DNA of 64,000 nucleotides from positions 3,091-67,090 of the forward strand of contig JBBRWV010000001.1 of the NCBI GenBank assembly GCA_038248985.1, written 5' to 3'. This document shows positions 1-64,000 of this stretch, piece by piece; positions within the stretch are counted from its first letter, which is position 1; the number at the start of each line of letters is the position of its first letter. Origin of the DNA: Phycisphaerae bacterium. GTDB taxonomy: Bacteria; Planctomycetota; Phycisphaerae; WQYP01. Made by a program: the position numbers and the translations under genes. A model generated the notes under the pieces. The model was not told the origin of the DNA. It made no database searches and saw only the letters and a list, made by a program, of their open reading frames with translations.

Positions 1-17
1 GCGGAAGGGGCGGGGCG

Positions 18-2426
18 GTGGTATCTTATGCGGGTATGCGTGCGGGAATGGACAGACTGAGCCTGTTTTTGCGGATGAATCCACTGGTGCCGGCGGTTGT
101 GGCGCTGGGGTCGGGGGTGGGTATAGGGGGGGTAGTGGGGGGGGTGAAGGGGGTGGAGGTGGGGGTCGCGCTGGGGGGCGCGGGGGTGTTGTGGGTGGGT
201 TGGGCGGTAGCGGAGGGGGTGCTGAGGGGGGTAAGGCAGGTGGTGGCGACTCATTTTTGTTTGCTCATGGGATTCATGTTTGCGGGGATCGGACTGTGGC
301 AAATGGACCAGCAACAAGGTGGGTGGACGGAGGTGGCGCGGTTCGTCCAAGGAGAAAATGCGACACCGATCAAGGCGCGGGTGGAGGTGGTCGTGCCGCC
401 GGAGGATGAAGCGGCGACGCATGGGAATATATACTGGGTGGGGAAGGTGCGGCGGGTGTGGACGAGCGCGGGGTGGGTGGAGAGTGAGGGGATGGTGCGG
501 GTGAAATCGGCAGCGGGGGTGAGCGTGGCGCGGGGGCAGGTATTGGAACTGCATGGTTGGGCGCACCGTCCGGCGGAGGCGCGGAATCCGGGGGCGTTTG
601 ATATGCGGAAGTATTTGGGTGCATCGCGGATTTTTGTGGAGATCAGCGCCAAGAAAGACAATGCGCTGACGCTGGTGGAGGAGACGAATGATGGGGGCGG
701 GGCGCGGTGGGTGGATCGGGCGCGGATGTTTGTGCGGGGGAAACTTTTAGAGCATACGGTGCGGGTGGATGGAATATCGGGGCGGGCGATGGTGGCGCTG
801 CTGCTGGGGTATCGCGATCCGTCGATTGCGGAAGTGGGGGAGTCGTTTACGAATGCGGGGGTGGCGCATCTGTTGGCGATTTCGGGAAGTCATGTGGTTT
901 TTCTGGCGGGGATTTTGTGGGGCGCGATGCGGGTGGTGCCGCTCGGGCCGCGGATGAAGCTGGTGTTGGTAGCGAGCGTGTTGCTGGGGTACGTGGCGCT
1001 GACGCCGTGCGGGCCGCCGGTGCTGCGGGCGGGGGTGGCGATGGGGATGATGGTGGCGGGTCGGCTGATGAATCGGCGGGCGAGTTTGCTGAACATGTTG
1101 GCGGCGGCGCTGGCGGTGGTGGTGATTCTGCGGCCGACGGATATGGGGGATGCGGGATGCCAGTTGAGTTTTGTGAGCACTGCGGGATTGATATTGCTGG
1201 GTGAGCGGTGCTATGCGTGGGGGACTTCGTGGTGGTGGCTGAGGCGGGAGGAGGAGATCGTGGCGATCAGCGGGCGGAGGTGGTGGCGCTGGCGGTTGGG
1301 GGCGATCAAGGTGTTGGTGGGGCTGCTGGTGGCTAATGGGATCGGGACTTTGACGGCGACGCCGCTGGTGCTGTGGCATTTCAATGCGTGGAATCCGCTG
1401 GCGGTCTTGACGGGGATGGTGGCGTTGCCGCTGGTGAGCATGACGATGGTGGCGTCGGTGGTGCAGTTGGTGGCGGCGTTGATTTCGGGGACGGTGGCGG
1501 GGTGGATTGCGCCGGTGACGACGGGGGTGGCGACGGTGATGGTGTGGGGAGTGGATTGGTTGTCGCGTGTGCCGGGGGCGGTGGTGGCGATGCGCGGGCC
1601 GCCGTGGTGGTGCGTGGGATTGTGCTATGGAATCATGCTGGTGTGGGTGGTGCGACGGTGGGCGGGGTGGTCGCGAGCGACGGTGAGCGTGCTGGGGATG
1701 ATGGTGGTGGTGAGCGTGGTGGGGTGGTATGCGTGGACGCTGCCGCGGGGGGAGTTGGAGTTGGAGGTACTGACGGTGGCGAAGGGGAGTGCGGTGGTGG
1801 TGCGGATGCCGGACGGTGGGGTGTGGGCGGTGAATTGCGGATCGCAGGAGGCGCCGGGGGTTTTGCGGAACGTGATGCGACCGGCGCTGCGGGTGATGGG
1901 CGTGGGGCGTTTGGAGGGGGTGGTGATTTCAAGTGCAGACAAGGTACATGCGAGCGATGCGGGGGACATGGTGGAGCGTTTCAGGCCGGGAAGGGTTTTT
2001 GTGAGCGAGCGGGTGGCGCGACATGCGGACTGGACGCTGCCGGGGACGGAAGTGATGGACGGGGCGCGGAAGGTGAGGGCGAAGGTGGAGACGCTGCGCG
2101 GGGGGGATGAGGTGCGGGTGGGGGAATGCGCGATGCGGGTGATGTGGCCGACGGGGGAGGTGGGGGAGGCATCGTTGATGCTGCGGCTGGAGTATCGGGG
2201 GAAGGTGATCTGGCTGGTGAATCCGAAGAGCGAGTTGGTGTGGCGGAGTTTGGGGGCGCGCGGGGCGATGAATGGGGAGGTGGTGGTTTTGCTGGGGCCG
2301 GGACGGGAGGGGAGTGAGGCGGAGATTGGGAAGATGGTGGGGGGTGAGGTGGTTTCGAGCGAAGAGAGGAGTTGGGTGCGGGTGCGGGTTGGGCGTGAGG
2401 GGGAGGTGAGGTTGGAGAGGCATTGA
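18..2426 (+). CDS. comEC: DNA internalization-related competence protein ComEC/Rec2 (competence channel domain + C-terminal metallo-beta-lactamase domain)
   Basis: Motifs GVAHLLAISGSHV and VLLGYVALT, a polytopic membrane core, and a C-terminal LEVLTVAKGSAVVVRMPDG...VNCG metallo-beta-lactamase-like region. The Gly-rich N-terminus is low complexity. Confidence 0.85.
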   Translation: MVSYAGMRAGMDRLSLFLRMNPLVPAVVALGSGVGIGGVVGGVKGVEVGVALGGAGVLWVGWAVAEGVLRGVRQVVATHFCLLMGFMFAGIGLWQMDQQQGGWTEVARFVQGENATPIKARVEVVVPPEDEAATHGNIYWVGKVRRVWTSAGWVESEGMVRVKSAAGVSVARGQVLELHGWAHRPAEARNPGAFDMRKYLGASRIFVEISAKKDNALTLVEETNDGGGARWVDRARMFVRGKLLEHTVRVDGISGRAMVALLLGYRDPSIAEVGESFTNAGVAHLLAISGSHVVFLAGILWGAMRVVPLGPRMKLVLVASVLLGYVALTPCGPPVLRAGVAMGMMVAGRLMNRRASLLNMLAAALAVVVILRPTDMGDAGCQLSFVSTAGLILLGERCYAWGTSWWWLRREEEIVAISGRRWWRWRLGAIKVLVGLLVANGIGTLTATPLVLWHFNAWNPLAVLTGMVALPLVSMTMVASVVQLVAALISGTVAGWIAPVTTGVATVMVWGVDWLSRVPGAVVAMRGPPWWCVGLCYGIMLVWVVRRWAGWSRATVSVLGMMVVVSVVGWYAWTLPRGELELEVLTVAKGSAVVVRMPDGGVWAVNCGSQEAPGVLRNVMRPALRVMGVGRLEGVVISSADKVHASDAGDMVERFRPGRVFVSERVARHADWTLPGTEVMDGARKVRAKVETLRGGDEVRVGECAMRVMWPTGEVGEASLMLRLEYRGKVIWLVNPKSELVWRSLGARGAMNGEVVVLLGPGREGSEAEIGKMVGGEVVSSEERSWVRVRVGREGEVRLERH

Positions 2427-2589
2427 AGGAATTGCCGAGGGTGGATTTCGGGCGAGGGTGGCTTGGGCGAATCGGTGGAGTTCGAGGCGTGGGGCGGGGG
2501 CGACGGTGAGGGCGATCATGCGTACTGCGGCTGCGCCGACGGCTACTTCGACGACGACGACGTCGCGGGCAGGATGCCCGCTGGGACTG

Positions 2590-3290
2590 CGGACAGTTTA
2601 GCCTAATTGTGCCTCGATTTTTAAGCGGGTATTGCACCTGCTATCGGGCAAATGGTACAACCAAAGCACGAAAGGGTCAGAAAATGAAAACTGGTTTTAT
2701 TTATTCGAGGATTTTGAGTGAGGGACAAAGGGACGGGACGGGATTAACCAGACAGACGGGAGCCGAGTTGGTGAATTACATCTTGTCACTCGGTCACGTT
2801 GTGGGCGGTACGCCAAAATTGCAGGACGTTGCCAGTGGTTATCACGGCGATAATCTTGTGGGGGATTTAGGGATATTTTTGGATGCAGTAGAATCGGGTC
2901 TGGTTAAATCTGGTGAAAGTTTTTTGGCAATTGAGGATTGGGATAGGCTAACCCGCTTGACTCCGTGGGATGCCATTCCCACTTTTCAATCTATCATAAA
3001 TCATAATGTTGACCTTTTGACATACATGGATGGCGAGGCAAGGTGGTATACGTTGGCAAGTCTTAAAGGCAATCCCAACCTACTTGATGAAGTTTTAGAC
3101 GGCATGAAGTCAGCACATTATTTTAGCAAGAAATTAGCAGCACGAATTAAGGGAATGTATAAACGGAAGATTGCGGAAAATGCAATTTATTCCGGTAGCG
3201 TCCCAAGTTGGATTGTTAAAAAATATGGAGCAATAAATCCTCGTTCGGGGAGATCGTCAATTATTGGATTTGAATTGGGTATAGGGGGCG
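2590..3290. mobile_element. Low-GC (~45%) inserted segment, possible remnant of a mobile element carrying a resolvase-like gene
   Basis: Composition drops abruptly to AT-rich between comEC and the GT2 gene (flanks ~65% GC). The ORF inside reads through the islet boundary into GC-rich DNA. Confidence 0.35.
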
Positions 3291-3346
3291 ATGCTTGGTG
3301 GGGTGACGGGGGATTGGGTTGTGGGGTATCATCGGGGAATGGATGA
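2684..3346 (+). CDS. Serine recombinase/resolvase-like protein, atypical N-terminal motif, probably 3'-truncated or degenerate
   Basis: MKTGFIYSRILSEGQ resembles resolvase YxRVSTxxQ, but the nucleophile position holds Leu. SGYHGDNLVGDLG...GESFLAIEDWDRLTRL matches the resolvase SG...RPG...GDxLVVxxLDRLxR core. An RBS-like AAAGGG lies upstream of ATG 2684. The C-terminal tail GDAWWGDGGLG is translated from GC-rich flank overlapping the next gene. Confidence 0.45.
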   Translation: MKTGFIYSRILSEGQRDGTGLTRQTGAELVNYILSLGHVVGGTPKLQDVASGYHGDNLVGDLGIFLDAVESGLVKSGESFLAIEDWDRLTRLTPWDAIPTFQSIINHNVDLLTYMDGEARWYTLASLKGNPNLLDEVLDGMKSAHYFSKKLAARIKGMYKRKIAENAIYSGSVPSWIVKKYGAINPRSGRSSIIGFELGIGGDAWWGDGGLGCGVSSGNG

Positions 3347-4172
3347 TCAACCGAAGTTTTTGGTGTCGGGCTGCGTGATCTGCAAGAACAATGCCGACAA
3401 GATTGCGCGGACTTTGGATTCGCTGAGGTGGTGCGACGAGATCGTGGTGGTGGATTCGGGATCGACGGATGGGACGGTGGGGGTGTGCGAGGGGCATGGG
3501 AGCGGGAAGGTGCGGGTGATTAAGAGTGGATGGCGGTGGTTCAATAAGCAGCGGGAGTATGCGGCGTCGGCGTGCCGGAACGCGTGGGTGCTGATGCTGG
3601 ATGCGGACGAGGAGTGCGGAGAGGAGTTGCGGGGGGAGATTTTGGGGTTGACGGAGGAGGCGCGGCGGGGGGTGGGTTTGTTCAAGATGCCACGGAAGAA
3701 TTTTGTGATGAAGCGTCATGTGCGGGTGTGGGGGCCGGATTTTCAGACGCGGTTGGTGCATAGGGAGCGGGTGGAGTGGGATGCGCGGAGTATTCCGGAG
3801 ATACGGAAGGTGAAGGCGGAATTTCGAGTGGGGAAGTTGAAGGGGGCGATTTTGCACAATCGATTGACGGAGTTGCAGGCGACGGATTTCAATGATGGGG
3901 TGAAGCAGGCGATGTACGCGGTGGAGCTGGCGGAGCATATGCGTTTGAAGGGGAAACGCGGCGGGTGGGTGAATCTGTTCTTCCGGCCGTGGATGACGTT
4001 TTTGAAATATTATGTTTTGCGCGGGGCGTTTCTGGAGGGGCGGTTTGGGCTGGCGATTGCGTATAAGACGACGATCATGGTGATGTTGAAGTACAGTGTT
4101 TTGTATGCGGAGGGGATGAAGGGGGGCGAGAACCAAGAAACAGGGAGCAAGGAGCAAAACGAGCACGGGTGA
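3339..4172 (+). CDS. Family 2 glycosyltransferase (LPS/cell-envelope polysaccharide biosynthesis type)
   Basis: N-terminus [23 protein letters not shown]...[13 protein letters not shown] is the GT2 signature, plus LMLDADE (DxD-like). The likely start is ATG 3339 (MDDQPKF). Confidence 0.8.
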
Positions 4173-4219
4173 GGGGTGAAGGGGCAGCGGTAAAAGTGGA
4201 AGCATCATTAATGCTGGGG

Positions 4220-4729
4220 TTGTCGCCGGTGATTTCGATCGAGCAGAAGACGGTGGGGAAGAATCCGCGTTCGACGGTGGGGACAATGACGGATATTTCC
4301 CCGTATTTGAATTTGCTGTATGCGACGTCGGCGGAGGCGCATTGCCCGCGTGGGTATTTGACGCTGGGGCAGTCGTCGACGATGTTGTCGGGCGGGGAGG
4401 CGCAGCGGATCAAGCTGGCGAATGAATTGTCGAAGCTGCGGCGGGGGCAGCATGCGCTGTACATTCTGGATGAGCCGACGACGGGGCTGCATCGGGCGGA
4501 TATTGCGAAGCTGCTGGAGTGTTTGGCGCGGTTGGAGGATGCGGGGCATTCGGTGCTGGTGATCGAGCATCACCTGGATGTGATCAAGACGGCGGATCAT
4601 ATTATTGATTTGGGGCCGGAGGGCGGGCATTCAGGCGGAGAGGTGATTGCGGAGGGCTCGCCGGAGGAGTTGAGCCGGAGCAAGCATTCGCATACGGGGC
4701 GGTATTTGCGGACGCATATGAAGGTGTGA
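4220..4729 (+). pseudogene. uvrA: Remnant of the excinuclease UvrA C-terminus, with an internal deletion and no N-terminal ~75% of the protein
   Basis: [31 protein letters not shown] matches the UvrA [21 protein letters not shown]..ELFA region, then jumps directly to [25 protein letters not shown]...[12 protein letters not shown]...[23 protein letters not shown]...TGRYL, the UvrA C-terminal ABC signature, Walker B and H-loop. The zinc finger and Walker A are missing. It sits directly after an intact GT2 gene. Confidence 0.6.
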
Positions 4730-4830
4730 GCGGAAGGGCGTACCCCCATTGGGGGTGGCGGGGCGAATGGTGGGTTGGCAATCAGAAAACCAATGCCTTA
4801 CTATCGGAGGGCACAAAGGAGTGATGCTAG

Positions 4831-5982
4831 ATGACACATATTGCGGGCGCAAAATCGGTGGAAGTTGCGGGGCCAGTGCCGCTGTTTGAGTTGGCGACGC
4901 AGTGGCAGTTGATCCGCAACGAGGTGGAGGGGGCGATCAAGGAAGTATTAGAAAGCCAGCAGTACACGTCGGGGGCGGTGTCGGGGCCGTTTGTGGGGCG
5001 GTTTGAGGAGCATTTGGGCAAGCAGTTGGGGGCGTATGTGGTGGCATTGTCCTCCGGGACGGATGCGATTTTGGCGGCGATGATGGCACTGAAGATTGGG
5101 GCGGGGGCGGAGGTGGTGACGACGCCGTTTTCGTTTTTTGCCACGGCGGGTTGCATTGCGCGGGCGGGGGCGAAGCCGGTGTTTGTGGATATAGATGCGG
5201 ATACCTTTTTGATGGATGTGCAGCGGGTGGAGGGCGCGATTACAGGGCAGACGCGGGCGATTGTGCCGGTGCATTTGTATGGGCAGATGCTGGATTCGGG
5301 GGCGCTTGCGGCCATTGCGTGCAAGCATGGGTTGGATGTGATCGAGGATGCGGCGCAGGCGATAGGATCGCGGGATGCTGCCGGGAAGCAGGTTGCGGAG
5401 AATGCGCGATGCGCGTGTTTGAGTTTTTATCCGACGAAGAACCTGGGGGCCGCCGGTGATGCGGGAGCGCTGGTGACGCGCGATGAGAAGTTGGCGATAC
5501 GGTTTCGACAGACGCGGCAGCATGGGGAGACGGCGCGGTATCACCATGAATTTGTGGGCGGAAATTTCCGCATGGATGCGATTCAGGCGGCGGTGCTCGA
5601 TGTGAAGTTGCGGCACCTGGAGAGTTGGACGAAGCGGCGGCGGGCGATTGCCGCGTATTACACGAAGCGGTTTGTGGGGACGGACGTGAAGCCGCCACGG
5701 GAGCTGCCGGGTGTTTATCACGTGTATCATCAATACGTGATTCGGGTGCCAGAGCGGGATGCGGTGCGCGACTACCTCACAAAGGAGGGGGTGGGCTGCA
5801 ACGTATTTTATCCCAAAGGGCTGCACTTGCAGGAGTGTTTTGCCGATCTGGGATATGCCAAAGGCGCGTTTCCGGTGACGGAGCGGGCATGCGAAGAAGT
5901 GCTGGCGTTGCCGGTGTTTCCGGAATTGACGGATCGACAGATGGAACGCGTAGCCGATACGATTTTGGCGTTTTATAAGTGA
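4831..5982 (+). CDS. DegT/DnrJ/EryC1/StrS family PLP-dependent sugar aminotransferase
   Basis: Full-length family architecture (383 aa). A PLP-lysine region (FYPTKNLGAAGDAGALVT) and conserved blocks QYTSGAVSGPF...ALSSGTDAI...VHLYGQ are present. Confidence 0.9.
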   Translation: MTHIAGAKSVEVAGPVPLFELATQWQLIRNEVEGAIKEVLESQQYTSGAVSGPFVGRFEEHLGKQLGAYVVALSSGTDAILAAMMALKIGAGAEVVTTPFSFFATAGCIARAGAKPVFVDIDADTFLMDVQRVEGAITGQTRAIVPVHLYGQMLDSGALAAIACKHGLDVIEDAAQAIGSRDAAGKQVAENARCACLSFYPTKNLGAAGDAGALVTRDEKLAIRFRQTRQHGETARYHHEFVGGNFRMDAIQAAVLDVKLRHLESWTKRRRAIAAYYTKRFVGTDVKPPRELPGVYHVYHQYVIRVPERDAVRDYLTKEGVGCNVFYPKGLHLQECFADLGYAKGAFPVTERACEEVLALPVFPELTDRQMERVADTILAFYK

Positions 5983-6116
5983 GCTGGCCGGCGAAGTTGG
6001 CGACCAGTCAGGAATTTTCAGACCGGAAATGTTTCTTGATCCTCCGCAGATAGACACATGCAGACACGGACGATTTTGTTTTTTTGATCGCTCTTTGTTG
6101 GATATTGAATTTGGAA

Positions 6117-7184
6117 ATGGACGCAGCGTATCGCAGGCCGCCGACCGTGGAATGGGTGGGGGATATCCAGGGCCACCTGGAAGTATTGGACCAACGGGTG
6201 TTGCCGGGCCGGGTCGAGGTCTTGCGCCTGAACACAGTGGAAGAGGTGTGGGATGCGATCAAAACATTGGCGGTGCGGGGCGCGCCGGCGATTGGGGTGG
6301 CGGCGGCATACGGAATGGTGATCGGGGCGCGGAAGGTGGGGCCTTCGTCCCAATCGGCGATGGTGATTGAAGTGCTGCAGGAATGCGGGGCATATTTGAA
6401 ATCAAGCCGGCCGACGGCGGTGAACCTGGAGTGGGCGGTCGACCAGATGGAGCGTGTGGCAATATCGGAGCGGGGAGTTGGAGCGCGACAACTGGTGCGG
6501 CGGCTCTTGGAAGAGGCGCGGGCGATCCATGCGGATGACCTGGAAAAGTGCCTGGCGATTGGCAAACATGGTGCGCGTTTTATCGAGGAGGGGTTTGGGG
6601 TACTGACACACTGCAATGCGGGAAGCTTGGCGACGTCAGACCATGGGACGGCGTTGTCGCTGATGTATGAGGCGCAGCGGCTGGGGCGGAAGTTTCAGGT
6701 GTTTGCCGATGAGACGCGGCCATTGCTGCAGGGGGCACGCCTGACCGCGTGGGAACTGTCGACGGCCGGCGTGGATACGACGCTGATTTGCGACAACATG
6801 GCGGGCTTGCTGATGAAGCAGGGAAAGATCCAGTTGGTGATTGTGGGGGCAGACCGTATCGCCGCCAATGGCGATACGGCCAACAAGATTGGCACGTATT
6901 CGGTGGCGACGCTGGCGAAGGCACATGGAATCCCCGTGGTGGTGGCCGCGCCCACGAACACGTTTGATTTATCGCTCACGCATGGGGGTTTAATTCCGAT
7001 CGAGGAACGGGCACCGGAGGAGGTGACGGGTTTCGGAGGCGTGCGGACAGCGCCGGCCGGGATGAAAGTCTACAATCCGTCATTTGATGTTACACTGGCG
7101 GGCTTGATTACGGCGATCGTGACCGAACGCGGGGTGATCAGCCCGGTGGAGGAACAGGGGATTCGCAGGAACGTCGAGGGGTGA
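6117..7184 (+). CDS. mtnA: S-methyl-5-thioribose-1-phosphate isomerase (MtnA) / eIF-2B alpha-beta-delta family
   Basis: LAVRGAPAIGVAAAYG, TRPLLQGARLTAWEL and VIVGADRIAANGDTANKIGTY are characteristic of MtnA/eIF2B-like isomerases. Confidence 0.8.
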   Translation: MDAAYRRPPTVEWVGDIQGHLEVLDQRVLPGRVEVLRLNTVEEVWDAIKTLAVRGAPAIGVAAAYGMVIGARKVGPSSQSAMVIEVLQECGAYLKSSRPTAVNLEWAVDQMERVAISERGVGARQLVRRLLEEARAIHADDLEKCLAIGKHGARFIEEGFGVLTHCNAGSLATSDHGTALSLMYEAQRLGRKFQVFADETRPLLQGARLTAWELSTAGVDTTLICDNMAGLLMKQGKIQLVIVGADRIAANGDTANKIGTYSVATLAKAHGIPVVVAAPTNTFDLSLTHGGLIPIEERAPEEVTGFGGVRTAPAGMKVYNPSFDVTLAGLITAIVTERGVISPVEEQGIRRNVEG

Positions 7185-7315
7185 GCGGACCAGGAGCGAT
7201 TCAGGACATAGCCTTATATACATGAAGCGCCGCGAGAAATGTTTGGCATGAACGATGCCGGACATTCTTGCTGAAAGCGCAGCGGTGGCGCAGCAGGATT
7301 TTGGCTTGGGCGCGG

Positions 7316-8284
7316 TTACTGCTTTTTCACCGTGGCCAGTTGCTGGGTGAGGAGCCGGGCCAACGATTCGACGATTTCCTGACGGTGTATGCCGGCGAGG
7401 GCGAGGGCGATCTGGGTTTCCATAAGGCCGAAGGGGATGCCGGTGTCATAGCGTTCGCCGATGACTTCGAAGCAGTAGTAACGCTTGAGTTGCTGGCGCA
7501 TCATTTCCTGGGCGGAGGTGAGTTGGATTTCGCCCTTCTCGCGCAGGTTGTCCTTGATCTGCTTTTCGATCGCGTCGAAGAGGGCCGGCGGGAAGACGTG
7601 CATGCCGAAGTGGCACAGGTACATGCCGGGGGCGACGCCGGGCGTGGCGAGATTTTGTCGGGCGAAGTCGATGGTTGGTTTTTCCTTGATGGTTTCGACA
7701 TCGTAGAGGCGGGGTTGGGAGGGGAGGGGTTTGCCTTTCATGGTGCCGAAGAGATGGAGGAGGTTTTCGGCGGTGGGTTTGACGGCCGAGACGGCATCTG
7801 CGCCGCTGGAGGCGAAGGAGTCAATGAGTTGTTTGGCGCAGCGGTCATTCTCGCCGGTGATGTAAATGTGATCGCCGAGCATGAGGAGGAACGGTTCATT
7901 GCCGATGAAGTTTTTGGCCTGGTAGACGGCGTGTCCGTAACCCTCAGGCGTGTGCTGGGTGACGAAGGTGAGCGATTTTTCCATTTTGGCGAGCTTTTCG
8001 GATTCCTTGAGGGCCCATTCCTTTCCCTTGAACGCCGGGAGGAGTTCGGCGGTCAGGCCGCGGAAGTAGTGTTTGAACTGCACTTCATCGCCGGGCGAGA
8101 CGACGATGCAGATTTCTTCGATGCCGGCGTCGAAGGCTTCTTCGCAGATAATCTGGATGACGGGCTTGGTGAGGCCGTCGCGATCCACCATGGGGAGGAG
8201 TTCTTTCTGGACGATCGAGGTCGCGGGGTACATGCGGGTGCCACGGCCAGCGGCGGTGATGACGGCTTTACGGACTATCGACAT
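7316..8284 (-). CDS. galU: UTP--glucose-1-phosphate uridylyltransferase
   Basis: N-terminus KAVITAAGRGTRMYPATSIVQKELLPMVD is the nucleotidyltransferase G-loop of GalU. Length 322 aa. Confidence 0.85.
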   Translation of the reverse strand: MSIVRKAVITAAGRGTRMYPATSIVQKELLPMVDRDGLTKPVIQIICEEAFDAGIEEICIVVSPGDEVQFKHYFRGLTAELLPAFKGKEWALKESEKLAKMEKSLTFVTQHTPEGYGHAVYQAKNFIGNEPFLLMLGDHIYITGENDRCAKQLIDSFASSGADAVSAVKPTAENLLHLFGTMKGKPLPSQPRLYDVETIKEKPTIDFARQNLATPGVAPGMYLCHFGMHVFPPALFDAIEKQIKDNLREKGEIQLTSAQEMMRQQLKRYYCFEVIGERYDTGIPFGLMETQIALALAGIHRQEIVESLARLLTQQLATVKKQ

Positions 8285-8329
8285 GATTGCTCCTTAGGGT
8301 TTTAACGAGACAGTTATTTCAAAAACGAT

Positions 8330-9547
8330 TCATCTTTCAATTTTGGGAGACGGAAGGAGGATGCGGTCGATGGCAGCGGCGACGAGGCCCAGGGCGCGGC
8401 GGCGCGGCGCCAAGGTGATGCGCACCTCGCCGAAGCGGGCCCACATGGAGGCGTCGCGGATGGCAGTGGTGATGCGGTCGGTGATCGGTGGGGGAAGTTC
8501 CGCGAGGAAACCCGTGAGGACAACGTCGCGAATGCCGACAAGGTTGAGGGCCGTGGCGATGATGGCCCCGGCGGCATCGAGCGTGGGGGTGAGCCATTTT
8601 TCCAGAGGGTTGTGTTCGAGGTGGTGAACGAGCGTGGGCCATGATTTCTTGGCCGAGTGATGGGTCTTGGCGAAGGACGCGAGGAGGCCGCGGCGCGACA
8701 GCAGGGTTTCGAGGCAGCCAGTGTTGCCGCAGCCGCACGGCCGACGGTTGCCGGGGATGCGCGAGTGGCCGATCTCGCCGGAGAGGGGAAGCGGCGAGAC
8801 ATAAAGATGCGAATTGGCGGCCAGCGCCCCGCCGACGCCAGCACCGAAATCAACGAGGAGAAAATCTTTGATGACCGGTTGGGCCCAGAGTTGGCCGAGG
8901 GCGAGAGCGCGGATTTCCTGGACGAAGCAGAGGGGGGTGGCGCGGGCGGCGGGCAGCGCTTCGTGGACGAGCGTGCCAAGATTGACGTTGTGCAACCAGG
9001 GGATGTTGGGCGAGAGCAGCGTCAGCCCGGTGGATTCGTCGAGGGCGCCGGGGACGGAGATCGCGATGGCGGCAGTATCCGGGTTGTGAAGCGAGCGGAC
9101 GGCCGACGCGAGGTCGCGGATGAAAGCCTCGCGGGAAGCGGGGGTCTTGAACGTGATCGGCCAAGAGCGTTCCGAAGTGGGTTCATTGGTGGCGGGATCT
9201 TTCTGTGGTCCGGCGATGGGCAGGGCTGAGAGACGCGTGTTGTGAACCCCAATCTGGAGTGCGAGGATGGATTCGCGCGTGCGGTTAAGACGCAGCGGCC
9301 GGGAAGGGCGCCCGGTGCGGTCACGCGGCGCAAAGTGGTCGGGGGTGTCGACGGCTGGTGGAGGCGAATCTTCCTCCTCAAGCAGTCCGTCGGCGAGAAG
9401 TTGTTCGGCAATCTTGCCGACGGTGGGGGCGGAAAGGCCGATGGATTTGGCGGCATCGGCGCGGGATGCCGGTCCGGCGGCGCGGAGGTAGTCAAAGACC
9501 GCGAGGCGGTTGGAGGCGCGGGCGTCATGGGGGAGGATGGTGGGCAT
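8330..9547 (-). CDS. ROK-family transcriptional regulator (NagC/XylR-like) with N-terminal HTH
   Basis: N-terminal HTH (NRLAVFDYLRAAGPASRADAAKSIGLSAPTVGKIAEQL), ROK sugar-kinase-like fold and a CGCGNTGCLETL zinc motif. Confidence 0.85.
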   Translation of the reverse strand: MPTILPHDARASNRLAVFDYLRAAGPASRADAAKSIGLSAPTVGKIAEQLLADGLLEEEDSPPPAVDTPDHFAPRDRTGRPSRPLRLNRTRESILALQIGVHNTRLSALPIAGPQKDPATNEPTSERSWPITFKTPASREAFIRDLASAVRSLHNPDTAAIAISVPGALDESTGLTLLSPNIPWLHNVNLGTLVHEALPAARATPLCFVQEIRALALGQLWAQPVIKDFLLVDFGAGVGGALAANSHLYVSPLPLSGEIGHSRIPGNRRPCGCGNTGCLETLLSRRGLLASFAKTHHSAKKSWPTLVHHLEHNPLEKWLTPTLDAAGAIIATALNLVGIRDVVLTGFLAELPPPITDRITTAIRDASMWARFGEVRITLAPRRRALGLVAAAIDRILLPSPKIER

Positions 9548-9570
9548 GGTGCTCCTGGCTGGGTATTAAT

Positions 9571-9594
9571 AAGCTAAGTTAATTAATTTAGCTT
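9571..9594. promoter_or_regulatory. 24-bp AT-rich imperfect palindrome (AAGCTAAGTTAATTAATTTAGCTT) immediately upstream of the ROK regulator start, a candidate operator
   Basis: Inverted repeat with 7/8 matching arm positions, centred on TTAATTAA. It lies 24-47 bp upstream of the ROK start codon in otherwise GC-rich DNA. Confidence 0.4.
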
Positions 9595-9718
9595 AGAAAG
9601 TCAAGCGGAGGCGAAATTGGGGAGGCACGAGAAAGGGGAAGGATAGGGGTTTCGCCGATGTGACGAGATGCTAAAATGGAGGCATAGCCACGGATCGTTT
9701 TTTTGAGGTAGAAGGAAA

Positions 9719-9937
9719 ATGCTCGAAGATATTGAAGAGTTGCTGAGTAAATTGCCGTTTGAGCCGTTCCGGATTGTCATTTCGAGCGGTGATAAATACG
9801 CGGTATCCAATCCCCATAATGTGGCGATTGGCAAATCGAAACTCTCATATTTTTTCCCCCGCTCGGATCATTGGGTATTTATCCGGCTCAATCAGATTAC
9901 GGCGATTGAGTCACTCAAATCAGCTTCCAAATCGTAA
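9719..9937 (+). CDS. Hypothetical small protein (72 aa) in a lower-GC islet
   Basis: Clean ORF with AT-richer codon usage than its neighbours. No family recognised. Confidence 0.4.
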   Translation: MLEDIEELLSKLPFEPFRIVISSGDKYAVSNPHNVAIGKSKLSYFFPRSDHWVFIRLNQITAIESLKSASKS

Positions 9938-9958
9938 ATTTTGGGGCAGGGGGCGAGA

Positions 9959-10615
9959 TTATTCTCCGGGCTCCTGGGGCCGGTCGGCGAAACTGGGAAT
10001 AAAGGTTTGCGGGACGATCACCGGCAGGATCTCGCGGAGCGGGTCGGACTGCTGAAGAAACGTCTTGAAACTCCACACGTCGCGTCCGAAATAAATCCAG
10101 AACTTGTGCGGAGCGGCCCCTTCCTTGAGCTTCTGAAAGGAACGCAGCTTCGTCGTTGAATCGATTTCAAATATGGCCACAGGAATGCGAGCGCGCGCCC
10201 AGATCACATCCACGCGGCCGGATACACGGGTCGGTGGGGCGGCGGATTCCAGAAGTGTGTCGGGGTCGTCAAACAGCGCCGCCGACTCGACCCACCCGCG
10301 GCAGTCAAACTGGGGCGCGAGCAGTGCAATCTGACGCTGCAGTTGATTGTGGTAGTCGATGCCCCGCAACTGCTGTTTGTGCAGATTCATGCCGATCACG
10401 CGGATGCGTGTGGAAAGGTCGGCGCGGGCGGAGTCGGAGAGCGTGAACTCTGGGGCCATGTTGGGGGTGCTTTCTTTGCGATTCGGGACCGGGACGGTTT
10501 TCCACTCGGCGATGAAAGGTTGGACGAAGGCGGAGACGTTGTCGTGGGTGAGGTCGGCTTCGTTGGCGAAGAGGCGTAGGCGGCGCAGAGATTCGCGGTA
10601 GTTTCGTGCGTCCAT
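9959..10615 (-). CDS. Hypothetical protein, 218 aa, with a possible PD-(D/E)xK-like nuclease motif
   Basis: The C-terminal half has GRVDVIWARARIPVAIFEIDSTTK, a hydrophobic strand carrying Asp followed by E-x-D...K, which is reminiscent of restriction-endonuclease-like folds. No confident family assignment. Confidence 0.5.
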   Translation of the reverse strand: MDARNYRESLRRLRLFANEADLTHDNVSAFVQPFIAEWKTVPVPNRKESTPNMAPEFTLSDSARADLSTRIRVIGMNLHKQQLRGIDYHNQLQRQIALLAPQFDCRGWVESAALFDDPDTLLESAAPPTRVSGRVDVIWARARIPVAIFEIDSTTKLRSFQKLKEGAAPHKFWIYFGRDVWSFKTFLQQSDPLREILPVIVPQTFIPSFADRPQEPGE

Positions 10616-10914
10616 ACGGGGATTATAGCGGAAGTTATGGCGGATGGGGAAAAGGCTGGCGCGGGGAAACTCATCGGGACAGTCGGGGGTGTGGACGGGG
10701 CCGAGGAAGTTTCATGGTCGTTCGGTCAGATCGGAATGGAATTTTGATATTATTTGCTGCAATCGGCGAACGCGGTCGCCGTTAATCATATAATGTGAAG
10801 TTGCTTTTGCGCACGCGAACAGATGGGGTACTAAGCCAGTGTGTTCGGCGCGCGGATCAGCAGCACATGTTCATAAAATTTGATGTGTCTAGAAAAGCGC
10901 AGAACAGGTGATTG

Positions 10915-13383
10915 ATGAAAACTGCCGTGGAGATCGTATCGACGAAGGCTGGACGCGCGAAGAGAGGGTCGATTGTCGGGCGATGTGCGATCGGGCTGGT
11001 GGTTGCGGCAATCGGGGGAAGGGCTTGGGCGGCACCGGAAGATAAATCCGCTGCCAGGGATGCATCTAAGGACGGCGCAGTCAGTGCGGGCTCAGTGAAC
11101 GGTGGCACGGCCAAGCCGGGCGACAAGAGCGCCACCACCAAGCCAGGTGGGCAGGCGACCGCCAGTTCCCTGATTGAAGACCGGGCGGCAAGGAAGCTGC
11201 TCGCCGCCGGTGACGCCCGCCTGGCGATGGATCAGTCGCGCGAGGCGCTGGAGCTCTTTCAACAGGTGGTGGAACGCTATCCGCGTTCCGTGGTCCGTTT
11301 TGAAGCGTTCATGCGGATGGGCAAGTATTACCTGGAAAAGGCGCACGATCCGACCAAGGCCCTGCCGTACTTTGAGCGGTCGGCGGTGGAACTGAACGAG
11401 GATACGGCGATTCGTGGCGAAGCCATGCTGATGGTGGGGCGGTCCTATTATGATCAGAGCAAATGGCAGCAGGCCTTTGCCAGTTTGCGGCTGGTGACGA
11501 TTCAGTATCCCGGCACCGAATTTTCCAACCAGGCTTATTTCTACATTGGCAACGCCCACTACAAGTTGGGGGCCTACAGTCGGGCCATCGAAGCGTTCGG
11601 CAAGGTTGGTACCGCCATCAGCGATACGGATCTGGGCAAGAAATATATGGAGATCGGCAAACGAATGTTCGTGCGCGTCTCTGATCTGGATCTGACGGCC
11701 CTGCAGGAAGGATCCGCAGTTACCGCGACGGTCACCAGTTCCTCGGGTGACTCCGAGACCGTCAAGCTGTCGCGCGTGGGCCCGCCGAACTCACCCAACT
11801 ATCTGGGCGAGCTGGACACCACGCTGGGGGAGGCGGTGAAGGAAGACGGGATGCTGCAGGTGCTGGGGTCGGACAAGGTGATGATCACGTATATGGATGC
11901 GCAGACGGCCTCGAAAGAACTGAATATCGCCCGCAAAACAGAACTGCAGGCCGTGCATAACGGCATCGCCGACTTCATGGATGGGGCGTTCCGCGATCCG
12001 CTCAAGACGGTGGTGGTGGGAAAAACCGCTTACCTGCGGGTGATCGATCTCGATCGCGATATTTCGCCCAAGCCTGACACTGTGCAGGTAAAGGTCGTGG
12101 CGAAACGGCTCGTGAAGAAGGCCTCCACCACCTTGCCCGTCGCAGCAGACGCTGCGGATGCGGCCAAGAAAGTCGAAGGGGCCGAAGTTCCCAAGAAGGA
12201 TGCGTCCGGTGCGGACATTCTTCAGGATGACGATGAACTTCCGGTGTACAAGGTGATAGATGAAGTCACGCTGACGCTGGGGGAGCGCCCGCGCGAAGGC
12301 GTCACGGACAGCGGGGCAATGGGTGCCGAAAAGCCGAAGTCGATGCACACCGGGGTCTTTGGCAACAGCGTGCCGATACTGCCGGGGACGGCGGTGGCGG
12401 GAGACGGGGTTCTTCAGGTGGAGTTTTTTGATCGCATTGAAGTGCAGTATATGGATGAGATCAATTCGTCGGGCAAGCCACGCGAAGTGATCGGGGTATG
12501 CACCGCCGTGGACGGGGCGCTGGCCGATGTGAAGGCTTCCGACCCGAATATCGACAATATTCAGCTGGAATTGCAGACCCGGCTGAAAAAGGCAGAAGCA
12601 CTGACGAACATCGGTCGGATCTACAAGCAATTGGGCTTGAAAGAGCAGGCGGTTCTGCATTTCCGCCAGGGGATCAGCGAGTGCGACGCCTTGGATGCGC
12701 GGGCCCGAAACCTGGGTGGCGAGGTGTTGGAGACCCTGTATGTGCGTTTGTGGAAACTTTACCTGGAATTGGACGAACTGGACCAGGCCGCCAAGATGTG
12801 TCTGCAACTGCAAAAGGATTTTCCCAACAGCCAGTTTGTAGATGAGGCGTTGCTGGGCCTGGGCGAGACGAGTCTGAAGAAGGGCGATGCCGAGAAGGCT
12901 ATTTCCATCTTCAAACGAGTGTTGGATTTGCCGGTCAGCGCGCGCAAGGCCGATGCTTTGTATCAAATCGGCCTCTGCCAAGAGCAGATGGCCCAGCCCA
13001 AGGCCGGCACCTCCGGCGATGCGGCCAAGCCCAACCAAAAGCTGATGGAGTCGGCCTTCCTGAGCTATCAGCAAGTATTCCAGAGATATCCGACCAGCGG
13101 CGTGGCGGGTGATGCCGTCGGAAAAATGGCCGACTATTATCTCGCCGCCAAAGACTACGATCGCGCCATATCCACCCTGCAACAAGCCCTCGATGAATAC
13201 CCTGACGCCCAGTTCACTGATCGCATTTTGTATGACTTTGGACGCAGCCTCTACCGCATGCAGCGGACGGACGAGGCCTTGGCCAAGTTCCGGCAGTTGC
13301 TCAGTGAATATCCCCAGAGCAAATGGGCCAGCAAGGTGAAACCCGTGATCGCGTCACTCGAAAAACGCGGCAAAGGTGATTAG
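10915..13383 (+). CDS. Secreted tetratricopeptide-repeat protein (823 aa) containing repeated beta-modules shared with the downstream giant protein
   Basis: Signal peptide (MMKTAVEIVSTKAGRAKRGSIVGRCAIGLVVAAIGGRAWAAPE). Multiple TPR-like helical repeats, e.g. ALELFQQVVERYP, AYFYIGNAHYKLGAYSRAIEAF and AISTLQQALDEYPD. Repeated modules such as DGMLQVLGSDKVMITYMDAQ and DGVLQVEFFDRIEVQYMDE. Confidence 0.75.
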   Translation: MKTAVEIVSTKAGRAKRGSIVGRCAIGLVVAAIGGRAWAAPEDKSAARDASKDGAVSAGSVNGGTAKPGDKSATTKPGGQATASSLIEDRAARKLLAAGDARLAMDQSREALELFQQVVERYPRSVVRFEAFMRMGKYYLEKAHDPTKALPYFERSAVELNEDTAIRGEAMLMVGRSYYDQSKWQQAFASLRLVTIQYPGTEFSNQAYFYIGNAHYKLGAYSRAIEAFGKVGTAISDTDLGKKYMEIGKRMFVRVSDLDLTALQEGSAVTATVTSSSGDSETVKLSRVGPPNSPNYLGELDTTLGEAVKEDGMLQVLGSDKVMITYMDAQTASKELNIARKTELQAVHNGIADFMDGAFRDPLKTVVVGKTAYLRVIDLDRDISPKPDTVQVKVVAKRLVKKASTTLPVAADAADAAKKVEGAEVPKKDASGADILQDDDELPVYKVIDEVTLTLGERPREGVTDSGAMGAEKPKSMHTGVFGNSVPILPGTAVAGDGVLQVEFFDRIEVQYMDEINSSGKPREVIGVCTAVDGALADVKASDPNIDNIQLELQTRLKKAEALTNIGRIYKQLGLKEQAVLHFRQGISECDALDARARNLGGEVLETLYVRLWKLYLELDELDQAAKMCLQLQKDFPNSQFVDEALLGLGETSLKKGDAEKAISIFKRVLDLPVSARKADALYQIGLCQEQMAQPKAGTSGDAAKPNQKLMESAFLSYQQVFQRYPTSGVAGDAVGKMADYYLAAKDYDRAISTLQQALDEYPDAQFTDRILYDFGRSLYRMQRTDEALAKFRQLLSEYPQSKWASKVKPVIASLEKRGKGD

Positions 13384-13474
13384 GTAAAGTCGCGGCCACC
13401 GGGTCGCGCACACACGGCATTCACATGTTTCCGATTTTCCGACTTACGATTTCCGAGTTGAAAGGCTAAACACG

Positions 13475-16400
13475 ATGGCCCGCAAAAATAAATTCATGAG
13501 CAAAATTACCGCATCGGCCCTCCTGGTCGCACTGATGACCGGCGGCGTCGTTTTGTATCCGGATTTGGTGACGGCCGCGCCGAAGGACGCCAAAACCGTG
13601 CAGACGTCCACCGCTGCCGTGGCCGCCATCAAGACGCTACTCACCCAGATTTCTCAGGCCACTGGCGAAGAATTACGGTCTCCGCTGCGCCTGAAATTGG
13701 TGGACGCATACATGGAGCACGGACGCCCGTTGGAAGCGGCGGCCGAGTTGCAGGTATGGTTGAAGAACAATTCGAAAGCCCCGGAACGCGAGAGGGCTCT
13801 GCTGACCTTGATCAACGCCCAGCGCCAAAGCAATGACTGGGACGGTGCTGCGAGTGTGAGCCGCACATTTATACGCGAATATCCCAAATCCGCATCGCTG
13901 GAGAGCACGTTTTCCGGGTTGGTCGAAATTGCGCGTTATGGGCAGGCCTCCCCCGTAAGCGAAGCCTCCGCCCTGGGCGACTGGGTCGCGGCCAATCCGA
14001 ACGATGCCGCGAACGCCGGACGCATGTTGCGCCAAGCACGTTTACAGGAACAGTCCGGCGCCGTCGCTGAAGCGATTGCCACCCTGCGAAAATTTACCGC
14101 CAAATATCCCAAGGATCCGGCGGCGGGCGATGCCAGTTGGCGCGCGATTTACCTAACCCACGATCGCCTCCGACGCTCCGCCGAAGCCTTTGAGGCCGGT
14201 AAGATTTTCCTGAACGCCAATCCGAAACGCCCCAACAGCAGCAAGGAATGGCAGTGGCTGGGCGACCTGGCCCGTTCCATGGACAATCACCAGGAAGCGA
14301 TTCAGGCCTTCAAGAAGGCTCTGGCGGCTGATCCGACCAATCGAGAGTTGATCAATCAGTTTCAAGATTCTCTATGGCGCACCGGAAATATCCCGGAAAT
14401 GTCCGCGCTCTCCGATTTCATGACCAAGAACCTTCCTTGGGATTCGCAGAATTGGAACCTGCGGCTTGCGCTGGCCAACAAGAGCCTGGACGCCGACGGA
14501 AAAAAGAACGGCCCAGCCGTTCAGGCGGAAATGCTCTCTCTGATCGATAAGGGAGTAAGGCCCGGAGATGCCGCAGGGATCTACGAGCGGGCCTCCCTGG
14601 CTTTGGGAATAGACCCCAAAGTGATCACGGAAACGCTCAAAGGAAAATATGCCCAGGCCAAAAGGGAAGGACGCCGCGAACTGGCGGAACGGATTACGGA
14701 ACTCCTGCGTCGCACGCAGGGGGCGACCATCACCCAGGCCTTTATTGAGACGGAGCTGAAAGAGAATCCGCTCAACAATGGCAACTTGGTGCGCACCTAC
14801 GTTGAGATGTCGGTGAATGATCAGATTTGGGAGACCAACGAAAAGAAACGCACGAAATATGAGCTCGATGGGACAATTAAGAAGATTGCCGAGATTATCA
14901 AACCCTACGCCTATTTGCCTGAATTGCGCAAAGGGATGGAACAGGCCGGGGACGCCCTCCAACGCACCAAGCAGAAAGAATTGACCGTGGTACTGCGGCA
15001 GCAAATCGAAATGCTGTCCCAGACCGAGCTGGCCATACAAGTGGATATCGCCTATCGCGAAGCCCGTCGCGATTGGAAAAAAGCGACCGATGCGCTGACT
15101 ATCCTTTTGAAAGAATCCAAAACCAATCCGGCAGTATTTACCACTCTGGGCCACGATACGATGTGGACCCTGCTGGAACGCACCCCGCCCGAGGGCGTTG
15201 ACAAGGTCCTCGCCTGGTGGGGTGCCCAGGCCGACAGTCGCCCGGATGACATCTGGTTCAACAACATGGTCGGCGACGCATTCCGCCGCTACAAAAAATT
15301 CCCCGAAGCCGTGGTCTTCTATGCCCGCGGCAGCACCGGCACCGTCACCATCGAAAACAGCCAGAACTACAGCCAGGCACTGGGGTCGTTGATTGATGTT
15401 TACAGTTACGAGCTCAAGAAAAATGATGAAGCCGAAAAACTAATCGTCAATTTTGACCGCAACGCAACGTCGTATTCACCCCAGGCACGGCAGGAACGTT
15501 ACCGCCAGTTCGGCGATTTCTACGGCCGCTTGAACGCCCGCGACAAACAAATCAACTACTACCGCAAGGCCGCCGAACTCGGCATGTCCAACACCGGCTA
15601 CGATTCCGTCAAGAACCTCATGATTGTGCTGCCGCCTGCCGAGAGTGTCGCCTACGGTCAGAAGCTGCTGGCCGATGCGGCCTACGACAAATGGTCTCCC
15701 GAAATCGGCCTCATGGTGGCGCACCGCCAGGCCACGGGCTTGAAAGACATGGCCGCCGCCGTCGATACGCTGGCCTTGGCCAATGAAAAGCGCCTGACCA
15801 CCGGCACCTTCGATATGGACAACTGGGGAACATTCCGCGAACTGGTGTCGATGGGCCTTGATCTGGCCGACCCCAAACGCGTGACCGATCCCAAACGCAA
15901 GGAAATGCTCACCGGCATCAAGCCGCTGGAACCCGCCAAGCTGGACCAGCTGCTCGCCCTGGGAATGCAGTGGCTCGGTTCACAGCAGATGCACGAAGTC
16001 GCGCGGGAAATCATCCGCCGGGCCGGCACCTCCGGGGAACGCGGTGCCCAACTGGATATTTTCTCGCAGATTCTGGCACGTACCAAGGCCAATGACGGGT
16101 GGCACTGGGATCGCAACATGGAAATCATCAATGACGAAGTCGCCCGCGGAAATGAGGGGACGGCGTCCACCATGCTCCGATTGCTGCTGAAACAATCCAG
16201 TGGCTACAACGAAGCCGCCCGCTCCGCCGCTCGTTCGCTGCTCCTCAACACCTATAAAAAATTCGGTGAGGATCTGCTGGCGGTCGATGACAAGTCTCCG
16301 ATCGCGCCGCTGCTGAAAGGCGCCAGCTACCTGCGGCTCGGCGAGGAAAAAACCGCCTGGGAGATGTACCAGAAAAACGCGGAACTTTTCGCCCAGAAAA

Positions 16401-19400
16401 TTGACGAAATTCCCAGCGAATACGTGCTTTATATCGGCAATGAACTGGCCACCGGTTCCGATGCCGACCGCGATGTCGCCGAGCAACTGTTGCGCACGTG
16501 GCTGGCCCGCGCCGACAAAATCCAGGGCTTGGAGGGCTCGGTGAAGGCGGCGGTTCAGCTCAAGCTCGCTGACGTCTTCTACTATGGACGCCGCTTTGAC
16601 GTTGCCCGCGCCGAGTACCAATCAGTCATGGACAAGTATCCCGAAACTGCCCAGGCCATCGAAGCGCAGTTCCGCATCGGCGAGTCCTTCATGTACCAGA
16701 AGAACTACGTGGAGGCGACGAAAGTCTTCGAAAAACTGCGGAAAAACAAGGATACCGACATCGCCATCCGCGCGACCTTCATGCAGGGCGTCCTGCAGTA
16801 TGAAACCAACGCCCGCGAAGAAGCCCGGGAAACGTTCAAGGCTGTGCTCGACCTCTCCCCCTCCGAAGAAATCGCCTCCAAAACCCTCTTCCAACTGGCC
16901 TTGATCTACGGCGACGACAACCGCTTCAAAGAAATGTTGGACATGCTCTCGGCCATCGGCAACTACGGCCGCGAAGCCAAACGCTGGCACTCCCCCGGCA
17001 AACCCCTGACCGTCCTCATTCACGATCCGGACATGGCCATCGTTCAGGACGCCCGCTCCGTCCCCGTGCTCGTGACCACGTCCAATGGCGATCGCGAGTT
17101 GATCACGCTCGTTTCCGGCGCCGCCGGCAAGGGCTTCTTTCAGGCCGATCTGCCGACGACCCTGGGTGCCAGCAAACCCAATGACGGAACCCTGCAATTG
17201 CTGGGTTCAGACATCATCACCTATGACTATCCCGACGATTTCAAGGCGAAATTCAAATATGTCCCGCCCCCGCAGGGAAATATCCGCATTGCTGCGGACG
17301 CGACGTTCGCGGTCTCCAACGCCCACATCCAGGAAGAGAGCAAAAGAAGCGCCCTGCAACGCGCCGACAAAGACGGCAAAATCCAACGCCTGTCCGATGA
17401 AGCCAAGGAGTTTCGTGCCAATAACGAAATCAAGCCGGGCAATCCTCTCTACGTCCGCATCGTCGATCCCGACCGCTCCACCAACGTCGGCGTCAATCGC
17501 GTCGAAGTCGTCGCCCGGGCCGGCACCGGCGATACCGTCCGCATGTGGGTAAATGAAACCTCCGCCAACACGGGCATCTTTGAAGGAATGATCAAGACGG
17601 CCGAACGCCCCGCCGAGGCCATCGCTTCCGATAGCTCGCTGGGCAAACTTCCCGGTCTTGCCACCGATAAGGACACTGCCAGTGCGTGGGAGTCGCAACA
17701 CGATGGTCAACCCGGCAAGTGGCTTGCCGCTGACCTCAAAGATGTTTTCTCCATCAAGCAGTTCGCGTTCTCCATGCCTGACGACAAGCAACTCGCTGCG
17801 GCGCGCTTTACCATTGAGTCGTCCAACAACGGTACGTTGTGGACGCCTGTGCTGACGCAGGACAAAGGCAAGATTGCCCACGGACTCACGCTGAATTACG
17901 GTCCGATGCGTCACAAGCACTACGCTTGGAGCAAGGAAAAGGCGAAGTTCGCTGATGCGAAGGCCCCCGAAGATCTCACTTCCTACATCAACACCGTGGC
18001 CACGGCCAAGGTCGCTTCGCTCGACGCCAGCGCCGTCAACACCATGGCCCTGCCCGCCGTCGGCACCGATACCGAAGCGGATGTGCATTCGTTGGTTGGT
18101 TATTTCTTCGTCAACAAAACCGGCGTTCAAACTTTCCACGCCATCACCGGCGATAACGGTTCCGCCGCCCTCGTGATCGACGGCCGCGTAATCGCCGCCG
18201 ACAAGAAAGGCTTCTCGGAATGGGGCGTTGGCGTCGAGTTGACCCGCGGCTGGCACCACTTCGCCGGATTCATCACGTTGCGCGGCGCCTATACCGATCG
18301 CAGCAAGCCCGCCGGTTTCCGTTGCACCCCCATCGACACCTGGGGCGTCGATCAGGCGATGCAATACGCAACAGCCCAGCGCGGCGGTGAGAATGAACCC
18401 ATGCCCGTGCCTTCACTCATTTCCGTGCCCGCCGAGGGAAAACTCAAAGTCGAGGGCGCAACCCTCACGGCTGATTTTTCCGCTGCCCCCATTCCCGGCC
18501 GTCTCTTTCGCGTCCGATTCGAAAAATACAGCGGCGATTTCGTCAGCGTTTCCAACCTGCAAGTCACCGGTGCCGACGGCAAACTCCTTCTGCCCGCCGA
18601 AGGCAGCGTGGTATCCCTCGCCGATGATGACGTACTGCAAGTATCTCCTGGCGAAGACATTTCCGTGAGCTATGCCGATCAGGTCAACACCCGCACCCCC
18701 GGCGAAGCCCGCGCTCTCTCTGGCAAGTTGAAGGCCACCTACTACAACGCCAAAATCGCCGCGATTGCCTACGAGGTAAAATCCACCACTGAAGGCGTGG
18801 AACGTCGCATCAAGGAACTTTACCGGATCGATCCCGGTGATCGCATCATCGCCCACATCACCGATTACGATGAAGACACCTCGCCGGAAATCAACAAGCT
18901 GCAATTCAAGGTACGTTCCGAAAGCGGCGCCGAAGTCGCTCTGGAAGCCACCGAAACCGATGCCACCTCCGGCATCTTCACCAAGGAAATTGAAACTGGC
19001 GAGGGCCTCGGAAAACTCTCCGTGAAACCCGGCGAACGCATCTACCTTATCTATACCGATCGGCAGAACACACAGCCCGGTTCGCGCACCGATCGCGTCG
19101 CTGAACTCTCCGTCGTCAAACCCACCGACGGCCTGGTGAACATCCTGCCCACGCGGGCCGAATTGCCCCCGCCGCCCAAAAAAGATGCCGCCCCCGTATT
19201 CGCCACTGGCGATGGCGTGACCATCGGCGAACCCCGCATAATCTATCTGAAGCCTGAACCCGGGAAGCCCGCGCGTGTGGTGCTCGCCGCCCCGCTCACT
19301 GTCGAAGTCATCGATCAGGATGCCGCCAAGGATTCCCACTCGACGGTGGTGGTGGAAATTACCACGTCTTCCGGCGCCAAATTGAAACTCCCGCTGGAAC

Positions 19401-20965
19401 TCTCAGACCAAACCAGCCAAGGCTCCTGGGGCCACGGTTCCGCCATGGCGGACGGTCGTTTCGTCGGCCAGGCCTTGCTCGTCCTCGGCAAGCCCGATGA
19501 AAACGGCAAGTCCAACACCTCCGTCTCCGTGGAACGTGCACGGCGCCTCCTGGGCGCATGGCGTTACAGCGATGGCGACAATGCCAATTCTGATGCCGGT
19601 TCCGTCAAGGCTCCCGTGCTGCCGATTCTCGGGTCCGACACGATCACTGCGGTCTACAACGATAAGCGTTCAACCAGCGGCGATAACCAGGAACGCAAGT
19701 CCGAAGGACGCATGGTCACCGATGCCACGCTCACGAATCTCGACCGTGGATTCCTCGAACCCGTGGCCACCATTCACCTCGGTGAAAAACTTTACCTCCG
19801 CGTCGAGGATGCCGATCGCGACACCACGGCCGAGCAGGACGAAGTCACCGTGACCCTTACCAGCAACGCCGGCGAGAAACTGGACATCACGTTGAAAGAA
19901 ACCCTGGGTCACTCCGGTACATTCACCGCCGAAGTGCCCACCCATCACGCCACCAAGCCCGACCCTGCCAATGGCACGCTGGATACCAATTTCGGCGACT
20001 CGCTTTCACTGGCCTACGTGGATGACTCGCACACCCAGTCGATGTCACCCATCGAACGCAAACTCAGCATCCAGGTCGCCCTCGGAGCCGATGCAGCGAT
20101 GGCCGCGTTCACCAAGCAGTTCGGCAGCGAGGAAATCGCCGTCGAAACCCAGTTCAAGCTCGCCGAATGCTATTTCGAGATTTTCAAGAGTCAGAATCAA
20201 ATCAAGGCCACCGCCGAGGCCCGCGTCGCCCTCGAATCCGGCCGCGCCATCCTCGCCACCGTCCGTGACAACTACCGCGGCTCCGGGTACGAAGCCCGCG
20301 TGCTCTACCTGCTCGGCGGCTTCCACCAGGAACTCAAGGAACTCGACCAGGCCATCGAATGTTACAACGGCATCATCCGCTCGCATTCCAACAACGCCTT
20401 CGCGCCTGATGCCCAGTACAAACTCGCCCAGTGCTTCGAAGACAAAAATGAGATGGATCGTGCCAGCGAAGAGTATGTGCGGCTGGCCTACACCTACCCC
20501 GATAATCCCCTCATCGCCAAGTGCATGGTCCGCCTGAACGACTACTTCTTCAAGATTAACAAGTTCCAGGTCGCCGCCAACATCTGCGGCCAATTTCTGG
20601 AGCAGTACGGCGAGCATGAACTGGCCCCCAAGATCGCCTTCCGCCAGGGTCAATGCTACTTCAAGGCTGCTGAAACCCCCGTCCGCGAAGGTGAGCCGAA
20701 AACCGATCCGAAGGCTAATTACTTCCTCGCCGCCAAGGCCTTCGATGTACTGGTGGAACGCTACACCGATAGCGACCTGCGTCCCGATGCCATGTTCTGG
20801 GCCGGTCGGGCGTATCATGAGGCCGGTGAGGAAGCCCTGGCGTATCGTCGTTACCGTCGCGTCACCTGGGACTTTCCAGATTCCGATGCCGCACGTTATG
20901 CTCGCGGTCAGTTGACGCTGCCGGCCATGCTCAACGCGGCCAAGGATGATTCCGGCAGCAAGTAA
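13475..20965 (+). CDS. Giant secreted protein (2496 aa): N- and C-terminal TPR arrays, central F5/8 type C (discoidin)-like and PA14-like carbohydrate-binding domains, plus repeated beta-modules
   Basis: Signal peptide (MARKNKFMSKITASALLVALMTGGVVLYPDLVTAAP). Discoidin-like block DKDTASAWESQHDGQPGKWLAADLKDVFSIKQFAFSMP...FTIESSNNGTLW. PA14-like block VGYFFVNKTGVQTFHAITGDNGSAALVIDGRVI...GWHHFAGFITLRGAY. TPR-like C-terminus, e.g. AQYKLAQCFEDKNEMDRASEEY. A recurring module ...G.F.......DG.L...GSD.I...Y.D occurs at least 5 times. Confidence 0.8.
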   Translation: MARKNKFMSKITASALLVALMTGGVVLYPDLVTAAPKDAKTVQTSTAAVAAIKTLLTQISQATGEELRSPLRLKLVDAYMEHGRPLEAAAELQVWLKNNSKAPERERALLTLINAQRQSNDWDGAASVSRTFIREYPKSASLESTFSGLVEIARYGQASPVSEASALGDWVAANPNDAANAGRMLRQARLQEQSGAVAEAIATLRKFTAKYPKDPAAGDASWRAIYLTHDRLRRSAEAFEAGKIFLNANPKRPNSSKEWQWLGDLARSMDNHQEAIQAFKKALAADPTNRELINQFQDSLWRTGNIPEMSALSDFMTKNLPWDSQNWNLRLALANKSLDADGKKNGPAVQAEMLSLIDKGVRPGDAAGIYERASLALGIDPKVITETLKGKYAQAKREGRRELAERITELLRRTQGATITQAFIETELKENPLNNGNLVRTYVEMSVNDQIWETNEKKRTKYELDGTIKKIAEIIKPYAYLPELRKGMEQAGDALQRTKQKELTVVLRQQIEMLSQTELAIQVDIAYREARRDWKKATDALTILLKESKTNPAVFTTLGHDTMWTLLERTPPEGVDKVLAWWGAQADSRPDDIWFNNMVGDAFRRYKKFPEAVVFYARGSTGTVTIENSQNYSQALGSLIDVYSYELKKNDEAEKLIVNFDRNATSYSPQARQERYRQFGDFYGRLNARDKQINYYRKAAELGMSNTGYDSVKNLMIVLPPAESVAYGQKLLADAAYDKWSPEIGLMVAHRQATGLKDMAAAVDTLALANEKRLTTGTFDMDNWGTFRELVSMGLDLADPKRVTDPKRKEMLTGIKPLEPAKLDQLLALGMQWLGSQQMHEVAREIIRRAGTSGERGAQLDIFSQILARTKANDGWHWDRNMEIINDEVARGNEGTASTMLRLLLKQSSGYNEAARSAARSLLLNTYKKFGEDLLAVDDKSPIAPLLKGASYLRLGEEKTAWEMYQKNAELFAQKIDEIPSEYVLYIGNELATGSDADRDVAEQLLRTWLARADKIQGLEGSVKAAVQLKLADVFYYGRRFDVARAEYQSVMDKYPETAQAIEAQFRIGESFMYQKNYVEATKVFEKLRKNKDTDIAIRATFMQGVLQYETNAREEARETFKAVLDLSPSEEIASKTLFQLALIYGDDNRFKEMLDMLSAIGNYGREAKRWHSPGKPLTVLIHDPDMAIVQDARSVPVLVTTSNGDRELITLVSGAAGKGFFQADLPTTLGASKPNDGTLQLLGSDIITYDYPDDFKAKFKYVPPPQGNIRIAADATFAVSNAHIQEESKRSALQRADKDGKIQRLSDEAKEFRANNEIKPGNPLYVRIVDPDRSTNVGVNRVEVVARAGTGDTVRMWVNETSANTGIFEGMIKTAERPAEAIASDSSLGKLPGLATDKDTASAWESQHDGQPGKWLAADLKDVFSIKQFAFSMPDDKQLAAARFTIESSNNGTLWTPVLTQDKGKIAHGLTLNYGPMRHKHYAWSKEKAKFADAKAPEDLTSYINTVATAKVASLDASAVNTMALPAVGTDTEADVHSLVGYFFVNKTGVQTFHAITGDNGSAALVIDGRVIAADKKGFSEWGVGVELTRGWHHFAGFITLRGAYTDRSKPAGFRCTPIDTWGVDQAMQYATAQRGGENEPMPVPSLISVPAEGKLKVEGATLTADFSAAPIPGRLFRVRFEKYSGDFVSVSNLQVTGADGKLLLPAEGSVVSLADDDVLQVSPGEDISVSYADQVNTRTPGEARALSGKLKATYYNAKIAAIAYEVKSTTEGVERRIKELYRIDPGDRIIAHITDYDEDTSPEINKLQFKVRSESGAEVALEATETDATSGIFTKEIETGEGLGKLSVKPGERIYLIYTDRQNTQPGSRTDRVAELSVVKPTDGLVNILPTRAELPPPPKKDAAPVFATGDGVTIGEPRIIYLKPEPGKPARVVLAAPLTVEVIDQDAAKDSHSTVVVEITTSSGAKLKLPLELSDQTSQGSWGHGSAMADGRFVGQALLVLGKPDENGKSNTSVSVERARRLLGAWRYSDGDNANSDAGSVKAPVLPILGSDTITAVYNDKRSTSGDNQERKSEGRMVTDATLTNLDRGFLEPVATIHLGEKLYLRVEDADRDTTAEQDEVTVTLTSNAGEKLDITLKETLGHSGTFTAEVPTHHATKPDPANGTLDTNFGDSLSLAYVDDSHTQSMSPIERKLSIQVALGADAAMAAFTKQFGSEEIAVETQFKLAECYFEIFKSQNQIKATAEARVALESGRAILATVRDNYRGSGYEARVLYLLGGFHQELKELDQAIECYNGIIRSHSNNAFAPDAQYKLAQCFEDKNEMDRASEEYVRLAYTYPDNPLIAKCMVRLNDYFFKINKFQVAANICGQFLEQYGEHELAPKIAFRQGQCYFKAAETPVREGEPKTDPKANYFLAAKAFDVLVERYTDSDLRPDAMFWAGRAYHEAGEEALAYRRYRRVTWDFPDSDAARYARGQLTLPAMLNAAKDDSGSK

Positions 20966-21011
20966 TAGTTTGGATTGAATATCGTTGTGAGTTTATTCGA
21001 GGTTTCCGACC

Positions 21012-21839
21012 ATGAGTTTTCTAATCACACTGGCGCAAGCGGCATCGACTGCGGCCACCCAAGCCGCCTCCAACCCCGCCACCGTCACCCAGACCACCGA
21101 AAACGCCAAGGCTTGGTATGAGTACGGCCTTATCGGCTGGTACTACAACGGTGGCTTCTTCATGATTCCACTCTTCCTTTGCCAGGTCATCGGATTGGCG
21201 ATCATCATTGAACGCATCCTCGCCTATCGCGCGATCTCCATCGATACCTCCGGCTTCCGCGCCAAAATCGCCGCGTTGCTCTCCGGCGGAAAGGTCGATG
21301 ACGCACTGGTGCTCTGCGACACCACCCCCGGCCCGGTCTCCGCGACCATCGCCGTCGGCCTCCGCCGTTTCAAACTCCTTCGCGTCCTCGGTAAACCCGC
21401 CGATCAAATCGAGTCTGAAGTGTCCAAGGCCGTCGATGATTTCGGCGTTCACATCATCGCGATTCTCGAGAAGCATCTCCCGCTCCTCGCGACTGTCACC
21501 GCCCTGGCCCCGCTCTTCGGCTTCATCGGCACCGTGTACGGCATGGTCGAAGCCTTCGATGCCATCACCCAGGCCGCTGGCTCCGGCAACATCATTCTGG
21601 TAACCGCGTCCGGCATCAAGGTGGCGTTGCTCACCACCGTCCTGGGCCTCTGCATCGCCATCCCCGCCCAGTTCTTCTACAACGCCTTCTCCAACCGTGT
21701 CAACGGCTTCGTCCTCGAAGTCGAAGAATCCGCGACGGAGCTGGTCCAGAACCTCGCACTCATGTCGGCTCTGGGCGATTCGGCGATCACGTCGAGCCCC
21801 GCCGACGCCAAGGCAGTTCTAGCGACCACCACGGCCTGA
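21012..21839 (+). CDS. exbB: MotA/TolQ/ExbB proton-channel family protein
   Basis: Three-TM topology with conserved C-terminal region LAPLFGFIGTVYGMVEAF...ALLTTVLGLCIAIPAQFFYN, typical of ExbB/TolQ. Confidence 0.9.
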   Translation: MSFLITLAQAASTAATQAASNPATVTQTTENAKAWYEYGLIGWYYNGGFFMIPLFLCQVIGLAIIIERILAYRAISIDTSGFRAKIAALLSGGKVDDALVLCDTTPGPVSATIAVGLRRFKLLRVLGKPADQIESEVSKAVDDFGVHIIAILEKHLPLLATVTALAPLFGFIGTVYGMVEAFDAITQAAGSGNIILVTASGIKVALLTTVLGLCIAIPAQFFYNAFSNRVNGFVLEVEESATELVQNLALMSALGDSAITSSPADAKAVLATTTA

Positions 21840-21879
21840 AGTGACCTCACACCGCCTGTAAAGAAAGTTTCTCCCCGCT

Positions 21880-22338
21880 ATGTCCATCCCGCGCAAGAAA
21901 AAATCTGCCGTTGAAATCCCGCTCACGTCCACCGCGGACGTGGCGTTTCTGCTGCTCGTGTTTTTCCTGGTGGCGGCCTCCAACGCGGTCGAAAAAGGTG
22001 TGCCGCTCGACCTGCCCAATACCAGCAAAACCCAGGAGAAAAAGAAGTCGGAAAACCTCGAGGTCGGCATCACTGTCGATGCGATCACCCTCGGCGGTGA
22101 GCCTCTGGCCAATGAAAATTCCCTCCAGGAAGTTCTGCGGGCCAAACTCGCCGGCGTTACCGAGCCCTCCCTCCGCGTCGTCGTCGTAACTGCCGCCGCC
22201 GCCGTGGATTACCAACGCTGGACCCGCTTCATCGCCGAAGTGGAAATGGCCGGCGGCATCCCCGCCCCACAGATCGAAGAAGAGGAAACGCGTCCCGCCT
22301 CTGGTAGCGGCCCGGTCGACGGGGGGGAGGCCAATTGA
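21880..22338 (+). CDS. exbD: ExbD/TolR biopolymer transport protein
   Basis: N-terminus EIPLTSTADVAFLLLVFFLV, the ExbD TM with conserved Asp, plus a periplasmic domain. The stop overlaps the start of the next exbD (ATGA at 22335-22338). Confidence 0.85.
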   Translation: MSIPRKKKSAVEIPLTSTADVAFLLLVFFLVAASNAVEKGVPLDLPNTSKTQEKKKSENLEVGITVDAITLGGEPLANENSLQEVLRAKLAGVTEPSLRVVVVTAAAAVDYQRWTRFIAEVEMAGGIPAPQIEEEETRPASGSGPVDGGEAN

Positions 22339-22751
22339 AGATCCAGCGCGCGCAAAGACTTAACGCCACGATCCCCCTCTGCAGCACTGCGGATATCGCC
22401 TTCCTGCTACTGATATTCTTCATCGTGCTCTCCAAGAACGCCAATGAATCCTCGCTCGAATGGCTCCCCGCCGAGTCTCCCCAACTCCTCGTCGACGCGG
22501 ACAACTCCGTCGTCACCGTCATCATCGATAAAAAATATGACGTCTTTGTTAACGGCCACGAGGTCGCGCCCTCCATGGTGAAATCCGTCGTACAGTCTTA
22601 TCTCGGCGACCGCGCGCCGGGCTTACGCAAAGTCCTTTTGAAAATTGATAAAGACGTGCCCGAGCGTGTCTTCGGCAAAGTATTGTTGGATATCGGCGAA
22701 GCCGGCGGTGACATCTTCCGCGCGCTCGATACCGTTTCTGAAAAGAAGTAA
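22335..22751 (+). CDS. exbD: ExbD/TolR biopolymer transport protein (second paralog)
   Basis: N-terminus ATIPLCSTADIAFLLLIFFIVL followed by a periplasmic domain. Translationally coupled to the upstream exbD. Confidence 0.85.
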   Translation: MKIQRAQRLNATIPLCSTADIAFLLLIFFIVLSKNANESSLEWLPAESPQLLVDADNSVVTVIIDKKYDVFVNGHEVAPSMVKSVVQSYLGDRAPGLRKVLLKIDKDVPERVFGKVLLDIGEAGGDIFRALDTVSEKK

Positions 22752-22790
22752 CGATTCGCCGCTCTGGCGGCTGCATTCAGGAGTTTCTAT

Positions 22791-23207
22791 ATGGCGACGA
22801 TCAGCAATCTGAAAACCGGCGTGAAGGGAACCGCCAAAGAGATCCAGGAATTCGTGGCCTCTCTCAAAGGCCGCACACCTGCTGAAGCCATGGGCGTCGT
22901 CGCCCAAAGTCACCTCCTGCAGGCCATTGTCATCTCCGTGCTCGTTCAGGGTGGCATCATGGGGCTATCCTGCGGCATCGCTTATTACAGAGGTGACCCT
23001 CCCGCGCCGGTGGCCCCCGTTATCGTGGCCCCCGCGCCGGCCAACCCCCGGCCCGCCCCCGTACCGGCCGCCACCAACACCGCAGCCACTTCCGCCCCCT
23101 CCGAAGACGCCATCAAGAAAGTCATGAACACCGACATCATCAAACCGGAAGACCAGACCAAAAAAGGCCCCCGCGATGTGGATGACATTCTCAACAACTT
23201 TCGCTGA
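22791..23207 (+). CDS. Membrane-anchored proline-rich protein: TonB/TolA-like N-terminal anchor plus rod, lacking a recognisable C-terminal TonB domain
   Basis: Single TM (LLQAIVISVLVQGGIMGLSCGIAYY) followed by the Pro/Ala-rich segment PPAPVAPVIVAPAPANPRPAPVPAAT and a short charged C-terminus. Position in the operon is that of tonB/tolA. Confidence 0.5.
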   Translation: MATISNLKTGVKGTAKEIQEFVASLKGRTPAEAMGVVAQSHLLQAIVISVLVQGGIMGLSCGIAYYRGDPPAPVAPVIVAPAPANPRPAPVPAATNTAATSAPSEDAIKKVMNTDIIKPEDQTKKGPRDVDDILNNFR

Positions 23208-23604
23208 ACGTGTCTCCCTCCGTGTCCCTTTCCTAACCTCCGACAGGAATTGAATTCTGGAAACGTCACCCTCCCAACCTCGCTTTACCTTCCGCAAGGC
23301 CAGCTCCCTCAAGCCGCCGACCGGTATCGGCCGCCTGTTCACCGGCATCAATAACGCCCTCGAACGTCTCTGGGAGATCAGCAAGCCCTACATCCTGGCC
23401 GTCATCGGTCCGGTCGTAAACCTGGTCACCAAGTCGTTCCGCCGCAATGACAAAGAATGGAACCCCGCCCGGTCCGATGCTTGGTACTATGGCAAACGCG
23501 ATGCCCGCTTCTATCACGGCCTCACCTGGTCCGCCCTCATCCAGGGACTCGTCCTCCTCTGGTTCACGGTCGGCATCGGCCTCACCGGCTGCAATGAATA
23601 CCTG

Positions 23605-24510
23605 ATGCCCGCTGGCGGCGGCACCACCGCCGCCATGGCCAAACAGATGATGAAGGTCAAAAAGGTCAAAATCGTCAAAAAAACCCGGCAGATCGTCAAC
23701 GTCAATTCCCCTATCATTTTTCAGCGGCCGGATATCGACAAAATGATGGAAGAAAAAGTCACCAAAGTTCTCGAGCAGGGCACCGCCAATCTCTACAAGC
23801 AAGGCATGATGGGTTCCGGCAGTGGCGACTCCGCCGGCTTCTCCAGCGGTCGTGGCGTCGGCGAGGTCGGCCTCATCCGCCTCAAGTATTCCGGCGGCGG
23901 AGATTGGGATTCCAACTTCGGCAAAGGTGCCGACAACAATATGCTCTTGGAATACCACCTGCTTTCCGAACAAAAAACCGCCAAGGAATCCAAAGCCATT
24001 CCCATCATTGGCTTCGACGGCCTCAATTCGTATAAGAAATATTACGCACCGCCCATGGTTTACCTTACCGGCTCAAAAGGCCTCGACCTCAGCGACAGAG
24101 AAATCACAACCATCCGCAAATACATCGAGGAAAACCACGGCATGATCTTCGCCGACGCCGCCTCGCCCGCCTGGGGCCGTTCCTTCCGCGAAAACATAAT
24201 GCCCCGGATTCTCCCCGACGTGAAAGCCGTCGCCATCCCCATCGATGACGAAATCTACACCGGGCCCTTCGCGCTCACCTCCATGCCCTACGCCTCGCCC
24301 CATGACCAACCCATGGTCATGCGCGGCTGGAAAATCAACGGCCGCTGGGTCGCCATTTATCACCCCGGCGATATCGGCGATTGCTGGAAAGACGGTCACG
24401 CCGGCGTCTCCGGCGAAACCGCCACCGCCGCCTATGCTCTGGGGGCCAATATCATCTTTTACGCCCATCGCACGTATAATGAATGGCGTACTGAAAATAA
24501 GGTTAAATAA
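23605..24510 (+). CDS. DUF4159-like domain protein. The ORF is open upstream to 23254 and encodes two predicted TM helices, so the start is probably upstream and non-ATG.
   Basis: Blocks IRLKYSGGGDWDSN, PPMVYLTGSKGLDLSDREITTIRKYIEENHGMIFADAA, INGRWVAIYHPGDIGDCWKD and ALGANIIFYAHR fit my recollection of DUF4159 conserved blocks. The frame upstream of ATG 23605 has no stop back to TGA 23251 and encodes ISKPYILAVIGPVVNLV and LTWSALIQGLVLLWFTVGIGL (TM-like). There is no ATG, GTG or TTG in that stretch; only ATT at 23254 and CTG at 23257. Confidence 0.6.
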   Translation: MPAGGGTTAAMAKQMMKVKKVKIVKKTRQIVNVNSPIIFQRPDIDKMMEEKVTKVLEQGTANLYKQGMMGSGSGDSAGFSSGRGVGEVGLIRLKYSGGGDWDSNFGKGADNNMLLEYHLLSEQKTAKESKAIPIIGFDGLNSYKKYYAPPMVYLTGSKGLDLSDREITTIRKYIEENHGMIFADAASPAWGRSFRENIMPRILPDVKAVAIPIDDEIYTGPFALTSMPYASPHDQPMVMRGWKINGRWVAIYHPGDIGDCWKDGHAGVSGETATAAYALGANIIFYAHRTYNEWRTENKVK

Positions 24511-24512
24511 GG

Positions 24513-26159
24513 ATGTCGATGCGTACTTTGCACCGGACAAGACGTTTTTCCCCCGCCCTGCCCGCACTCGCCTTGGCAGCACTCTGCGCCCTCTTCCCGG
24601 CGGCTCAGTCCCCTGCCCGCGCCGATGAACCCGGCCTGCTCTCCAAGGAACGCTGGACCAACCTCACCGAAATCCAGTTCGCCGAACTCAAGTCCGCCGA
24701 AGACACATTCCGTAAAAAAGCCTACACCGCCGCACGTAACGCCTATGAAAAATTCATGACCGTCAACAGCAAGTCCGATGTCGCCACCTATTGCCAGTTG
24801 ATGATGGGCGAATGCCTCCGCCTCAACGGCAAACCCAACGAAGCCATCTCCGACTTTCAGTTCGTCCGCGATCTCGCCGAAGATTCCGATGATGCCAAGT
24901 GGGCCTACCTCCGCATCGCCCAATCCCACCGCCAGGCCGGCAACGCCGAAAAAGCCGCCCTCATCTATAAGGAAATCTTCAAGGACAACGGCACCCACGT
25001 CACCGCCTTCGTTGCCGTCCTCGAACTCGTCGACGTGCTCGAGAGTCAAAACAAACTTCGTGACCGCGCTCCCTATCTCGACGACTTCGCTGAACGCTTT
25101 CTCAAAAAACGCTATGACGGCTGGGCGTATCAACGCGCCATCCACACCCTCGCCTATGAAAAATTGCTCGCCGGTTCGCCCGACGTCGCCTTCACCCTCC
25201 TCAAAACCGTCGAAAAATCCGCCGACGCCGAACGCACCGTTCTCAACATCGGCTCCAACGCCGTCCGCGATCTCAGCACCAAGGAAACCGTCAACCGTCG
25301 CGATGCCCTCGCCGAAGCCCTCACCAACATGGTCATGGCCTGGCTCCGCGAAAATAAGGACCGCACCAACCACCAGGATCTCACCCGCGGCGTCGTCTTC
25401 CTCTACATCAACATCGGCAAGGGCGAAGAGGGTGCCAAGCAGGCCCTCGCCGCGCGCAAAATCTACAGCGATGCCCGCTGGACTCTCGAACTCATGGTCG
25501 ACCTCTACCGCCACGATAAAAAAATGGACAAGGCCGTCGCCACCGCCTCCGAAGCCCGCCGCATCCACAAAGATGCCGACTGGACCCTCGACATGTACGC
25601 CGAACAACTCAAAGACAGCGGCGACCTCGGCCAGGCCGTCTCCGCCTGGGATCTCATGAAGGACCGCAGGCACGCCCTCTTCCGCAGTTCTGATGCCCTC
25701 CGCCACGCCGGAAAAATTACCGAGGCCATCGAACGGCGCCGCAAGATTTCCGAGCTTGACCCTACGGCTGGCTCCGAAGTCGCCATGTGGATCGGTGACG
25801 TGCTGGAGCAATCAGGCAAATACGATGAAGCCATCAAGGAATACCTGCTCGCCCAGAACGAACCGCGGAATCTCTACCAGATTGCCGAATGCAAATCCAA
25901 ACAGAAAAAATACAAGGAAGCCATCGAGCAATACTCCACCATCGCCGCCGCCTTTGAAAAAGAAACTCCCGAGGCCATGTATCGCATGGCCCTCGAGTAC
26001 GAAAAACTCTCCGACACCACCACCGCCATCAATTTCCTCCGCCGCATCTGCCGCACCTTCCCCAAGTCGCAGGCCGCCTCCAGCGCCCACGTCCGCCTGC
26101 AATCCAAATACAAAATCGATGAAACCCTCGGCGGTTCCGAAGGCGACAAGAAAGACTGA
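24513..26159 (+). CDS. Secreted TPR-like repeat protein (548 aa), in CpoB/YbgF-like position at the end of the exbBD cluster
   Basis: Signal peptide (MSMRTLHRTRRFSPALPALALAALCALFPAAQSPARA). TPR-like helical repeats throughout, e.g. AYLRIAQSHRQAGNAEKAALIYKEIF and EAIKEYLLAQNEPRNLYQIAECKSKQKKYKEAIEQY. Start is 3 bp after the DUF4159 stop. Confidence 0.75.
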   Translation: MSMRTLHRTRRFSPALPALALAALCALFPAAQSPARADEPGLLSKERWTNLTEIQFAELKSAEDTFRKKAYTAARNAYEKFMTVNSKSDVATYCQLMMGECLRLNGKPNEAISDFQFVRDLAEDSDDAKWAYLRIAQSHRQAGNAEKAALIYKEIFKDNGTHVTAFVAVLELVDVLESQNKLRDRAPYLDDFAERFLKKRYDGWAYQRAIHTLAYEKLLAGSPDVAFTLLKTVEKSADAERTVLNIGSNAVRDLSTKETVNRRDALAEALTNMVMAWLRENKDRTNHQDLTRGVVFLYINIGKGEEGAKQALAARKIYSDARWTLELMVDLYRHDKKMDKAVATASEARRIHKDADWTLDMYAEQLKDSGDLGQAVSAWDLMKDRRHALFRSSDALRHAGKITEAIERRRKISELDPTAGSEVAMWIGDVLEQSGKYDEAIKEYLLAQNEPRNLYQIAECKSKQKKYKEAIEQYSTIAAAFEKETPEAMYRMALEYEKLSDTTTAINFLRRICRTFPKSQAASSAHVRLQSKYKIDETLGGSEGDKKD

Positions 26160-26267
26160 TCGCCCCGCACCACGTGCCGAATTTATGCGCCTTTATCCCT
26201 GAATCTTCACGACATCTGTATTGGCCTTGCGCTATAATCTCCGGCATCCACGTCCGGAGGATATCTC

Positions 26268-26561
26268 ATGCTCACTCAGGAAGACCCCAGCGCCTCACGC
26301 CCCACGCGCCCCACCGCGCCGCGCGCCGCATGGGTCGCCCCCTTTCTGCTTCTCCTCCTCGTGCTCGTCCTCGTGCTGCGGCACGATTTCTGGAATTGGG
26401 ATACGCCCTACCCCCTCCTTTTCGGCTTCCTCCCCATCGGACTCTGGTGGCAGGCGCTCGTCTCCATCCTCGCCTCTATCATGATGGCCCTCTTCGTCCG
26501 CCTCGCCTGGCCTCATCACCTCGAAGAAGAACTGCAACCTCCGCCCGACCAGCATAAATAG
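26268..26561 (+). CDS. Small membrane protein of the DUF3311 type, usually paired with SSS transporters
   Basis: 97 aa with two hydrophobic helices (APFLLLLLVLVLVL; LVSILASIMMALFV). Sits immediately upstream of a sodium:solute symporter, as is typical for DUF3311. Confidence 0.55.
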   Translation: MLTQEDPSASRPTRPTAPRAAWVAPFLLLLLVLVLVLRHDFWNWDTPYPLLFGFLPIGLWWQALVSILASIMMALFVRLAWPHHLEEELQPPPDQHK

Positions 26562-26621
26562 CTCCCACTACGCCGTTCGTATTCGCCTCCCTTCCTCACT
26601 GAAATTGCCCGGAGCCTCCTC

Positions 26622-28532
26622 ATGGTCCCCGCGATCATTGTCTTCCTCTACCTTGCCGTCGTCCTCTACGTCGGCATCTTCGCTTTCCGTAAATCCAAAA
26701 AAGGCGCCGGTTCCGCCGAGGAATTCTTCGTCGCCAACCGCTCCCTCGGCACCTTCGTCTTCCTCCTCTCCCTCTTCGGCTCCAACATGACCTCCTTCGC
26801 TATCCTCGGCTCCTCCGGCCTCGCCTTCCGCAATGGCATTGGCGTATTCGGACTTATGGCCTCCATCTCCGGCATCGTCATCCCCCTGTCCATCTTCTTC
26901 GTCGGCACCCGCATCTGGGCCCACGGCAAAAAATTCGGACACATGACCCAGGTCCAACTCTTCCGCGACCGCTGGGAAATGGGCCACATCGGCACCGTCA
27001 TTTTCGCCCTCCAAGCCCTCATGCTCATTCCCTACATCATCATCGGCGTCATGGGCGGCGGAGAAACCCTCAACGGCGTCTCCGGAGGCACCGTCCCCTA
27101 CTGGCTCGGCGGCGGCGTCGTCGCCCTCGTCGTCATGTCCTACGTCTTCTTCGGCGGCATGCGCGGCACCGCGTGGGTTAACACCCTCCAAACCCTCATG
27201 TTCCTCGTCTTCGGCACCATCGCCTTCATCATCATCGCCCGCGGCATCGGCGGCTTGGGCGTCACCGTGCAATCCATGGCCGATACCCTCAAGCCCCAGC
27301 CCGCCGCCACGATGCAACCCTCCATGACCGAACGCTTCGCCGCATCCGCTCCCGCATCCACCGCTCTTTCCGCCGCCGCAACATCCCCACCGCGCTCCGC
27401 CATCGCCGCTGCCCCACGCACCGTTCCTCCGCCTGATGGCGCCGTCCTAATTCGCGGCAAAACCAACCCTGCGGATCCCCATGCACAAGATCGCATCGCC
27501 AAAGGTTACTGGGCGTCCTACGCCTTGATTCCCTTGTCTTCCATCATGTTTCCCCACATTGCCATTTTCTGCCTCACCGCCAAAAAACTCAGCAGCTTCC
27601 GCAAAACCGTCATCCTCTACCCCCTGTGCATTCTCGCCATCTGGTTTCCTGCGGTATTCCTCGGCGCGGTCGCTTCGTCCCAACCCGCAGTCATTGCGAA
27701 CCTCGCCATCGAATCCCAGGGATTCCCCGCCTTCCAAACCGCCAATCCGCCAGCCGCCGCCCTCATGCAAAAACTGGCCCACGGTGAAATCACAGCGAAA
27801 GACGCCGCCGCCAAGCCGCTCCTCGCCGGGCCGCTCAAAGGCGAAATGAAAAAACTCGCAAATTCCAACTCCGACGGCGTCATGCTCGACATGCTCCGAC
27901 TCTTCGCCCCCGGCGTTCTCGCCGGCATCCTCGGGGCCGCCATCATGGCCTGCGTCATGGCCTCCGACTCCCAGATCCTCGCTCTCTCCACGATGTGGGC
28001 CGAAGACGTCTACCGCTTCCACGGCGGCACCTCCGAAGCCAAACAGGTCTGGTCCGCCCGCGCCTTCGTCGTCATCATCACCATCATCGCCTACATCATC
28101 GCCCTCGCCGTCCACCAGTATTCCAACATCTTCGAACTCGCCATCCAGTACGCCTTCTCCGGCTACGCCTCCATGGCACCCATCATGCTCGCCGCCCTTT
28201 TCTGGAAACGCTCCACGAAGTGGGGCGCACTCGCCGCCACCCTCTGGATCGCCTTCTCCCTTCTCGGCATCACCATCATCCAGGCCTACACAGTCTCCGC
28301 CGCGCCGGTCGTCGCGACCCAACCCCCCAACATCATCTTCTCCCTCGGCAATCTCCCCATCCTCCTCCGCGAATACAACCGCGTTTCCTTCACCGAATTC
28401 CGCTTCCTCATTGTGCTCCCCATGTTCATTGGCTCCTGCCTCTGCGTCTACTTGGGCTCTATCCTCACCCAACCTCCGTCACTTGCCACAATCCACCGCT
28501 ACTTCCCGCGCAAATCTCCTCTCCTTCACTGA
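26622..28532 (+). CDS. Sodium:solute symporter (SSS) family transporter with an unusual ~70-aa low-complexity Ala/Pro/Ser-rich insertion
   Basis: The N-terminus FFVANRSLGTFVFLLSLFGSNMTSFAILGSSGLAFRNG matches SSS-family N-terminal conservation, with 13+ TM segments. The insertion PQPAATMQPSMTERFAASAPASTALSAAATSPPRSAIAAAPRTVPPPDG is mid-protein. Confidence 0.85.
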   Translation: MVPAIIVFLYLAVVLYVGIFAFRKSKKGAGSAEEFFVANRSLGTFVFLLSLFGSNMTSFAILGSSGLAFRNGIGVFGLMASISGIVIPLSIFFVGTRIWAHGKKFGHMTQVQLFRDRWEMGHIGTVIFALQALMLIPYIIIGVMGGGETLNGVSGGTVPYWLGGGVVALVVMSYVFFGGMRGTAWVNTLQTLMFLVFGTIAFIIIARGIGGLGVTVQSMADTLKPQPAATMQPSMTERFAASAPASTALSAAATSPPRSAIAAAPRTVPPPDGAVLIRGKTNPADPHAQDRIAKGYWASYALIPLSSIMFPHIAIFCLTAKKLSSFRKTVILYPLCILAIWFPAVFLGAVASSQPAVIANLAIESQGFPAFQTANPPAAALMQKLAHGEITAKDAAAKPLLAGPLKGEMKKLANSNSDGVMLDMLRLFAPGVLAGILGAAIMACVMASDSQILALSTMWAEDVYRFHGGTSEAKQVWSARAFVVIITIIAYIIALAVHQYSNIFELAIQYAFSGYASMAPIMLAALFWKRSTKWGALAATLWIAFSLLGITIIQAYTVSAAPVVATQPPNIIFSLGNLPILLREYNRVSFTEFRFLIVLPMFIGSCLCVYLGSILTQPPSLATIHRYFPRKSPLLH

Positions 28533-28558
28533 CCCCTAACCCCTGACTCTGGCCCCTT

Positions 28559-29863
28559 ATGTCGCTCAACATCACCATCCTCGCCGCCGGTGCCGCCGGC
28601 ATGTATTGCGGCTCCTGCCTGCGCGACAACGCCCTCGCCGCCTCACTCCTCCAACTCGGCCACCGCGTCACCCTCCTCCCCCTCTACACACCCCTCCGCA
28701 CTGATACCCCCGACGTCTCCAACCCCCACATCTTCTACGGCGGCATCAACGTCTACCTTCAACACGCCTCCAAACTCTTCCGCATCACCCCCCGCATCTT
28801 CGACTGGCTCTTCGACCGCCCCTTCCTCCTCACCATGGCCGGTTCCATGGGTGCCGGCACCCACCCCTCCAAACTCGCCTCCCTCACCCGCGACATCCTC
28901 CTCGGCTACAACGGCCCCACCCACAAAGAACTCCGCCGCCTCATCGCCTTTCTCGCCTCCGACATCCAACCCAACATCATCACCCTCCCCAATCTCATGT
29001 TTGCCGGCATGGCCCAGGCCTTCGTCGAAAAACTTCACTGCCCCGTCATCTGCGAACTCACCGGCGAAGATCTCTTCCTCGACGCCATGGCCGAATCCGA
29101 CCGCAACAACATCCGCGCCCTCATCCGCCAAACCACTCCCCACATCGCCCAGTTTGTCGCCACCTCCCACTACTACGCCCAAAAAATGTCCACCTACCTC
29201 GACCTCCCTCCCGAAAAAATCACCATCATCTACCCCGGCCTCCCCGGCGAAATGCTCGACACCCCCAAATCTCCCTCCTCACCCCTGAGTCCTCAACACT
29301 TGAATCTCACCTACCTCGCCCGCATCTGTCCCGAAAAAGGCCTCGACCAACTCGCCGACGCCTTCCTTCTCCTGCAAAAACTCCCCCACACCGATCACAT
29401 CCACCTCCACTACGCCGGCTACCTCGGCCCCGCCTACAAAGCCTGGCACCATGCCCTGCAACAGCGCCTGCACCACGCCGGCCTCGCCGCCCGCGTCCAT
29501 TACCACGGCACCGTCGACCTCGCCGGAAAAATATCCCTCCTCGATAACGCCCACCTCTTTTGCGTCCCCACTCACTATCCCGAATCCAAAGGCATCTTCG
29601 TCCTCGAAGCCCTCTCCCGCGGCGCCCCCGTCCTCGCCCCCAACCACGGCTCATTCCCCGAGATCGCCCAACTCACCAGCGCCCTCGACCTCACCCCGCC
29701 CCACAACCCCCAACTCCTCGCCGAAAAAATCCACTCCCTCCTTCACAATCCGCAGCGCCTCCAATCCCTCTCCCAGAACGCCCGCCCCTCCATCGAAACA
29801 CACTTTACCGCCCGACACATGGCCACCCAGTTCGCTAAACTCTGCATCCAACTGCAAAACTAA
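28559..29863 (+). CDS. Glycosyltransferase family 1 (GT4-like, group 1)
   Basis: C-terminal GT-B domain with LFCVPTHYPESKGIFVLEALSRGAPVLAPNHGSFPEI (E-x7-E-like motif region). Confidence 0.8.
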   Translation: MSLNITILAAGAAGMYCGSCLRDNALAASLLQLGHRVTLLPLYTPLRTDTPDVSNPHIFYGGINVYLQHASKLFRITPRIFDWLFDRPFLLTMAGSMGAGTHPSKLASLTRDILLGYNGPTHKELRRLIAFLASDIQPNIITLPNLMFAGMAQAFVEKLHCPVICELTGEDLFLDAMAESDRNNIRALIRQTTPHIAQFVATSHYYAQKMSTYLDLPPEKITIIYPGLPGEMLDTPKSPSSPLSPQHLNLTYLARICPEKGLDQLADAFLLLQKLPHTDHIHLHYAGYLGPAYKAWHHALQQRLHHAGLAARVHYHGTVDLAGKISLLDNAHLFCVPTHYPESKGIFVLEALSRGAPVLAPNHGSFPEIAQLTSALDLTPPHNPQLLAEKIHSLLHNPQRLQSLSQNARPSIETHFTARHMATQFAKLCIQLQN

Positions 29864-29881
29864 AACCCACTCAAACTCTCT

Positions 29882-30592
29882 TTGATAGAATCACACACTA
29901 TGCAAATCGAAATCACCAACCTCTCCAAGTCCTACCCGACCCCCACCAACCCCCTCGAAATCCTCCGCGACCTCACCCTCCTCATCCCCTCCGCACAATC
30001 CACCGCCATCCTCGGACCCTCCGGCTCCGGAAAATCCACCCTCCTCAACATCCTCGGCACCCTCGACACTCCCACCTCCGGCTCCGTCGCCTTCCTCCCC
30101 CGCGACCGCTCCTCCCCGCTTAGCCCCCTCACATTCGCCCCCGCCGCCCTCGCCCAATTTCGCGCTGCCTACATCGGCTTCGTCTTCCAGGACCACCACC
30201 TCCTTCCCCAGCTCAACGCCCTCGAAAATATCCTCCTCCCCAAACTCGCCCTCGGTGGGGGGGCTGCATCTTCCAAAGAATCCTCCGATCGCGCCGCCTG
30301 GCTCCTCGCCCGCATCGGCCTCGAATCCCGCCGCTCCCACCTCCCCACCCAACTCTCCGGCGGCGAACGTCAACGCATCGCCATCGCCCGCGCCCTCATG
30401 AACGCCCCCTTCCTCCTCCTCGCCGACGAACCCACCGGCAACCTCGACCCCCACACCGCCGACTCCATCATTTCCCTCCTCCTCTCCATCGCCACCGAAA
30501 CCGCCGCCACCCTCATCGCCGTCACCCACAACCCCGCCCTCGCCGAGCGCTTTCAAAAATCCTACACCATGCACAACGGCCAACTCGCCTGA
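29882..30592 (+). CDS. ABC transporter ATP-binding protein, LolD/MacB/FtsE-like
   Basis: Walker A GPSGSGKSTLLN, Q-loop, signature LSGGERQRIAIARAL, Walker B LLLADEPTGNLD and H-loop VTHN. The start could also be ATG 29900. Confidence 0.9.
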   Translation: MIESHTMQIEITNLSKSYPTPTNPLEILRDLTLLIPSAQSTAILGPSGSGKSTLLNILGTLDTPTSGSVAFLPRDRSSPLSPLTFAPAALAQFRAAYIGFVFQDHHLLPQLNALENILLPKLALGGGAASSKESSDRAAWLLARIGLESRRSHLPTQLSGGERQRIAIARALMNAPFLLLADEPTGNLDPHTADSIISLLLSIATETAATLIAVTHNPALAERFQKSYTMHNGQLA

Positions 30593-30650
30593 TAAAAACA
30601 AATCCCACGTTGTCCTTCCTTCCCCCTGCGTCAAACGTGAAGCTTGAAAC

Positions 30651-33600
30651 TTGAAACTTCGCACCCTCATCTTCCGCACCCTCGCCCACTACCGCGCCCT
30701 CAACGCCGCGCTCCTCCTCGCCATCGCACTCGCCACCGCCGTCCTCACCGGCTCCCTCCTCGTCGGTGATTCCGTCCGCCATTCCCTTCGCACCCTCGCC
30801 ACCCAACGTCTCGGCCCCGTCGAATCCGTCCTCCTCGCTCCCGATTTCGTCGACATCTCCCTCGTCGAACGCCTCAACGCCGATCCCGATTTCGTCGCCT
30901 TCTACGGCACCGCTCACGCCGGCATCACTCTCCAAGGCCGCATCGCCGATGTCGCCACCAATCTCTCCGCCTCCTCCGTTTCCGTTTTCGCAATCGATCA
31001 CCCCGACTCCCAAATCCCTGCCGGCAAAACCATTCTCAATAATTCCCTCGCCGACCTCCTCAACCCCGCCCCCGACGCCGCGCTCCACCTCACCATCCCC
31101 GCGCCCGTCAGCATCCCCCTCGACGCCACCCTCGCCCGCCGTTCGCGCTCGGACATCCTCGCCGCCGCCAACGTCTCTCTCGACCGCATTGTCTCTGGCC
31201 CCAGCTTCCTCTCCCTGTTCTCCCTCGCCCCCTCGCAACGCTCCCCGCGCAACCTCTGGCTGAACCTTCGCGATCTCCAATCCGCCATCGACCGCCCGCA
31301 CGCCGCGAATTTCTTCATCTTCACGCGCGACAAACCTTCCGCATTGCCACCTCCCACCCGATCCTCCTCCGACGCCCTCAAAAAACACTTCACCCTCGCC
31401 GACTACCATCTCGCCCTCCAGAAAAACCCCGCCACCGCGCAACTTGATCTCACCTCCACATCCACGTACCTCCGCCCCTCCGTCCTCACCGCCCTGCAAA
31501 AAATCGCCCCCCACGCCCAGCTCTTCTCCACCAACCTCCTCACCCAAGTCACCCTCGCGCCCCCCCCGTCTCAGCCCTCTGCCCCCACACCTCAGCCTCT
31601 CCATTACGTAATCGCCACCGCCACCAACGCGCCCCTCACCGGCAGCGGTGGGGGGGAGGGGGCGGCCCTCAACGACCACGAAGTGGCCATCAACCAGTGG
31701 ACCGCCGACCAGCTTCACGCCAAAGTCGGCGACACCCTCTCCTTCGCATTCCTGCGCCGCATCCCGGATGGTACCTTGCGGGAAATGCCCTCCTCCAAAT
31801 CCTTCACCATCGCCGCCATCCTCCCCCCCGATCATCCCCTCGCCACCGATCCCGCGCTTACCCCCAACTACCCCGGCCTGACCGATTCCGATTCCGTCGC
31901 CGATTGGTCCCCTCCCGAAGGCTTCCCCTTCAATCCCAAACTCGTCACCCCCGCCGATGAAGACTATTGGAAAGACCATCGGGCCGCCCCCAAAATCTTC
32001 CTCCCCCTCTCCGCCTCCAACCTCTGGGCCACCCCCCTGGGCACCATCACCTCTGCCCGCCTGCCGGTGGAAATCCCTCCCGAAAATCCCCAATCAGCAA
32101 TGGGCCATTGGCCGTCGGCAATATTGCAGGCCCTCAACCCCGCCGACTTCGGCTTCTCCTTCCAACCCCTCCGCAAGCAGCAACTCGCCGCCGCCTCCGG
32201 CTCCACCGATTTCTCCGCCCTCTTCCTCGGCTTCTCCTTCTTCCTCATCTTCTCCGCCCTCTGCCTCCTTGCCCTCCTCGCCAAACTCGCCGTCGAACAA
32301 CGCCTCCCCCAACTCGGCCTCCTCGCCTCCCTCGGCTTCTCTCCCCAAAAAATCACCCGCTCCCTCCTCGCGGAATTCCTCTCCCTCGCCCTCCTCGGCA
32401 CCCTCCTCGGCACACTCGCCGCCATCGTCTACACCGCCCTCATCATCCACCTCCTCACCACTTGGTGGCTCCCCGCCGTCGGCACCACCGCCCTGCACCT
32501 CCATCTCTCTTCTGCCTCCCTCCTCCAAGGCCCCGCCATCTCCCTCTTCATCACCGCCCTCACCCTCTTCCTCTCCCTCCGCAAATACGCCCACCGTTCC
32601 CCCATCTCCCTCCTCACCGGTACGCCTCCACAAAAAATCAGCACGCGCAAACCGCCTCTCGCTCCCCCCAAAAAAACCTTGAAAATTGTACCTTGTACCT
32701 TGAACCTTCGCCGCCTCGCCTCCCGCAACAACCGCCTCCACCCCACACGCTCCTTCCTCATCATCGCCCTCCTCGCCTCCGCCTCCTTTCTCCTCGTCCT
32801 CGTCGCCTCCATGAAGCAACTCCCACCTGCAGACCCCTCCCTCACCCCCTCCGGCACCGGCGGCTTCCGCCTCATCCTCACCGCCGACATCCCCCTCCTC
32901 GGCAATCTCAACACCCGCGAGGGCCGCCAACTTCTCGCCCTCAAAGACCCCCACAACCCCCTCCTCTCCCGCGCCCACTACACCAACCTCCGCGCCTCCC
33001 CTGGCCAGGACATCTCCTGCCTCAACATGACCCAACCCACCCAACCCGCCATCCTCGAATTTCCCCCCGGCATCCTGTCCCGATTTCTCATCTCCTCACC
33101 TCCCACACCTTTAGCAGAACTCCGCAATCTCTTAACCCCTCTCACCGGCCCTATCCCCGTCTTCGCCGACCAGGACACCGCCCAGTACATCCTCCACCTC
33201 CACTGCGGCGACTCTCTCCCCTTCACCGATCAATCCGGCCAACCCCGCACCCTCCAACTCGACGCCACGCTCAGCGGCTCCATTTTTCAATCCCAACTCC
33301 TCATGGACTCCGCCCATTTCTCCGCCCTCTTCCCCCTCCAAACCGGCTACTCCGTCGTCCTCATCGAATGTCCCGAGGAAGACGCACTCCCCCTGCAAAA
33401 ACTTCTCGAATTCGAACTCGCCGATTTCTCTGTCTCCGTCGAACCCACCACCGCCCGACTCGCCCGCTACAAAGAAGTCGCCAACACCTACCTCGCCACC
33501 TTCCAATCTCTCGGCAGCCTCGGTCTCCTCCTCGGCACCCTCGGCCTCGCCATCGTCCTCCTCCGCTCCACCCTCGAACGCCGCGCCGAACTCGCCCTCC

Positions 33601-33854
33601 TCCTCGCCCTCGGCTTCACCAAATCCTTCCTCACCCGCCTCCTCCTCCTCGAAAATGCCTCCCTGCTCCTCGTCGGCCTCACCCTCGGCACCCTCCCCGC
33701 CCTCTCCCTCGCCCTCTTCACCCCCCGCCCCCTCAACTTCCCCGCCCTCGCCCTCTCCTTCACCGCCATCCTCCTCGCCGGCCTCCTCTCTCTCCTCCTC
33801 GCTCTCCCCCTCGCCACCAAATCCCTCACCCCCGCCTCCCTCCGCAACCACTAA
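30651..33854 (+). CDS. Large ABC transporter permease with two FtsX-like domains (MacB/YbbP-type)
   Basis: Internally duplicated: N-terminus LKLRTLIFRTLAHYRALNAALLLAIALA and a mid-protein counterpart. The C-terminal FtsX helices end in ELALLLALGFTKSFLTRLLLLENASLLLVGLTLG. TTG start per ORF track. Confidence 0.85.
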   Translation: MKLRTLIFRTLAHYRALNAALLLAIALATAVLTGSLLVGDSVRHSLRTLATQRLGPVESVLLAPDFVDISLVERLNADPDFVAFYGTAHAGITLQGRIADVATNLSASSVSVFAIDHPDSQIPAGKTILNNSLADLLNPAPDAALHLTIPAPVSIPLDATLARRSRSDILAAANVSLDRIVSGPSFLSLFSLAPSQRSPRNLWLNLRDLQSAIDRPHAANFFIFTRDKPSALPPPTRSSSDALKKHFTLADYHLALQKNPATAQLDLTSTSTYLRPSVLTALQKIAPHAQLFSTNLLTQVTLAPPPSQPSAPTPQPLHYVIATATNAPLTGSGGGEGAALNDHEVAINQWTADQLHAKVGDTLSFAFLRRIPDGTLREMPSSKSFTIAAILPPDHPLATDPALTPNYPGLTDSDSVADWSPPEGFPFNPKLVTPADEDYWKDHRAAPKIFLPLSASNLWATPLGTITSARLPVEIPPENPQSAMGHWPSAILQALNPADFGFSFQPLRKQQLAAASGSTDFSALFLGFSFFLIFSALCLLALLAKLAVEQRLPQLGLLASLGFSPQKITRSLLAEFLSLALLGTLLGTLAAIVYTALIIHLLTTWWLPAVGTTALHLHLSSASLLQGPAISLFITALTLFLSLRKYAHRSPISLLTGTPPQKISTRKPPLAPPKKTLKIVPCTLNLRRLASRNNRLHPTRSFLIIALLASASFLLVLVASMKQLPPADPSLTPSGTGGFRLILTADIPLLGNLNTREGRQLLALKDPHNPLLSRAHYTNLRASPGQDISCLNMTQPTQPAILEFPPGILSRFLISSPPTPLAELRNLLTPLTGPIPVFADQDTAQYILHLHCGDSLPFTDQSGQPRTLQLDATLSGSIFQSQLLMDSAHFSALFPLQTGYSVVLIECPEEDALPLQKLLEFELADFSVSVEPTTARLARYKEVANTYLATFQSLGSLGLLLGTLGLAIVLLRSTLERRAELALLLALGFTKSFLTRLLLLENASLLLVGLTLGTLPALSLALFTPRPLNFPALALSFTAILLAGLLSLLLALPLATKSLTPASLRNH

Positions 33855-33917
33855 AATTCAGCAATGCGTCGCCTGATCTCACCGGCAAATGGAGAAAATT
33901 CATTGACGTCCGGGGTT

Positions 33918-33946
33918 TGTTCGGTACACTGAACAGCATACGAACA
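33918..33946. promoter_or_regulatory. Putative LexA (SOS) operator upstream of imuA: GAAC-N7-GAAC direct repeat overlapping a TGTTC-N8-GAACA palindrome
   Basis: tgTTCggtacactGAACAgcatacGAACaa lies 15-43 bp upstream of ATG 33961. RBS AAGGAA at 33950-33955. GTTC/GAAC-N7 repeats are the LexA box form used by alphaproteobacterial imuA-imuB-dnaE2 cassettes. Confidence 0.45.
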
Positions 33947-33960
33947 AACAAGGAATCCCC

Positions 33961-34733
33961 ATGCCTGTTCCCTCCGCCATCCTCCAAGATCCACGCTTCC
34001 AACTCATCACCGCTGACACCTTGCCCCCTGCGCTTATTGAAAATCCTCTCCACCCCCAACCCCGCCAAATTCACGAGTGGTTTCTGGAAAATAATCTCCC
34101 CACCTCACCCACCACCTCGCCTCCCACCTGGTTCCCCCCCTCCACCTCCTGGCCCTGGTGGCCCGCGAAGTATCTTTACCCCGCCCCGGACATATCCTCT
34201 GGATTGGCCGCAGATGTTGGCCCACCTTTCAAATGCTCTCCGATCCCGTGGCCCACAGCGCCCTGCTTCAACACAGCATCTTCCTTGACCCCGCCACCGA
34301 TGATGAACGCTTCTGGGCCATTGGCCAGGCCTTCCGCTGCCCCGGCGTCCGCGTCGTGGTCGCCGATGGAGCGAACCTTTCCCCCACCCTCAGCCGACGC
34401 CTCCAATTGGCCGCCGAAGCGGGTCACACCGTCGGATTATTGGCCCGCCCCTTGTGGGAACAAGATGTCCCCTCCTGGGCCCACGCACGCTGGCTCGCGA
34501 AACCCCAACCCTCCGGGCTTGCCTCTTCCCCGGGCGCATCTTCCTGGCAAATTGAACTCCTGTGCTGCAAAGGGCACCCAGCGGGCCACGACGCTTCGCC
34601 GCAATGGATATTGGATTGGAAATACGAGGTGTTCCGTGGAACAAATACTTTCCATCTTTCTACCCTCCTGGGATGTGGATCTGCATCAACGCAAATCCCC
34701 GCCCCCCAAAAATCCAGTCTTAAAATCGCGTAG
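33961..34733 (+). CDS. imuA: ImuA (SulA/RecA-like mutasome component), apparently frameshifted. The N-terminus is in frame 1 (33961 to ~34136) and the rest in frame 3 (to 34733), with a C7 homopolymer at 34134-34140.
   Basis: Frame 3 carries the ImuA hallmark VVVADGANLSPTLSRRLQLAAEAGHTVGLLARP and ILWIG...ERFWAIGQAFRCPG. The frame-1 start (ATG 33961, good RBS, SOS box) encodes TLPPALIENPLHPQPRQIHEWFLE, resembling the ImuA N-terminal region. Inserting one C into the C7 tract fuses both parts into a ~258-aa ImuA-sized protein. Confidence 0.7.
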
Positions 34734-36171
34734 GCCCGCCCTCCTTCTCGTCACCCCTCACTCACTACAGCAACGGGTGGCACGCTGCTGCCCGCTCGCC
34801 CGCCACGCCGGCATCACCCCCGGCATGAATCTGGCCGAAGCCCGCGCCCTCTGTCCCGTACATATCGCTCCTTTCGATCCCCCACGCAGCCGCAAAACCC
34901 TCGAACTTCTCGCCCAGTGGGCCCTCCGTTTCTCCCCCGTGGTCTCCGTTGATCCCACCCCCTGGGGCTACTACACCGACCCCTGCCCCGATGGACTCCT
35001 CCTCAATGTCACCGGTGAAGCCCCTCTCTTTGGAGGCGAACCCATCTTGCTCACCGAAATTCGCACGCAGTTGCAGCGCCTTGGCTTTGCCTCACGCCTC
35101 GCTGTCGCCCCCACCGTCGGAGCCGCCTGGGCCATCGCCCATTTCGGCCCTCATTCCACGTCCATCCTTTCTCATGAACACCTTCAAAATGCCCTTGCTC
35201 CTCTCCCCGTTGCTTCCTTGCGGATCACCCCCGAACTCTGCACGGCCATGCGCGATGTCGGCATCGAATACGTTCGTCACCTCCTCGCGATCCCCCGGCC
35301 AAATCTCCTGGTGCGCTATGGTAAAGAATTGCTCCTGCGCCTCGATCAAGCCTTTGGACGCACTCCCGAACTCGTCACCCCCATTCACCCCACCGCCCCC
35401 CTTCAGGCCTCCCGCGTGTTTGAGGGACCCGCCATACAAATCGAAGCCATCCTCTTAACCGTCCAAACATTGCTCGAAGATCTCACCCACCATCTCCTCC
35501 AACAAGAAAGCGGTGTGCGGGGCCTCCGCCTAGAATTGCTTCGCGCCCACGCCCCACCCGTCTTTCAGGAATGGATATTGGCACGCCCCAGCCGCGATAA
35601 AAAACATCTCTGGGAATTGCTACGCACCAAAGTCGAACGCCTGCACCTCGGGTACGGCGTCGAAGCCGTGAAGATGACCGCCTACTGGACGGAAGCCATC
35701 CCCCATCAACAACGGGATGCGTGGGAAACCGCAAATGACCATGACGAATCATTCGCCGCCTTGCTCGATACCCTCATCGGGCGCTGGGGTTCCAATCGCG
35801 TATTGTCCCCCCGCACCGTCGCCTCCCACACCCCCGAGGTCGCCCGCCAGTTTCGTCCCCTCACTGAAAAATCCGCCCCACCCGCCGACTTGGCCCTCCT
35901 CGATCGCCCCTCCGTCCTCTTTGATCCACCCGAACCCGCCGAGGCCTTTGCCCTCCAACCCGATCGTCCCCCCGTTTATCTCCGCTGGAAAGGCCAGGGC
36001 CATGAGCTCCTCACCGGCCAGGGCCCCGAACGCATTGTCACCGAATGGTGGGGTGCCCATCGTTCCAGCACCCGCGATTACTACAAAGTGCAAATCCTCG
36101 ATGGATCCTGGATCTGGACTTTTCAGGAAGTGGAAACCGGACGTTGGTTCATTCACGGTCTGTGGGCCTAG
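34720..36171 (+). CDS. imuB: ImuB (Y-family polymerase-like mutasome protein). The start codon is uncertain and overlaps the imuA stop.
   Basis: LLLVTPHSLQQRVARCCPLARHAGITPGMNLAEARALCP...LELLAQWALRFSPVVSVDP...LLNVTGEAPLFGG matches the ImuB/Y-family N-terminus. There is no canonical ATG/GTG/TTG in frame near the expected start, and the first in-frame GTG at ~34785 looks too late. Confidence 0.75.
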   Translation, partial: LKSRRPALLLVTPHSLQQRVARCCPLARHAGITPGMNLAEARALCPVHIAPFDPPRSRKTLELLAQWALRFSPVVSVDPTPWGYYTDPCPDGLLLNVTGEAPLFGGEPILLTEIRTQLQRLGFASRLAVAPTVGAAWAIAHFGPHSTSILSHEHLQNALAPLPVASLRITPELCTAMRDVGIEYVRHLLAIPRPNLLVRYGKELLLRLDQAFGRTPELVTPIHPTAPLQASRVFEGPAIQIEAILLTVQTLLEDLTHHLLQQESGVRGLRLELLRAHAPPVFQEWILARPSRDKKHLWELLRTKVERLHLGYGVEAVKMTAYWTEAIPHQQRDAWETANDHDESFAALLDTLIGRWGSNRVLSPRTVASHTPEVARQFRPLTEKSAPPADLALLDRPSVLFDPPEPAEAFALQPDRPPVYLRWKGQGHELLTGQGPERIVTEWWGAHRSSTRDYYKVQILDGSWIWTFQEVETGRWFIHGLWA

Positions 36172-36178
36172 GTGCAAT

Positions 36179-39100
36179 ATGCCCGAAATCCAGCATTCTA
36201 AAATCCTCCCCGACGTCACCTTCACCAAGCCTCCCCCCGCCGCCGTGCCCTATGCCGAACTCCAGGTGACCACCAACTTCTCCTTTCTCCGCGGCGGCAG
36301 CCATGCCGAAGAAATCATCGCCCGCGCCGGAGAACTCGGTTGTCGTGCTGTCGCCATCACCGATATCAACACCCTCGCCGGCATCGTCCGCGGAAAATCC
36401 GCCGCCCGCAAAGCCGAAATTCAATACATCGTCGGCTGCCACCTTCAAGTCCAAGCCGTCCTCGGAACCCTCACCTCCGTCCCCGCTTCCTTGCCCTATA
36501 TCTCTTTGCTCGTATATCCCACCGATAGAGACTCCTATGGGCGCCTCTGCCGATTGCTCACCTTTGGCAAACGCCGCGCCGCCAAAGGCCAGTGCCATTT
36601 GAATCTTCAGGATGTCGTCGATCACCACCAGGGATTGCTCGCCGTCGTCCTGCCACCCCCGCTTATTTCTGACGCCTTTCACGAAATCCTTCAGACCCTC
36701 CAACACATCTTTGACGACGACCGCCTCTCCCTGGCCGCCTCCTGTTCCTATGACGGACACCACCATCACCGCCTGGCCCAACTCTCTGCCCTCTCTCAAT
36801 TACTTTCCATCCCCTTGGTCGCGACCAACGACGTTCACTATCACATCCCCCAGCGCAAACCCTTACAGGATGTCCTCACCTGTATCCGCCTCGGATGCAC
36901 CCTTGACGAGGCCGGTTTCGCTTTGTTTGCCAATGCCGAGCGCCACGTCAAAGGCCCCGACGAAATGGCCCGCCTCTTTGCTCAATACCCCCACGCCATT
37001 CAGCGCACCATCCACATCGCCCAACGCGCCGCGGGCTTCTCCCTCGACCAGCTCAAATATGAATACCCCGCCGAGATTTGTCCCCCCGGAAAAACCTTCA
37101 TGCAGCATCTCCGCAACCTCACCTGGGAAGGTGCCGCTAAACACTACCCGGCCGGCCTCCCCGAGATCGTCCGCCAACGCGTTGAACATGAATTTGAACT
37201 GATCGAATCCCTCAACTACCCCGCCTATTTCTTGACCGTCAATGACCTCGTCGCGTTCGCTCGCTCCCGCGGAATTCTCTGCCAGGGCCGCGGTGCCGCC
37301 GCCAATTCCGCCGTCTGCTATTGCTTGGGCATCACCGCCGTTGACCCCGCCCGCTTCGATATGCTCATCGAACGATTCATCAGCAAGGAACGCAATGAAC
37401 CGCCCGACATCGATATCGACTTCGAACACGAACGCCGCGAAGAAGTCATTCAATATCTCTACCAGAAATATGGACGCGATCGCGCCGCTCTCACCGCCGA
37501 AGTCGTCACCTATCGCCGCCGCAGCGCCATCCGCGAAGTCGGTAAAGCCCTCGGCCTCTCCCTCGATTGCGTCGATCGCCTCGCCAAATCCGGCGACTGG
37601 TGGCAAGACGGCATCCTCGACGATGCTCAACTACACGCCCTGGGCTTTGACACCCAGAACCCCACCCTCCGCCAAACCGTACAACTCGCCAGCGAACTCG
37701 TCGGCTTCCCTCGCCATCTCTCACAACATGTTGGCGGATTTGTCATTAGCCAAAAACCCCTCTGCGAAATCGTCCCCATTGAAAACGCCGCCATGCCCGA
37801 CCGCACCATCATTGAATGGGACAAAGACGATATCGATGAAATGGGCATGCTCAAAATCGACGTCCTCGGCCTTGGAATGCTCACCTGTATCCGCAAAGCC
37901 ATTGACTTGGTCAACCAATCCGATCGCCGCGCCGGTGGCCCCGGCATCCTGCAATATCACTCCATCCCTCCCGAAGACCCCCTCGTCTATGACATGCTCT
38001 GCCGGGCCGATTCCGTCGGCGTCTTCCAAGTCGAATCCCGCGCCCAGATGACCATGCTCCCACGCCTTAAACCCTGCTGCTTCTACGACCTCGTTATCGA
38101 AGTCGCCATCGTTCAACCCGGACCCATTCACGGCGGCATGGTCCACCCCTACCTGCGTCGCCGCACCGGTGAAGAACCCGTCGTCTATCCCGATGAACGC
38201 ATCAAAGCCGTCCTCGGCAGAACCCTCGGCGTGCCCCTCTTTCAAGAACAGGCAATGCAAATGTGCATCGTCGCCGCCGGCTTCACCCCCGGCGAAGCCG
38301 ACCTCCTCCGCCGCGCCATGGCCGCCTGGAAACGCCAAGGCGATCTCATCCACCGCTTCGGTAAAAAAATGATCGCCGGCATGACCCACCACGGATACTC
38401 CCTCGAATTCGCCCAACGCTGCTTTCAGCAAATCCAGGGATTCAGCGAATACGGCTTCCCCGAATCCCATGCCGCCAGCTTTGCCTTGCTCGTCTACGTC
38501 TCTGCATGGCTGAAATGCCGACACCACGCCGCCTTCGCCGCCGCCCTCCTCAACAGTCAGCCCATGGGCTTCTATCAACCCGCCCAAATCGTCCGCGATG
38601 CCCAGGAACACGGCGTCACCGTCCGGCCCATTGATGTCAACCACAGCACCTGGGATTCCACCCTCGAATATGATGCCGCGGGAAAAAACCCCATCCTCCG
38701 TCTGGGCATGCGCCTCGTTCACACCTTGCGCCAAACCGAAGCCCAGAAAATTACGGCGGCGGTAGCGCGGGCCGGACCTCTGAAAAACATGCTTGATTTA
38801 TGGCGTTTCAGTGGTGCCCGCGTAGCCACTCTGCGCGCCCTCGCCTCCGCCGACGCTTTTGTCTCCATGAACCTGAATCGCCAAACGGCTCTCTGGTCGG
38901 TGGGCCAACTCAAGGATGCCCCCTTGCCCATGTTCGATGAAATGGACCCCCACGAGGACGCCGCGGAACTCCCCTTTATCCCCCCTCTCACCCGCGTCAT
39001 TCAAGACTATGGAGCCACCGGCTTGTCGCTGAAAGCCCATCCCCTCTCCTTTGCTCGCCCGCAACTGGATCTCCGCCATGTCACCCCCAACGGCGATCTC

Positions 39101-39415
39101 GCCGATGCCGCGCACTGCCCCCACGGACGAAGGCTCGTCGTCGCCGGCCTCGTCCTCGTCCGCCAGCGCCCCGCCACCGCCAGCGGCATCCTCTTCATGA
39201 CCATCGAAGACGAGACCGGCATCGCCAACCTCGTCATTCGCCCCGCCATCTACGACCGTTGGCGCCAATCAATTCGTCACGGCATCACCATCGCCGCCTG
39301 GGGAAAAGTGGAGCGCCAAGGTCAGGTAGTTCACCTCCTCGTCGAACGCGTAAACAATCTCGCGACCCTCATCCAAACCGACCCCCCAAAAATCCACACC
39401 CGCAACTTTCACTAA
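36179..39415 (+). CDS. dnaE2: Error-prone DNA polymerase DnaE2 (ImuC), PolIIIalpha family
   Basis: PHP-domain N-terminus YAELQVTTNFSFLRGGSHAEEIIARAGELGCRAVAITDINTLAGIVRG. PolIII alpha core LKIDVLGLGMLTCI, VGVFQVESRAQM and PGPIHGGMVHPYLRRR, plus a C-terminal OB fold. Length 1078 aa. ATG 36179 follows the imuB stop directly. Confidence 0.9.
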   Translation: MPEIQHSKILPDVTFTKPPPAAVPYAELQVTTNFSFLRGGSHAEEIIARAGELGCRAVAITDINTLAGIVRGKSAARKAEIQYIVGCHLQVQAVLGTLTSVPASLPYISLLVYPTDRDSYGRLCRLLTFGKRRAAKGQCHLNLQDVVDHHQGLLAVVLPPPLISDAFHEILQTLQHIFDDDRLSLAASCSYDGHHHHRLAQLSALSQLLSIPLVATNDVHYHIPQRKPLQDVLTCIRLGCTLDEAGFALFANAERHVKGPDEMARLFAQYPHAIQRTIHIAQRAAGFSLDQLKYEYPAEICPPGKTFMQHLRNLTWEGAAKHYPAGLPEIVRQRVEHEFELIESLNYPAYFLTVNDLVAFARSRGILCQGRGAAANSAVCYCLGITAVDPARFDMLIERFISKERNEPPDIDIDFEHERREEVIQYLYQKYGRDRAALTAEVVTYRRRSAIREVGKALGLSLDCVDRLAKSGDWWQDGILDDAQLHALGFDTQNPTLRQTVQLASELVGFPRHLSQHVGGFVISQKPLCEIVPIENAAMPDRTIIEWDKDDIDEMGMLKIDVLGLGMLTCIRKAIDLVNQSDRRAGGPGILQYHSIPPEDPLVYDMLCRADSVGVFQVESRAQMTMLPRLKPCCFYDLVIEVAIVQPGPIHGGMVHPYLRRRTGEEPVVYPDERIKAVLGRTLGVPLFQEQAMQMCIVAAGFTPGEADLLRRAMAAWKRQGDLIHRFGKKMIAGMTHHGYSLEFAQRCFQQIQGFSEYGFPESHAASFALLVYVSAWLKCRHHAAFAAALLNSQPMGFYQPAQIVRDAQEHGVTVRPIDVNHSTWDSTLEYDAAGKNPILRLGMRLVHTLRQTEAQKITAAVARAGPLKNMLDLWRFSGARVATLRALASADAFVSMNLNRQTALWSVGQLKDAPLPMFDEMDPHEDAAELPFIPPLTRVIQDYGATGLSLKAHPLSFARPQLDLRHVTPNGDLADAAHCPHGRRLVVAGLVLVRQRPATASGILFMTIEDETGIANLVIRPAIYDRWRQSIRHGITIAAWGKVERQGQVVHLLVERVNNLATLIQTDPPKIHTRNFH

Positions 39416-39828
39416 AAAAAAATATCCTTCTCCCGCAGCGCCCGCCCATTCGTATCGACCACGCTTGCGGGGTACTCCGTCGTCGTCGCCCCCCCCCGTA
39501 GGCTCGCCAATCTCCCGATTGGCCGTCATCGTCTCGTCGTCGTCGTCAGGCGACGGCGGTGCTGATGTCGGTGCTACGGACGGCCCAGCAGCAGAGTCGT
39601 CCGTTGAGGGAGACGTTCAAGACCCTGCCCTGCTGACGGTGAGCTGGGCGCGGAAGAATCCGGGAGTGCTGACCGATACGCTGGACAATACTGTTTAAGA
39701 GGGAGGGGCGGTAAACAGTTACGAATGTGTCCTGGAAGGGGGTGGGATTTGGCTTTCGTTTTGGGCGATCACTGGCCGATAGCTAGGCGTAGGTGCCCAC
39801 CAGGTACCTCTGGCCGATGTCATAACTC

Positions 39829-40464
39829 GTGAGCAGGAAGTTTGTCATGTCGATTTTTCTGGATCAGTTGCCGCTCAAGTCGGAGAATGCTCCTGAAACG
39901 CTGGGGGATGCGTTGGAGCAGATACGGGGGCAGATTCCGGAGGGGCGGGTGATCGTGAAGGTGGAGCTGGACGGAAGCGCGGTGGAGGGGCCGGCGCTGA
40001 CGGGGTCGCGTGGCACGACGCTGGCGGGGCGAGCGCTGTCGGTGTCGACGGCGAATCAGCAGGAATTGTCCTGGCAGATGCTGGGGAAACTGCATGCGTT
40101 GATACAGTGGTTGACGCCGCAGCATGGGGAGATTGCCAAGCTGCTGGAGACGGGCAAGACGGCGGCGGCGCTTGGGAAGTTGAGCAATGTGTTGTCGGCA
40201 TGGATGCAGATACAGCAAGCGTATGGCAACCTGGCGGAGATGCAGGGGATTGAGTTGGGGAAATTGATGGTGCGAGAGATTACGGCGGAGGCGGTGATCC
40301 AGGAGTTTGCGGGGCAGTTGCGGGAGATCCACACGGCGCTGCAGGCGCAGGATTTTGTGCTGTTGGGGGATATTTTGCAGTACGAGATGGATGGGGTGGT
40401 GGCGAACTGGACGGCGATTTTGGAGTCGACGCTGGCGGTGGTGGGGGTGCCGGTGGAAAAATAG
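39829..40464 (+). CDS. Hypothetical protein (211 aa, predicted all-helical)
   Basis: Clean ORF with native codon usage. No recognisable family. Confidence 0.5.
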   Translation: MSRKFVMSIFLDQLPLKSENAPETLGDALEQIRGQIPEGRVIVKVELDGSAVEGPALTGSRGTTLAGRALSVSTANQQELSWQMLGKLHALIQWLTPQHGEIAKLLETGKTAAALGKLSNVLSAWMQIQQAYGNLAEMQGIELGKLMVREITAEAVIQEFAGQLREIHTALQAQDFVLLGDILQYEMDGVVANWTAILESTLAVVGVPVEK

Positions 40465-40559
40465 GGGCGTGGGGGTGCTTTAGGGGAAGCGTTTTGGCTA
40501 CAATAGACGGTGTGTTTGCGGACAATTTGATCCGTTAGTTCCGTTTTGGAGCGAATTTC

Positions 40560-40868
40560 ATGCTGAAGTATACGCTGTTGGGACTGGTTGCAATGATGCT
40601 GGGGACGGCTTCCTTCGTGGCGACGGCCGCGGATGACAAGGCGACGACGACGTCGGGGCCGGCGACTTCGCAGGCGGCGAAGGTGGATGTGGGGAACACG
40701 AAATGTATTGTGATGGCAGAGGATGAGGCCGGGGACGGCACGGTGGAGTATCAAGGCAAACTGTATCACATCTGCTGCAAGAGCTGCGTGAAGACGTTCA
40801 ACAAGAATCCGGAAAAATATGTGAAAGCGCTGGAAGCGGGCCCGGCCAAATACGGGGTGACCAAGTAA
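40560..40868 (+). CDS. Secreted YHS/TRASH-like metal-binding domain protein
   Basis: Signal peptide (MLKYTLLGLVAMMLGTASFVATAA). CIVMAEDEAGDG...YQGKLYHICCKSCVKTFNKNPEKY fits the YHS-domain pattern C.V.......Y.G..Y.FC...C...F...PE.Y. Confidence 0.55.
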   Translation: MLKYTLLGLVAMMLGTASFVATAADDKATTTSGPATSQAAKVDVGNTKCIVMAEDEAGDGTVEYQGKLYHICCKSCVKTFNKNPEKYVKALEAGPAKYGVTK

Positions 40869-40883
40869 AGGGAGTGAGGGGGC

Positions 40884-41657
40884 TCAGGGGCTGGGAAGCA
40901 GGGCATCGTCTTCTTCTTCGGAAAAGAAGCGGAGATGGGAGTCGATCGTGCTGGGGGAGACGCTGACGTCGTTGACGACTTCAGTGGCACCTTCGCCGTC
41001 GTATTCATTGTGGTGATAGAGGTTGGGGTCCTGCTGTTCGGGGAGGGATTTTGTTTTGATGAATTCGGCATGTTGATCGGTGTAGAGGACGCACATGCCA
41101 GCGCCGGCCCAGTTGGCGGAGAAGGAGCGGCCTTGTGCGTAGTCGGCGCGATCACCGAGGTAGACGCGCATCTGATCGATATTGCCGGTGCGTTTGCGTT
41201 CGTGATCGTAGCTGAAGGAGCAGTGCCATTTGACCGAGGCGATGTTGGAGGAGTCGATGGTGGCGGGTGTGGTGAGGGTAATTGGGACGCCGCCGATGTC
41301 GGCGAGGATGGGCCAGCCATCGGCGTTGAAGGCGGTGGCGGGCGTATCGGTGGTGTTGGTATTGATGAAGAGTTTGGGGGGGAGGCTGTGGAGCTTGGCG
41401 AGGAGGGCGAGACCGCTGAAGGCGCGGCCGTCTTCGTTGCCATCGGCGAGGTCGGTGGAATGGCGGTTGTCCCATTCAGAGGAATAGGTGGCCATGGCGA
41501 TGCCAATGGCGTGGAGGTGGCCGAGGGTGGCGGTGCGTCGGGATTGTTCGCGGGCGCGGGAGAGGTAAGGGAGGAGGATCGCGATGAGGAGGGCGATGAT
41601 GGCGACGACGACGAGGAGTTCGATGAGAGTGAAGGCGCGAGGGCGACGGTTACGCAT
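40884..41657 (-). CDS. DUF1559 domain protein with prepilin-type N-terminal cleavage/methylation signal (type II pseudopilin-like)
   Basis: N-terminus MRNRRPRAFTLIELLVVVAIIALLIAILLPYLSRAREQSRRTATLGHLHAIGIAMATY is the classic prepilin peptidase motif plus DUF1559 start, a hallmark of Planctomycetes/Verrucomicrobia. Confidence 0.85.
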   Translation of the reverse strand: MRNRRPRAFTLIELLVVVAIIALLIAILLPYLSRAREQSRRTATLGHLHAIGIAMATYSSEWDNRHSTDLADGNEDGRAFSGLALLAKLHSLPPKLFINTNTTDTPATAFNADGWPILADIGGVPITLTTPATIDSSNIASVKWHCSFSYDHERKRTGNIDQMRVYLGDRADYAQGRSFSANWAGAGMCVLYTDQHAEFIKTKSLPEQQDPNLYHHNEYDGEGATEVVNDVSVSPSTIDSHLRFFSEEEDDALLPSP

Positions 41658-41945
41658 GGGGGCCTCGAATAAGGCGAATGGATCAACGGAACAGCCGGGA
41701 GTTTATCGCCAGTGAATTGTTAATGAAATAGATTTGCATGTAAATGTTGGTTGCATTCCCGGGCGGGGTTGCAACCAACGGTCGAGAACGGCGCGGGGGG
41801 CGCGACACGTAAACGAATGTATGGTGTAGCAATGAAGCGGACGAGGAGTTGCAGGCGCTTTCACACGGCGGATGCTTTGGGTACGATGTATCGCTTCGCG
41901 GCGGCAGGTATGTCACCGCACAATGGTTTTCGCACAGAGGCATGT

Positions 41946-43310
41946 ATGACGTCTTTCGGCAACGAACAGGATAAGAATCCCACCACCGCATCTTCGACCA
42001 CGGAGCCGCCGTCGATTGATCAGGAAGTGCAGCAGGCGATGGGGGGGATGTCGATCGAAGATCTGATGGAGAAATCGCTTTCTAAAGCGTCGACGAGTGC
42101 GCCGAACCAGCCGCGGCTGGATCCTTCGCGGCCGGTGCGCGGGGGCCGTCCCGGGGCGCGGCGGCAGCGTGAAGAGCATGTGAATCCGGACAACATCAAG
42201 CATGGCAAAGTGATCGCGATTCGCGAGGGCAACGCGTTTATCGACATTGGCGGCAAGAGCCAGGGGCTGTGTCCGCTCGATCAGTTCGATGTGGTGGTCG
42301 ATGGGGAAGAGCAGCGGGCGGTGGAGATCGGACAGGAGTTTGAATTTATCTTCAAGGGTTTTGATGCCCGCGAAGGTTTGGTGCTGCTGGCGCGCAAGGG
42401 CGCGGTGCAGCATGGGGCGTGGGAGACGCTGAACGTCGGCGACACGGTTGAGGCGCTGGTGACGGGCGTCAACAAGGGCGGGTTGGAACTGCGGGTGGGG
42501 AATTCGACGCGGGCATTCATGCCGGCGGGCCAAGTGGACGTGAAGTTTCATGCGGATCTGTCGGTATTTTTGAATCAGCGGTTTCCGTGCGAAGTGGTGA
42601 AGGTGGATCGCGAGAGCCACAATATTATTTTGTCGCGGCGTGAGATCATGGAAGCCGAGCAGGCGAAGGCGGCGGAGCAGACGTGGGAAGAACTGGCCGT
42701 GGGGCAGGTGCGCGAGGGGACGGTTCGGAGCGTGCAGGCGTACGGGGCGTTTGTGGATGTGGGCGGCGTGGACGGGTTGCTGCATGTGTCGGCAATGAGC
42801 CACCAGCGGGTGCCTGATCCCAAAAAAATATTGAAGGAGGGGGACAAGATCCAGGTGATGATTGTCGTTGTGGACAAGGATAAGAAGCGGATTTCCCTGT
42901 CGCTGAAGAGTTTGCAGAAGGATCCGTTTGAAGAAGTGTCGGCGCAGTTTGCGGTGGGCACGACGGTCACGGGGACGGTCAAGCGGCTGGTGGATTTTGG
43001 TGCATTCATTGAGCTTGCACCGGGCTGCGAGGGGCTGGCGCATGTGAGCCAGATTTCCATGAAGCGGATCAACAAGCCGTCGGATGTGCTCAAGGAAGGG
43101 GACACGGTTCAGGCGAAGGTGCTCGGTATCGATCAGGAGAAGCGGCGGATCAGCCTGTCGGTCTCCGAAGTGGAACGCGATGCGAAGATTGCCAGCGGGG
43201 AATTGAAGGTCGAAGAACCGAAGCCCGCGGCGGCGGGGTTGAATGTCGGCGGAGCAGCGGGTGCTAAAACGGTGCTGAAACCGAAGAAGAACCTGAAGGG
43301 CGGCCTGTAA
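41946..43310 (+). CDS. rpsA: 30S ribosomal protein S1
   Basis: Multiple S1 (OB-fold) repeats, e.g. GQVREGTVRSVQAYGAFVDVGGVDGLLHVSAMS and GTTVTGTVKRLVDFGAFIELAPGCEGLAHVSQIS. The start is likely ATG 41946 (MTSFG); the ORF track extends to 41751. Confidence 0.85.
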   Translation: MTSFGNEQDKNPTTASSTTEPPSIDQEVQQAMGGMSIEDLMEKSLSKASTSAPNQPRLDPSRPVRGGRPGARRQREEHVNPDNIKHGKVIAIREGNAFIDIGGKSQGLCPLDQFDVVVDGEEQRAVEIGQEFEFIFKGFDAREGLVLLARKGAVQHGAWETLNVGDTVEALVTGVNKGGLELRVGNSTRAFMPAGQVDVKFHADLSVFLNQRFPCEVVKVDRESHNIILSRREIMEAEQAKAAEQTWEELAVGQVREGTVRSVQAYGAFVDVGGVDGLLHVSAMSHQRVPDPKKILKEGDKIQVMIVVVDKDKKRISLSLKSLQKDPFEEVSAQFAVGTTVTGTVKRLVDFGAFIELAPGCEGLAHVSQISMKRINKPSDVLKEGDTVQAKVLGIDQEKRRISLSVSEVERDAKIASGELKVEEPKPAAAGLNVGGAAGAKTVLKPKKNLKGGL

Positions 43311-43352
43311 GGCGGCCCTTTCCCTGCACAGAGAATTGAAAAGAAATGCGAG

Positions 43353-43382
43353 AACGCCGGCTTAATCGCTGGCGTTTTTTTA
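43353..43382. terminator. Rho-independent terminator between convergent rpsA and the PP2C gene
   Basis: Hairpin AACGCCGGC-ttaatc-GCTGGCGTT followed by T8. Confidence 0.5.
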
Positions 43383-43405
43383 TTGGAGTGAGTGGCGTGG
43401 GGTGC

Positions 43406-44710
43406 TCAGCGACCGTCGCCGACGGTCCAAATGAGGGCGGTGTGGTCGTCGCGTTGGTGGAGGGAGCCTTCCTGCTTGTCGAGCTGCTCCACCATGGATT
43501 GGAAGCGGGACTTTGGCTTGGGGCCGGCGATCTTGGAAAACTCGGCGAGATAGCGTTCGTTGAAGAATCCGGCGGGGTCGGTGAAGGCGGACTCAAAGCC
43601 ATCGGAATACATCAGAACGCTGTCACCGGGCTGCAACTGATGTTTGGCGAGGGGGAATTTTTCATCGGGAAATACACCGAGGAGGGCGCCATCGACATCG
43701 AGTTCGGACGAGGTTCCGTTGGTGTTCAGCAGCATGGGGAGGGGATGGCCGGCGCGCGACCATTGGAGTTCGAGGGTGCGGATGTTGAGGATTCCATAGA
43801 CCATGGTGACGAATTGGCAGAAGGAAAGCTGCTGCGAGCAGAGTTCGTTGTTGAGGTGTTCGAGGGCTTCGTCGGGTAGGATGAGGCGGTAGCCGTGGGG
43901 GGTGATTTCCTTGGTTTGAAGGGTGCGTTTGATGAAGATGGTGAGGAGCGCGGCGGGCATGCCGTGACCGACGGCGTCGGCGATGAAGAAGCCGACGTGG
44001 TCTTCGTCGAGACGTGTGGCATCGTAGATGTCTCCGGAGACGTAGCTGGCGGGGCGGAAGAGAACGGAGAAGGAAGCGTTTTTGACATCAGGAAGTTTGC
44101 GGGGGAGGAAATCGACTTGCAGCCGCGCGGCGAGGCGCATTTCCTCATCCATCTGGGTCATTTGGGAATTGAGGCCATTGTCGAAGCGGCGGAGCAAAGT
44201 GTTTTCATGTTGGAGTTGATCAATGATGGGCCGGGCGGCGGCGAGGCCGGCGAGTCGGCCGAAGAGTTCATCGGAATGGCAGTTGAAGGGGACTGCCATG
44301 AGTCCGTCGGCGGAAGCCATGCGTCCGGCGATTTCCTGGTCGTGTTCGGAATAGGTCAAAACGATGGCGCCGATTTGGCGTTGGACGAGTTCGTCGAGGA
44401 CGTGGATGAGATCTTTCTGATGGCCGTTGAAGTAGGCCGGAGGGGCGAGAACAATGGCGGCGGCCAGGCTGTGACGGCCGATTGTTTCGATAGCTGAGGC
44501 CATGGGGGAGATGACGAATTTCCAGTCGGAGCGGGCCAACAGGGTAGCGAGACCGTGCGAATCGCCGGGCATTTGGTCTGCGACCAATAATATATGCTGT
44601 GGACCGTTAGCAACCATAGGCCTCTCGTGCGCGACGGGTAACAAAGCGCGCCACGTAATGTATTCGTCGCGTATCGTGAGATGCTTTAGGTGGAAGTGGG
44701 GTGCGGGCAC
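43406..44710 (-). CDS. PP2C-family (SpoIIE/RsbU-type) serine phosphatase with an N-terminal degenerate receiver-like domain
   Basis: The C-terminal PPM fold has ASYVSGDIYD, FFIADAVGHGMPAALL and MYSDGFESAF. The N-terminal REC-like domain (HILLVADQ...AAIVLAPP) lacks the canonical DD pair and the phospho-acceptor Asp. Confidence 0.8.
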   Translation of the reverse strand: MPAPHFHLKHLTIRDEYITWRALLPVAHERPMVANGPQHILLVADQMPGDSHGLATLLARSDWKFVISPMASAIETIGRHSLAAAIVLAPPAYFNGHQKDLIHVLDELVQRQIGAIVLTYSEHDQEIAGRMASADGLMAVPFNCHSDELFGRLAGLAAARPIIDQLQHENTLLRRFDNGLNSQMTQMDEEMRLAARLQVDFLPRKLPDVKNASFSVLFRPASYVSGDIYDATRLDEDHVGFFIADAVGHGMPAALLTIFIKRTLQTKEITPHGYRLILPDEALEHLNNELCSQQLSFCQFVTMVYGILNIRTLELQWSRAGHPLPMLLNTNGTSSELDVDGALLGVFPDEKFPLAKHQLQPGDSVLMYSDGFESAFTDPAGFFNERYLAEFSKIAGPKPKSRFQSMVEQLDKQEGSLHQRDDHTALIWTVGDGR

Positions 44711-44728
44711 ACTTAATCGGGGCTCGCG

Positions 44729-45217
44729 CTACTTTTTGGGCACCCATTTTTCGGGAAGGGTAATTGTGTCGCCACGGGTCAGGCCGAGGGTTTTGGCGGT
44801 TCCAGCGTTGAGTTCAATGGCGAATTTGACGGGTTGGGTAGGGGAGACGGAGGTCTCGTCGTTGGGCTTGAGGGGAAAAATATCGACGACTTTTCCGGCG
44901 GCATCGAGGTAGACAAGATCGAGTGGAATCTTGGTGTTTTTCATCCAGAAGGAGTAATAGCCGGCTGCATCGAAGATGAAAATCATGCCGTGATCGACGG
45001 CGAGTTTATCGCGATTCATGAGGCCTTGTTGACGCTTGTCGTCGGTGTCGGCGACTTCGATGATGAAGGCTTTTTCTTTGATGGTGAGGGTGATGGTGTC
45101 GAAGGTGGTGGCGGGTTGAGTGGTGTTGGCCGGGCAGGCGGTGAAGGCCGCGGTGATTATGAGGAGCGAGAGTGCGATAATCGCAAGATTTTTGGGGGCG
45201 GGTTTCATAGAGTGCAT
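44729..45217 (-). CDS. DUF192 (COG1430) domain lipoprotein
   Basis: RDKLAVDHGMIFIFD...SFWMKNTKIPLDLVYLDAAGKVV matches the DUF192 core. Lipobox-like AAFTAC after the signal peptide. The start is probably ATG 45217 or 45208. Confidence 0.75.
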   Translation of the reverse strand: MHSMKPAPKNLAIIALSLLIITAAFTACPANTTQPATTFDTITLTIKEKAFIIEVADTDDKRQQGLMNRDKLAVDHGMIFIFDAAGYYSFWMKNTKIPLDLVYLDAAGKVVDIFPLKPNDETSVSPTQPVKFAIELNAGTAKTLGLTRGDTITLPEKWVPKK

Positions 45218-45218
45218 C

Positions 45219-45869
45219 TTAACGCAGAAAGGTTTGAAGTTCATGCTCAAGGAGACTCATGGGAAGGCCCATGACGTTGGTAAATTCTCCGGCCAGAAGC
45301 GTGATGAACGGATCCGAGGAATGGGCGTCGTCCTGGATGCCGTAGGCACCGGCCTTGCCGCGCCAGAGATGGGAATCGAGATAGTTTTCCAGCCAGGCGG
45401 CGGTGGGGGGGGTGGCATAGCAGACCGAGGTGGCGGTCGCGAGACGTATGTGGTCTCCGCAAAGAAGCGCGATGCCGGTGATGACTTGGTGGGTTTGATC
45501 GAAGAGGCGGATGAGCATGTGGCGGGCGTGGGCGCGATTGCGCGGCTTGTTGAGCACGCGATTGTGGAGAGTCACGATGGTGTCGGCGCCGAGGATGATC
45601 GGCGCCAATTTATTTGAGGAATTTCGTGGAGCGGGAAGCGATTGAAGGTGTCGCTGAACGGCGGCGGCTTTGATGTACGCGAGCGTGGCGGGCCAGATGG
45701 CGATGGGCACATCACGGGGTCGCAGTGCGGGTTCCTTCGCGGGGCTGACTTGCACGGTGAAGGTGTAGCCGGCTTCACGCAGAAGTTGAGCGCGGCGGGG
45801 AGAGGCGGAGGCCAGAATCAGCGGGTGCGGCAGTTTCGCAGCGATCGCGGTTTTTCCGTGCATGCTCAT
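45219..45869 (-). CDS. maf: Maf-like nucleoside triphosphate pyrophosphatase (septum formation protein Maf)
   Basis: N-terminus PLILASASPRRAQLL and later ILGADTIV, GKAGAYGIQD are the Maf signature. The start at 45869 overlaps the upstream GT9 stop by 4 bp. Confidence 0.85.
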   Translation of the reverse strand: MSMHGKTAIAAKLPHPLILASASPRRAQLLREAGYTFTVQVSPAKEPALRPRDVPIAIWPATLAYIKAAAVQRHLQSLPAPRNSSNKLAPIILGADTIVTLHNRVLNKPRNRAHARHMLIRLFDQTHQVITGIALLCGDHIRLATATSVCYATPPTAAWLENYLDSHLWRGKAGAYGIQDDAHSSDPFITLLAGEFTNVMGLPMSLLEHELQTFLR

Positions 45870-46927
45870 GTGAAGCTCGCCACTTTTTTGGTCTTTTCCC
45901 AGACGAGTTCGACTGGGACGCCCTGCATGCAACTGTGGTGGTCGCATTCCTTGCGGCGGCAGGGATGGCAGGAAACATCGTGGCGCAGGACGTTTTCCAA
46001 CTGTTCATAGGGGCCGACGAACGCGGGAGATGTTGGGCCGTAGATGGAAACCGTGGGCTTGTTGAGGGCGACGGCGACGTGCAAAGGGCCGGAATCGTTG
46101 CCGATCACCAATTTAGCACGATCAAGCAAGGCGATCATTTCGGCAAGGCTGGTGGTGCCGGCGAGGTTGCGGAGATTCGTGGTTGTTGCCTGCTGGTTGG
46201 TCAGCGAAGCAACCATCTGATCGCAAAGTTTTTTTTCATCCGGGCTGCCGAGGAGCACGACGAGTTCGTTGCGTTCCAGGAGCCTGCGGGCGATGTCGGT
46301 GTAGCGTTCGATGGGCCAACGCTTGGTATCCCAGCGGGCGCCGGGGATGAGGATGACGGGACGGATGTTGCTGAGCAAAACTTTGGCGCGAGCGGCAGCC
46401 TCGGGTTGAAGGGGAATCATGGCTTGGGCGCGCAGGGTTGGGGTAATGCCCAGAGGACCGAGCAACGCCCGCATGCGATTCACGCTGACCATGCTCTTGC
46501 CGCCCTCGGGAAGTTTGACGGTATGGGTGTAGGCGAGCGTCGCGCCTTCACGGGCGGAAGCAAAGCCAATACGGGTTTTAGCGCCGGTGATGCGGGTGAA
46601 GAATCCGGAACGGAAGAGGCCCTGGGCGTCGATCACGCAATCATAATTGGCGGAGCGCAGCCGTTTGAGGAGATCGCGGAAGAGTTTGAATGCGGCGGGC
46701 TTGTACCACCAGGCCGACAGTTTTTTACGGTCGAAAGAAAGGAGGCGATGGAGGTGCTCATGGCCTTGCACGAGTGCGGTGAGCGAGGGGTGGATCATCC
46801 AGTCAATCTTGGCCTTGGGAAACTTGGCGTGCAGATCGGAGAGCATCGGCAGGGCCGTCGCGACATCGCCCAGCGAGGACGGTTTGATAATCAGAATATT
46901 GCGGGGATCATCGGCCATGTACGTCAC
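45866..46927 (-). CDS. Glycosyltransferase family 9 (LPS heptosyltransferase-like)
   Basis: ILIIKPSSLGDVATALPML is the GT9 N-terminal motif; the C-terminal domain has VIGNDSGPLHVAVALNKPTVSIYGPTSP. Confidence 0.8.
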   Translation of the reverse strand: MTYMADDPRNILIIKPSSLGDVATALPMLSDLHAKFPKAKIDWMIHPSLTALVQGHEHLHRLLSFDRKKLSAWWYKPAAFKLFRDLLKRLRSANYDCVIDAQGLFRSGFFTRITGAKTRIGFASAREGATLAYTHTVKLPEGGKSMVSVNRMRALLGPLGITPTLRAQAMIPLQPEAAARAKVLLSNIRPVILIPGARWDTKRWPIERYTDIARRLLERNELVVLLGSPDEKKLCDQMVASLTNQQATTTNLRNLAGTTSLAEMIALLDRAKLVIGNDSGPLHVAVALNKPTVSIYGPTSPAFVGPYEQLENVLRHDVSCHPCRRKECDHHSCMQGVPVELVWEKTKKVASFT

Positions 46928-48009
46928 TATCCATTCAGGCTGGCGGGTTCACAAGTGGTGTTGCAGATATCTTCTGCGTCGGGCACGGAAGGGACGCGGA
47001 CGCCGGGGCCGTCGTGGGCGTAGTGGCGGGCGAGAACTTCATCCCACTCACGCTGATTCTTGACGGCAATGAACTCCCGCCAGACAGCGGTGCCGGCGGG
47101 ATGGAGCTTGGCAAACTTGATGCCGATTTTCCGCATCTGACGCGAGGCCGTGGACTCGCCATAGATTTCCACCGCGAGGGCAAAGTGCTCGAGGAGCGCG
47201 TCGCGCTGCGCGTAAATGGTGGGCGGCGGCGGAAGGGAATCGCCACGCAACAGGGCGGCGAATTCGTTGAATATCCAAGGGTTGCCAATGGCGCCGCGGG
47301 CGATCCAGACGCCGTCGAGATTGGTGGTCTGGTACATGTGGAGAGCGTCCTCGGCGGTGAAGACATCGCCGGAGCCGAAGAGCGAACCCGTCCAACGTGA
47401 CGGGGCTTTGGCACGGAGGGTGGACAGGAAAGGACGGTTGGCGGTGCCGGTATATTTTTGTTCGACCGTGCGGCCGTGGACGGCGATGGCGGCGAAGTCC
47501 AACGCGCAGGCTTCCTGGAAGACGCGGTCGAAATGTTCCGCAGCGTGTGAGGATTCGTTGAGAGCGCGGCGCAGCTTTACGGAGAGTGGGTGGGCGCCAA
47601 TGACGTCACGGACTCGCCGCATGATGAGAATCGCGGTATCCGGATCGGAAAGCAGGTAGCCGCCGCGGCTCCGGCCCATGACCTTTTTGACGGGGCACGC
47701 GAAGTTGAGATCGATGACATCAAAGCCGAGATTGATGAGCACCTTGGCGGCGGCGGCGAGTTCGTGGGGTTCGGAGCCCATGAGTTGACCGGCGACGGGA
47801 TGGTCTGCGGGGCAGAGGATGGCGCCTTTTTCGAGGCCGCGACCGCCGCGCAGCAGGACTTGATCCAGCAAGGCTTCGGTGACGGCATAGGGGCAGCCAC
47901 GGCGGCGGGCGACGACGCGCATCGCCATATCGCTGTAACCGGCGAGACCGGCCTGCATCGCCGGGAGGGCGAGTGTGAACGGCCCTACGCGACAAGGACG
48001 CTCAACCAT
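46927..48009 (-). CDS. dus: tRNA-dihydrouridine synthase (Dus family)
   Basis: FTLALPAMQAGLAGYSDMAMR, DVIDLNFACPVKKV and AVHGRT are Dus TIM-barrel motifs. The likely start is MVERP (48009); the ORF is open to 48054. Confidence 0.85.
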   Translation of the reverse strand: MVERPCRVGPFTLALPAMQAGLAGYSDMAMRVVARRRGCPYAVTEALLDQVLLRGGRGLEKGAILCPADHPVAGQLMGSEPHELAAAAKVLINLGFDVIDLNFACPVKKVMGRSRGGYLLSDPDTAILIMRRVRDVIGAHPLSVKLRRALNESSHAAEHFDRVFQEACALDFAAIAVHGRTVEQKYTGTANRPFLSTLRAKAPSRWTGSLFGSGDVFTAEDALHMYQTTNLDGVWIARGAIGNPWIFNEFAALLRGDSLPPPPTIYAQRDALLEHFALAVEIYGESTASRQMRKIGIKFAKLHPAGTAVWREFIAVKNQREWDEVLARHYAHDGPGVRVPSVPDAEDICNTTCEPASLNG

Positions 48010-48204
48010 GGGGGAGATTGGTGACAAACAAAGCTCCGCGGCAACGCAACTCAATCAACGCATCATCGTGCGGGGGGATGGTTTGGCATTTTAACAAGGC
48101 GGGGCCGGGATTTCAGGAGAGCCTCCGTATAATTATGGAGTATTGCGGCATTATGGCAGAAGTGTCGCTAAAATAGTCAGAGACTTTTTACTGAGAGGAA
48201 GTAC

Positions 48205-49290
48205 ATGACACTTAAGCGGAAATTGGTGGTTTCAACTTTGCTGGCGGCTTTTTTGGCAGGGGCAGTAATGCAGATTGGGGTGTTGGCCAGGGATGAGGTG
48301 ACGACGAGCACGGCGCCGGCCAGTGGACCCACGAGCGCAGCAGCCAGCCAGCCGATTCGGGCCGTGGATGCAATCGTCAAAGATCTGCAGTCGGTATCAC
48401 GCGAGATCGTGTTGAATCTGGGGACGATGACCAGTCTAGTGGATGAAACCAAACGTGCGGCCCTTGCGCCGAAGGTCTCTCCATCGATGAAGAAGATGGT
48501 GGCGCTGCTGGAGGAGATTCAGGCGGCGACGGGGGACGATAGTGCGGAAGGACAGAAATGGCAGATTCTGGCGATGCTTTCATTGCTGGGCGATGCCGAT
48601 AGCGTCAAGATTTTGGCCGATAGTTCGGCGAGCAAAAATAAAGTCACGGCGTTGAATGCGAGCCTTGCATCCAGCTTGGCGGCGTACTGGAAAAATGCCA
48701 AGAATGAGGCTGAGCAAAAGAAGGTTTTGGAAACCTTCAGCAAGCTGGTCGCAGCAAATCCGGATAGCGAGGCGGTTTCTGAAACTTTGATGATGATGGG
48801 TAACCTGGGGCCCGCGTCACGGAGCATTAAGAACTCAATCAATACGTTGCTGGGAATTCCGGAGGAAGGGAAGCCTTTTGCGATCAGTGGTACGACCCTG
48901 GATGGCAAGGCCTTCAATACCGCGGACTACAAAGGGAAAGTAGTGCTGGTGGATTTCTGGGCCACATGGTGCGGCCCGTGCCTTGCGGAATTGCCGGAAC
49001 TCATCAAGTTTTACGAGAAGCACAAGGCCGAAGGTTTCGAAATTGTCGGGTTTCCGCTCGACCAGCCCACGGAGGAGTTGAAGAAGTTTTTGTCGGAGAA
49101 CAAGAAGGTGTCTTGGGTGCAGATTATTGACGTAAAGCAGACTCTCGGTAACAACAAATTTGGGATTCATGGAATTCCAACCATGTATTTGATTAATCAG
49201 GAGGGGACTCTGGTGACGACCGAGGCACGCGGCAAGTACGAAGAGTTGGTGACGAAGTTGCTCGCGAAGAAGGCGGGCGACAAGAAGTAA
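48205..49290 (+). CDS. TlpA/ResA-like thiol:disulfide oxidoreductase (thioredoxin fold) with an N-terminal ~230-aa helical extension and signal peptide
   Basis: The C-terminal domain has VVLVDFWATWCGPCLAELPEL (WCGPC active site). Confidence 0.8.
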   Translation: MTLKRKLVVSTLLAAFLAGAVMQIGVLARDEVTTSTAPASGPTSAAASQPIRAVDAIVKDLQSVSREIVLNLGTMTSLVDETKRAALAPKVSPSMKKMVALLEEIQAATGDDSAEGQKWQILAMLSLLGDADSVKILADSSASKNKVTALNASLASSLAAYWKNAKNEAEQKKVLETFSKLVAANPDSEAVSETLMMMGNLGPASRSIKNSINTLLGIPEEGKPFAISGTTLDGKAFNTADYKGKVVLVDFWATWCGPCLAELPELIKFYEKHKAEGFEIVGFPLDQPTEELKKFLSENKKVSWVQIIDVKQTLGNNKFGIHGIPTMYLINQEGTLVTTEARGKYEELVTKLLAKKAGDKK

Positions 49291-49317
49291 ACGGTTCTCG
49301 GCTGTAAAACAAGCAAA

Positions 49318-49345
49318 GCCCCGCTCTTGCGAGCGGGGCTTTTTC
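49318..49345. terminator. Bidirectional Rho-independent terminator between the convergent TlpA-like and aminopeptidase genes
   Basis: GCCCCGCTC-ttgc-GAGCGGGGC perfect 9-bp stem followed by T5. Reading the opposite strand, the preceding AAAG would give a partial U-tract. Confidence 0.7.
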
Positions 49346-49379
49346 GTGAGTAGTTAAGTGTTTTTGACGCGACCGCCGG

Positions 49380-50507
49380 TCAGTCGGGATTGGGCCAATC
49401 CGCTCGCGTAAAACGGCCGGCCTCCAGGATGACCTTTCCGTCGACTTCAATGCGGCTGCCCGGCGAACGCAGATCGCAGACCATATCCCAGTGCAATCCG
49501 GATTCGTTCTTGCCACCGGTTTCGGGGTAGGCCTGGCCCAGCGCGGCGTGGCATGTGCCGCCGATCTTTTCATCGAAGAGCGTGTTCTTGGTGTATTGCT
49601 GAATGCTGAAATTGGTGCCGATGGCGAATTCCCCGAGGATTTTGGCACCGTCATCCTGCTCGATCATGGAATGCAGGAAGTCTTCGCCCTTGCTGGCGCG
49701 GGCGCTGACGACTTTGCCGGCCTTGAAGACCAACTGGATATCGTGACACTCGCGACCGTGATGCACGGCTGGAAACGAATAGCGGATCGTGCCATCGACC
49801 GCGTCTTCAATGGGACCGGTAAAGACTTCGCCGTCGGGGAAATTTTCATGGCCGTCGCAATTGATCCAGCGGCGTCCCTGCACGCCGAGACGCAAATCCG
49901 TGTCTTTGCCGATCACGTGAACTTCCTTGGTGGTGTTCAGGAAATCGACGAGATGCTGCTGGCGTACGCTGATCTTTTTCCAGGCGGCGACGGGGTCGTC
50001 GAGATGGAGCAATCCCCCACGCAGCACGAAATGGGTATATTCCCGCAGGCTCATTTCGGCATCCTGGGCGGCGCTGGAGGTGGGGAACTGTGTGCCGACC
50101 CAGCGGAGTTCGCCGAGTGCGGCGCGTTCGAGGAATCGTTTGAGGTAGGGTTTTCGGGCCTGGCTGCTCAGGGCCTGCTTGCGGGGGTTTACATTCGTGA
50201 GGCTCTTGGTGTTCTCTGAACCCCAGAGGCCCAGGCTGACGTCGATTTGCTCCACGGAATACTGCTGAATGGGCGAGTAGAACTTGAGCTGCTCATCCGA
50301 GGCGTGCTGGAAGAATGCATCGGTCATGGCATCGCTGGTGAGTTGCACAAACGGGTGTCCGCCGGCTTTGATGACTTGCTCATAGAGGGCATCGACCAGG
50401 GGAAGCGTGATGACATCGCCGGAGATGCGGCAGAGGTCATCTTTTTTGACGGCTGTCGAATACGTGACGAGCAGTTGTGCGAGTTTATCGAGGCGTTGAT
50501 CACGCAT
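49380..50507 (-). CDS. M29 family aminopeptidase (AmpS/PepS, aminopeptidase T-like)
   Basis: Length and blocks (GKDTDLRLGVQGRRWINCDGHENFPDGEVFTGP; FAIGTN...GGTCHAALG...HWDMV) match thermophilic metalloprotease M29. Confidence 0.85.
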   Translation of the reverse strand: MRDQRLDKLAQLLVTYSTAVKKDDLCRISGDVITLPLVDALYEQVIKAGGHPFVQLTSDAMTDAFFQHASDEQLKFYSPIQQYSVEQIDVSLGLWGSENTKSLTNVNPRKQALSSQARKPYLKRFLERAALGELRWVGTQFPTSSAAQDAEMSLREYTHFVLRGGLLHLDDPVAAWKKISVRQQHLVDFLNTTKEVHVIGKDTDLRLGVQGRRWINCDGHENFPDGEVFTGPIEDAVDGTIRYSFPAVHHGRECHDIQLVFKAGKVVSARASKGEDFLHSMIEQDDGAKILGEFAIGTNFSIQQYTKNTLFDEKIGGTCHAALGQAYPETGGKNESGLHWDMVCDLRSPGSRIEVDGKVILEAGRFTRADWPNPD

Positions 50508-50578
50508 GAAGTTCCTTTGCGGTGTGTTGTGGGGACATAATCACAATGGTTTGGAATGAGATTTTTTCGGGCTGTTCG

Positions 50579-51595
50579 TCAATGTACGCCCGCTTCGGCG
50601 AGCCAACGCTCGGCATCGATCGCGGCTTTGCACCCCATGCCGGCGGCGCTGATCGCTTGGCGGTAAATAGAGTCCGAGACATCTCCCGCGGCAAAGACGC
50701 CTTGCACGCTGGTCATGCTGCGGAAGCCATCGACTAATTTGATGTAGCCTTTGTCATCGAGGGCGAGTTGGCCGTCGAGAAACTTCGTGTTGGGCGTGTG
50801 GCCGATGGCCGCAAACATGCCCCGAGCGGGAATCGTTTGGATTTCCTGAGTTATGAGATTCTTCACGCGAACCGCGGTCACCCCCTCATTGTCGCTGCCG
50901 ACGACTTCATCGACGGCGCTGTTCCAGACCGGATTGATCTTGGGGTTGGAAAGGGTGCGCTCAGCCATGATTTTGCTGGCACGCAGCGTATCGCGACGGT
51001 GGACCAGGTGAACCTTGCTGGCGAACTTCGTGAGATAGCTGGCTTCCTCGCAGGCCGAGTCTCCGCCGCCGACAACGACGAGAGGCACATCGCGGAACCG
51101 GGGAAGCGCTCCATCGCAGACGGCGCAGGCGGAAACACCGAAATTCTTATATTTTTCCTCGCTGGGCAGTCCCAGGTAATTGGCCGACGCCCCCGTAGAG
51201 ATGATGATGACGTGGGCTTCCGTAACGGTGGCGTCGTCGCCGCTGATTTCGCTGTTGTGCCATATTTTGAAAGGTTTCGTGGAAAGGTCGACCTTGGATA
51301 CGAAGTGGTTGATGACGCGCGTGCCGAAGCGCTCGGCCTGTTTCTGCATGACATCCATCAGCTTCTGCCCATGGATGCCGTCGATGAAGCCCGGATAATT
51401 TTCGACTTCGGTGGTGAACATGAGTTGGCCGCCGGGCATGCGGTCATTATTGAATCCGTCGCCCGCCAGCACGAGAGGGTCCAGGTTGGCGCGGGCGGCG
51501 TAAATGGCCGCGGTCCACCCGGCGGGACCGGAGCCGATGATGACAACTTTTTCAATCGTGCGGGGGGATGCTTGGGGAGTGGTGGGTGTGGACAT
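50579..51595 (-). CDS. trxB: Thioredoxin-disulfide reductase
   Basis: FAD GxGxxG ([14 protein letters not shown]), redox-active CAVCD, NADPH site VVVGGGDSA, and C-terminal GVFAAGDV. The start is ATG at 51595 (MSTPTT). Confidence 0.9.
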
Positions 51596-51755
51596 GATGG
51601 GATGCGTCCTTTCGTGGGGGAAGGAGGAAACGAGGAATGTGGAATTATAGGGACGAATTGCCCATTTGCGAGAGGTCTGGGGAAAGCCCGGTGGGTTTCG
51701 GGTCGACAGGGACGAAATCTTGGATAACATCCTACAGTTTCATACAGGTGAACCC

Positions 51756-53045
51756 ATGCGGATGAAAAATAAAGCAATGCTGATTGGGACCGTGCTGGCG
51801 GCCGTCTCTTCAACGGCGTTCGGCGAAGATACGCCCAACGGATCAAAACCTTCCCCGTCTTCTTCGTCGTGGATGGAAATCATCGACTTCAATCAGCTAT
51901 TGGAGTCGAACAACCTGAACCATTGGCTCATCTTGCTGGTGGCAATCGTCCTGGGCATTACTTTGGGAAAAGTCGTTTCCTTTGTTTTGGAGCGACTGAC
52001 TGTGCGATTGAACATAACAGGATGGTCAGCATATTCCCATGTGTTCTCCGGAATGATCGGACCGGTGACGCTGGCATCTTTCACTGCGGGGCTGGGATTT
52101 GGCCTGGCGCAGATTTCGATGAGTCCTGCGCTCCGCCAGTTTTGCGGCAGCTTGCTGCTGCTGTTCTCCACCGTCGCAGGATTCTGGTATGCGTTCAATC
52201 TTGTGGGCGCTATTGAGGTCGGTCTGCAGCGATTTGCCAAGCGGACGGAAACGCAGTTGGATGATCAACTCGTGCCGGTGATCCGCAAGGCCCTGCGCAT
52301 ATTCATCGTGGTGATTGGCTCTCTTTTCATCCTGCAGAATATTTTCGATCGAGACATTGGCGCGTGGCTTGCCGGGCTTGGAATTGCCGGCCTGGCGGTT
52401 TCGCTGGCTGCCCAGGACTCGCTGAAAAACCTGTTCGGCACCTTCACGATCCTGTTCGATCAACCGTTCTCCATCGGCCAGCGCATTAGGTTTGATAAGT
52501 TTGATGGTACCATTGAAGGGATCGGCTTCCGGTCCACGCGCATTCGCACGCTGGAAGGTCACCAGGTGACGATCCCCAACAGTAATATCGTCAACAGCCC
52601 GGTGGAAAACGTGGCGCTGCGGCAGTCGCTGCGGCGAATATTCAGCCTCTCCATTACATATGACACGCCCGTAGCGCAGGTCCGCCAGGCTGTGCAAATT
52701 GCTCGCGATCTACTGGCGTCTCCGGAATTTCGCGGACCTGTGCATGATCCCGATACGGCGGCGAATGCCGATCCACCGCGAGTTTATTTCGATGAATTCA
52801 GAGCGGATAGCCTGAATATCAAGGTACATTACTGGTATCGCCCGGTGGATTGGTGGGCGTACATGGATCATGCCGAGCGTTTCAATCTGGCCTTGATGGA
52901 AGCGTTTGAAAAAGCGGGAATTGAGTTTGCCTTCCCCACGCAGACGCTTTTTCTGGCGGGCGACCCCAAGCGGGCGTTGCCCTTGACCACCGCCACGCCG
53001 CCGCCTTCGCACATCGAGCACGCGTCGCCGGAAACTCCCCTGTAG
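51756..53045 (+). CDS. Mechanosensitive ion channel family protein (MscS-like) with signal peptide and periplasmic N-terminal region
   Basis: TM3-beta domain signature GIAGLAVSLAAQDSLKNLFGTFTILFDQPFSIGQRIRFDKFDGTIEGIGFRSTRIRTLEGHQVTIPNS. Confidence 0.85.
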   Translation: MRMKNKAMLIGTVLAAVSSTAFGEDTPNGSKPSPSSSSWMEIIDFNQLLESNNLNHWLILLVAIVLGITLGKVVSFVLERLTVRLNITGWSAYSHVFSGMIGPVTLASFTAGLGFGLAQISMSPALRQFCGSLLLLFSTVAGFWYAFNLVGAIEVGLQRFAKRTETQLDDQLVPVIRKALRIFIVVIGSLFILQNIFDRDIGAWLAGLGIAGLAVSLAAQDSLKNLFGTFTILFDQPFSIGQRIRFDKFDGTIEGIGFRSTRIRTLEGHQVTIPNSNIVNSPVENVALRQSLRRIFSLSITYDTPVAQVRQAVQIARDLLASPEFRGPVHDPDTAANADPPRVYFDEFRADSLNIKVHYWYRPVDWWAYMDHAERFNLALMEAFEKAGIEFAFPTQTLFLAGDPKRALPLTTATPPPSHIEHASPETPL

Positions 53046-53048
53046 CGC

Positions 53049-53855
53049 TCACACCATGTCCTCCCAGGCTCGGGGATCGACGTGGGCATGAAACCGGCCG
53101 TTTCGTTCATCGACATGAATGCTCACGCCGTACGCGGCAGACAAATTTGCGTCCGTCAGTACCGCGTCAGGCGCGCCACTGGCCACGACGTGCCCACTCA
53201 GCGAAAGTAACAACACGCTGGCGGTCCTCGGCAGCAGTTCTTCGAGGTGATGGGTCACGATGACGATCGCGGGTGAATCTGCCAATTCCTGCAAGCGCGC
53301 CAGCGTGGCCAACACGGCTTCGCGGCCGGGCAAATCAAGCCCGGCGGTCGGCTCATCCAGCAGCAGTAACTCCGGTTTGCGCACCAGCGCCCGCGCGATC
53401 AACGCACGCATGCGTTGGCCGGTGGATAGCGTGGCGTGCAACTGGACGGCGCGGTCGGACAATCCGACATGCGCCAGCATCTCTCGGGCATGCGCCCACT
53501 GCATCTCGGTAGGGTGAACGTACCCAATGGTTAGCGTGGAAAAATAACCCGAGACGACCATATCCAGTGCGGTCATGCTTTTGTCGAAGGGGTAGACCGT
53601 GTTGGCTTCTACGATGCCCACACGTTGGCGAAGCGGTGCAACAGCCGCCTCGCCCAGTGTTGCCCCGAATAGTTGGACCGTGCCGCGCTGGGGCCACAGG
53701 TAACCGGTGGCCAGGCGTAGCAGCGTCGACTTTCCGCATCCGTTGGCCCCCAGAACTGCGGCGATCTGACGCGGTTGCACCGCCCAATCGAGATCGTGCA
53801 GAATCTCTTGCGTGCCGCGCGAAAAATAGACGTTTTGGAAGCGGAGAACCGCCAT
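53049..53855 (-). CDS. ABC transporter ATP-binding protein (ModF/YlmA-like) with no adjacent permease
   Basis: Walker A GANGCGKSTLL, signature LSTGQRMRALIARAL, Walker B LLLLDEPTAGLD and H-loop VTHH. Confidence 0.85.
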   Translation of the reverse strand: MAVLRFQNVYFSRGTQEILHDLDWAVQPRQIAAVLGANGCGKSTLLRLATGYLWPQRGTVQLFGATLGEAAVAPLRQRVGIVEANTVYPFDKSMTALDMVVSGYFSTLTIGYVHPTEMQWAHAREMLAHVGLSDRAVQLHATLSTGQRMRALIARALVRKPELLLLDEPTAGLDLPGREAVLATLARLQELADSPAIVIVTHHLEELLPRTASVLLLSLSGHVVASGAPDAVLTDANLSAAYGVSIHVDERNGRFHAHVDPRAWEDMV

Positions 53856-53856
53856 C

Positions 53857-54759
53857 TCAATGCCCCGAACGAAACGGCTTCTCTAGGCCATGAACAAGTT
53901 TGGCGGCACGTAAAGTATTGCGCAGCAGCATCGCGACCGTCATTGGGCCGACACCGCCGGGCACGGGCGTAATGTGGCTGGCGACTTTGGCGACCTCTTC
54001 AAAGTCCACATCGCCGACGGTTTTTTCGGTGACCTTGCCAAAGGCATCGGTGATCTTCACGCGGTTGATGCCGACATCAATGATCACGGCACCCGGCTTG
54101 ATGTGGTTGGCCCGAAGCAGGCCCGGCTTGCCCACGGCAACGATGACCACATCCGCGTTGCGACATGCCGCGGGCGTGTCCTTGGTGTGGATGTGGCACA
54201 GAGTCACCGTGGCGTTGCGCTCCGTCAGCAGCAGGGCCAGCGGACGGCCAACGATGCGCGAGGCCCCTACGACGGTCACATCCGCGCCCGTTAAATCGAA
54301 CCCTGTCGAATCGATCAACTCCACCACCGCCAATGCCGTACACGGTGCGATGATGGTATGCCCATACACAACGTGCCCGATATTGGCCGGGTTCACGCCT
54401 TCGACATCCTTGAGAATGTCAATCTGGTATTGGGCCTGCTGGAGGTCCAAACCGGCGGGTAATGGCGAATGCAAAAAAATGCCCGTGACGGATATGTCGG
54501 CGTTCAAGGAATGAATGGTGGACCAGAGGTGCTGTTCCGTCGTATGTGCGGGAAGCGTCCGCAACTCATATTGGATTCCAACCGCCGCACAGGTTTTGGT
54601 TTGATTCTCCGCATACACCTTCGCCGCAGGATTATCGCCCACGAGGATGGCCACGAGGCGCACGCGCTTTCCCGTGGATTTCAGCGCGGCAACTTCCCCG
54701 GCAACTTTTTCACGCGTTTTGGCAGCCAGTGCTTTTCCATCAATCAGTTGGGCGGGCAT
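53857..54759 (-). CDS. folD: Bifunctional methylenetetrahydrofolate dehydrogenase/cyclohydrolase
   Basis: LVAILVGDNPAAKVY, HSPLP and VVGASRIVGRPLALLL (NADP site) are FolD hallmarks. Confidence 0.9.
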   Translation of the reverse strand: MPAQLIDGKALAAKTREKVAGEVAALKSTGKRVRLVAILVGDNPAAKVYAENQTKTCAAVGIQYELRTLPAHTTEQHLWSTIHSLNADISVTGIFLHSPLPAGLDLQQAQYQIDILKDVEGVNPANIGHVVYGHTIIAPCTALAVVELIDSTGFDLTGADVTVVGASRIVGRPLALLLTERNATVTLCHIHTKDTPAACRNADVVIVAVGKPGLLRANHIKPGAVIIDVGINRVKITDAFGKVTEKTVGDVDFEEVAKVASHITPVPGGVGPMTVAMLLRNTLRAAKLVHGLEKPFRSGH

Positions 54760-54791
54760 ACGAAATTCCTATGTGTTGTAAAACTACACAA

Positions 54792-56027
54792 TCAGGCCGT
54801 TTGAATCTCGATTTTGCACACGCGCCGTTTGCCCACTTGAAGGATCTCGCCGCCGCGTATGTCGACGGTCGTCTTGGGGTCGGTGATTTTATTACCCGCA
54901 AACGTGACGCCGCCACCTTCCACCAGTTGCCGCGCCTGGCTCGTGCTGGGTGCGAAACCGACTTCCTTGATCAAGGTGAGCAGACCAATCTTTCCCTCCT
55001 TGAGCAAGTCCGGCTTGAGGGTCTTTATTTCGGTATCGGCCAATACCTGCCCTTCGGCAAAACGCCTCCGAAAATCGTCGGCCGCTTTTTCCGCATCGGC
55101 GGGAGAATGGTACTGCTCCACAATCGTTCGCCCGAGAATTTCCTTGGCGACACGCGGATGCGTTTGCACGGGATCGATGAGCGAACGAATGCGATCCTCA
55201 GGAAGCGGCGTCGTCATCGTGAACCAGTTGGGCATCAGCGTGTCAGGAATCGACATGGTCTTACCGAACTGTTCGGACGGGCTGTCGGTGACGCCCACGT
55301 AATTCCCCAGCGATTTCGACATCTTTTGCACGCCGTCGGTCCCCACGAGTATGGGCATGACGATGGCGATCTGCGGCGGCTGCCCTTCGGATTCCTGCAG
55401 GTCGCGCCCGACCAGATTATTGAATGTTTGATCGGTCCCGCCGAGCTCCACATCGGCCTTGATCATGACGCTGTCCCAGCCTTGCATTAGCGGGTACATG
55501 AACTCGTGAATGTAGATGGCCTCGCCGGCCTTGTGTCGCTCCTGAAACGTGTCACGCTCCAGCATTCGCGCGACGGTCATTTTCTGCAACAATTTCAACG
55601 CGTCAGTGAAGGACATGGCGTGCAGCCATTCCGAGTTGTAGCGGATTTCGAGCTTTTTCGGATTCAAATCGAGAATCTTCCCCGCCTGCGAAAAATAGGT
55701 TTCGGCATTCGTTTTGACCTGCTCCGCCGAGAGCACCGGCCGCGTGAGTCTCTTGCCCGTAGGGTCGCCGATCATCGCGGTGGCATCACCAATGATGAGG
55801 ACCGCTTTATGGCCCAGATCTTGAAACTGACGCATCTTTTTCAATACGACCGCGTGTCCCAGGTGCAGATCCGGCGCGGTTGGATCCATCCCCAGCTTGA
55901 TCCGCAATTGGCGTCCCGTCTTCGCGGCATGTTCCAGACGCTGCTTGAGTTCGGCGGCAGAATAAACATGATCCGTGCCGTGCATGAGCAGTTCCAATTG
56001 TTGATCGATCGTCAGCGTGGTCGGCAT
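54792..56027 (-). CDS. tyrS: Tyrosine--tRNA ligase with C-terminal S4 domain
   Basis: HIGH motif (DLHLGHAV), KMSKS motif (QKMSKSLGN) and C-terminal S4 RNA-binding domain. Confidence 0.9.
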   Translation of the reverse strand: MPTTLTIDQQLELLMHGTDHVYSAAELKQRLEHAAKTGRQLRIKLGMDPTAPDLHLGHAVVLKKMRQFQDLGHKAVLIIGDATAMIGDPTGKRLTRPVLSAEQVKTNAETYFSQAGKILDLNPKKLEIRYNSEWLHAMSFTDALKLLQKMTVARMLERDTFQERHKAGEAIYIHEFMYPLMQGWDSVMIKADVELGGTDQTFNNLVGRDLQESEGQPPQIAIVMPILVGTDGVQKMSKSLGNYVGVTDSPSEQFGKTMSIPDTLMPNWFTMTTPLPEDRIRSLIDPVQTHPRVAKEILGRTIVEQYHSPADAEKAADDFRRRFAEGQVLADTEIKTLKPDLLKEGKIGLLTLIKEVGFAPSTSQARQLVEGGGVTFAGNKITDPKTTVDIRGGEILQVGKRRVCKIEIQTA

Positions 56028-56159
56028 TCCGCGATTCCTGTTCCTGAGAAATGGGAGAAAACCTCTATTGTAGGTGGGCGGCGCGCAGGGTCAAACGGCC
56101 GCCGCGTGTGGCGACACACAGGCCGGTCGTTGTATACTCTGGCGGCACATTTTTAGGAG

Positions 56160-56939
56160 TTGGCAATGGCACTGCGGGTGACGGTCTGGCACGAGTACCT
56201 TCATGAAAAATTGATTGATTCGGTAGGCAAAATTTACCCCCAGGGAATGCACGCGGTAATGGCGGATGCCATTCGGCAGCACCTCGGCGCATCGGCGGTC
56301 GTGCGCACGGCCACGCTGGAAGAACCCGAGCACGGGCTGACCGACGAAGTATTGAACAATACGGATGTGCTGACATGGTGGGGTCACAAGGCGCATGGGG
56401 ATGTGCAGGATGCGATCGTGGAGAAAGTGTACAAACGCGTTCTGCAAGGCATGGGCCTGGTGGTTCTGCACTCGGCCCATTATTCCAAAATCTTCCGCAA
56501 GTTGATGGGAACAGGCTGCGGACTGCGATGGCGCGAAGCTGGAGAGTTAGAGCGTCTCTGGGTGGTGAATCCCGCCCATGAGATCGTCGATGGCGTACCA
56601 GCCCATTGGGAGATTCCGCATGAAGAAATGTACGGCGAGCAGTTTGATATTCCCACGCCCGATGAGCTCGTCATGGTGAGCTGGTTTGAAGGCGGCAACG
56701 TGTTTCGCTCCTGCTGCACCTGGACGCGGGGCAAAGGGAGAGTAGTCTATTTCCGCCCCGGGCATGAGATGTTTCCCACCTACTTCCAGCCGGAAGTCCG
56801 GCGCGTGCTTGCCAACTCGGTCCAATGGGCCGGCCCACGCAACAGCCATCGCTACGAAGGCGGAGCGCCCAATGAAGTGGTGCCGCTCAGTCCCATCGCC
56901 GCCACACATGTGGTCGAAGCGGCCCTCCATCGGAAGTGA
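56160..56939 (+). CDS. ThuA-like protein (trehalose utilisation, class I glutamine amidotransferase-like fold)
   Basis: Length and blocks ([34 protein letters not shown]) match the ThuA family. Confidence 0.7.
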
Positions 56940-56993
56940 TGTATCTGGGATGCTTTCCTTGCCCCGGACGCTTGAATTGTTACACTCGGCTTT

Positions 56994-57770
56994 ATGACGC
57001 AAAGTGATTCCTTGAAAAGTGTTTGCCCTATGGCTACGGTTGACGGAGTTCCGGCGGAGCGCATGCCGCGGCATATTGCCATCATCATGGATGGCAACGG
57101 TCGCTGGGCACGCCAGCGCGGGCTTCCCCGTTTCGCCGGACATCGGGCCGGGGCGCGGGTCGTCACGCAGGTGACGGAGCTTTGCTCCAACCTCGGCATC
57201 GGCCAACTGACGCTCTATTCCTTCTCGACGGAAAACTGGTCGCGGCCCGCCGAGGAAGTGGCGATGTTGATGGATCTTTATGTCGAATATATGCGCGATC
57301 AGCGGCGGCTGATGATGGACAACAACATCCGCTTCGCCCAGATCGGCCGCCGCGAAGGCCTGCCCTCCCAGGTCATCGAGGAAATGGATATTTCGCGCGA
57401 TACGACCCGCAACAATACCGGTATGACGCTCTGCTTGGCGGTGAATTACGGCTCGCGCAGCGAAATCACCGATGCGGTCAAGCAACTTGCTCAGGACGTT
57501 CAAGCCGGCAAAATCGCCCCCGACGCCATTACCGAACAAGACATTTCGCTTCGCCTGTTTACCGCCGGCATGCCGGATCCCGACCTGCTCATTCGCACCG
57601 CAGGTGAAATGCGTATCAGTAATTATCTGCTCTGGCAGATCAGCTACACGGAGTTTTACGTCACCCCTGCCTACTGGCCCGACTTCACGGAGGACGAGTT
57701 GCACAAGGCCATTCGCGACTTCGCCGGCCGCAACCGGCGTTTCGGCGGCCTGGACGACTCCAATCGATAG
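56994..57770 (+). CDS. uppS: Isoprenyl transferase (undecaprenyl-diphosphate synthase)
   Basis: HIAIIMDGNGRWA, LTLYSFSTENWSRP and RISNYLLWQISYTEFY are cis-prenyltransferase signatures. Confidence 0.9.
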   Translation: MTQSDSLKSVCPMATVDGVPAERMPRHIAIIMDGNGRWARQRGLPRFAGHRAGARVVTQVTELCSNLGIGQLTLYSFSTENWSRPAEEVAMLMDLYVEYMRDQRRLMMDNNIRFAQIGRREGLPSQVIEEMDISRDTTRNNTGMTLCLAVNYGSRSEITDAVKQLAQDVQAGKIAPDAITEQDISLRLFTAGMPDPDLLIRTAGEMRISNYLLWQISYTEFYVTPAYWPDFTEDELHKAIRDFAGRNRRFGGLDDSNR

Positions 57771-57852
57771 CCCGGAATCCATCCGCCGTACTCCCCGCAA
57801 AAAAAGTTGCCGGGTGGGTGTAGCCCGAATAGGGCTCTGGTACACTTCGGCC

Positions 57853-58815
57853 ATGAGGAAACGAAACATGAGTCGGCAGTGGATTGGGTTATGCTTGGTG
57901 CTGTGCGCCGCCGTGGTGGGGGGGTGCAGTGATGAACCCGCTCCCGCCCCGCGCGCAACCTCCTCGCCGCCACTCGTATCGCATGTCGTGATTATTTCCA
58001 TCGATGGCTGCCGGCCCGACATTATGCTGCGTGCTAACACGCCGAACATCCGCGAACTGATGAACCGCGGAAGTTATTCCATGTGGGCACGCACGACCGA
58101 AGTCTCCATCACGCTTCCATCGCACACCACCATGGCCACCGGCGTGCGCCCCGAGAAGCACGGCGTGACCTGGAACGGGGATTTGGCGCCGGAGAATCAA
58201 ACCTACCCCGCCGTTCCAACCATTTTTGAAGTCGGAAAAAAAAGCGGTATGAGTACCGCCATGGTGGCCGGAAAAAGCAAATTCGTTACGCTTGCCCGGC
58301 CCGGAAGCATCGATTTCATCGCCGTCTCCGGCAATGGCGTGGACGTGGATATCCCCGGCTCGGCGATCCTGATCCTGTTGCGGTACCAACCCAATATCGT
58401 GTTGGTACACATGCCCTGGCCCGACAGTGTCGGCCACCAGTACGGCTGGGGAACGCCCGAACAGGTGAACGCCATCGAGTTTTCTGATCAATGCGTCGGC
58501 AAGGTCATGCAGGGCATCCGCGATGCGGGCATGGAAGACAAAACGCTGGTCCTCCTCACCGCCGATCATGGAGGTGCCGGACTTAGCCATGGTGCCAACG
58601 ATCCACGCTCGCGCCACATCCCCTGGATCGCCGTCGGCCCCGGCGTCAGGGCCAATTACGACCTGACGCGCTTTCAGGACCTGACGATCAACACCGAAGA
58701 CACGTTCTCCACCGCCTGCTATTTTCTCGGCCTTCCCCTGCCTGGCTACCTTGACGGCAAACCGATTTATCAAATCATCGAAGAGGCTGAACTCGTCGCC
58801 CCGGTCGCCAATTAA
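57853..58815 (+). CDS. Type I phosphodiesterase / nucleotide pyrophosphatase (alkaline-phosphatase superfamily) lipoprotein
   Basis: Lipobox VVGGCS; metal site VIISIDGCRPD, TLPSHTTMATG and LTADHGG. Confidence 0.8.
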   Translation: MRKRNMSRQWIGLCLVLCAAVVGGCSDEPAPAPRATSSPPLVSHVVIISIDGCRPDIMLRANTPNIRELMNRGSYSMWARTTEVSITLPSHTTMATGVRPEKHGVTWNGDLAPENQTYPAVPTIFEVGKKSGMSTAMVAGKSKFVTLARPGSIDFIAVSGNGVDVDIPGSAILILLRYQPNIVLVHMPWPDSVGHQYGWGTPEQVNAIEFSDQCVGKVMQGIRDAGMEDKTLVLLTADHGGAGLSHGANDPRSRHIPWIAVGPGVRANYDLTRFQDLTINTEDTFSTACYFLGLPLPGYLDGKPIYQIIEEAELVAPVAN

Positions 58816-58923
58816 GCCCTGCCCAAATAAATCCTGCCCAGAATGTAAAAAATCCCCGAAAATGGAGACACCATTTCCGGGGATTTATTTTCCTATGGAC
58901 AACCCGACGCGCGGTCAGATTGC

Positions 58924-60207
58924 TCAATCTGCGGGCGTGACGGTGGCCTTGCCGCCCGCAACGCAAATGCTTTCGATCCGCAATTCCTGATGCTGCCCTT
59001 CCACAAACACCGGTTCAATCTCCACGGTGTGTTCCTTCGTGGCGTCCAGACCGATCGCGATCTCCTGCGTGTGGTGACGGGAGCCGCCGAAGTTCCGCGC
59101 GGAAGCATCAAAGATATCCGTCGTTTTGCCCTTCACCATGCGGGTGACTGCTACGCCATCAATGTAGACCCGGTACGTGCCTGAGTCAAGTGTTTCTTCG
59201 CCGAAGAGCATCAAGACACTTCCGTTGAACTTGGCCTTGATGCGCGCCGCCGTTACGGGCGTGGAAGTTTCTTTGCCGTCTGCACCCTTGACGTTGACGT
59301 AATTCTTGGCGACTACCACATCGTCCAGCCAGCGCGACATCACGGCATCATGAAACGCCGCACCTAGGCTCGGCTTACCGATGGACCATCCGCCCGGCAG
59401 TTTGCCCTTCTCATACAGCGAGGAAATCCGCACCCGCGATGCATGCGTGTAGGTATCCGCATTGAGCATTTTTTCCGGGGCTGCCGGCACCATCTTCTGC
59501 GCGACGCCTTCCTCAAAGCCATTCCATGCGGCCTCGGCAAAAAGCTTGTAGCCTTCATCGCCGGGATGCACCGGATCCGTGTCCCACAATTCGTCAGCCT
59601 TGACCTTTCCTTCCTTGATGCGTTGCTGCACCAGCGTGACCGCATCACCCACCGGCGTGCCGTAGGCCTTGCCAATGGCCAGGTTAATCGCATGCCGCGG
59701 CATCCCCTTCGTGTCCGTCGCCGAAGCATTCCACTTGAACGGGAAAAGCACCTGCACGACGGGGACTTTCGCTTCCGCCACCAGCCGCCGGATGATCGCC
59801 TCGTAGGAAGCGGAGTGATCCGCATTGTTGGAGGTGATGTCATCGTTGGCGGTGAAATCCACAAAAACCAAGTCAGGCTTGCGCCGCAGCACATCCCGAT
59901 CGAGGCGGAAAACGCCGAGCTGCGAGCCTGGGCCGCCGATCGCCGCATCGTAGAACTTGAAGCTGGATTTGGGGTATTTGTCCTGCAGGCGATCCGCCAT
60001 CACGGCACGATACGATGTCGTGCTGGGATCGGTCGCATTGGCACCCCAGGTCAGCGAAGCACCAAAAAATACCACCGTGAGGCGCTCGCCCTTCTGCGCC
60101 CGCGCATCGAAGTTGGCGAAGCTGGTGTCCGCGCCGGCTTTACTGATACAGGTGAGGAGCATGAGCATGAACATCCATGTGAGAGTAGTGTGGGAGCGTG
60201 TCTTCAT
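58924..60207 (-). CDS. Secreted SGNH/GDSL-family hydrolase with C-terminal beta-rich domain
   Basis: Signal peptide (MKTRSHTTLTWMFMLMLLTCISKAGA). Block I VVFFGASLTWG (GDSL-type Ser), FTANDD and DPVHPGDEGY (the DxxH block). Confidence 0.75.
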   Translation of the reverse strand: MKTRSHTTLTWMFMLMLLTCISKAGADTSFANFDARAQKGERLTVVFFGASLTWGANATDPSTTSYRAVMADRLQDKYPKSSFKFYDAAIGGPGSQLGVFRLDRDVLRRKPDLVFVDFTANDDITSNNADHSASYEAIIRRLVAEAKVPVVQVLFPFKWNASATDTKGMPRHAINLAIGKAYGTPVGDAVTLVQQRIKEGKVKADELWDTDPVHPGDEGYKLFAEAAWNGFEEGVAQKMVPAAPEKMLNADTYTHASRVRISSLYEKGKLPGGWSIGKPSLGAAFHDAVMSRWLDDVVVAKNYVNVKGADGKETSTPVTAARIKAKFNGSVLMLFGEETLDSGTYRVYIDGVAVTRMVKGKTTDIFDASARNFGGSRHHTQEIAIGLDATKEHTVEIEPVFVEGQHQELRIESICVAGGKATVTPAD

Positions 60208-60304
60208 AGTATGAGTTTCCTTCCTTTGCCTCAATTCTGACGCCGCCACGTATACGACGCGGCGTTCCAGAAAAATTTCCAATCATCGATAAAACAATCC
60301 TATA

Positions 60305-63300
60305 TCAAAATCCCAAGTTGCCCCACAGATGAGGTTCCAAACGCGATTCCACGGATTCATCCGACGTGCCCGTCGCCGTGGGGTTCGCCCAGTACATCCG
60401 CTGTTTCACCTGGTTGCCGTCATCGCTGGTGAGAATGCCCCAATCCAGCTTCAAACGCATTCCCGCTTTTGGCTTAAGACCGATCTCCGACAATGGAATG
60501 GCCGCTTCCACGGTAAATCCGTCCGCCCCGCTGATGGCGATGTTGGCATCTTCCAGCCTCACCACTCGGGCAAACTTGTTCTCTCCGCCCGTGGGTGTAT
60601 ACGCACGCCACGCCTCCTCAGGCTTGACGTTGTCCGCCACCTGCTGATACAGAACGGCGACCGGCTTATCCTTGACGGAGGTAATCAGTATGCGGATATC
60701 GCCTTTCGCTGGCTTGTTGCGCTTGGGATCCGCCGCCGGGTCCGTGCTCAGCAGCAAATCCACCGCAGCACCCGTCTTGAACAGCCGCTGGAATTCTCCG
60801 CCGGCATTCTTGATCGGCAATTGGCCCTTGCCGTTCCAGCAGACATACAAATTGACGGCATCATAAGCGAGCGTGAAATTGATCTCCTGTTGCTGGCCCA
60901 TCGCCGCCGAGGGCTTGCCCCACTCTTCCTTGCGCCGCAGACCGTCGATGGTCGGCGGTTCGTCCAGCAGCGAGGCCTGCACAAACAGCGCCCGGCTTTC
61001 CACCATGCGCTTCGCCCGCCGTGCTTCCCAATCCAGAGTCTGAGCGAGGTCCTCCGCGGTCAGCGTGAACTCCGCGGAGAGCCGGCGTATCTGATCAATC
61101 CCGCGCACTTCCACAATCGTCGCATGGTTGAAACCCATCACCGCGTAGTATTTTTTGTCCACATCGTTCCGGGTGAAGAACCCGTGGAAATGCTCCTGGC
61201 TCAGCGTGATGGGGTCCAGCCTCATACCCGGTGCCGCCTGCGGAAAGCTCAGGAACCGCGCCCGCGAATCTCCCTTGTGCAGCGTCAGCATCCCCGCCAG
61301 GAATCCATCCGCTGACCAGATACGCCACGCGCCCGTATTGGAATGCACCACCACAAACTCCCCCAACTCCCCGGTGGACGTCTCGTGCCCGACCACGCCA
61401 AACTCATTGGTCACATTCCCCGGCCACCACGGCGCAATGTACAGCCCGGAAACGCCCGGACTGCTGGACGGATAGCCCCACAGCTTCTTCCCTTGCGGAT
61501 CCAGCCCGAAATTCTCGTCACGCTGGGTCTCCGGAGCATTGCTGTGCAGCGACAGGACGTTCCCATTGTTGAGCTTGAGTGTCGCACCCGGCTGGGGGGT
61601 GGTAAAGGCTGTTCGCTGATACACCGGCGTACCGTTCGGCAGAATCTCCTTCACCGAGTAATAAGCGCCGCGCGCCAGGAATCCCAATTTCTCATCCGGG
61701 TACCCAATGTTCGACTGCTCCCCGAAGCTCGCTATCGACCCCACCGCCACGCGCGGCTCAAACTGCACCTCTTCGTACTGCGGCTTGCCATCCCCGTTAC
61801 GATCCGCCCAGATGAAACGGAAATCCTTGGGGGCTCGCCCGTCCAGCGGCGTGATAATCGCCGACGCACGCAACGGCCAGTATCCGTCCGCATCGCCAAA
61901 CGCCGCCACCGGCCGCGCCGTCCCCTTCGCATCGTCCTTCAGGTAGATCACCGCCAGGTCCTGTCGATCACTGTTCCCCGTGGGCGCAGTCACCAGGTAG
62001 TCATGCCCGCCGATTTGACGATCCACGACGTCGCCCTGAAATCCCTCCGCCAGCTTGTTGCGGATGTGCGAAGTATTGGTCTTCGCATCAAACTCAAATT
62101 CGATCGGTCCCAGGTACATGCGGTTGGCATAAATGCGGCTCAATGTGCCCCCGCCTCCATACGCCGTGTTGCCCAGAATTTCTTTGACCAAGGCTCCCGT
62201 CTTGATGTTGTATTGCAGAATGCGCCGCGGATAGTAATCGCTTTCAACGACCCACAAGCTGCCGTCTTTGTCCGCGCACATCGTGTTGACGTTGCCGAAT
62301 TTTTCCGGATCCCACATGCCCGGGCTTATTCCACCTCCCTTGCCAAAAGTCCGCACAAACTTGCCCGACGAATCATACATCTCCACAATGCGGGCCTTCG
62401 GATCACCCTTCTCACCCCAGGTGAAAATATACATCGAACCATCCGGCCCCAGCGCCGCCCGTGACGGGCGGATATTCGGCACAATCGTCGCGGCTTCACC
62501 GGTGGTGGTGTTGATCTTTACCATGCCCGAATGGTTTTCGTTGATGGAGTACAGGTCGCCATTGGCGCTGGTTCCCATGCCGACCCAACCCAGGGCCAGA
62601 GGAAATTCCTTGACCAGTTTGCAGGTCTGCGCGTCGCGCACTTCCAGTCGCTTGAATTCCAACGAATCCCGCTTCGGATCACCGCCCACCGCTTGCAACG
62701 GGCTAACCCCCATTATCCGACACCACCGTGTGTCCAACTTCATGATCGCCGACTGCGACAAGTGCGTTCCGTGCTCGACGATCCCGTCCATCCGCCGGCA
62801 GGCACCATCCAGCGAGTTATACCATTGCTCCACCACCCGCAGCCGTATCGCCTTAGTCACCACATGCCCCGGCTGATCGTCCGGACGCATTTCCACATAG
62901 CCATCCATATATCGGGCCTGGTAATTGTCCCCGGGATGGTAGTCCGCCTTGCGCCGCTCCTGCTTGTAGGAAGCAACCTTCTTCCAATTCGCCCCATCCA
63001 ACGTCACCGGCCCATCCCCCACCCACGCATCAATCTCCGTCAACGCCCCATCAATTTCCTTGATCGCCAACCCATCGACGCGCTCCGGCTTGTCCCACTC
63101 CATCACGTATATGCCCGGATTTTCCATCCCGAGCGATTCCTTCCGCTGCGCATCCCACTCCCCGAACTCATTGACCTTCCCCGAGTTCACCCGAATCTTC
63201 GCCGTCGGTGCCAGATCCTTGAACCGCCGGTTTAGCAGCCGCAACCCATCCAGCCTCCCAAACCACTTATCTTCATCAAACTCATCGAAGTTCGACGTAA

Positions 63301-64000
63301 ACTGGATGCGAAACGCACGCGTCATCGTGTTCTCCGGCACCGTCAGCGTCTTCCAACGACCGTCCGGAAGTTTATCCTCAATCGCAATCCAGTCGGATTC
63401 CTTCTCCGCGTCCGGCGGATATGTTGCCCCCGGTTTCAACACGCTCATCTTAAATTTCAAACCTTTGGTGTGCGGAAAAACCACCGACCCGATCGGCACC
63501 GGCTTGATAAAGCTGATGATCGAATATTGGCGCGGGCCCGGCCCAAAAGAAGATTCCAGATACAGGTTCCCCGTCCCCTGCGGCTTGCTCGATCGGGGAT
63601 CCATCTTTTCCCCCGGCGGGTTCCCACCCATCCGAATAACCGAAAGCAACTCGCTCCCGGACTTCGGCGTGCAGTTGGCAAAATCCACATTGTTCCCGCC
63701 CGACGGATTGTCAAACAGCGGCTCCCCGCCAAACGATAAAAACACGTAATCCTTGTTCGCCGCCATCGCCGTCAGATTTCCGCGTCGTCCCGGCGGCCCG
63801 TTCGACGTTCCGATCTGTATCGGCTCGCGCGTCGCCGGATCCATCCGGTAAATCTTGTGATCGCTCGCATGGATGAACAGCGCCTCGCTGGATGCCGCCA
63901 TCAGGCTTACCCCCGTCCACGCGCCAAAACCGTGCTTCGCCCAGTTCTTCTTCCCCTTCAAATCGCAGTCAATCAGCGACACCCCCGCCTCGGCCATCGA
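60305..64000 (-). CDS. Large hypothetical protein (at least 1230 aa, N-terminus beyond the window edge) with beta-propeller-like repeats and a C-terminal carbohydrate-binding-like (CBM9/DOMON-like) domain
   Basis: Repeats such as DGSMYIFTWGE and DGSLWVVESDYYPRRILQY (NHL/YVTN-like). C-terminus DGLRRKEEWGKPS...LYVCWNG. The ORF is still open at position 64000. Confidence 0.55.
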   Translation of the reverse strand, partial: SMAEAGVSLIDCDLKGKKNWAKHGFGAWTGVSLMAASSEALFIHASDHKIYRMDPATREPIQIGTSNGPPGRRGNLTAMAANKDYVFLSFGGEPLFDNPSGGNNVDFANCTPKSGSELLSVIRMGGNPPGEKMDPRSSKPQGTGNLYLESSFGPGPRQYSIISFIKPVPIGSVVFPHTKGLKFKMSVLKPGATYPPDAEKESDWIAIEDKLPDGRWKTLTVPENTMTRAFRIQFTSNFDEFDEDKWFGRLDGLRLLNRRFKDLAPTAKIRVNSGKVNEFGEWDAQRKESLGMENPGIYVMEWDKPERVDGLAIKEIDGALTEIDAWVGDGPVTLDGANWKKVASYKQERRKADYHPGDNYQARYMDGYVEMRPDDQPGHVVTKAIRLRVVEQWYNSLDGACRRMDGIVEHGTHLSQSAIMKLDTRWCRIMGVSPLQAVGGDPKRDSLEFKRLEVRDAQTCKLVKEFPLALGWVGMGTSANGDLYSINENHSGMVKINTTTGEAATIVPNIRPSRAALGPDGSMYIFTWGEKGDPKARIVEMYDSSGKFVRTFGKGGGISPGMWDPEKFGNVNTMCADKDGSLWVVESDYYPRRILQYNIKTGALVKEILGNTAYGGGGTLSRIYANRMYLGPIEFEFDAKTNTSHIRNKLAEGFQGDVVDRQIGGHDYLVTAPTGNSDRQDLAVIYLKDDAKGTARPVAAFGDADGYWPLRASAIITPLDGRAPKDFRFIWADRNGDGKPQYEEVQFEPRVAVGSIASFGEQSNIGYPDEKLGFLARGAYYSVKEILPNGTPVYQRTAFTTPQPGATLKLNNGNVLSLHSNAPETQRDENFGLDPQGKKLWGYPSSSPGVSGLYIAPWWPGNVTNEFGVVGHETSTGELGEFVVVHSNTGAWRIWSADGFLAGMLTLHKGDSRARFLSFPQAAPGMRLDPITLSQEHFHGFFTRNDVDKKYYAVMGFNHATIVEVRGIDQIRRLSAEFTLTAEDLAQTLDWEARRAKRMVESRALFVQASLLDEPPTIDGLRRKEEWGKPSAAMGQQQEINFTLAYDAVNLYVCWNGKGQLPIKNAGGEFQRLFKTGAAVDLLLSTDPAADPKRNKPAKGDIRILITSVKDKPVAVLYQQVADNVKPEEAWRAYTPTGGENKFARVVRLEDANIAISGADGFTVEAAIPLSEIGLKPKAGMRLKLDWGILTSDDGNQVKQRMYWANPTATGTSDESVESRLEPHLWGNLGF

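Follow-up and report, generated by a model that had tools for sequence, protein, structure and literature searches.

A DUF4159 gene in an ExbB/ExbD cassette of a Phycisphaerae bacterium probably starts at a near-cognate codon and encodes a membrane-anchored protein

Where does translation begin in a gene that lacks ATG, GTG, and TTG for the first 117 codons of its reading frame? This question is raised by a DUF4159 gene of a Phycisphaerae bacterium. The gene lies in a stretch of 64,000 nucleotides, here called the window (assembly GCA_038248985.1, contig JBBRWV010000001.1, positions 3,091 to 67,090). The features given below with their positions are on its forward strand. The deposited product is a protein of 301 amino acids (P0001) that begins at ATG 23605, and the same call is found in NCBI, JGI, and Logan. 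Positions 23100-24600 were re-read in six frames. The frame of this ATG is open back to a TGA at 23251-23253, and none of the 117 codons in between (23254-23604) is ATG, GTG, or TTG. The frame offers no canonical start before ATG 23605. The codons directly after the TGA are ATT (23254-23256) and CTG (23257-23259). The open frame and its lack of canonical starts had been pointed out in the original prediction, and both were reproduced from the sequence. On the coding region left out in this way, one gene caller placed a spurious gene in antisense.

A run of 117 codons without a start is not rare in this GC3-rich genome, because longer internal runs of 165-230 codons are present in four of 36 other confident genes. 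The chance probability of 2e-4 that can be calculated for 117 such codons is misleading for the same reason and was set aside. The run stands out by its place at the 5' end of the gene rather than by its length. In every other high-GC3 ORF of the window, at most 34 start-less codons precede the first canonical start.

The homologues indicate what is missing from the deposited protein. The full-length ORF runs from 23254 to 24510 and has 418 codons, followed by TAA. A search of 5.8 billion proteins identified 428 relatives, and homologues cover 93-100% of the ORF. Every aligned homologue, P0001 itself excepted, extends upstream past the position equivalent to 23605. The closest orthologues are P0002 (415 aa, 60% identity), P0003 (415 aa, 59% identity), and the GTG-started P0004 (409 aa, 50% identity), and they align from the first residues of the window ORF. 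The protein alignment of the four closest lineages shows no variation at S7, R14, W40, and P45 through C113. A76 and C113 do not vary in 85 sequences either, and both are encoded upstream of any canonical start in the frame. According to these alignments, the conserved protein can be obtained solely by initiation at a non-canonical codon. Scans of genome contigs, with the alignment and with the single protein, yielded no relative. The metagenome scan recovered only the already-known JGI contigs. When P0001 and the upstream 138-aa protein were looked up by exact sequence, both led to the same two contigs and to no further strain variants.

The annotated ATG (23605-23607) encodes Met118, which is part of the conserved motif G-C-x-E-Y-x-M-P-A-G-G-G. 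C113, P119, G121, G122, and G123 of this region are invariant in 85 sequences. A homologue that starts at the equivalent of 23605 would have spoken against the original prediction. None does, and the methionine at that place is a residue of the conserved Y-x-M-P-A-G-G-G. The 301-aa model is wrong and ATG 23605 is almost certainly an internal methionine, because the codon lies inside a family-invariant motif and every homologue is extended upstream. Internal initiation at ATG 23605 was rejected as a candidate, as no SD-like core precedes this codon and it lies within the invariant motif.

A Shine-Dalgarno (SD) sequence can indicate which codon is used instead. In confident genes of the window, AGGA(G) is found 5-8 nt 5' of the ATG. 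Of 35 gene starts, 14 have an SD-like core, versus 10% of background positions. An AGGA core at 23245-23248 precedes ATT 23254 by 5 nt and CTG 23257 by 8 nt. The original prediction had named these two codons as the only candidate initiators. As a statement about codons this was too narrow, since there are 11 other in-frame ATC or CTG codons in the extension (23326, 23335, 23347, 23377, 23392, 23395, 23404, 23422, 23539, 23575, and 23602). As a statement about codons with an SD-like core it stands, because among the in-frame near-cognates of the extension only ATT 23254 and CTG 23257 have one. The RNA of the initiation region is also less structured than shuffled controls (z +1.46).

The start codons of the orthologues help to choose between the two. 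The gene starts with ATG in L003/L004 and L005, and with GTG in L006. The start regions read ..GAGTTGA ATG TCC in L003/L004, ..GAGTGA GTG ACC in L006, and ..GGAATTGA ATT CTG in the window. The N-termini of L003/L004 and L006 are not extendable, because an in-frame TGA directly precedes the start, and the same arrangement is seen in the window. In the nucleotide alignment, TTGAATT of the window lies over TTGAATG of L003. ATT 23254 thus lies where the orthologues have their start codon, and a single G-to-T change separates it from ATG.

Initiation at CTG 23257 would give the same protein, one residue shorter. This codon is still a candidate because protein alignments, which have one extra codon to absorb, place Met1 of P0002 and P0003 opposite Leu2. 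Its SD spacing of 8 nt is inside the range observed in the genome, and CTG starts have been documented (PMC2830850). On the other hand, the pairing of TTGAATT with TTGAATG suggests that ATT is a mutated ATG, and the genes of L003 and L006 start with the codon that directly follows the in-frame TGA, the place taken by ATT in the window. SD spacing does not separate the two codons; the DNA alignment speaks for ATT and the protein alignment for CTG. Taken together, the use of CTG seems unlikely, and the near-cognate codon in use is most likely ATT 23254, with CTG 23257 as the second candidate. ATT 23254 would be read by the initiator tRNA as methionine, and AGGA 23245-23248 could serve both codons. 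The preferred reading is that 23254-24510 is a real gene that is translated from ATT 23254 and encodes a membrane-anchored, motor-associated product, with a probability of roughly 0.7. The suggestion that non-canonical initiation had led to a faulty gene model is supported by the extension of the homologues, the position of the orthologue starts, and the SD sequence.

Two other routes into the frame were considered and rejected. There are in-frame ATGs further upstream, at about 23176 and 23182, but translation from them by read-through or recoding of TGA 23251 does not fit, as this TGA ends the upstream gene, also in L003 and L005. The orthologue starts right after the equivalent stop also rule it out. 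A +1 frameshift from TTG 23250 does not fit either, since there is 1 nt between AGGA and TTG and the homology is in frame by residue 5.

A change from ATG to ATT could also have cost the gene its start. The gene would then be a young pseudogene, or only a truncated, unanchored, cytoplasmic product would be made from ATG 23605. The orthologues do use canonical starts, and ATT has been seen only in the lineage of the window (the window, L001, and L002, with two near-identical variants). In addition, 23605 was chosen by all gene callers. However, the 117-codon frame is intact, and an SD sequence still precedes ATT/CTG, with none before 23605. The sequence is preserved in both population variants, which differ within the extension by one synonymous change. 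A product that begins at Met118 would have neither the invariant cysteine nor the TM helix nor an export signal for a domain that is apparently periplasmic.

Substitution patterns were explored for signs of decay. GC3 is 0.79 in the 117-codon extension versus 0.72 in the rest of the gene. Compared with L003, the extension has a pN of 0.40, which is below its pS of 0.73. Identity in the N-terminal part is about 0.6 times that in the C-terminal part, both in pairs that include the window and in pairs of canonical-start orthologues. Unique deviations were counted at those columns where at least 90% of 81 distant relatives agree. There are none in the N-terminal part of the window protein and 10, mostly conservative, in its C-terminal part, and the GTG-started P0004 has 11 overall. 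The N-terminal part shows neither excess divergence nor a unique loss of conserved residues. These patterns give no sign of relaxed constraint or decay, and loss of the start is improbable. Translation of the full-length protein from ATT 23254 is the reading followed below.

The sequence itself was compared with contigs from two samples. The Logan SRR19962012 contig is identical to the window over the 3.9 kb compared, and the JGI 3300009083 contig has nine SNPs over 5.4 kb. Within the extension the latter differs at one position only, by a synonymous change from CGG to CGC at 23472, and apart from this SNP both contigs agree with the window over the 420 nt upstream of ATG 23605. Metagenome-assembled contigs can hold consensus errors, and there is an out-of-frame TTG at 23250; yet the idea that a sequencing or assembly error made the ATT or shifted the frame and hid a canonical start, which the original prediction had also raised, is rejected as extremely improbable, because contigs from two samples carry the same ATT CTG, the in-frame alignment with orthologues from residues 5-7 leaves no room for an indel, and TTG 23250 is just 1 nt from AGGA in a frame that stops after 33 codons.

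Near-cognate starts are known from other bacteria. AUU is the initiator of infC and pcnB in Escherichia coli, and an AUU reporter is expressed 6-8 times less than one with AUG (PMC5499595, PMC3592434). IF3 depresses AUU more than any other codon (PMC3592434, PMC5499595). In Deinococcus, the starts of dnaA (ATC) and rpsL (CTG) were shown by N-terminal proteomics after a similar misannotation (PMC2830850). The window gene resembles these genes in that conserved N-terminal residues are encoded without a canonical start and a normal SD sequence precedes a near-cognate codon. Truncation or a misplaced start by gene callers is common to all of them. Near-cognate-start systems have low, IF3-sensitive translation, and the same would be expected for the window gene. 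The weak start codon may keep synthesis of the DUF4159 protein low relative to the motor subunits. There is also a difference. The unusual codon is conserved across species in infC and in Deinococcus dnaA and rpsL, whereas the ATT of the window is lineage-specific and its orthologues have ATG or GTG. Because it is found in one lineage only, this ATT does not appear to be a conserved regulatory feature like the AUU of infC, and it could be a recent, mildly deleterious mutation.

The restored N-terminus contains several elements that are absent from the deposited protein. The original prediction had described two membrane-spanning segments in it, and only the second is borne out. The first stretch, hydrophobic or amphipathic (ISKPYILAVIGPVVNLV; 23377-23427, aa 42-58), is weak and poorly conserved and probably does not span the membrane. 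Its maximum Kyte-Doolittle (KD) value for 19 residues is 1.18, and P0002, although 60% identical, has no hydrophobic peak above 1.0 at this position. In the AF2 model the stretch is inside a long helix, H24-59. The second stretch is a conserved TM helix (23521-23589, aa 90-112) with a 19-residue KD mean of 1.81, and AF2 predicts a helix at 84-110. An equivalent peak is present in all homologues examined. Before it is a conserved, positively charged juxtamembrane motif, W-N-P-x-x-x-D-A-W-Y-Y-G-x-R (23458-23499), that was identified in the alignments. P71, A76, Y78, and G80 are invariant in a 14-sequence alignment. In 85 sequences A76 is invariant and P71, W77, Y78, Y79, and G80 are nearly so.

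The orientation of the helix can be estimated from the charges around it. Across the family, the net charge is +2.5 before the TM helix and -1.8 after it. Because of this bias and the positive-inside rule, the helix is probably N-in/C-out and the DUF4159 domain is probably periplasmic. The helix is followed by a Lys-rich linker, and pLDDT is low at residues 111-142 of the AF2 model. The predicted layout is a cytoplasmic N-terminus of about 90 aa, the TM helix at aa 90-112 with its G-C, a partly disordered, Lys-rich linker of about 90 aa, and the periplasmic domain. Distant relatives possess two to four extra N-terminal hydrophobic segments, which suggests that the N-terminus is reduced in the subclade of the window.

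The TM helix is closed by a lipobox-like motif, L-T-G-C (23581-23592), that ends in Cys113. In the 85-member alignment, position -3 is always L, I, M, V, or F, position -1 is G in 84, and the cysteine is present in all. As in lipoproteins, a positive stretch and about 20 hydrophobic residues are followed by [LIMVF]-x-G-C in the DUF4159 family. The motif was compared with the lipobox definition, which is [LVI][ASTVI][GAS]C after a positive n-region and a hydrophobic h-region. In lipoproteins the cysteine is at about position 15-35, but in the 85 members of the DUF4159 family 112-231 residues (median 194) separate it from the N-terminus, and position -2 is often Q or R (28 of 85); both are atypical for lipoproteins. 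The signal peptide of a lipoprotein is at the extreme N-terminus, which is not where the motif of this family lies.

The C-terminal part of the protein contains the DUF4159 domain (23872-24465, aa 207-404), which has an alpha/beta fold like that of class-I glutamine amidotransferases (GATase1). It matches Pfam PF13709 with 85.4 bits against a cut-off of 25.9 (E 4.9e-24) over profile positions 2-201 of 202. Pfam yields DUF4159 only, and there is no NCBIfam match for the protein at E <= 1. The fold is shared with a solved family member, 4I66. The GATase1-like domain is apparently non-catalytic. Folds of the vWA, TonB-C, and TolA-C types are absent among the listed best structural matches of the C-terminal domain. 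4I66 is Hoch_4089 of Haliangium ochraceum, and its 200 residues are approximately the DUF4159 domain alone. By comparison, the window protein and its more than 400 relatives add the N-terminal membrane segment, the invariant G-C, and the Lys-rich linker. A full-text literature search for DUF4159 returned the Pfam paper only and no published function for the family.

The neighbouring genes can indicate what the protein works with. The DUF4159 gene is the sixth gene of a cassette. The first is an ORF of 2497 codons for a giant TPR protein (13475-20965, from the ORF list). It is followed by an ExbB/TolQ/MotA-family proton channel (21012-21839; PF01618, E 2.5e-24) and two ExbD/TolR-family proteins (21880-22338; PF02472, E 2.3e-19, and 22335-22751; PF02472, E 7.1e-13). 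Next is a small bitopic protein (22791-23207) with a conserved N-terminal segment, one TM-like stretch, and a Pro/Ala-rich tail; it has no match in Pfam or NCBIfam. The last gene, after the DUF4159 gene, encodes a TPR protein of 548 aa (24513-26159) that matches Pfam TPR families. This protein scores 76 bits with TIGR02795 (tol_pal_ybgF; YbgF/CpoB), which is below the cut-off of 90.1.

The order of giant TPR, ExbB, ExbD, ExbD, small TM protein, DUF4159, and TPR is found in six loci, which include three orthologue lineages, a Haloferula-type genome, and a Phycisphaera MAG. Counterparts of the giant protein, with 2369-2579 aa and TPR or F5_F8-type-C domains, are upstream of ExbB in all related loci, and the small bitopic protein is at the same position in all six. 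As judged by this synteny, conservation of the cassette extends over Planctomycetota and Verrucomicrobiota. Rfam at the gathering threshold and ARAGORN identified nothing in the window. Scans for promoters and terminators were at chance (4 versus 4.6 and 19 versus 18.6) and are neutral on whether the cassette is an operon.

Two close relatives, L003 and L005, provide a link between the restored N-terminus and the motor. Their flanking proteins are 94-99% identical, with a pN of 0.007-0.03. In the block that includes ExbB, ExbD, ExbD, the small protein, and DUF4159 up to codon 112, identity is 52-77% and pN is 0.15-0.33. The pS of this block is 0.49-0.69 versus 0.33-0.42 in the well-conserved flanks. 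Its right-hand breakpoint is the end of the TM helix. The divergence of this block suggests that the motor and the N-terminal membrane segment are one evolutionary unit, and it would be most simply explained by a recombinational swap. It also argues that the N-terminal segment discarded by the gene model is the part that works with ExbB/ExbD, and it supports the earlier suggestion that this end of the protein is tied to the ExbB/ExbD motor.

The membrane segment may dock on the proton-driven ExbB/ExbD motor as TonB and TolA do. Such docking would account for the joint divergence of the motor genes and DUF4159 codons 1-112 as a block. As in TonB and TolA, the gene is beside ExbB/ExbD, and an N-in TM helix, a disordered linker, and a globular periplasmic domain are predicted. 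Unlike TonB and TolA, the DUF4159 family has no conserved His or SHLS pattern in its TM helix, and its head is GATase1-like. Before the helix, the family consensus is Q-S where the window has H-G. TonB-like docking is thus an analogy only, because the TM helix of the family lacks a conserved His.

Transducers of the 'TMH-linker-vWA' type have been proposed for PVC bacteria, and their head is described as vWA (Williams-Jones et al., Mol Biol Evol 2025, PMC12204202). In PVC genomes the gene for these transducers follows a TPR gene, a tolQ/exbB-like gene, and two different tolR/exbD-like genes, as in the cassette of the window (PMC12204202). The head of the window protein, in contrast, is GATase1-like and not vWA, and this comparison of the two families is by description only. 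The extra small TM protein between the second ExbD and the DUF4159 gene also differs from the arrangement of the PVC vWA transducers, TonB, and TolA. A bolder proposal would make the DUF4159 protein the periplasmic output arm of a PVC-specific ExbB/ExbD envelope machine, analogous to TonB/TolA but with an unrelated GATase1-like head and perhaps processed at G-C, with the ATT as a selected, IF3-sensitive throttle on its stoichiometry and not an accident. This combination is doubtful.

Non-canonical starts and DUF4159 were both known already, and the gene is one more example of a known rarity rather than a new mechanism. It does provide a well-supported comparative case of near-cognate (ATT/CTG) initiation beyond infC and pcnB, in an uncultured lineage, and it illustrates how genes with near-cognate starts are systematically truncated by gene callers. 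The general interest is modest, and the value lies in a corrected gene model and in hypotheses on a PVC envelope cassette. The deposited 301-aa model drops the membrane helix, the invariant cysteine, and the juxtamembrane motif, so that a soluble cytoplasmic protein is wrongly predicted. In the corrected model the protein is anchored in the membrane and probably periplasmic, in keeping with the ExbB/ExbD genes beside it. The conservation of the cassette, the lipobox-like motif, and the divergent block of motor and anchor lead to testable hypotheses on DUF4159 and on the envelope cassette of PVC bacteria.

The membrane-proximal part of the DUF4159 protein carries a motif that is conserved throughout its family. 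In all 85 relatives in the family alignment, the last transmembrane (TM) helix ends in an invariant lipobox-like sequence, [LIMVF]-x-G-C, which is L110-T-G-C113 (window 23581-23592) in the protein studied here. The distance from the N-terminus to this motif is 112-231 residues among the 85 relatives. Two readings are open to it: cleavage by signal peptidase II at an internal site, or a cysteine conserved for its function.

The end of the same TM helix is also a breakpoint between the orthologue loci of two close relatives, L003 and L005. Within a block that runs from ExbB through DUF4159 codon 112 (L003:2700-5340), protein divergence is 23-48% across ExbB, both ExbD proteins, the small TM protein, and DUF4159 codons 1-112, and synonymous divergence is likewise elevated. 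Outside the block, the proteins of the two loci are 94-99% identical. It looks as if recombination has exchanged the membrane module.

The small TM protein has 138 aa (window 22791-23207), is without a family match, and occupies the same position in every cassette. It possesses a conserved N-terminal segment, E-x-x-x-F...L-K-G-x-x-P, a single hydrophobic, TM-like stretch (first residues S-H-L in close lineages and S-Q-L or S-D-L in distant ones), a tail rich in proline and alanine, and an acidic C-terminus. Possibly, the protein is a TolA/TonB-like partner in minimal form. Downstream of the DUF4159 gene is a 548-aa TPR protein (window 24513-26159) whose score with the TIGR02795 model (tol-pal YbgF/CpoB) is 76 bits, under the cut-off of 90.1. 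Together with ExbB and ExbD, this sub-cut-off similarity lends the cassette a Tol-Pal-like flavour. A second large TPR protein, of 823 aa with YfiO/BamD-like TPR matches (window 10912-13383), is encoded directly 5' of the giant TPR gene and may be part of the same envelope cassette.

Across the orphaned 5' coding region of the DUF4159 gene, gene calling at JGI annotated an antisense gene of 83 aa in L001, a contig with a variant of the window lineage (L001:2662-2913, minus strand; approximately window 23266-23517, minus strand). The corresponding window site has a 235-aa antisense ORF (23266-23973, minus strand). The L001 call is a secondary artefact, made because the non-canonical DUF4159 start was missed.

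An error-prone repair cassette (window 33961-39415) brings together an ImuB-like gene, which belongs to the IMS family, and a gene for a DnaE2-type polymerase III alpha subunit. Taken from their first canonical starts, the two ORFs overlap by approximately 450 nt (35717-36171); thus, the true dnaE2 start is probably downstream of 35717.

In this genome, coding sequence is generally poor in start codons. Four window genes, at 30651-33854, 8330-9547 (minus strand), 28559-29863, and 29882-30592, contain in-frame runs of 165-230 codons without ATG, GTG or TTG. Other start-codon mutations would therefore likewise be without a nearby canonical rescue start.

Follow-up and report, generated by a model that had tools for sequence, protein, structure and literature searches.

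In Alphaproteobacteria such as Caulobacter crescentus, the imuABC genes stand in fixed order and encode a RecA-like ImuA, a Y-family-like ImuB and the error-prone polymerase DnaE2. The alphaproteobacterial LexA box is a direct repeat, GTTC-N7-GTTC, which overlaps the imuABC promoter (PMC4951493). [quoted passage not shown] The Verrucomicrobia-type system of this superphylum combines a core SOS operon with a palindromic LexA site, TGTTC-N4-GAACA.

Homopolymers can set the reading frame of a gene. In Neisseria, Campylobacter and Helicobacter, poly-G or poly-C tracts do so in contingency genes, and repeat-mediated switches in mutS and mutL act on mutator status. Contingency tracts are longer than their coding function requires and differ from read to read and from strain to strain, and lengths of 7–8 nt lie at the low end of those with high switching rates in known loci. 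At homopolymers hit by an indel, "saviour" −1 frameshifting or transcriptional slippage can partially rescue the gene (PMC5009743, PMC4066793). The heptamer C_CCC_CCC was among the efficient ones in E. coli in the study of Sharma et al. (PMC4066793); heptamers without stimulators gave only 2–10 times a background of ~0.05% (PMC4066793). Here, we describe an imuA-imuB-dnaE2 cassette with one base missing from a C tract of imuA, in a 64,000-nucleotide stretch of DNA (the window) from a relative of the Phycisphaerae (Planctomycetota).

The cassette and its promoter

Two of the three genes are intact and, with the elements ahead of the operon, are placed as follows:

33903–33930, plus strand: sigma-70-type promoter, TTGACG-16 nt-TACACT, the sole promoter-like match in 33700–39900
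33931–33945, plus strand: GAAC-N7-GAAC direct repeat, putative LexA operator, an exact match that abuts the −10 box
33950–33955, plus strand: Shine-Dalgarno-like AAGGAA, 6 nt ahead of ATG 33961, read from the sequence
34675–36171, plus strand: imuB, frame 1, starting at GTG 34675 or GTG 34777
36179–39415, plus strand: dnaE2 (imuC), 1078 aa from ATG 36179, equal in length to those of relatives

DnaE2 matched the NCBIfam error-prone DNA polymerase profile NF004225 at 1359.7 bits (cut-off 939) over positions 3–1046 of 1047, and its PHP, DNA_pol3_alpha, finger, HHH_6 and OB domains were all found with Pfam. ImuB scored 31.7 bits against the Pfam IMS domain (cut-off 23.2) and, compared from end to end, shared 54–62% identity with ImuB of cassettes L082, L084 and L085. 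In the alignment, ImuB carries 'LLLVTPHS' and 'DGLLLNVTG' at what we take to be the positions of the D-x-D and S-I-D-E of DinB; judged from these residues, ImuB is a Y-family-like protein whose catalytic acidic motifs appear to be lost. The imuB gene stops at 36171, 7 nt ahead of the dnaE2 ATG, and no canonical imuB start codon was found at the imuA stop. An earlier note on this DNA had recognized a mutasome cassette here, and this assignment stands: dnaE2 belongs to the error-prone family and the operon lies behind a conserved promoter with a direct-repeat box of the alphaproteobacterial type.

The promoter is not peculiar to this genome, since TTGAC-17-TAyCCT, of the same architecture, lies upstream of imuA in L001, L081, L082, L084, L086, L088, L089, L090 and L091. 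At the same place past the −10 box, we found (G/T)AAC-N7-(G/A)AAC in L001, L081, L084, L086, L089 and L091, and TTAC-N7-GAAC in L005. With 4 matches for 2.4 expected, GAAC-N7-GAAC by itself shows no enrichment in the window, and its support comes instead from its conserved position in at least seven orthologous promoters; promoter and operator together are conserved in more than 8 orthologous loci. In L081, L084 and L089, a divergent gene for an SOS-response-associated peptidase (SRAP) shares the same intergenic region. The repeat is most likely the LexA operator of the imuA operon, as its sequence and position suggest. It shares with the alphaproteobacterial box the direct-repeat form and the overlap with the promoter. 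With the Verrucomicrobia-type system it shares GAACA/TGTTC half-sites, TGTTC at 33918–33922 and the first GAACA forming TGTTC-N8-GAACA; the N4 palindrome, in contrast, is absent here, and it is the direct repeat that is conserved in relatives. The earlier note had seen this box together with a strong ribosome binding site ahead of ATG 33961; the box is an exact match, whereas AAGGAA is a moderate site rather than a strong one.

The window as a whole shows an extreme sawtooth in its GC skew; no relevant paper on such a pattern, whether for Phycisphaerae or for bacteria at large, came out of a literature search. The window gave no matches in Rfam or tRNA scans.

The broken imuA reading frame

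The features of imuA and of the frame that runs through it are:

33961–34140, plus strand: 5′ part of imuA, frame 1, residues 1–60, with the conserved HEW strand
34134–34140, plus strand: C7 homopolymer with a one-base deficit; the intact form is C8, TTC CCC CCC CTC for F-P-P-L
34140–34733, plus strand: 3′ part of imuA, frame 3, residues 61–257 of the restored protein
33961–36171, plus strand: 736-aa read-through ORF of the C7 state, joining ImuA 1–60, ~200 out-of-frame residues and ImuB in frame

The imuA reading frame is not intact as deposited, being one base short in the C tract. The C7 run lies exactly where the earlier note had placed it, as confirmed directly in the sequence, and both the ORFs and the homologue alignment divide imuA between frames 1 and 3 at this tract, again as proposed. 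From ATG 33961, frame 1 reads MPVPS...QIHEWFLENN...TWFPP. Frame 3 opens only past the TAA at 34092–34094, carries ...LHLLALVAREV...SRRLQLAAEAG... and ends at the TAG at 34731–34733. Adding one C restores a full-length ImuA of typical size, although of 257 aa and not the 258 first counted. The restored protein aligned end to end with homologues of 240–290 aa, and homologues of 241–273 aa were 44–49% identical to it over 92–98% of its length.

The break sits within a conserved W-x-P-P-L motif, with the junction in the nearly invariant W57/P60 of alignment A1. H38, E39, W40, W57 and P60 are each at least 90% conserved in this alignment, and H38-E39-W40 lie in a confidently modelled core β-strand; the earlier statement that the frame-1 N-terminus lacks hallmarks was therefore wrong. 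In the frame-3 part, all 24 of the 24 invariant columns of A1 are kept. The 166-aa "ImuA" of the deposited annotation represents only part of a gene for 257 aa.

To which family does this protein belong? Its homologues carry the JGI/NCBI names 'protein ImuA' or 'ImuA family protein', and imuA occupies the same cassette position as in the loci of relatives. Residues 103–187 of the restored protein matched NCBIfam ImuA_translesion at 41.5 bits, short of the curated cut-off of 150, and a Pfam search gave no match. By its sequence, the protein is assigned to a divergent ImuA clade. An AlphaFold model predicts a RecA-like fold with strand 36–42 in its confident core; this strand and helix 61–72 fall on either side of the break, which in the model separates core strand β-1 from helix α-1. 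Compared with alphaproteobacterial imuABC, the locus differs in its host, a Phycisphaerae relative, in a divergent and frameshifted imuA, and in a box that is putative.

Origin of the missing base

Local codon usage bears directly on the tract. CCC accounts for 219 of 293 codons of its family, CTC for 444 of 571 and TTC for 130 of 168 (75–78% of each), and because these codons dominate their families, TTC-CCC-CCC-CTC is the default encoding of F-P-P-L here, with a joint probability of ~0.34 from the codon frequencies. In relatives, the tract is C7 in L084, where imuA is intact, C6 in L086, and C5 in L082 and L001; it is interrupted in L085, L081, L088, L089, L090 and L091.

The earlier note had offered a phase-variable switch by slipped-strand mispairing as one of two readings; in such a contingency locus, a maintained tract would turn imuA, and SOS mutagenesis along with it, ON (C8) and OFF (C7 or C9). 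A simple-sequence tract within the ORF does set the frame, since C7 breaks it and C8 restores it, and a run of 7–8 C within the 5′ part of an ORF is the classical contingency architecture, shared with the frame-setting poly-C of known contingency genes; elsewhere the operon shows no decay, as a reversible OFF state would predict. However, the tract is exactly as long as codon bias and composition lead one to expect, and its length is not maintained in related loci. Nor was variation observed: in the protein, genome and metagenome collections searched, the organism was sampled once and a single allele was seen. An exact look-up found no contig with P0001, the deposited 166-aa protein, whose cluster has one member; a scan of genome contigs for a second copy of the locus gave a best match of 42% identity; a metagenome DNA pattern across the tract, permitting C6 to C9, had 0 matches; and the closest non-self protein match to ImuA was 49% identical. 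A literature search on phase-variable imuA found nothing relevant. We consequently consider evolved phase variation very unlikely, although reversible switching at some low rate may occur, any 8-nt C run being slippage-prone.

Could the C7 form instead be read by the ribosome? The tract is an in-phase −1 slippery heptamer (C_CCC_CCC, of the X_XXY_YYZ type, with zero-frame codons at 34135–34137 and 34138–34140), and a −1 slip yields W-F-P-P-L-H-L-L, identical to the homologue-like sequence. Programmed −1 frameshifting on this heptamer, or transcriptional slippage, could then set a low dose of ImuA from a true C7 gene, and the phase is exactly right for one of the efficient E. coli heptamers (PMC4066793), as at "saviour" sites, where the slip also restores the ancestral protein. 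Against this, no downstream stimulatory RNA structure was predicted beyond shuffles (z = 0.09 for 34141–34240; z = −0.28 for 34100–34300), no Shine-Dalgarno-like stimulator was seen upstream, every relative examined has a single-frame ImuA, and an unstimulated heptamer is expected to give only the few-fold rise over background cited above (PMC4066793). Unlike "saviour" slippage, the imuA site has no stimulatory element, is unconserved and has an expected yield below ~1%. We regard such recoding as highly improbable. Taken more broadly, a real C7 kept as a low-dose or reversible state, with ImuA made only through rare −1 slippage or C7-to-C8 reversion, is in our view very unlikely. We also considered the 736-aa read-through ORF as a meaningful product and judged it a chance opening: although codon shuffles left a +1 frame of this length open just 0.8% of the time, such a frame occurred in 5–14% of same-size windows in neighbouring genes, and it is closed in relatives.

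The least probable reading, to which we give almost no credence, is that the frame-1 ORF is irrelevant and ImuA genuinely short, starting at GTG 34158 (191 aa) or ATG 34233 (166 aa). The depositor annotated the 166-aa protein from ATG 34233 as P0001, which matches the translation at 100% identity over its 166 aa, and some ImuA homologues in databases have ~190–215 aa. However, homology to ImuA N-termini extends through the frame-1 segment, in which HEW and W..P are conserved, and the shorter database proteins either are start-codon mis-calls or keep the N-terminal motifs; P0034 (200 aa), for example, is mis-called, with its full N-terminus in frame in locus L086. Because strand 36–42 and helix 61–72 flank the break, the 191-aa and 166-aa products would lack core elements, namely β-1 and part or all of α-1, β-2 and α-2 of the modelled RecA-like core. 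Homologues truly starting near 34158, which the earlier note had named as a result that would overturn its reading, were not seen among the short homologues checked, none of which was genuinely short or likewise broken.

We therefore favour, with good confidence, a standard mutasome operon with an incidental indel in a codon-bias C run of imuA and no evolved switch. An error of the consensus or assembly is given a little under an even chance; that the base is truly missing, in a null or leaky allele that arose very recently or is polymorphic in the sampled population, is nearly as probable. A further C8 run lies at 31560–31567. Elsewhere in the window, Pfam-verified domains contain three more homopolymers of 8 nt, all in frame (G8 at 45405–45412 in Maf, T8 at 46229–46236 in a heptosyltransferase and A8 at 58236–58243 in a phosphodiesterase), which argues against a general homopolymer problem in the assembly and mildly favours a real deletion. 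Scoring the reading frames across the window revealed no same-strand frame switch besides that of imuA, and suspicious adjacent or overlapping ORF pairs checked with Pfam were all separate intact genes with full-length domain matches. Since the invariant residues past the break are kept and imuB and dnaE2 are intact, the lesion is absent or very young.

Consequences for the mutasome

In the reading that we favour, this under-sampled Phycisphaerae relative would possess a damage-inducible imuA-imuB-dnaE2 mutasome operon, transcribed from the conserved sigma-70-type promoter and probably governed by LexA at the GAAC-N7-GAAC repeat. Its imuA would be a normal full-length family gene for a 257-aa protein with a RecA-like fold, in which extreme local C bias writes F-P-P-L as TTC-CCC-CCC-CTC and so would create an incidental C8 run; the deposited C7 would be this run minus one base, with the frame broken. 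If the deletion is real, ribosomes from 33961 would make a 736-aa fusion of ImuA(1–60), junk and ImuB, a native ImuB start would be needed at GTG 34675 or 34777, and −1 slippage on C_CCC_CCC would give trace full-length ImuA, below ~1% by analogy with E. coli reporters.

Were C7 maintained, entry into DnaE2 mutagenesis would be stochastic per cell or lineage, through a slippage-gated or phase-variable SOS mutasome whose OFF state yields the ImuA(1–60)-ImuB fusion; a real and polymorphic C7 would be the first tract-length control of the ImuABC pathway, but present evidence points elsewhere. The finding chiefly corrects an annotation, the operon being otherwise a normal mutasome. It also illustrates how conserved motifs can come to contain slippage-prone homopolymers where compositional bias is extreme. 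Finally, the promoter with (G/T)AAC-N7-GAAC upstream of imuA in Phycisphaerae-related genomes provides a candidate LexA box for a phylum in which the SOS response was described as undocumented in 2016 (PMC4951493).

Identity of the cassette and the break in imuA

The cassette lies on the + strand:

33961–34733, + strand: imuA, read in two frames
34134–34140, + strand: C7 run within imuA
to 36171, + strand: imuB, Pfam IMS match, directly before dnaE2
36179 (ATG)–39415, + strand: dnaE2, 1078 aa, NCBIfam "error-prone DNA polymerase" at 1359.7 bits vs a cut-off of 939

The imuB gene shows 54–62% identity, at full length, to ImuB genes of related cassettes. The imuA gene scores 41.5 bits against NCBIfam ImuA_translesion (cut-off 150), its homologues carry the ImuA label from JGI and NCBI, and they stand first in an imuA-imuB-dnaE2 cassette in all related loci fetched. 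Judged by its sequence, the window ImuA is a divergent family member.

Frame 1 of imuA starts at ATG 33961, 6 nt after AAGGAA, and encodes MPVPSAILQDPRFQLITADTLPPALIENPLHPQPRQIHEWFLENNLPTSPTTSPPTWFPP. Frame 3, closed by TAA at 34092–34094, reads LHLLALVAREV...SRRLQLAAEAG... from the C tract on and stops at TAG 34731–34733. Adding one C to the tract restores a 257-aa ImuA (residue numbers refer to this protein), for which a protein search returned 375 homologues; the closest full-length ones (241–273 aa) show 44–49% identity and cover 92–98% of it. The frame junction falls within a nearly invariant W-x-P-P-L motif (W57 and P60 in the homologue alignment), and the nearly invariant H38-E39-W40 is encoded by the frame-1 part. 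Thus, the earlier note correctly saw imuA as split at the C7 tract, and the break can be placed within the tract; an intact gene would read TGG TTC CCC CCC CTC here (i.e., a C8 run).

An AlphaFold model of restored ImuA (mean pLDDT 68, core >85) has a RecA-like fold, with a Foldseek E of ~4e-8 to RecA structures. Because strand 36–42 (QIHEWFL) is encoded 5′ of the break and helix 61–72 is encoded 3′ of it, both short products (the 191-aa ORF starting at GTG 34158 and P0001, deposited at 166 aa and starting at ATG 34233) are predicted to miss parts of the core and probably do not function.

Readings of the C7 run

Is the C tract a phase-variation switch of SOS mutagenesis, one of two possibilities raised in the earlier note? 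In + strand genes at 26.5–39.4 kb, CCC encodes 219 of 293 Pro, CTC 444 of 571 Leu and TTC 130 of 168 Phe, so TTC-CCC-CCC-CTC is the default encoding of F-P-P-L here and needs no selective explanation. Among related imuA loci, tract length varies and is not maintained:

L084: CAC CCC CCC ATG (C7 in an intact gene)
L086: CAC CCC CCT CTC
L082: CCT CCC CCG
L001: CAT CCC CCG
L085: TTC CCG CCG
L081, L088, L091: CAT CCG CCG

No frameshifted imuA occurs among the relatives examined. Homologues that look short proved to be start mis-calls or to keep N-terminal motifs (in locus L086 the complete N-terminus of P0034, listed at 200 aa, is in frame). The collections searched hold no second sequence of the source organism for comparing ON and OFF alleles. 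The proposed switch is without specific support, and an evolved contingency locus, while mechanistically possible, has no positive support.

Alternatively, full-length ImuA could be made from the C7 allele by −1 slippage: in formal terms the run is an X_XXY_YYZ heptamer in the right phase, slipping by −1 on it would give exactly W-F-P-P-L-H-L-L, and an E. coli survey lists C_CCC_CCC with the efficient heptamers (PMC4066793). Without stimulators, however, heptamer motifs yield only 2–10 times a background of ~0.05%, RNA downstream of the tract folds no better than shuffles (z = 0.09 and −0.28), and all imuA orthologues examined are single frame; slippage on a real C7 allele would provide at most a trace of full-length ImuA. 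Is the missing C, then, an assembly error or a real deletion? In a codon-score frame scan of the window, the imuA switch was the only same-strand frame change, and the adjacent or overlapping ORF pairs tested by Pfam proved to be distinct, intact genes whose domains match over their full length. Three other homopolymers are in frame within verified domains:

45405–45412: G8, Maf domain
46229–46236: T8, heptosyltransferase domain
58236–58243: A8, phosphodiesterase domain

These runs, together with the single frame switch, argue that homopolymers are not a general problem of this assembly, a point slightly in favour of a real deletion. Since imuA, imuB and dnaE2 show no decay, any real lesion would be very young; a consensus error would leave the same undecayed picture. 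We give a consensus error a little under an even chance and put a real null allele, recent or polymorphic, only slightly below it, with programmed readings of C7 taking the remainder.

A real deletion would leave frame 1 without a stop all the way from 33961 to the end of imuB, encoding a 736-aa ImuA(1–60)-junk-ImuB fusion. Because an equally long open frame is somewhat unusual at most (it occurs in 0.8% of codon shuffles but in 5–14% of equal windows in neighbouring genes) and is absent in relatives, we treat its openness as chance and not as marking a meaningful product. No canonical imuB start lies at the imuA stop; the candidates are GTG 34675, whose 59-nt overlap with imuA resembles the 47-nt overlap in L084, and GTG 34777.

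In the nanopore-derived contig of L081, only spurious minus-strand genes are called between imuA and dnaE2 (10001–12236). Its imuB is probably broken by frameshifts in the long-read assembly, a case showing how easily cassette genes are mis-annotated.

Promoter, skew and origin of the cassette

Two elements precede imuA:

33903–33930: TTGACG-16-TACACT, the sole promoter-like match in 33700–39900
33931–33945: GAAC-N7-GAAC, directly after it

By itself the repeat is not enriched in the window (4 matches vs 2.4 expected), and its support comes from recurrence in relatives. TTGAC-17-TA(T/C)CCT followed by (G/T)AAC-N7-(G/A)AAC lies 5′ of imuA in L001, L081, L084, L086, L089 and L091, with a second repeat copy upstream of the −35 box in L001, L081 and L091. 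The L005 promoter has TTAC-N7-GAAC; the TAyCCTAAC part is retained in L082, L088, L090, L010 and L011, where the second half-site is weaker. In L081, L084 and L089, imuA and a divergent gene for SRAP (SOS-response-associated peptidase) share one intergenic region. The window direct repeat has the form of the alphaproteobacterial LexA box GTTC-N7-GTTC and does not match the verrucomicrobial TGTTC-N4-GAACA (PMC4951493). From this form and its retention in relatives, we infer with good support that a putative LexA site probably places the cassette under SOS control.

The + strand has an extreme sawtooth GC skew that declines in a straight line over 0–34 kb, from +0.50 to −0.55 (−0.033 per kb, r2 0.97), jumps upward within ~300 nt at 39.45–39.75 kb, intergenic after dnaE2, and falls linearly again (−0.025 per kb, r2 0.94). 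Skew at third codon positions (GC3) spans +0.80 to −0.87 independently of gene orientation; at the extremes a single base, G or C, makes up as much as 49% of the sequence, and amino-acid composition shifts along. The strong skew at imuA makes C runs frequent there. Relatives behave alike: the slope in L082 is also −0.033 per kb, and |skew| attains 0.3–0.5 in L086, L088 and L091. No description of a sawtooth GC skew in bacteria turned up in the literature searched. Mammalian "N-domain" profiles, similar in shape, have upward jumps at fixed replication origins. The flip site is a 410-nt intergenic stretch, 39416–39825, in which tRNA and Rfam scans found nothing; simple features in or near it are:

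39390–39398: AAATCCACA, matching the DnaA-box consensus at 7/9 positions
39414–39422: A9, overlapping the dnaE2 stop
39489–39497: C9, in the stretch
~39530–39545: (TCG)n run, in the stretch

Very long spurious ORFs are common in non-coding frames of the window because stop codons are scarce on C- or G-rich strands; an example of 773 aa (31967–34288, frame 2) overlaps an FtsX-like gene and the imuA 5′ end. In this genome, genes are poorly predicted by ORF length alone. A single 2525-aa ORF (13388–20965), rich in TPR repeats, has an F5/8 type C (discoidin) domain and a YfiO-like region, and is flanked by TPR proteins (10912–13383 and 24507–26159) and by ExbB and DUF4159 genes.

The imuABC cassette (33900–39415) departs from the skew trend (observed ~−0.3 vs ~−0.67 predicted by regression), its GC3 is 0.66–0.70 vs 0.81 in both flanking genes (28500–33850 and 39826–41700), and the genes beside it change from each related locus to the next (SRAP, MFS, KAS, transposase fragments, FtsX). 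Outlying composition and variable neighbours suggest a mobile or more recently acquired cassette. The locus is a known kind of operon, from a poorly sampled lineage, with one single-base homopolymer indel.
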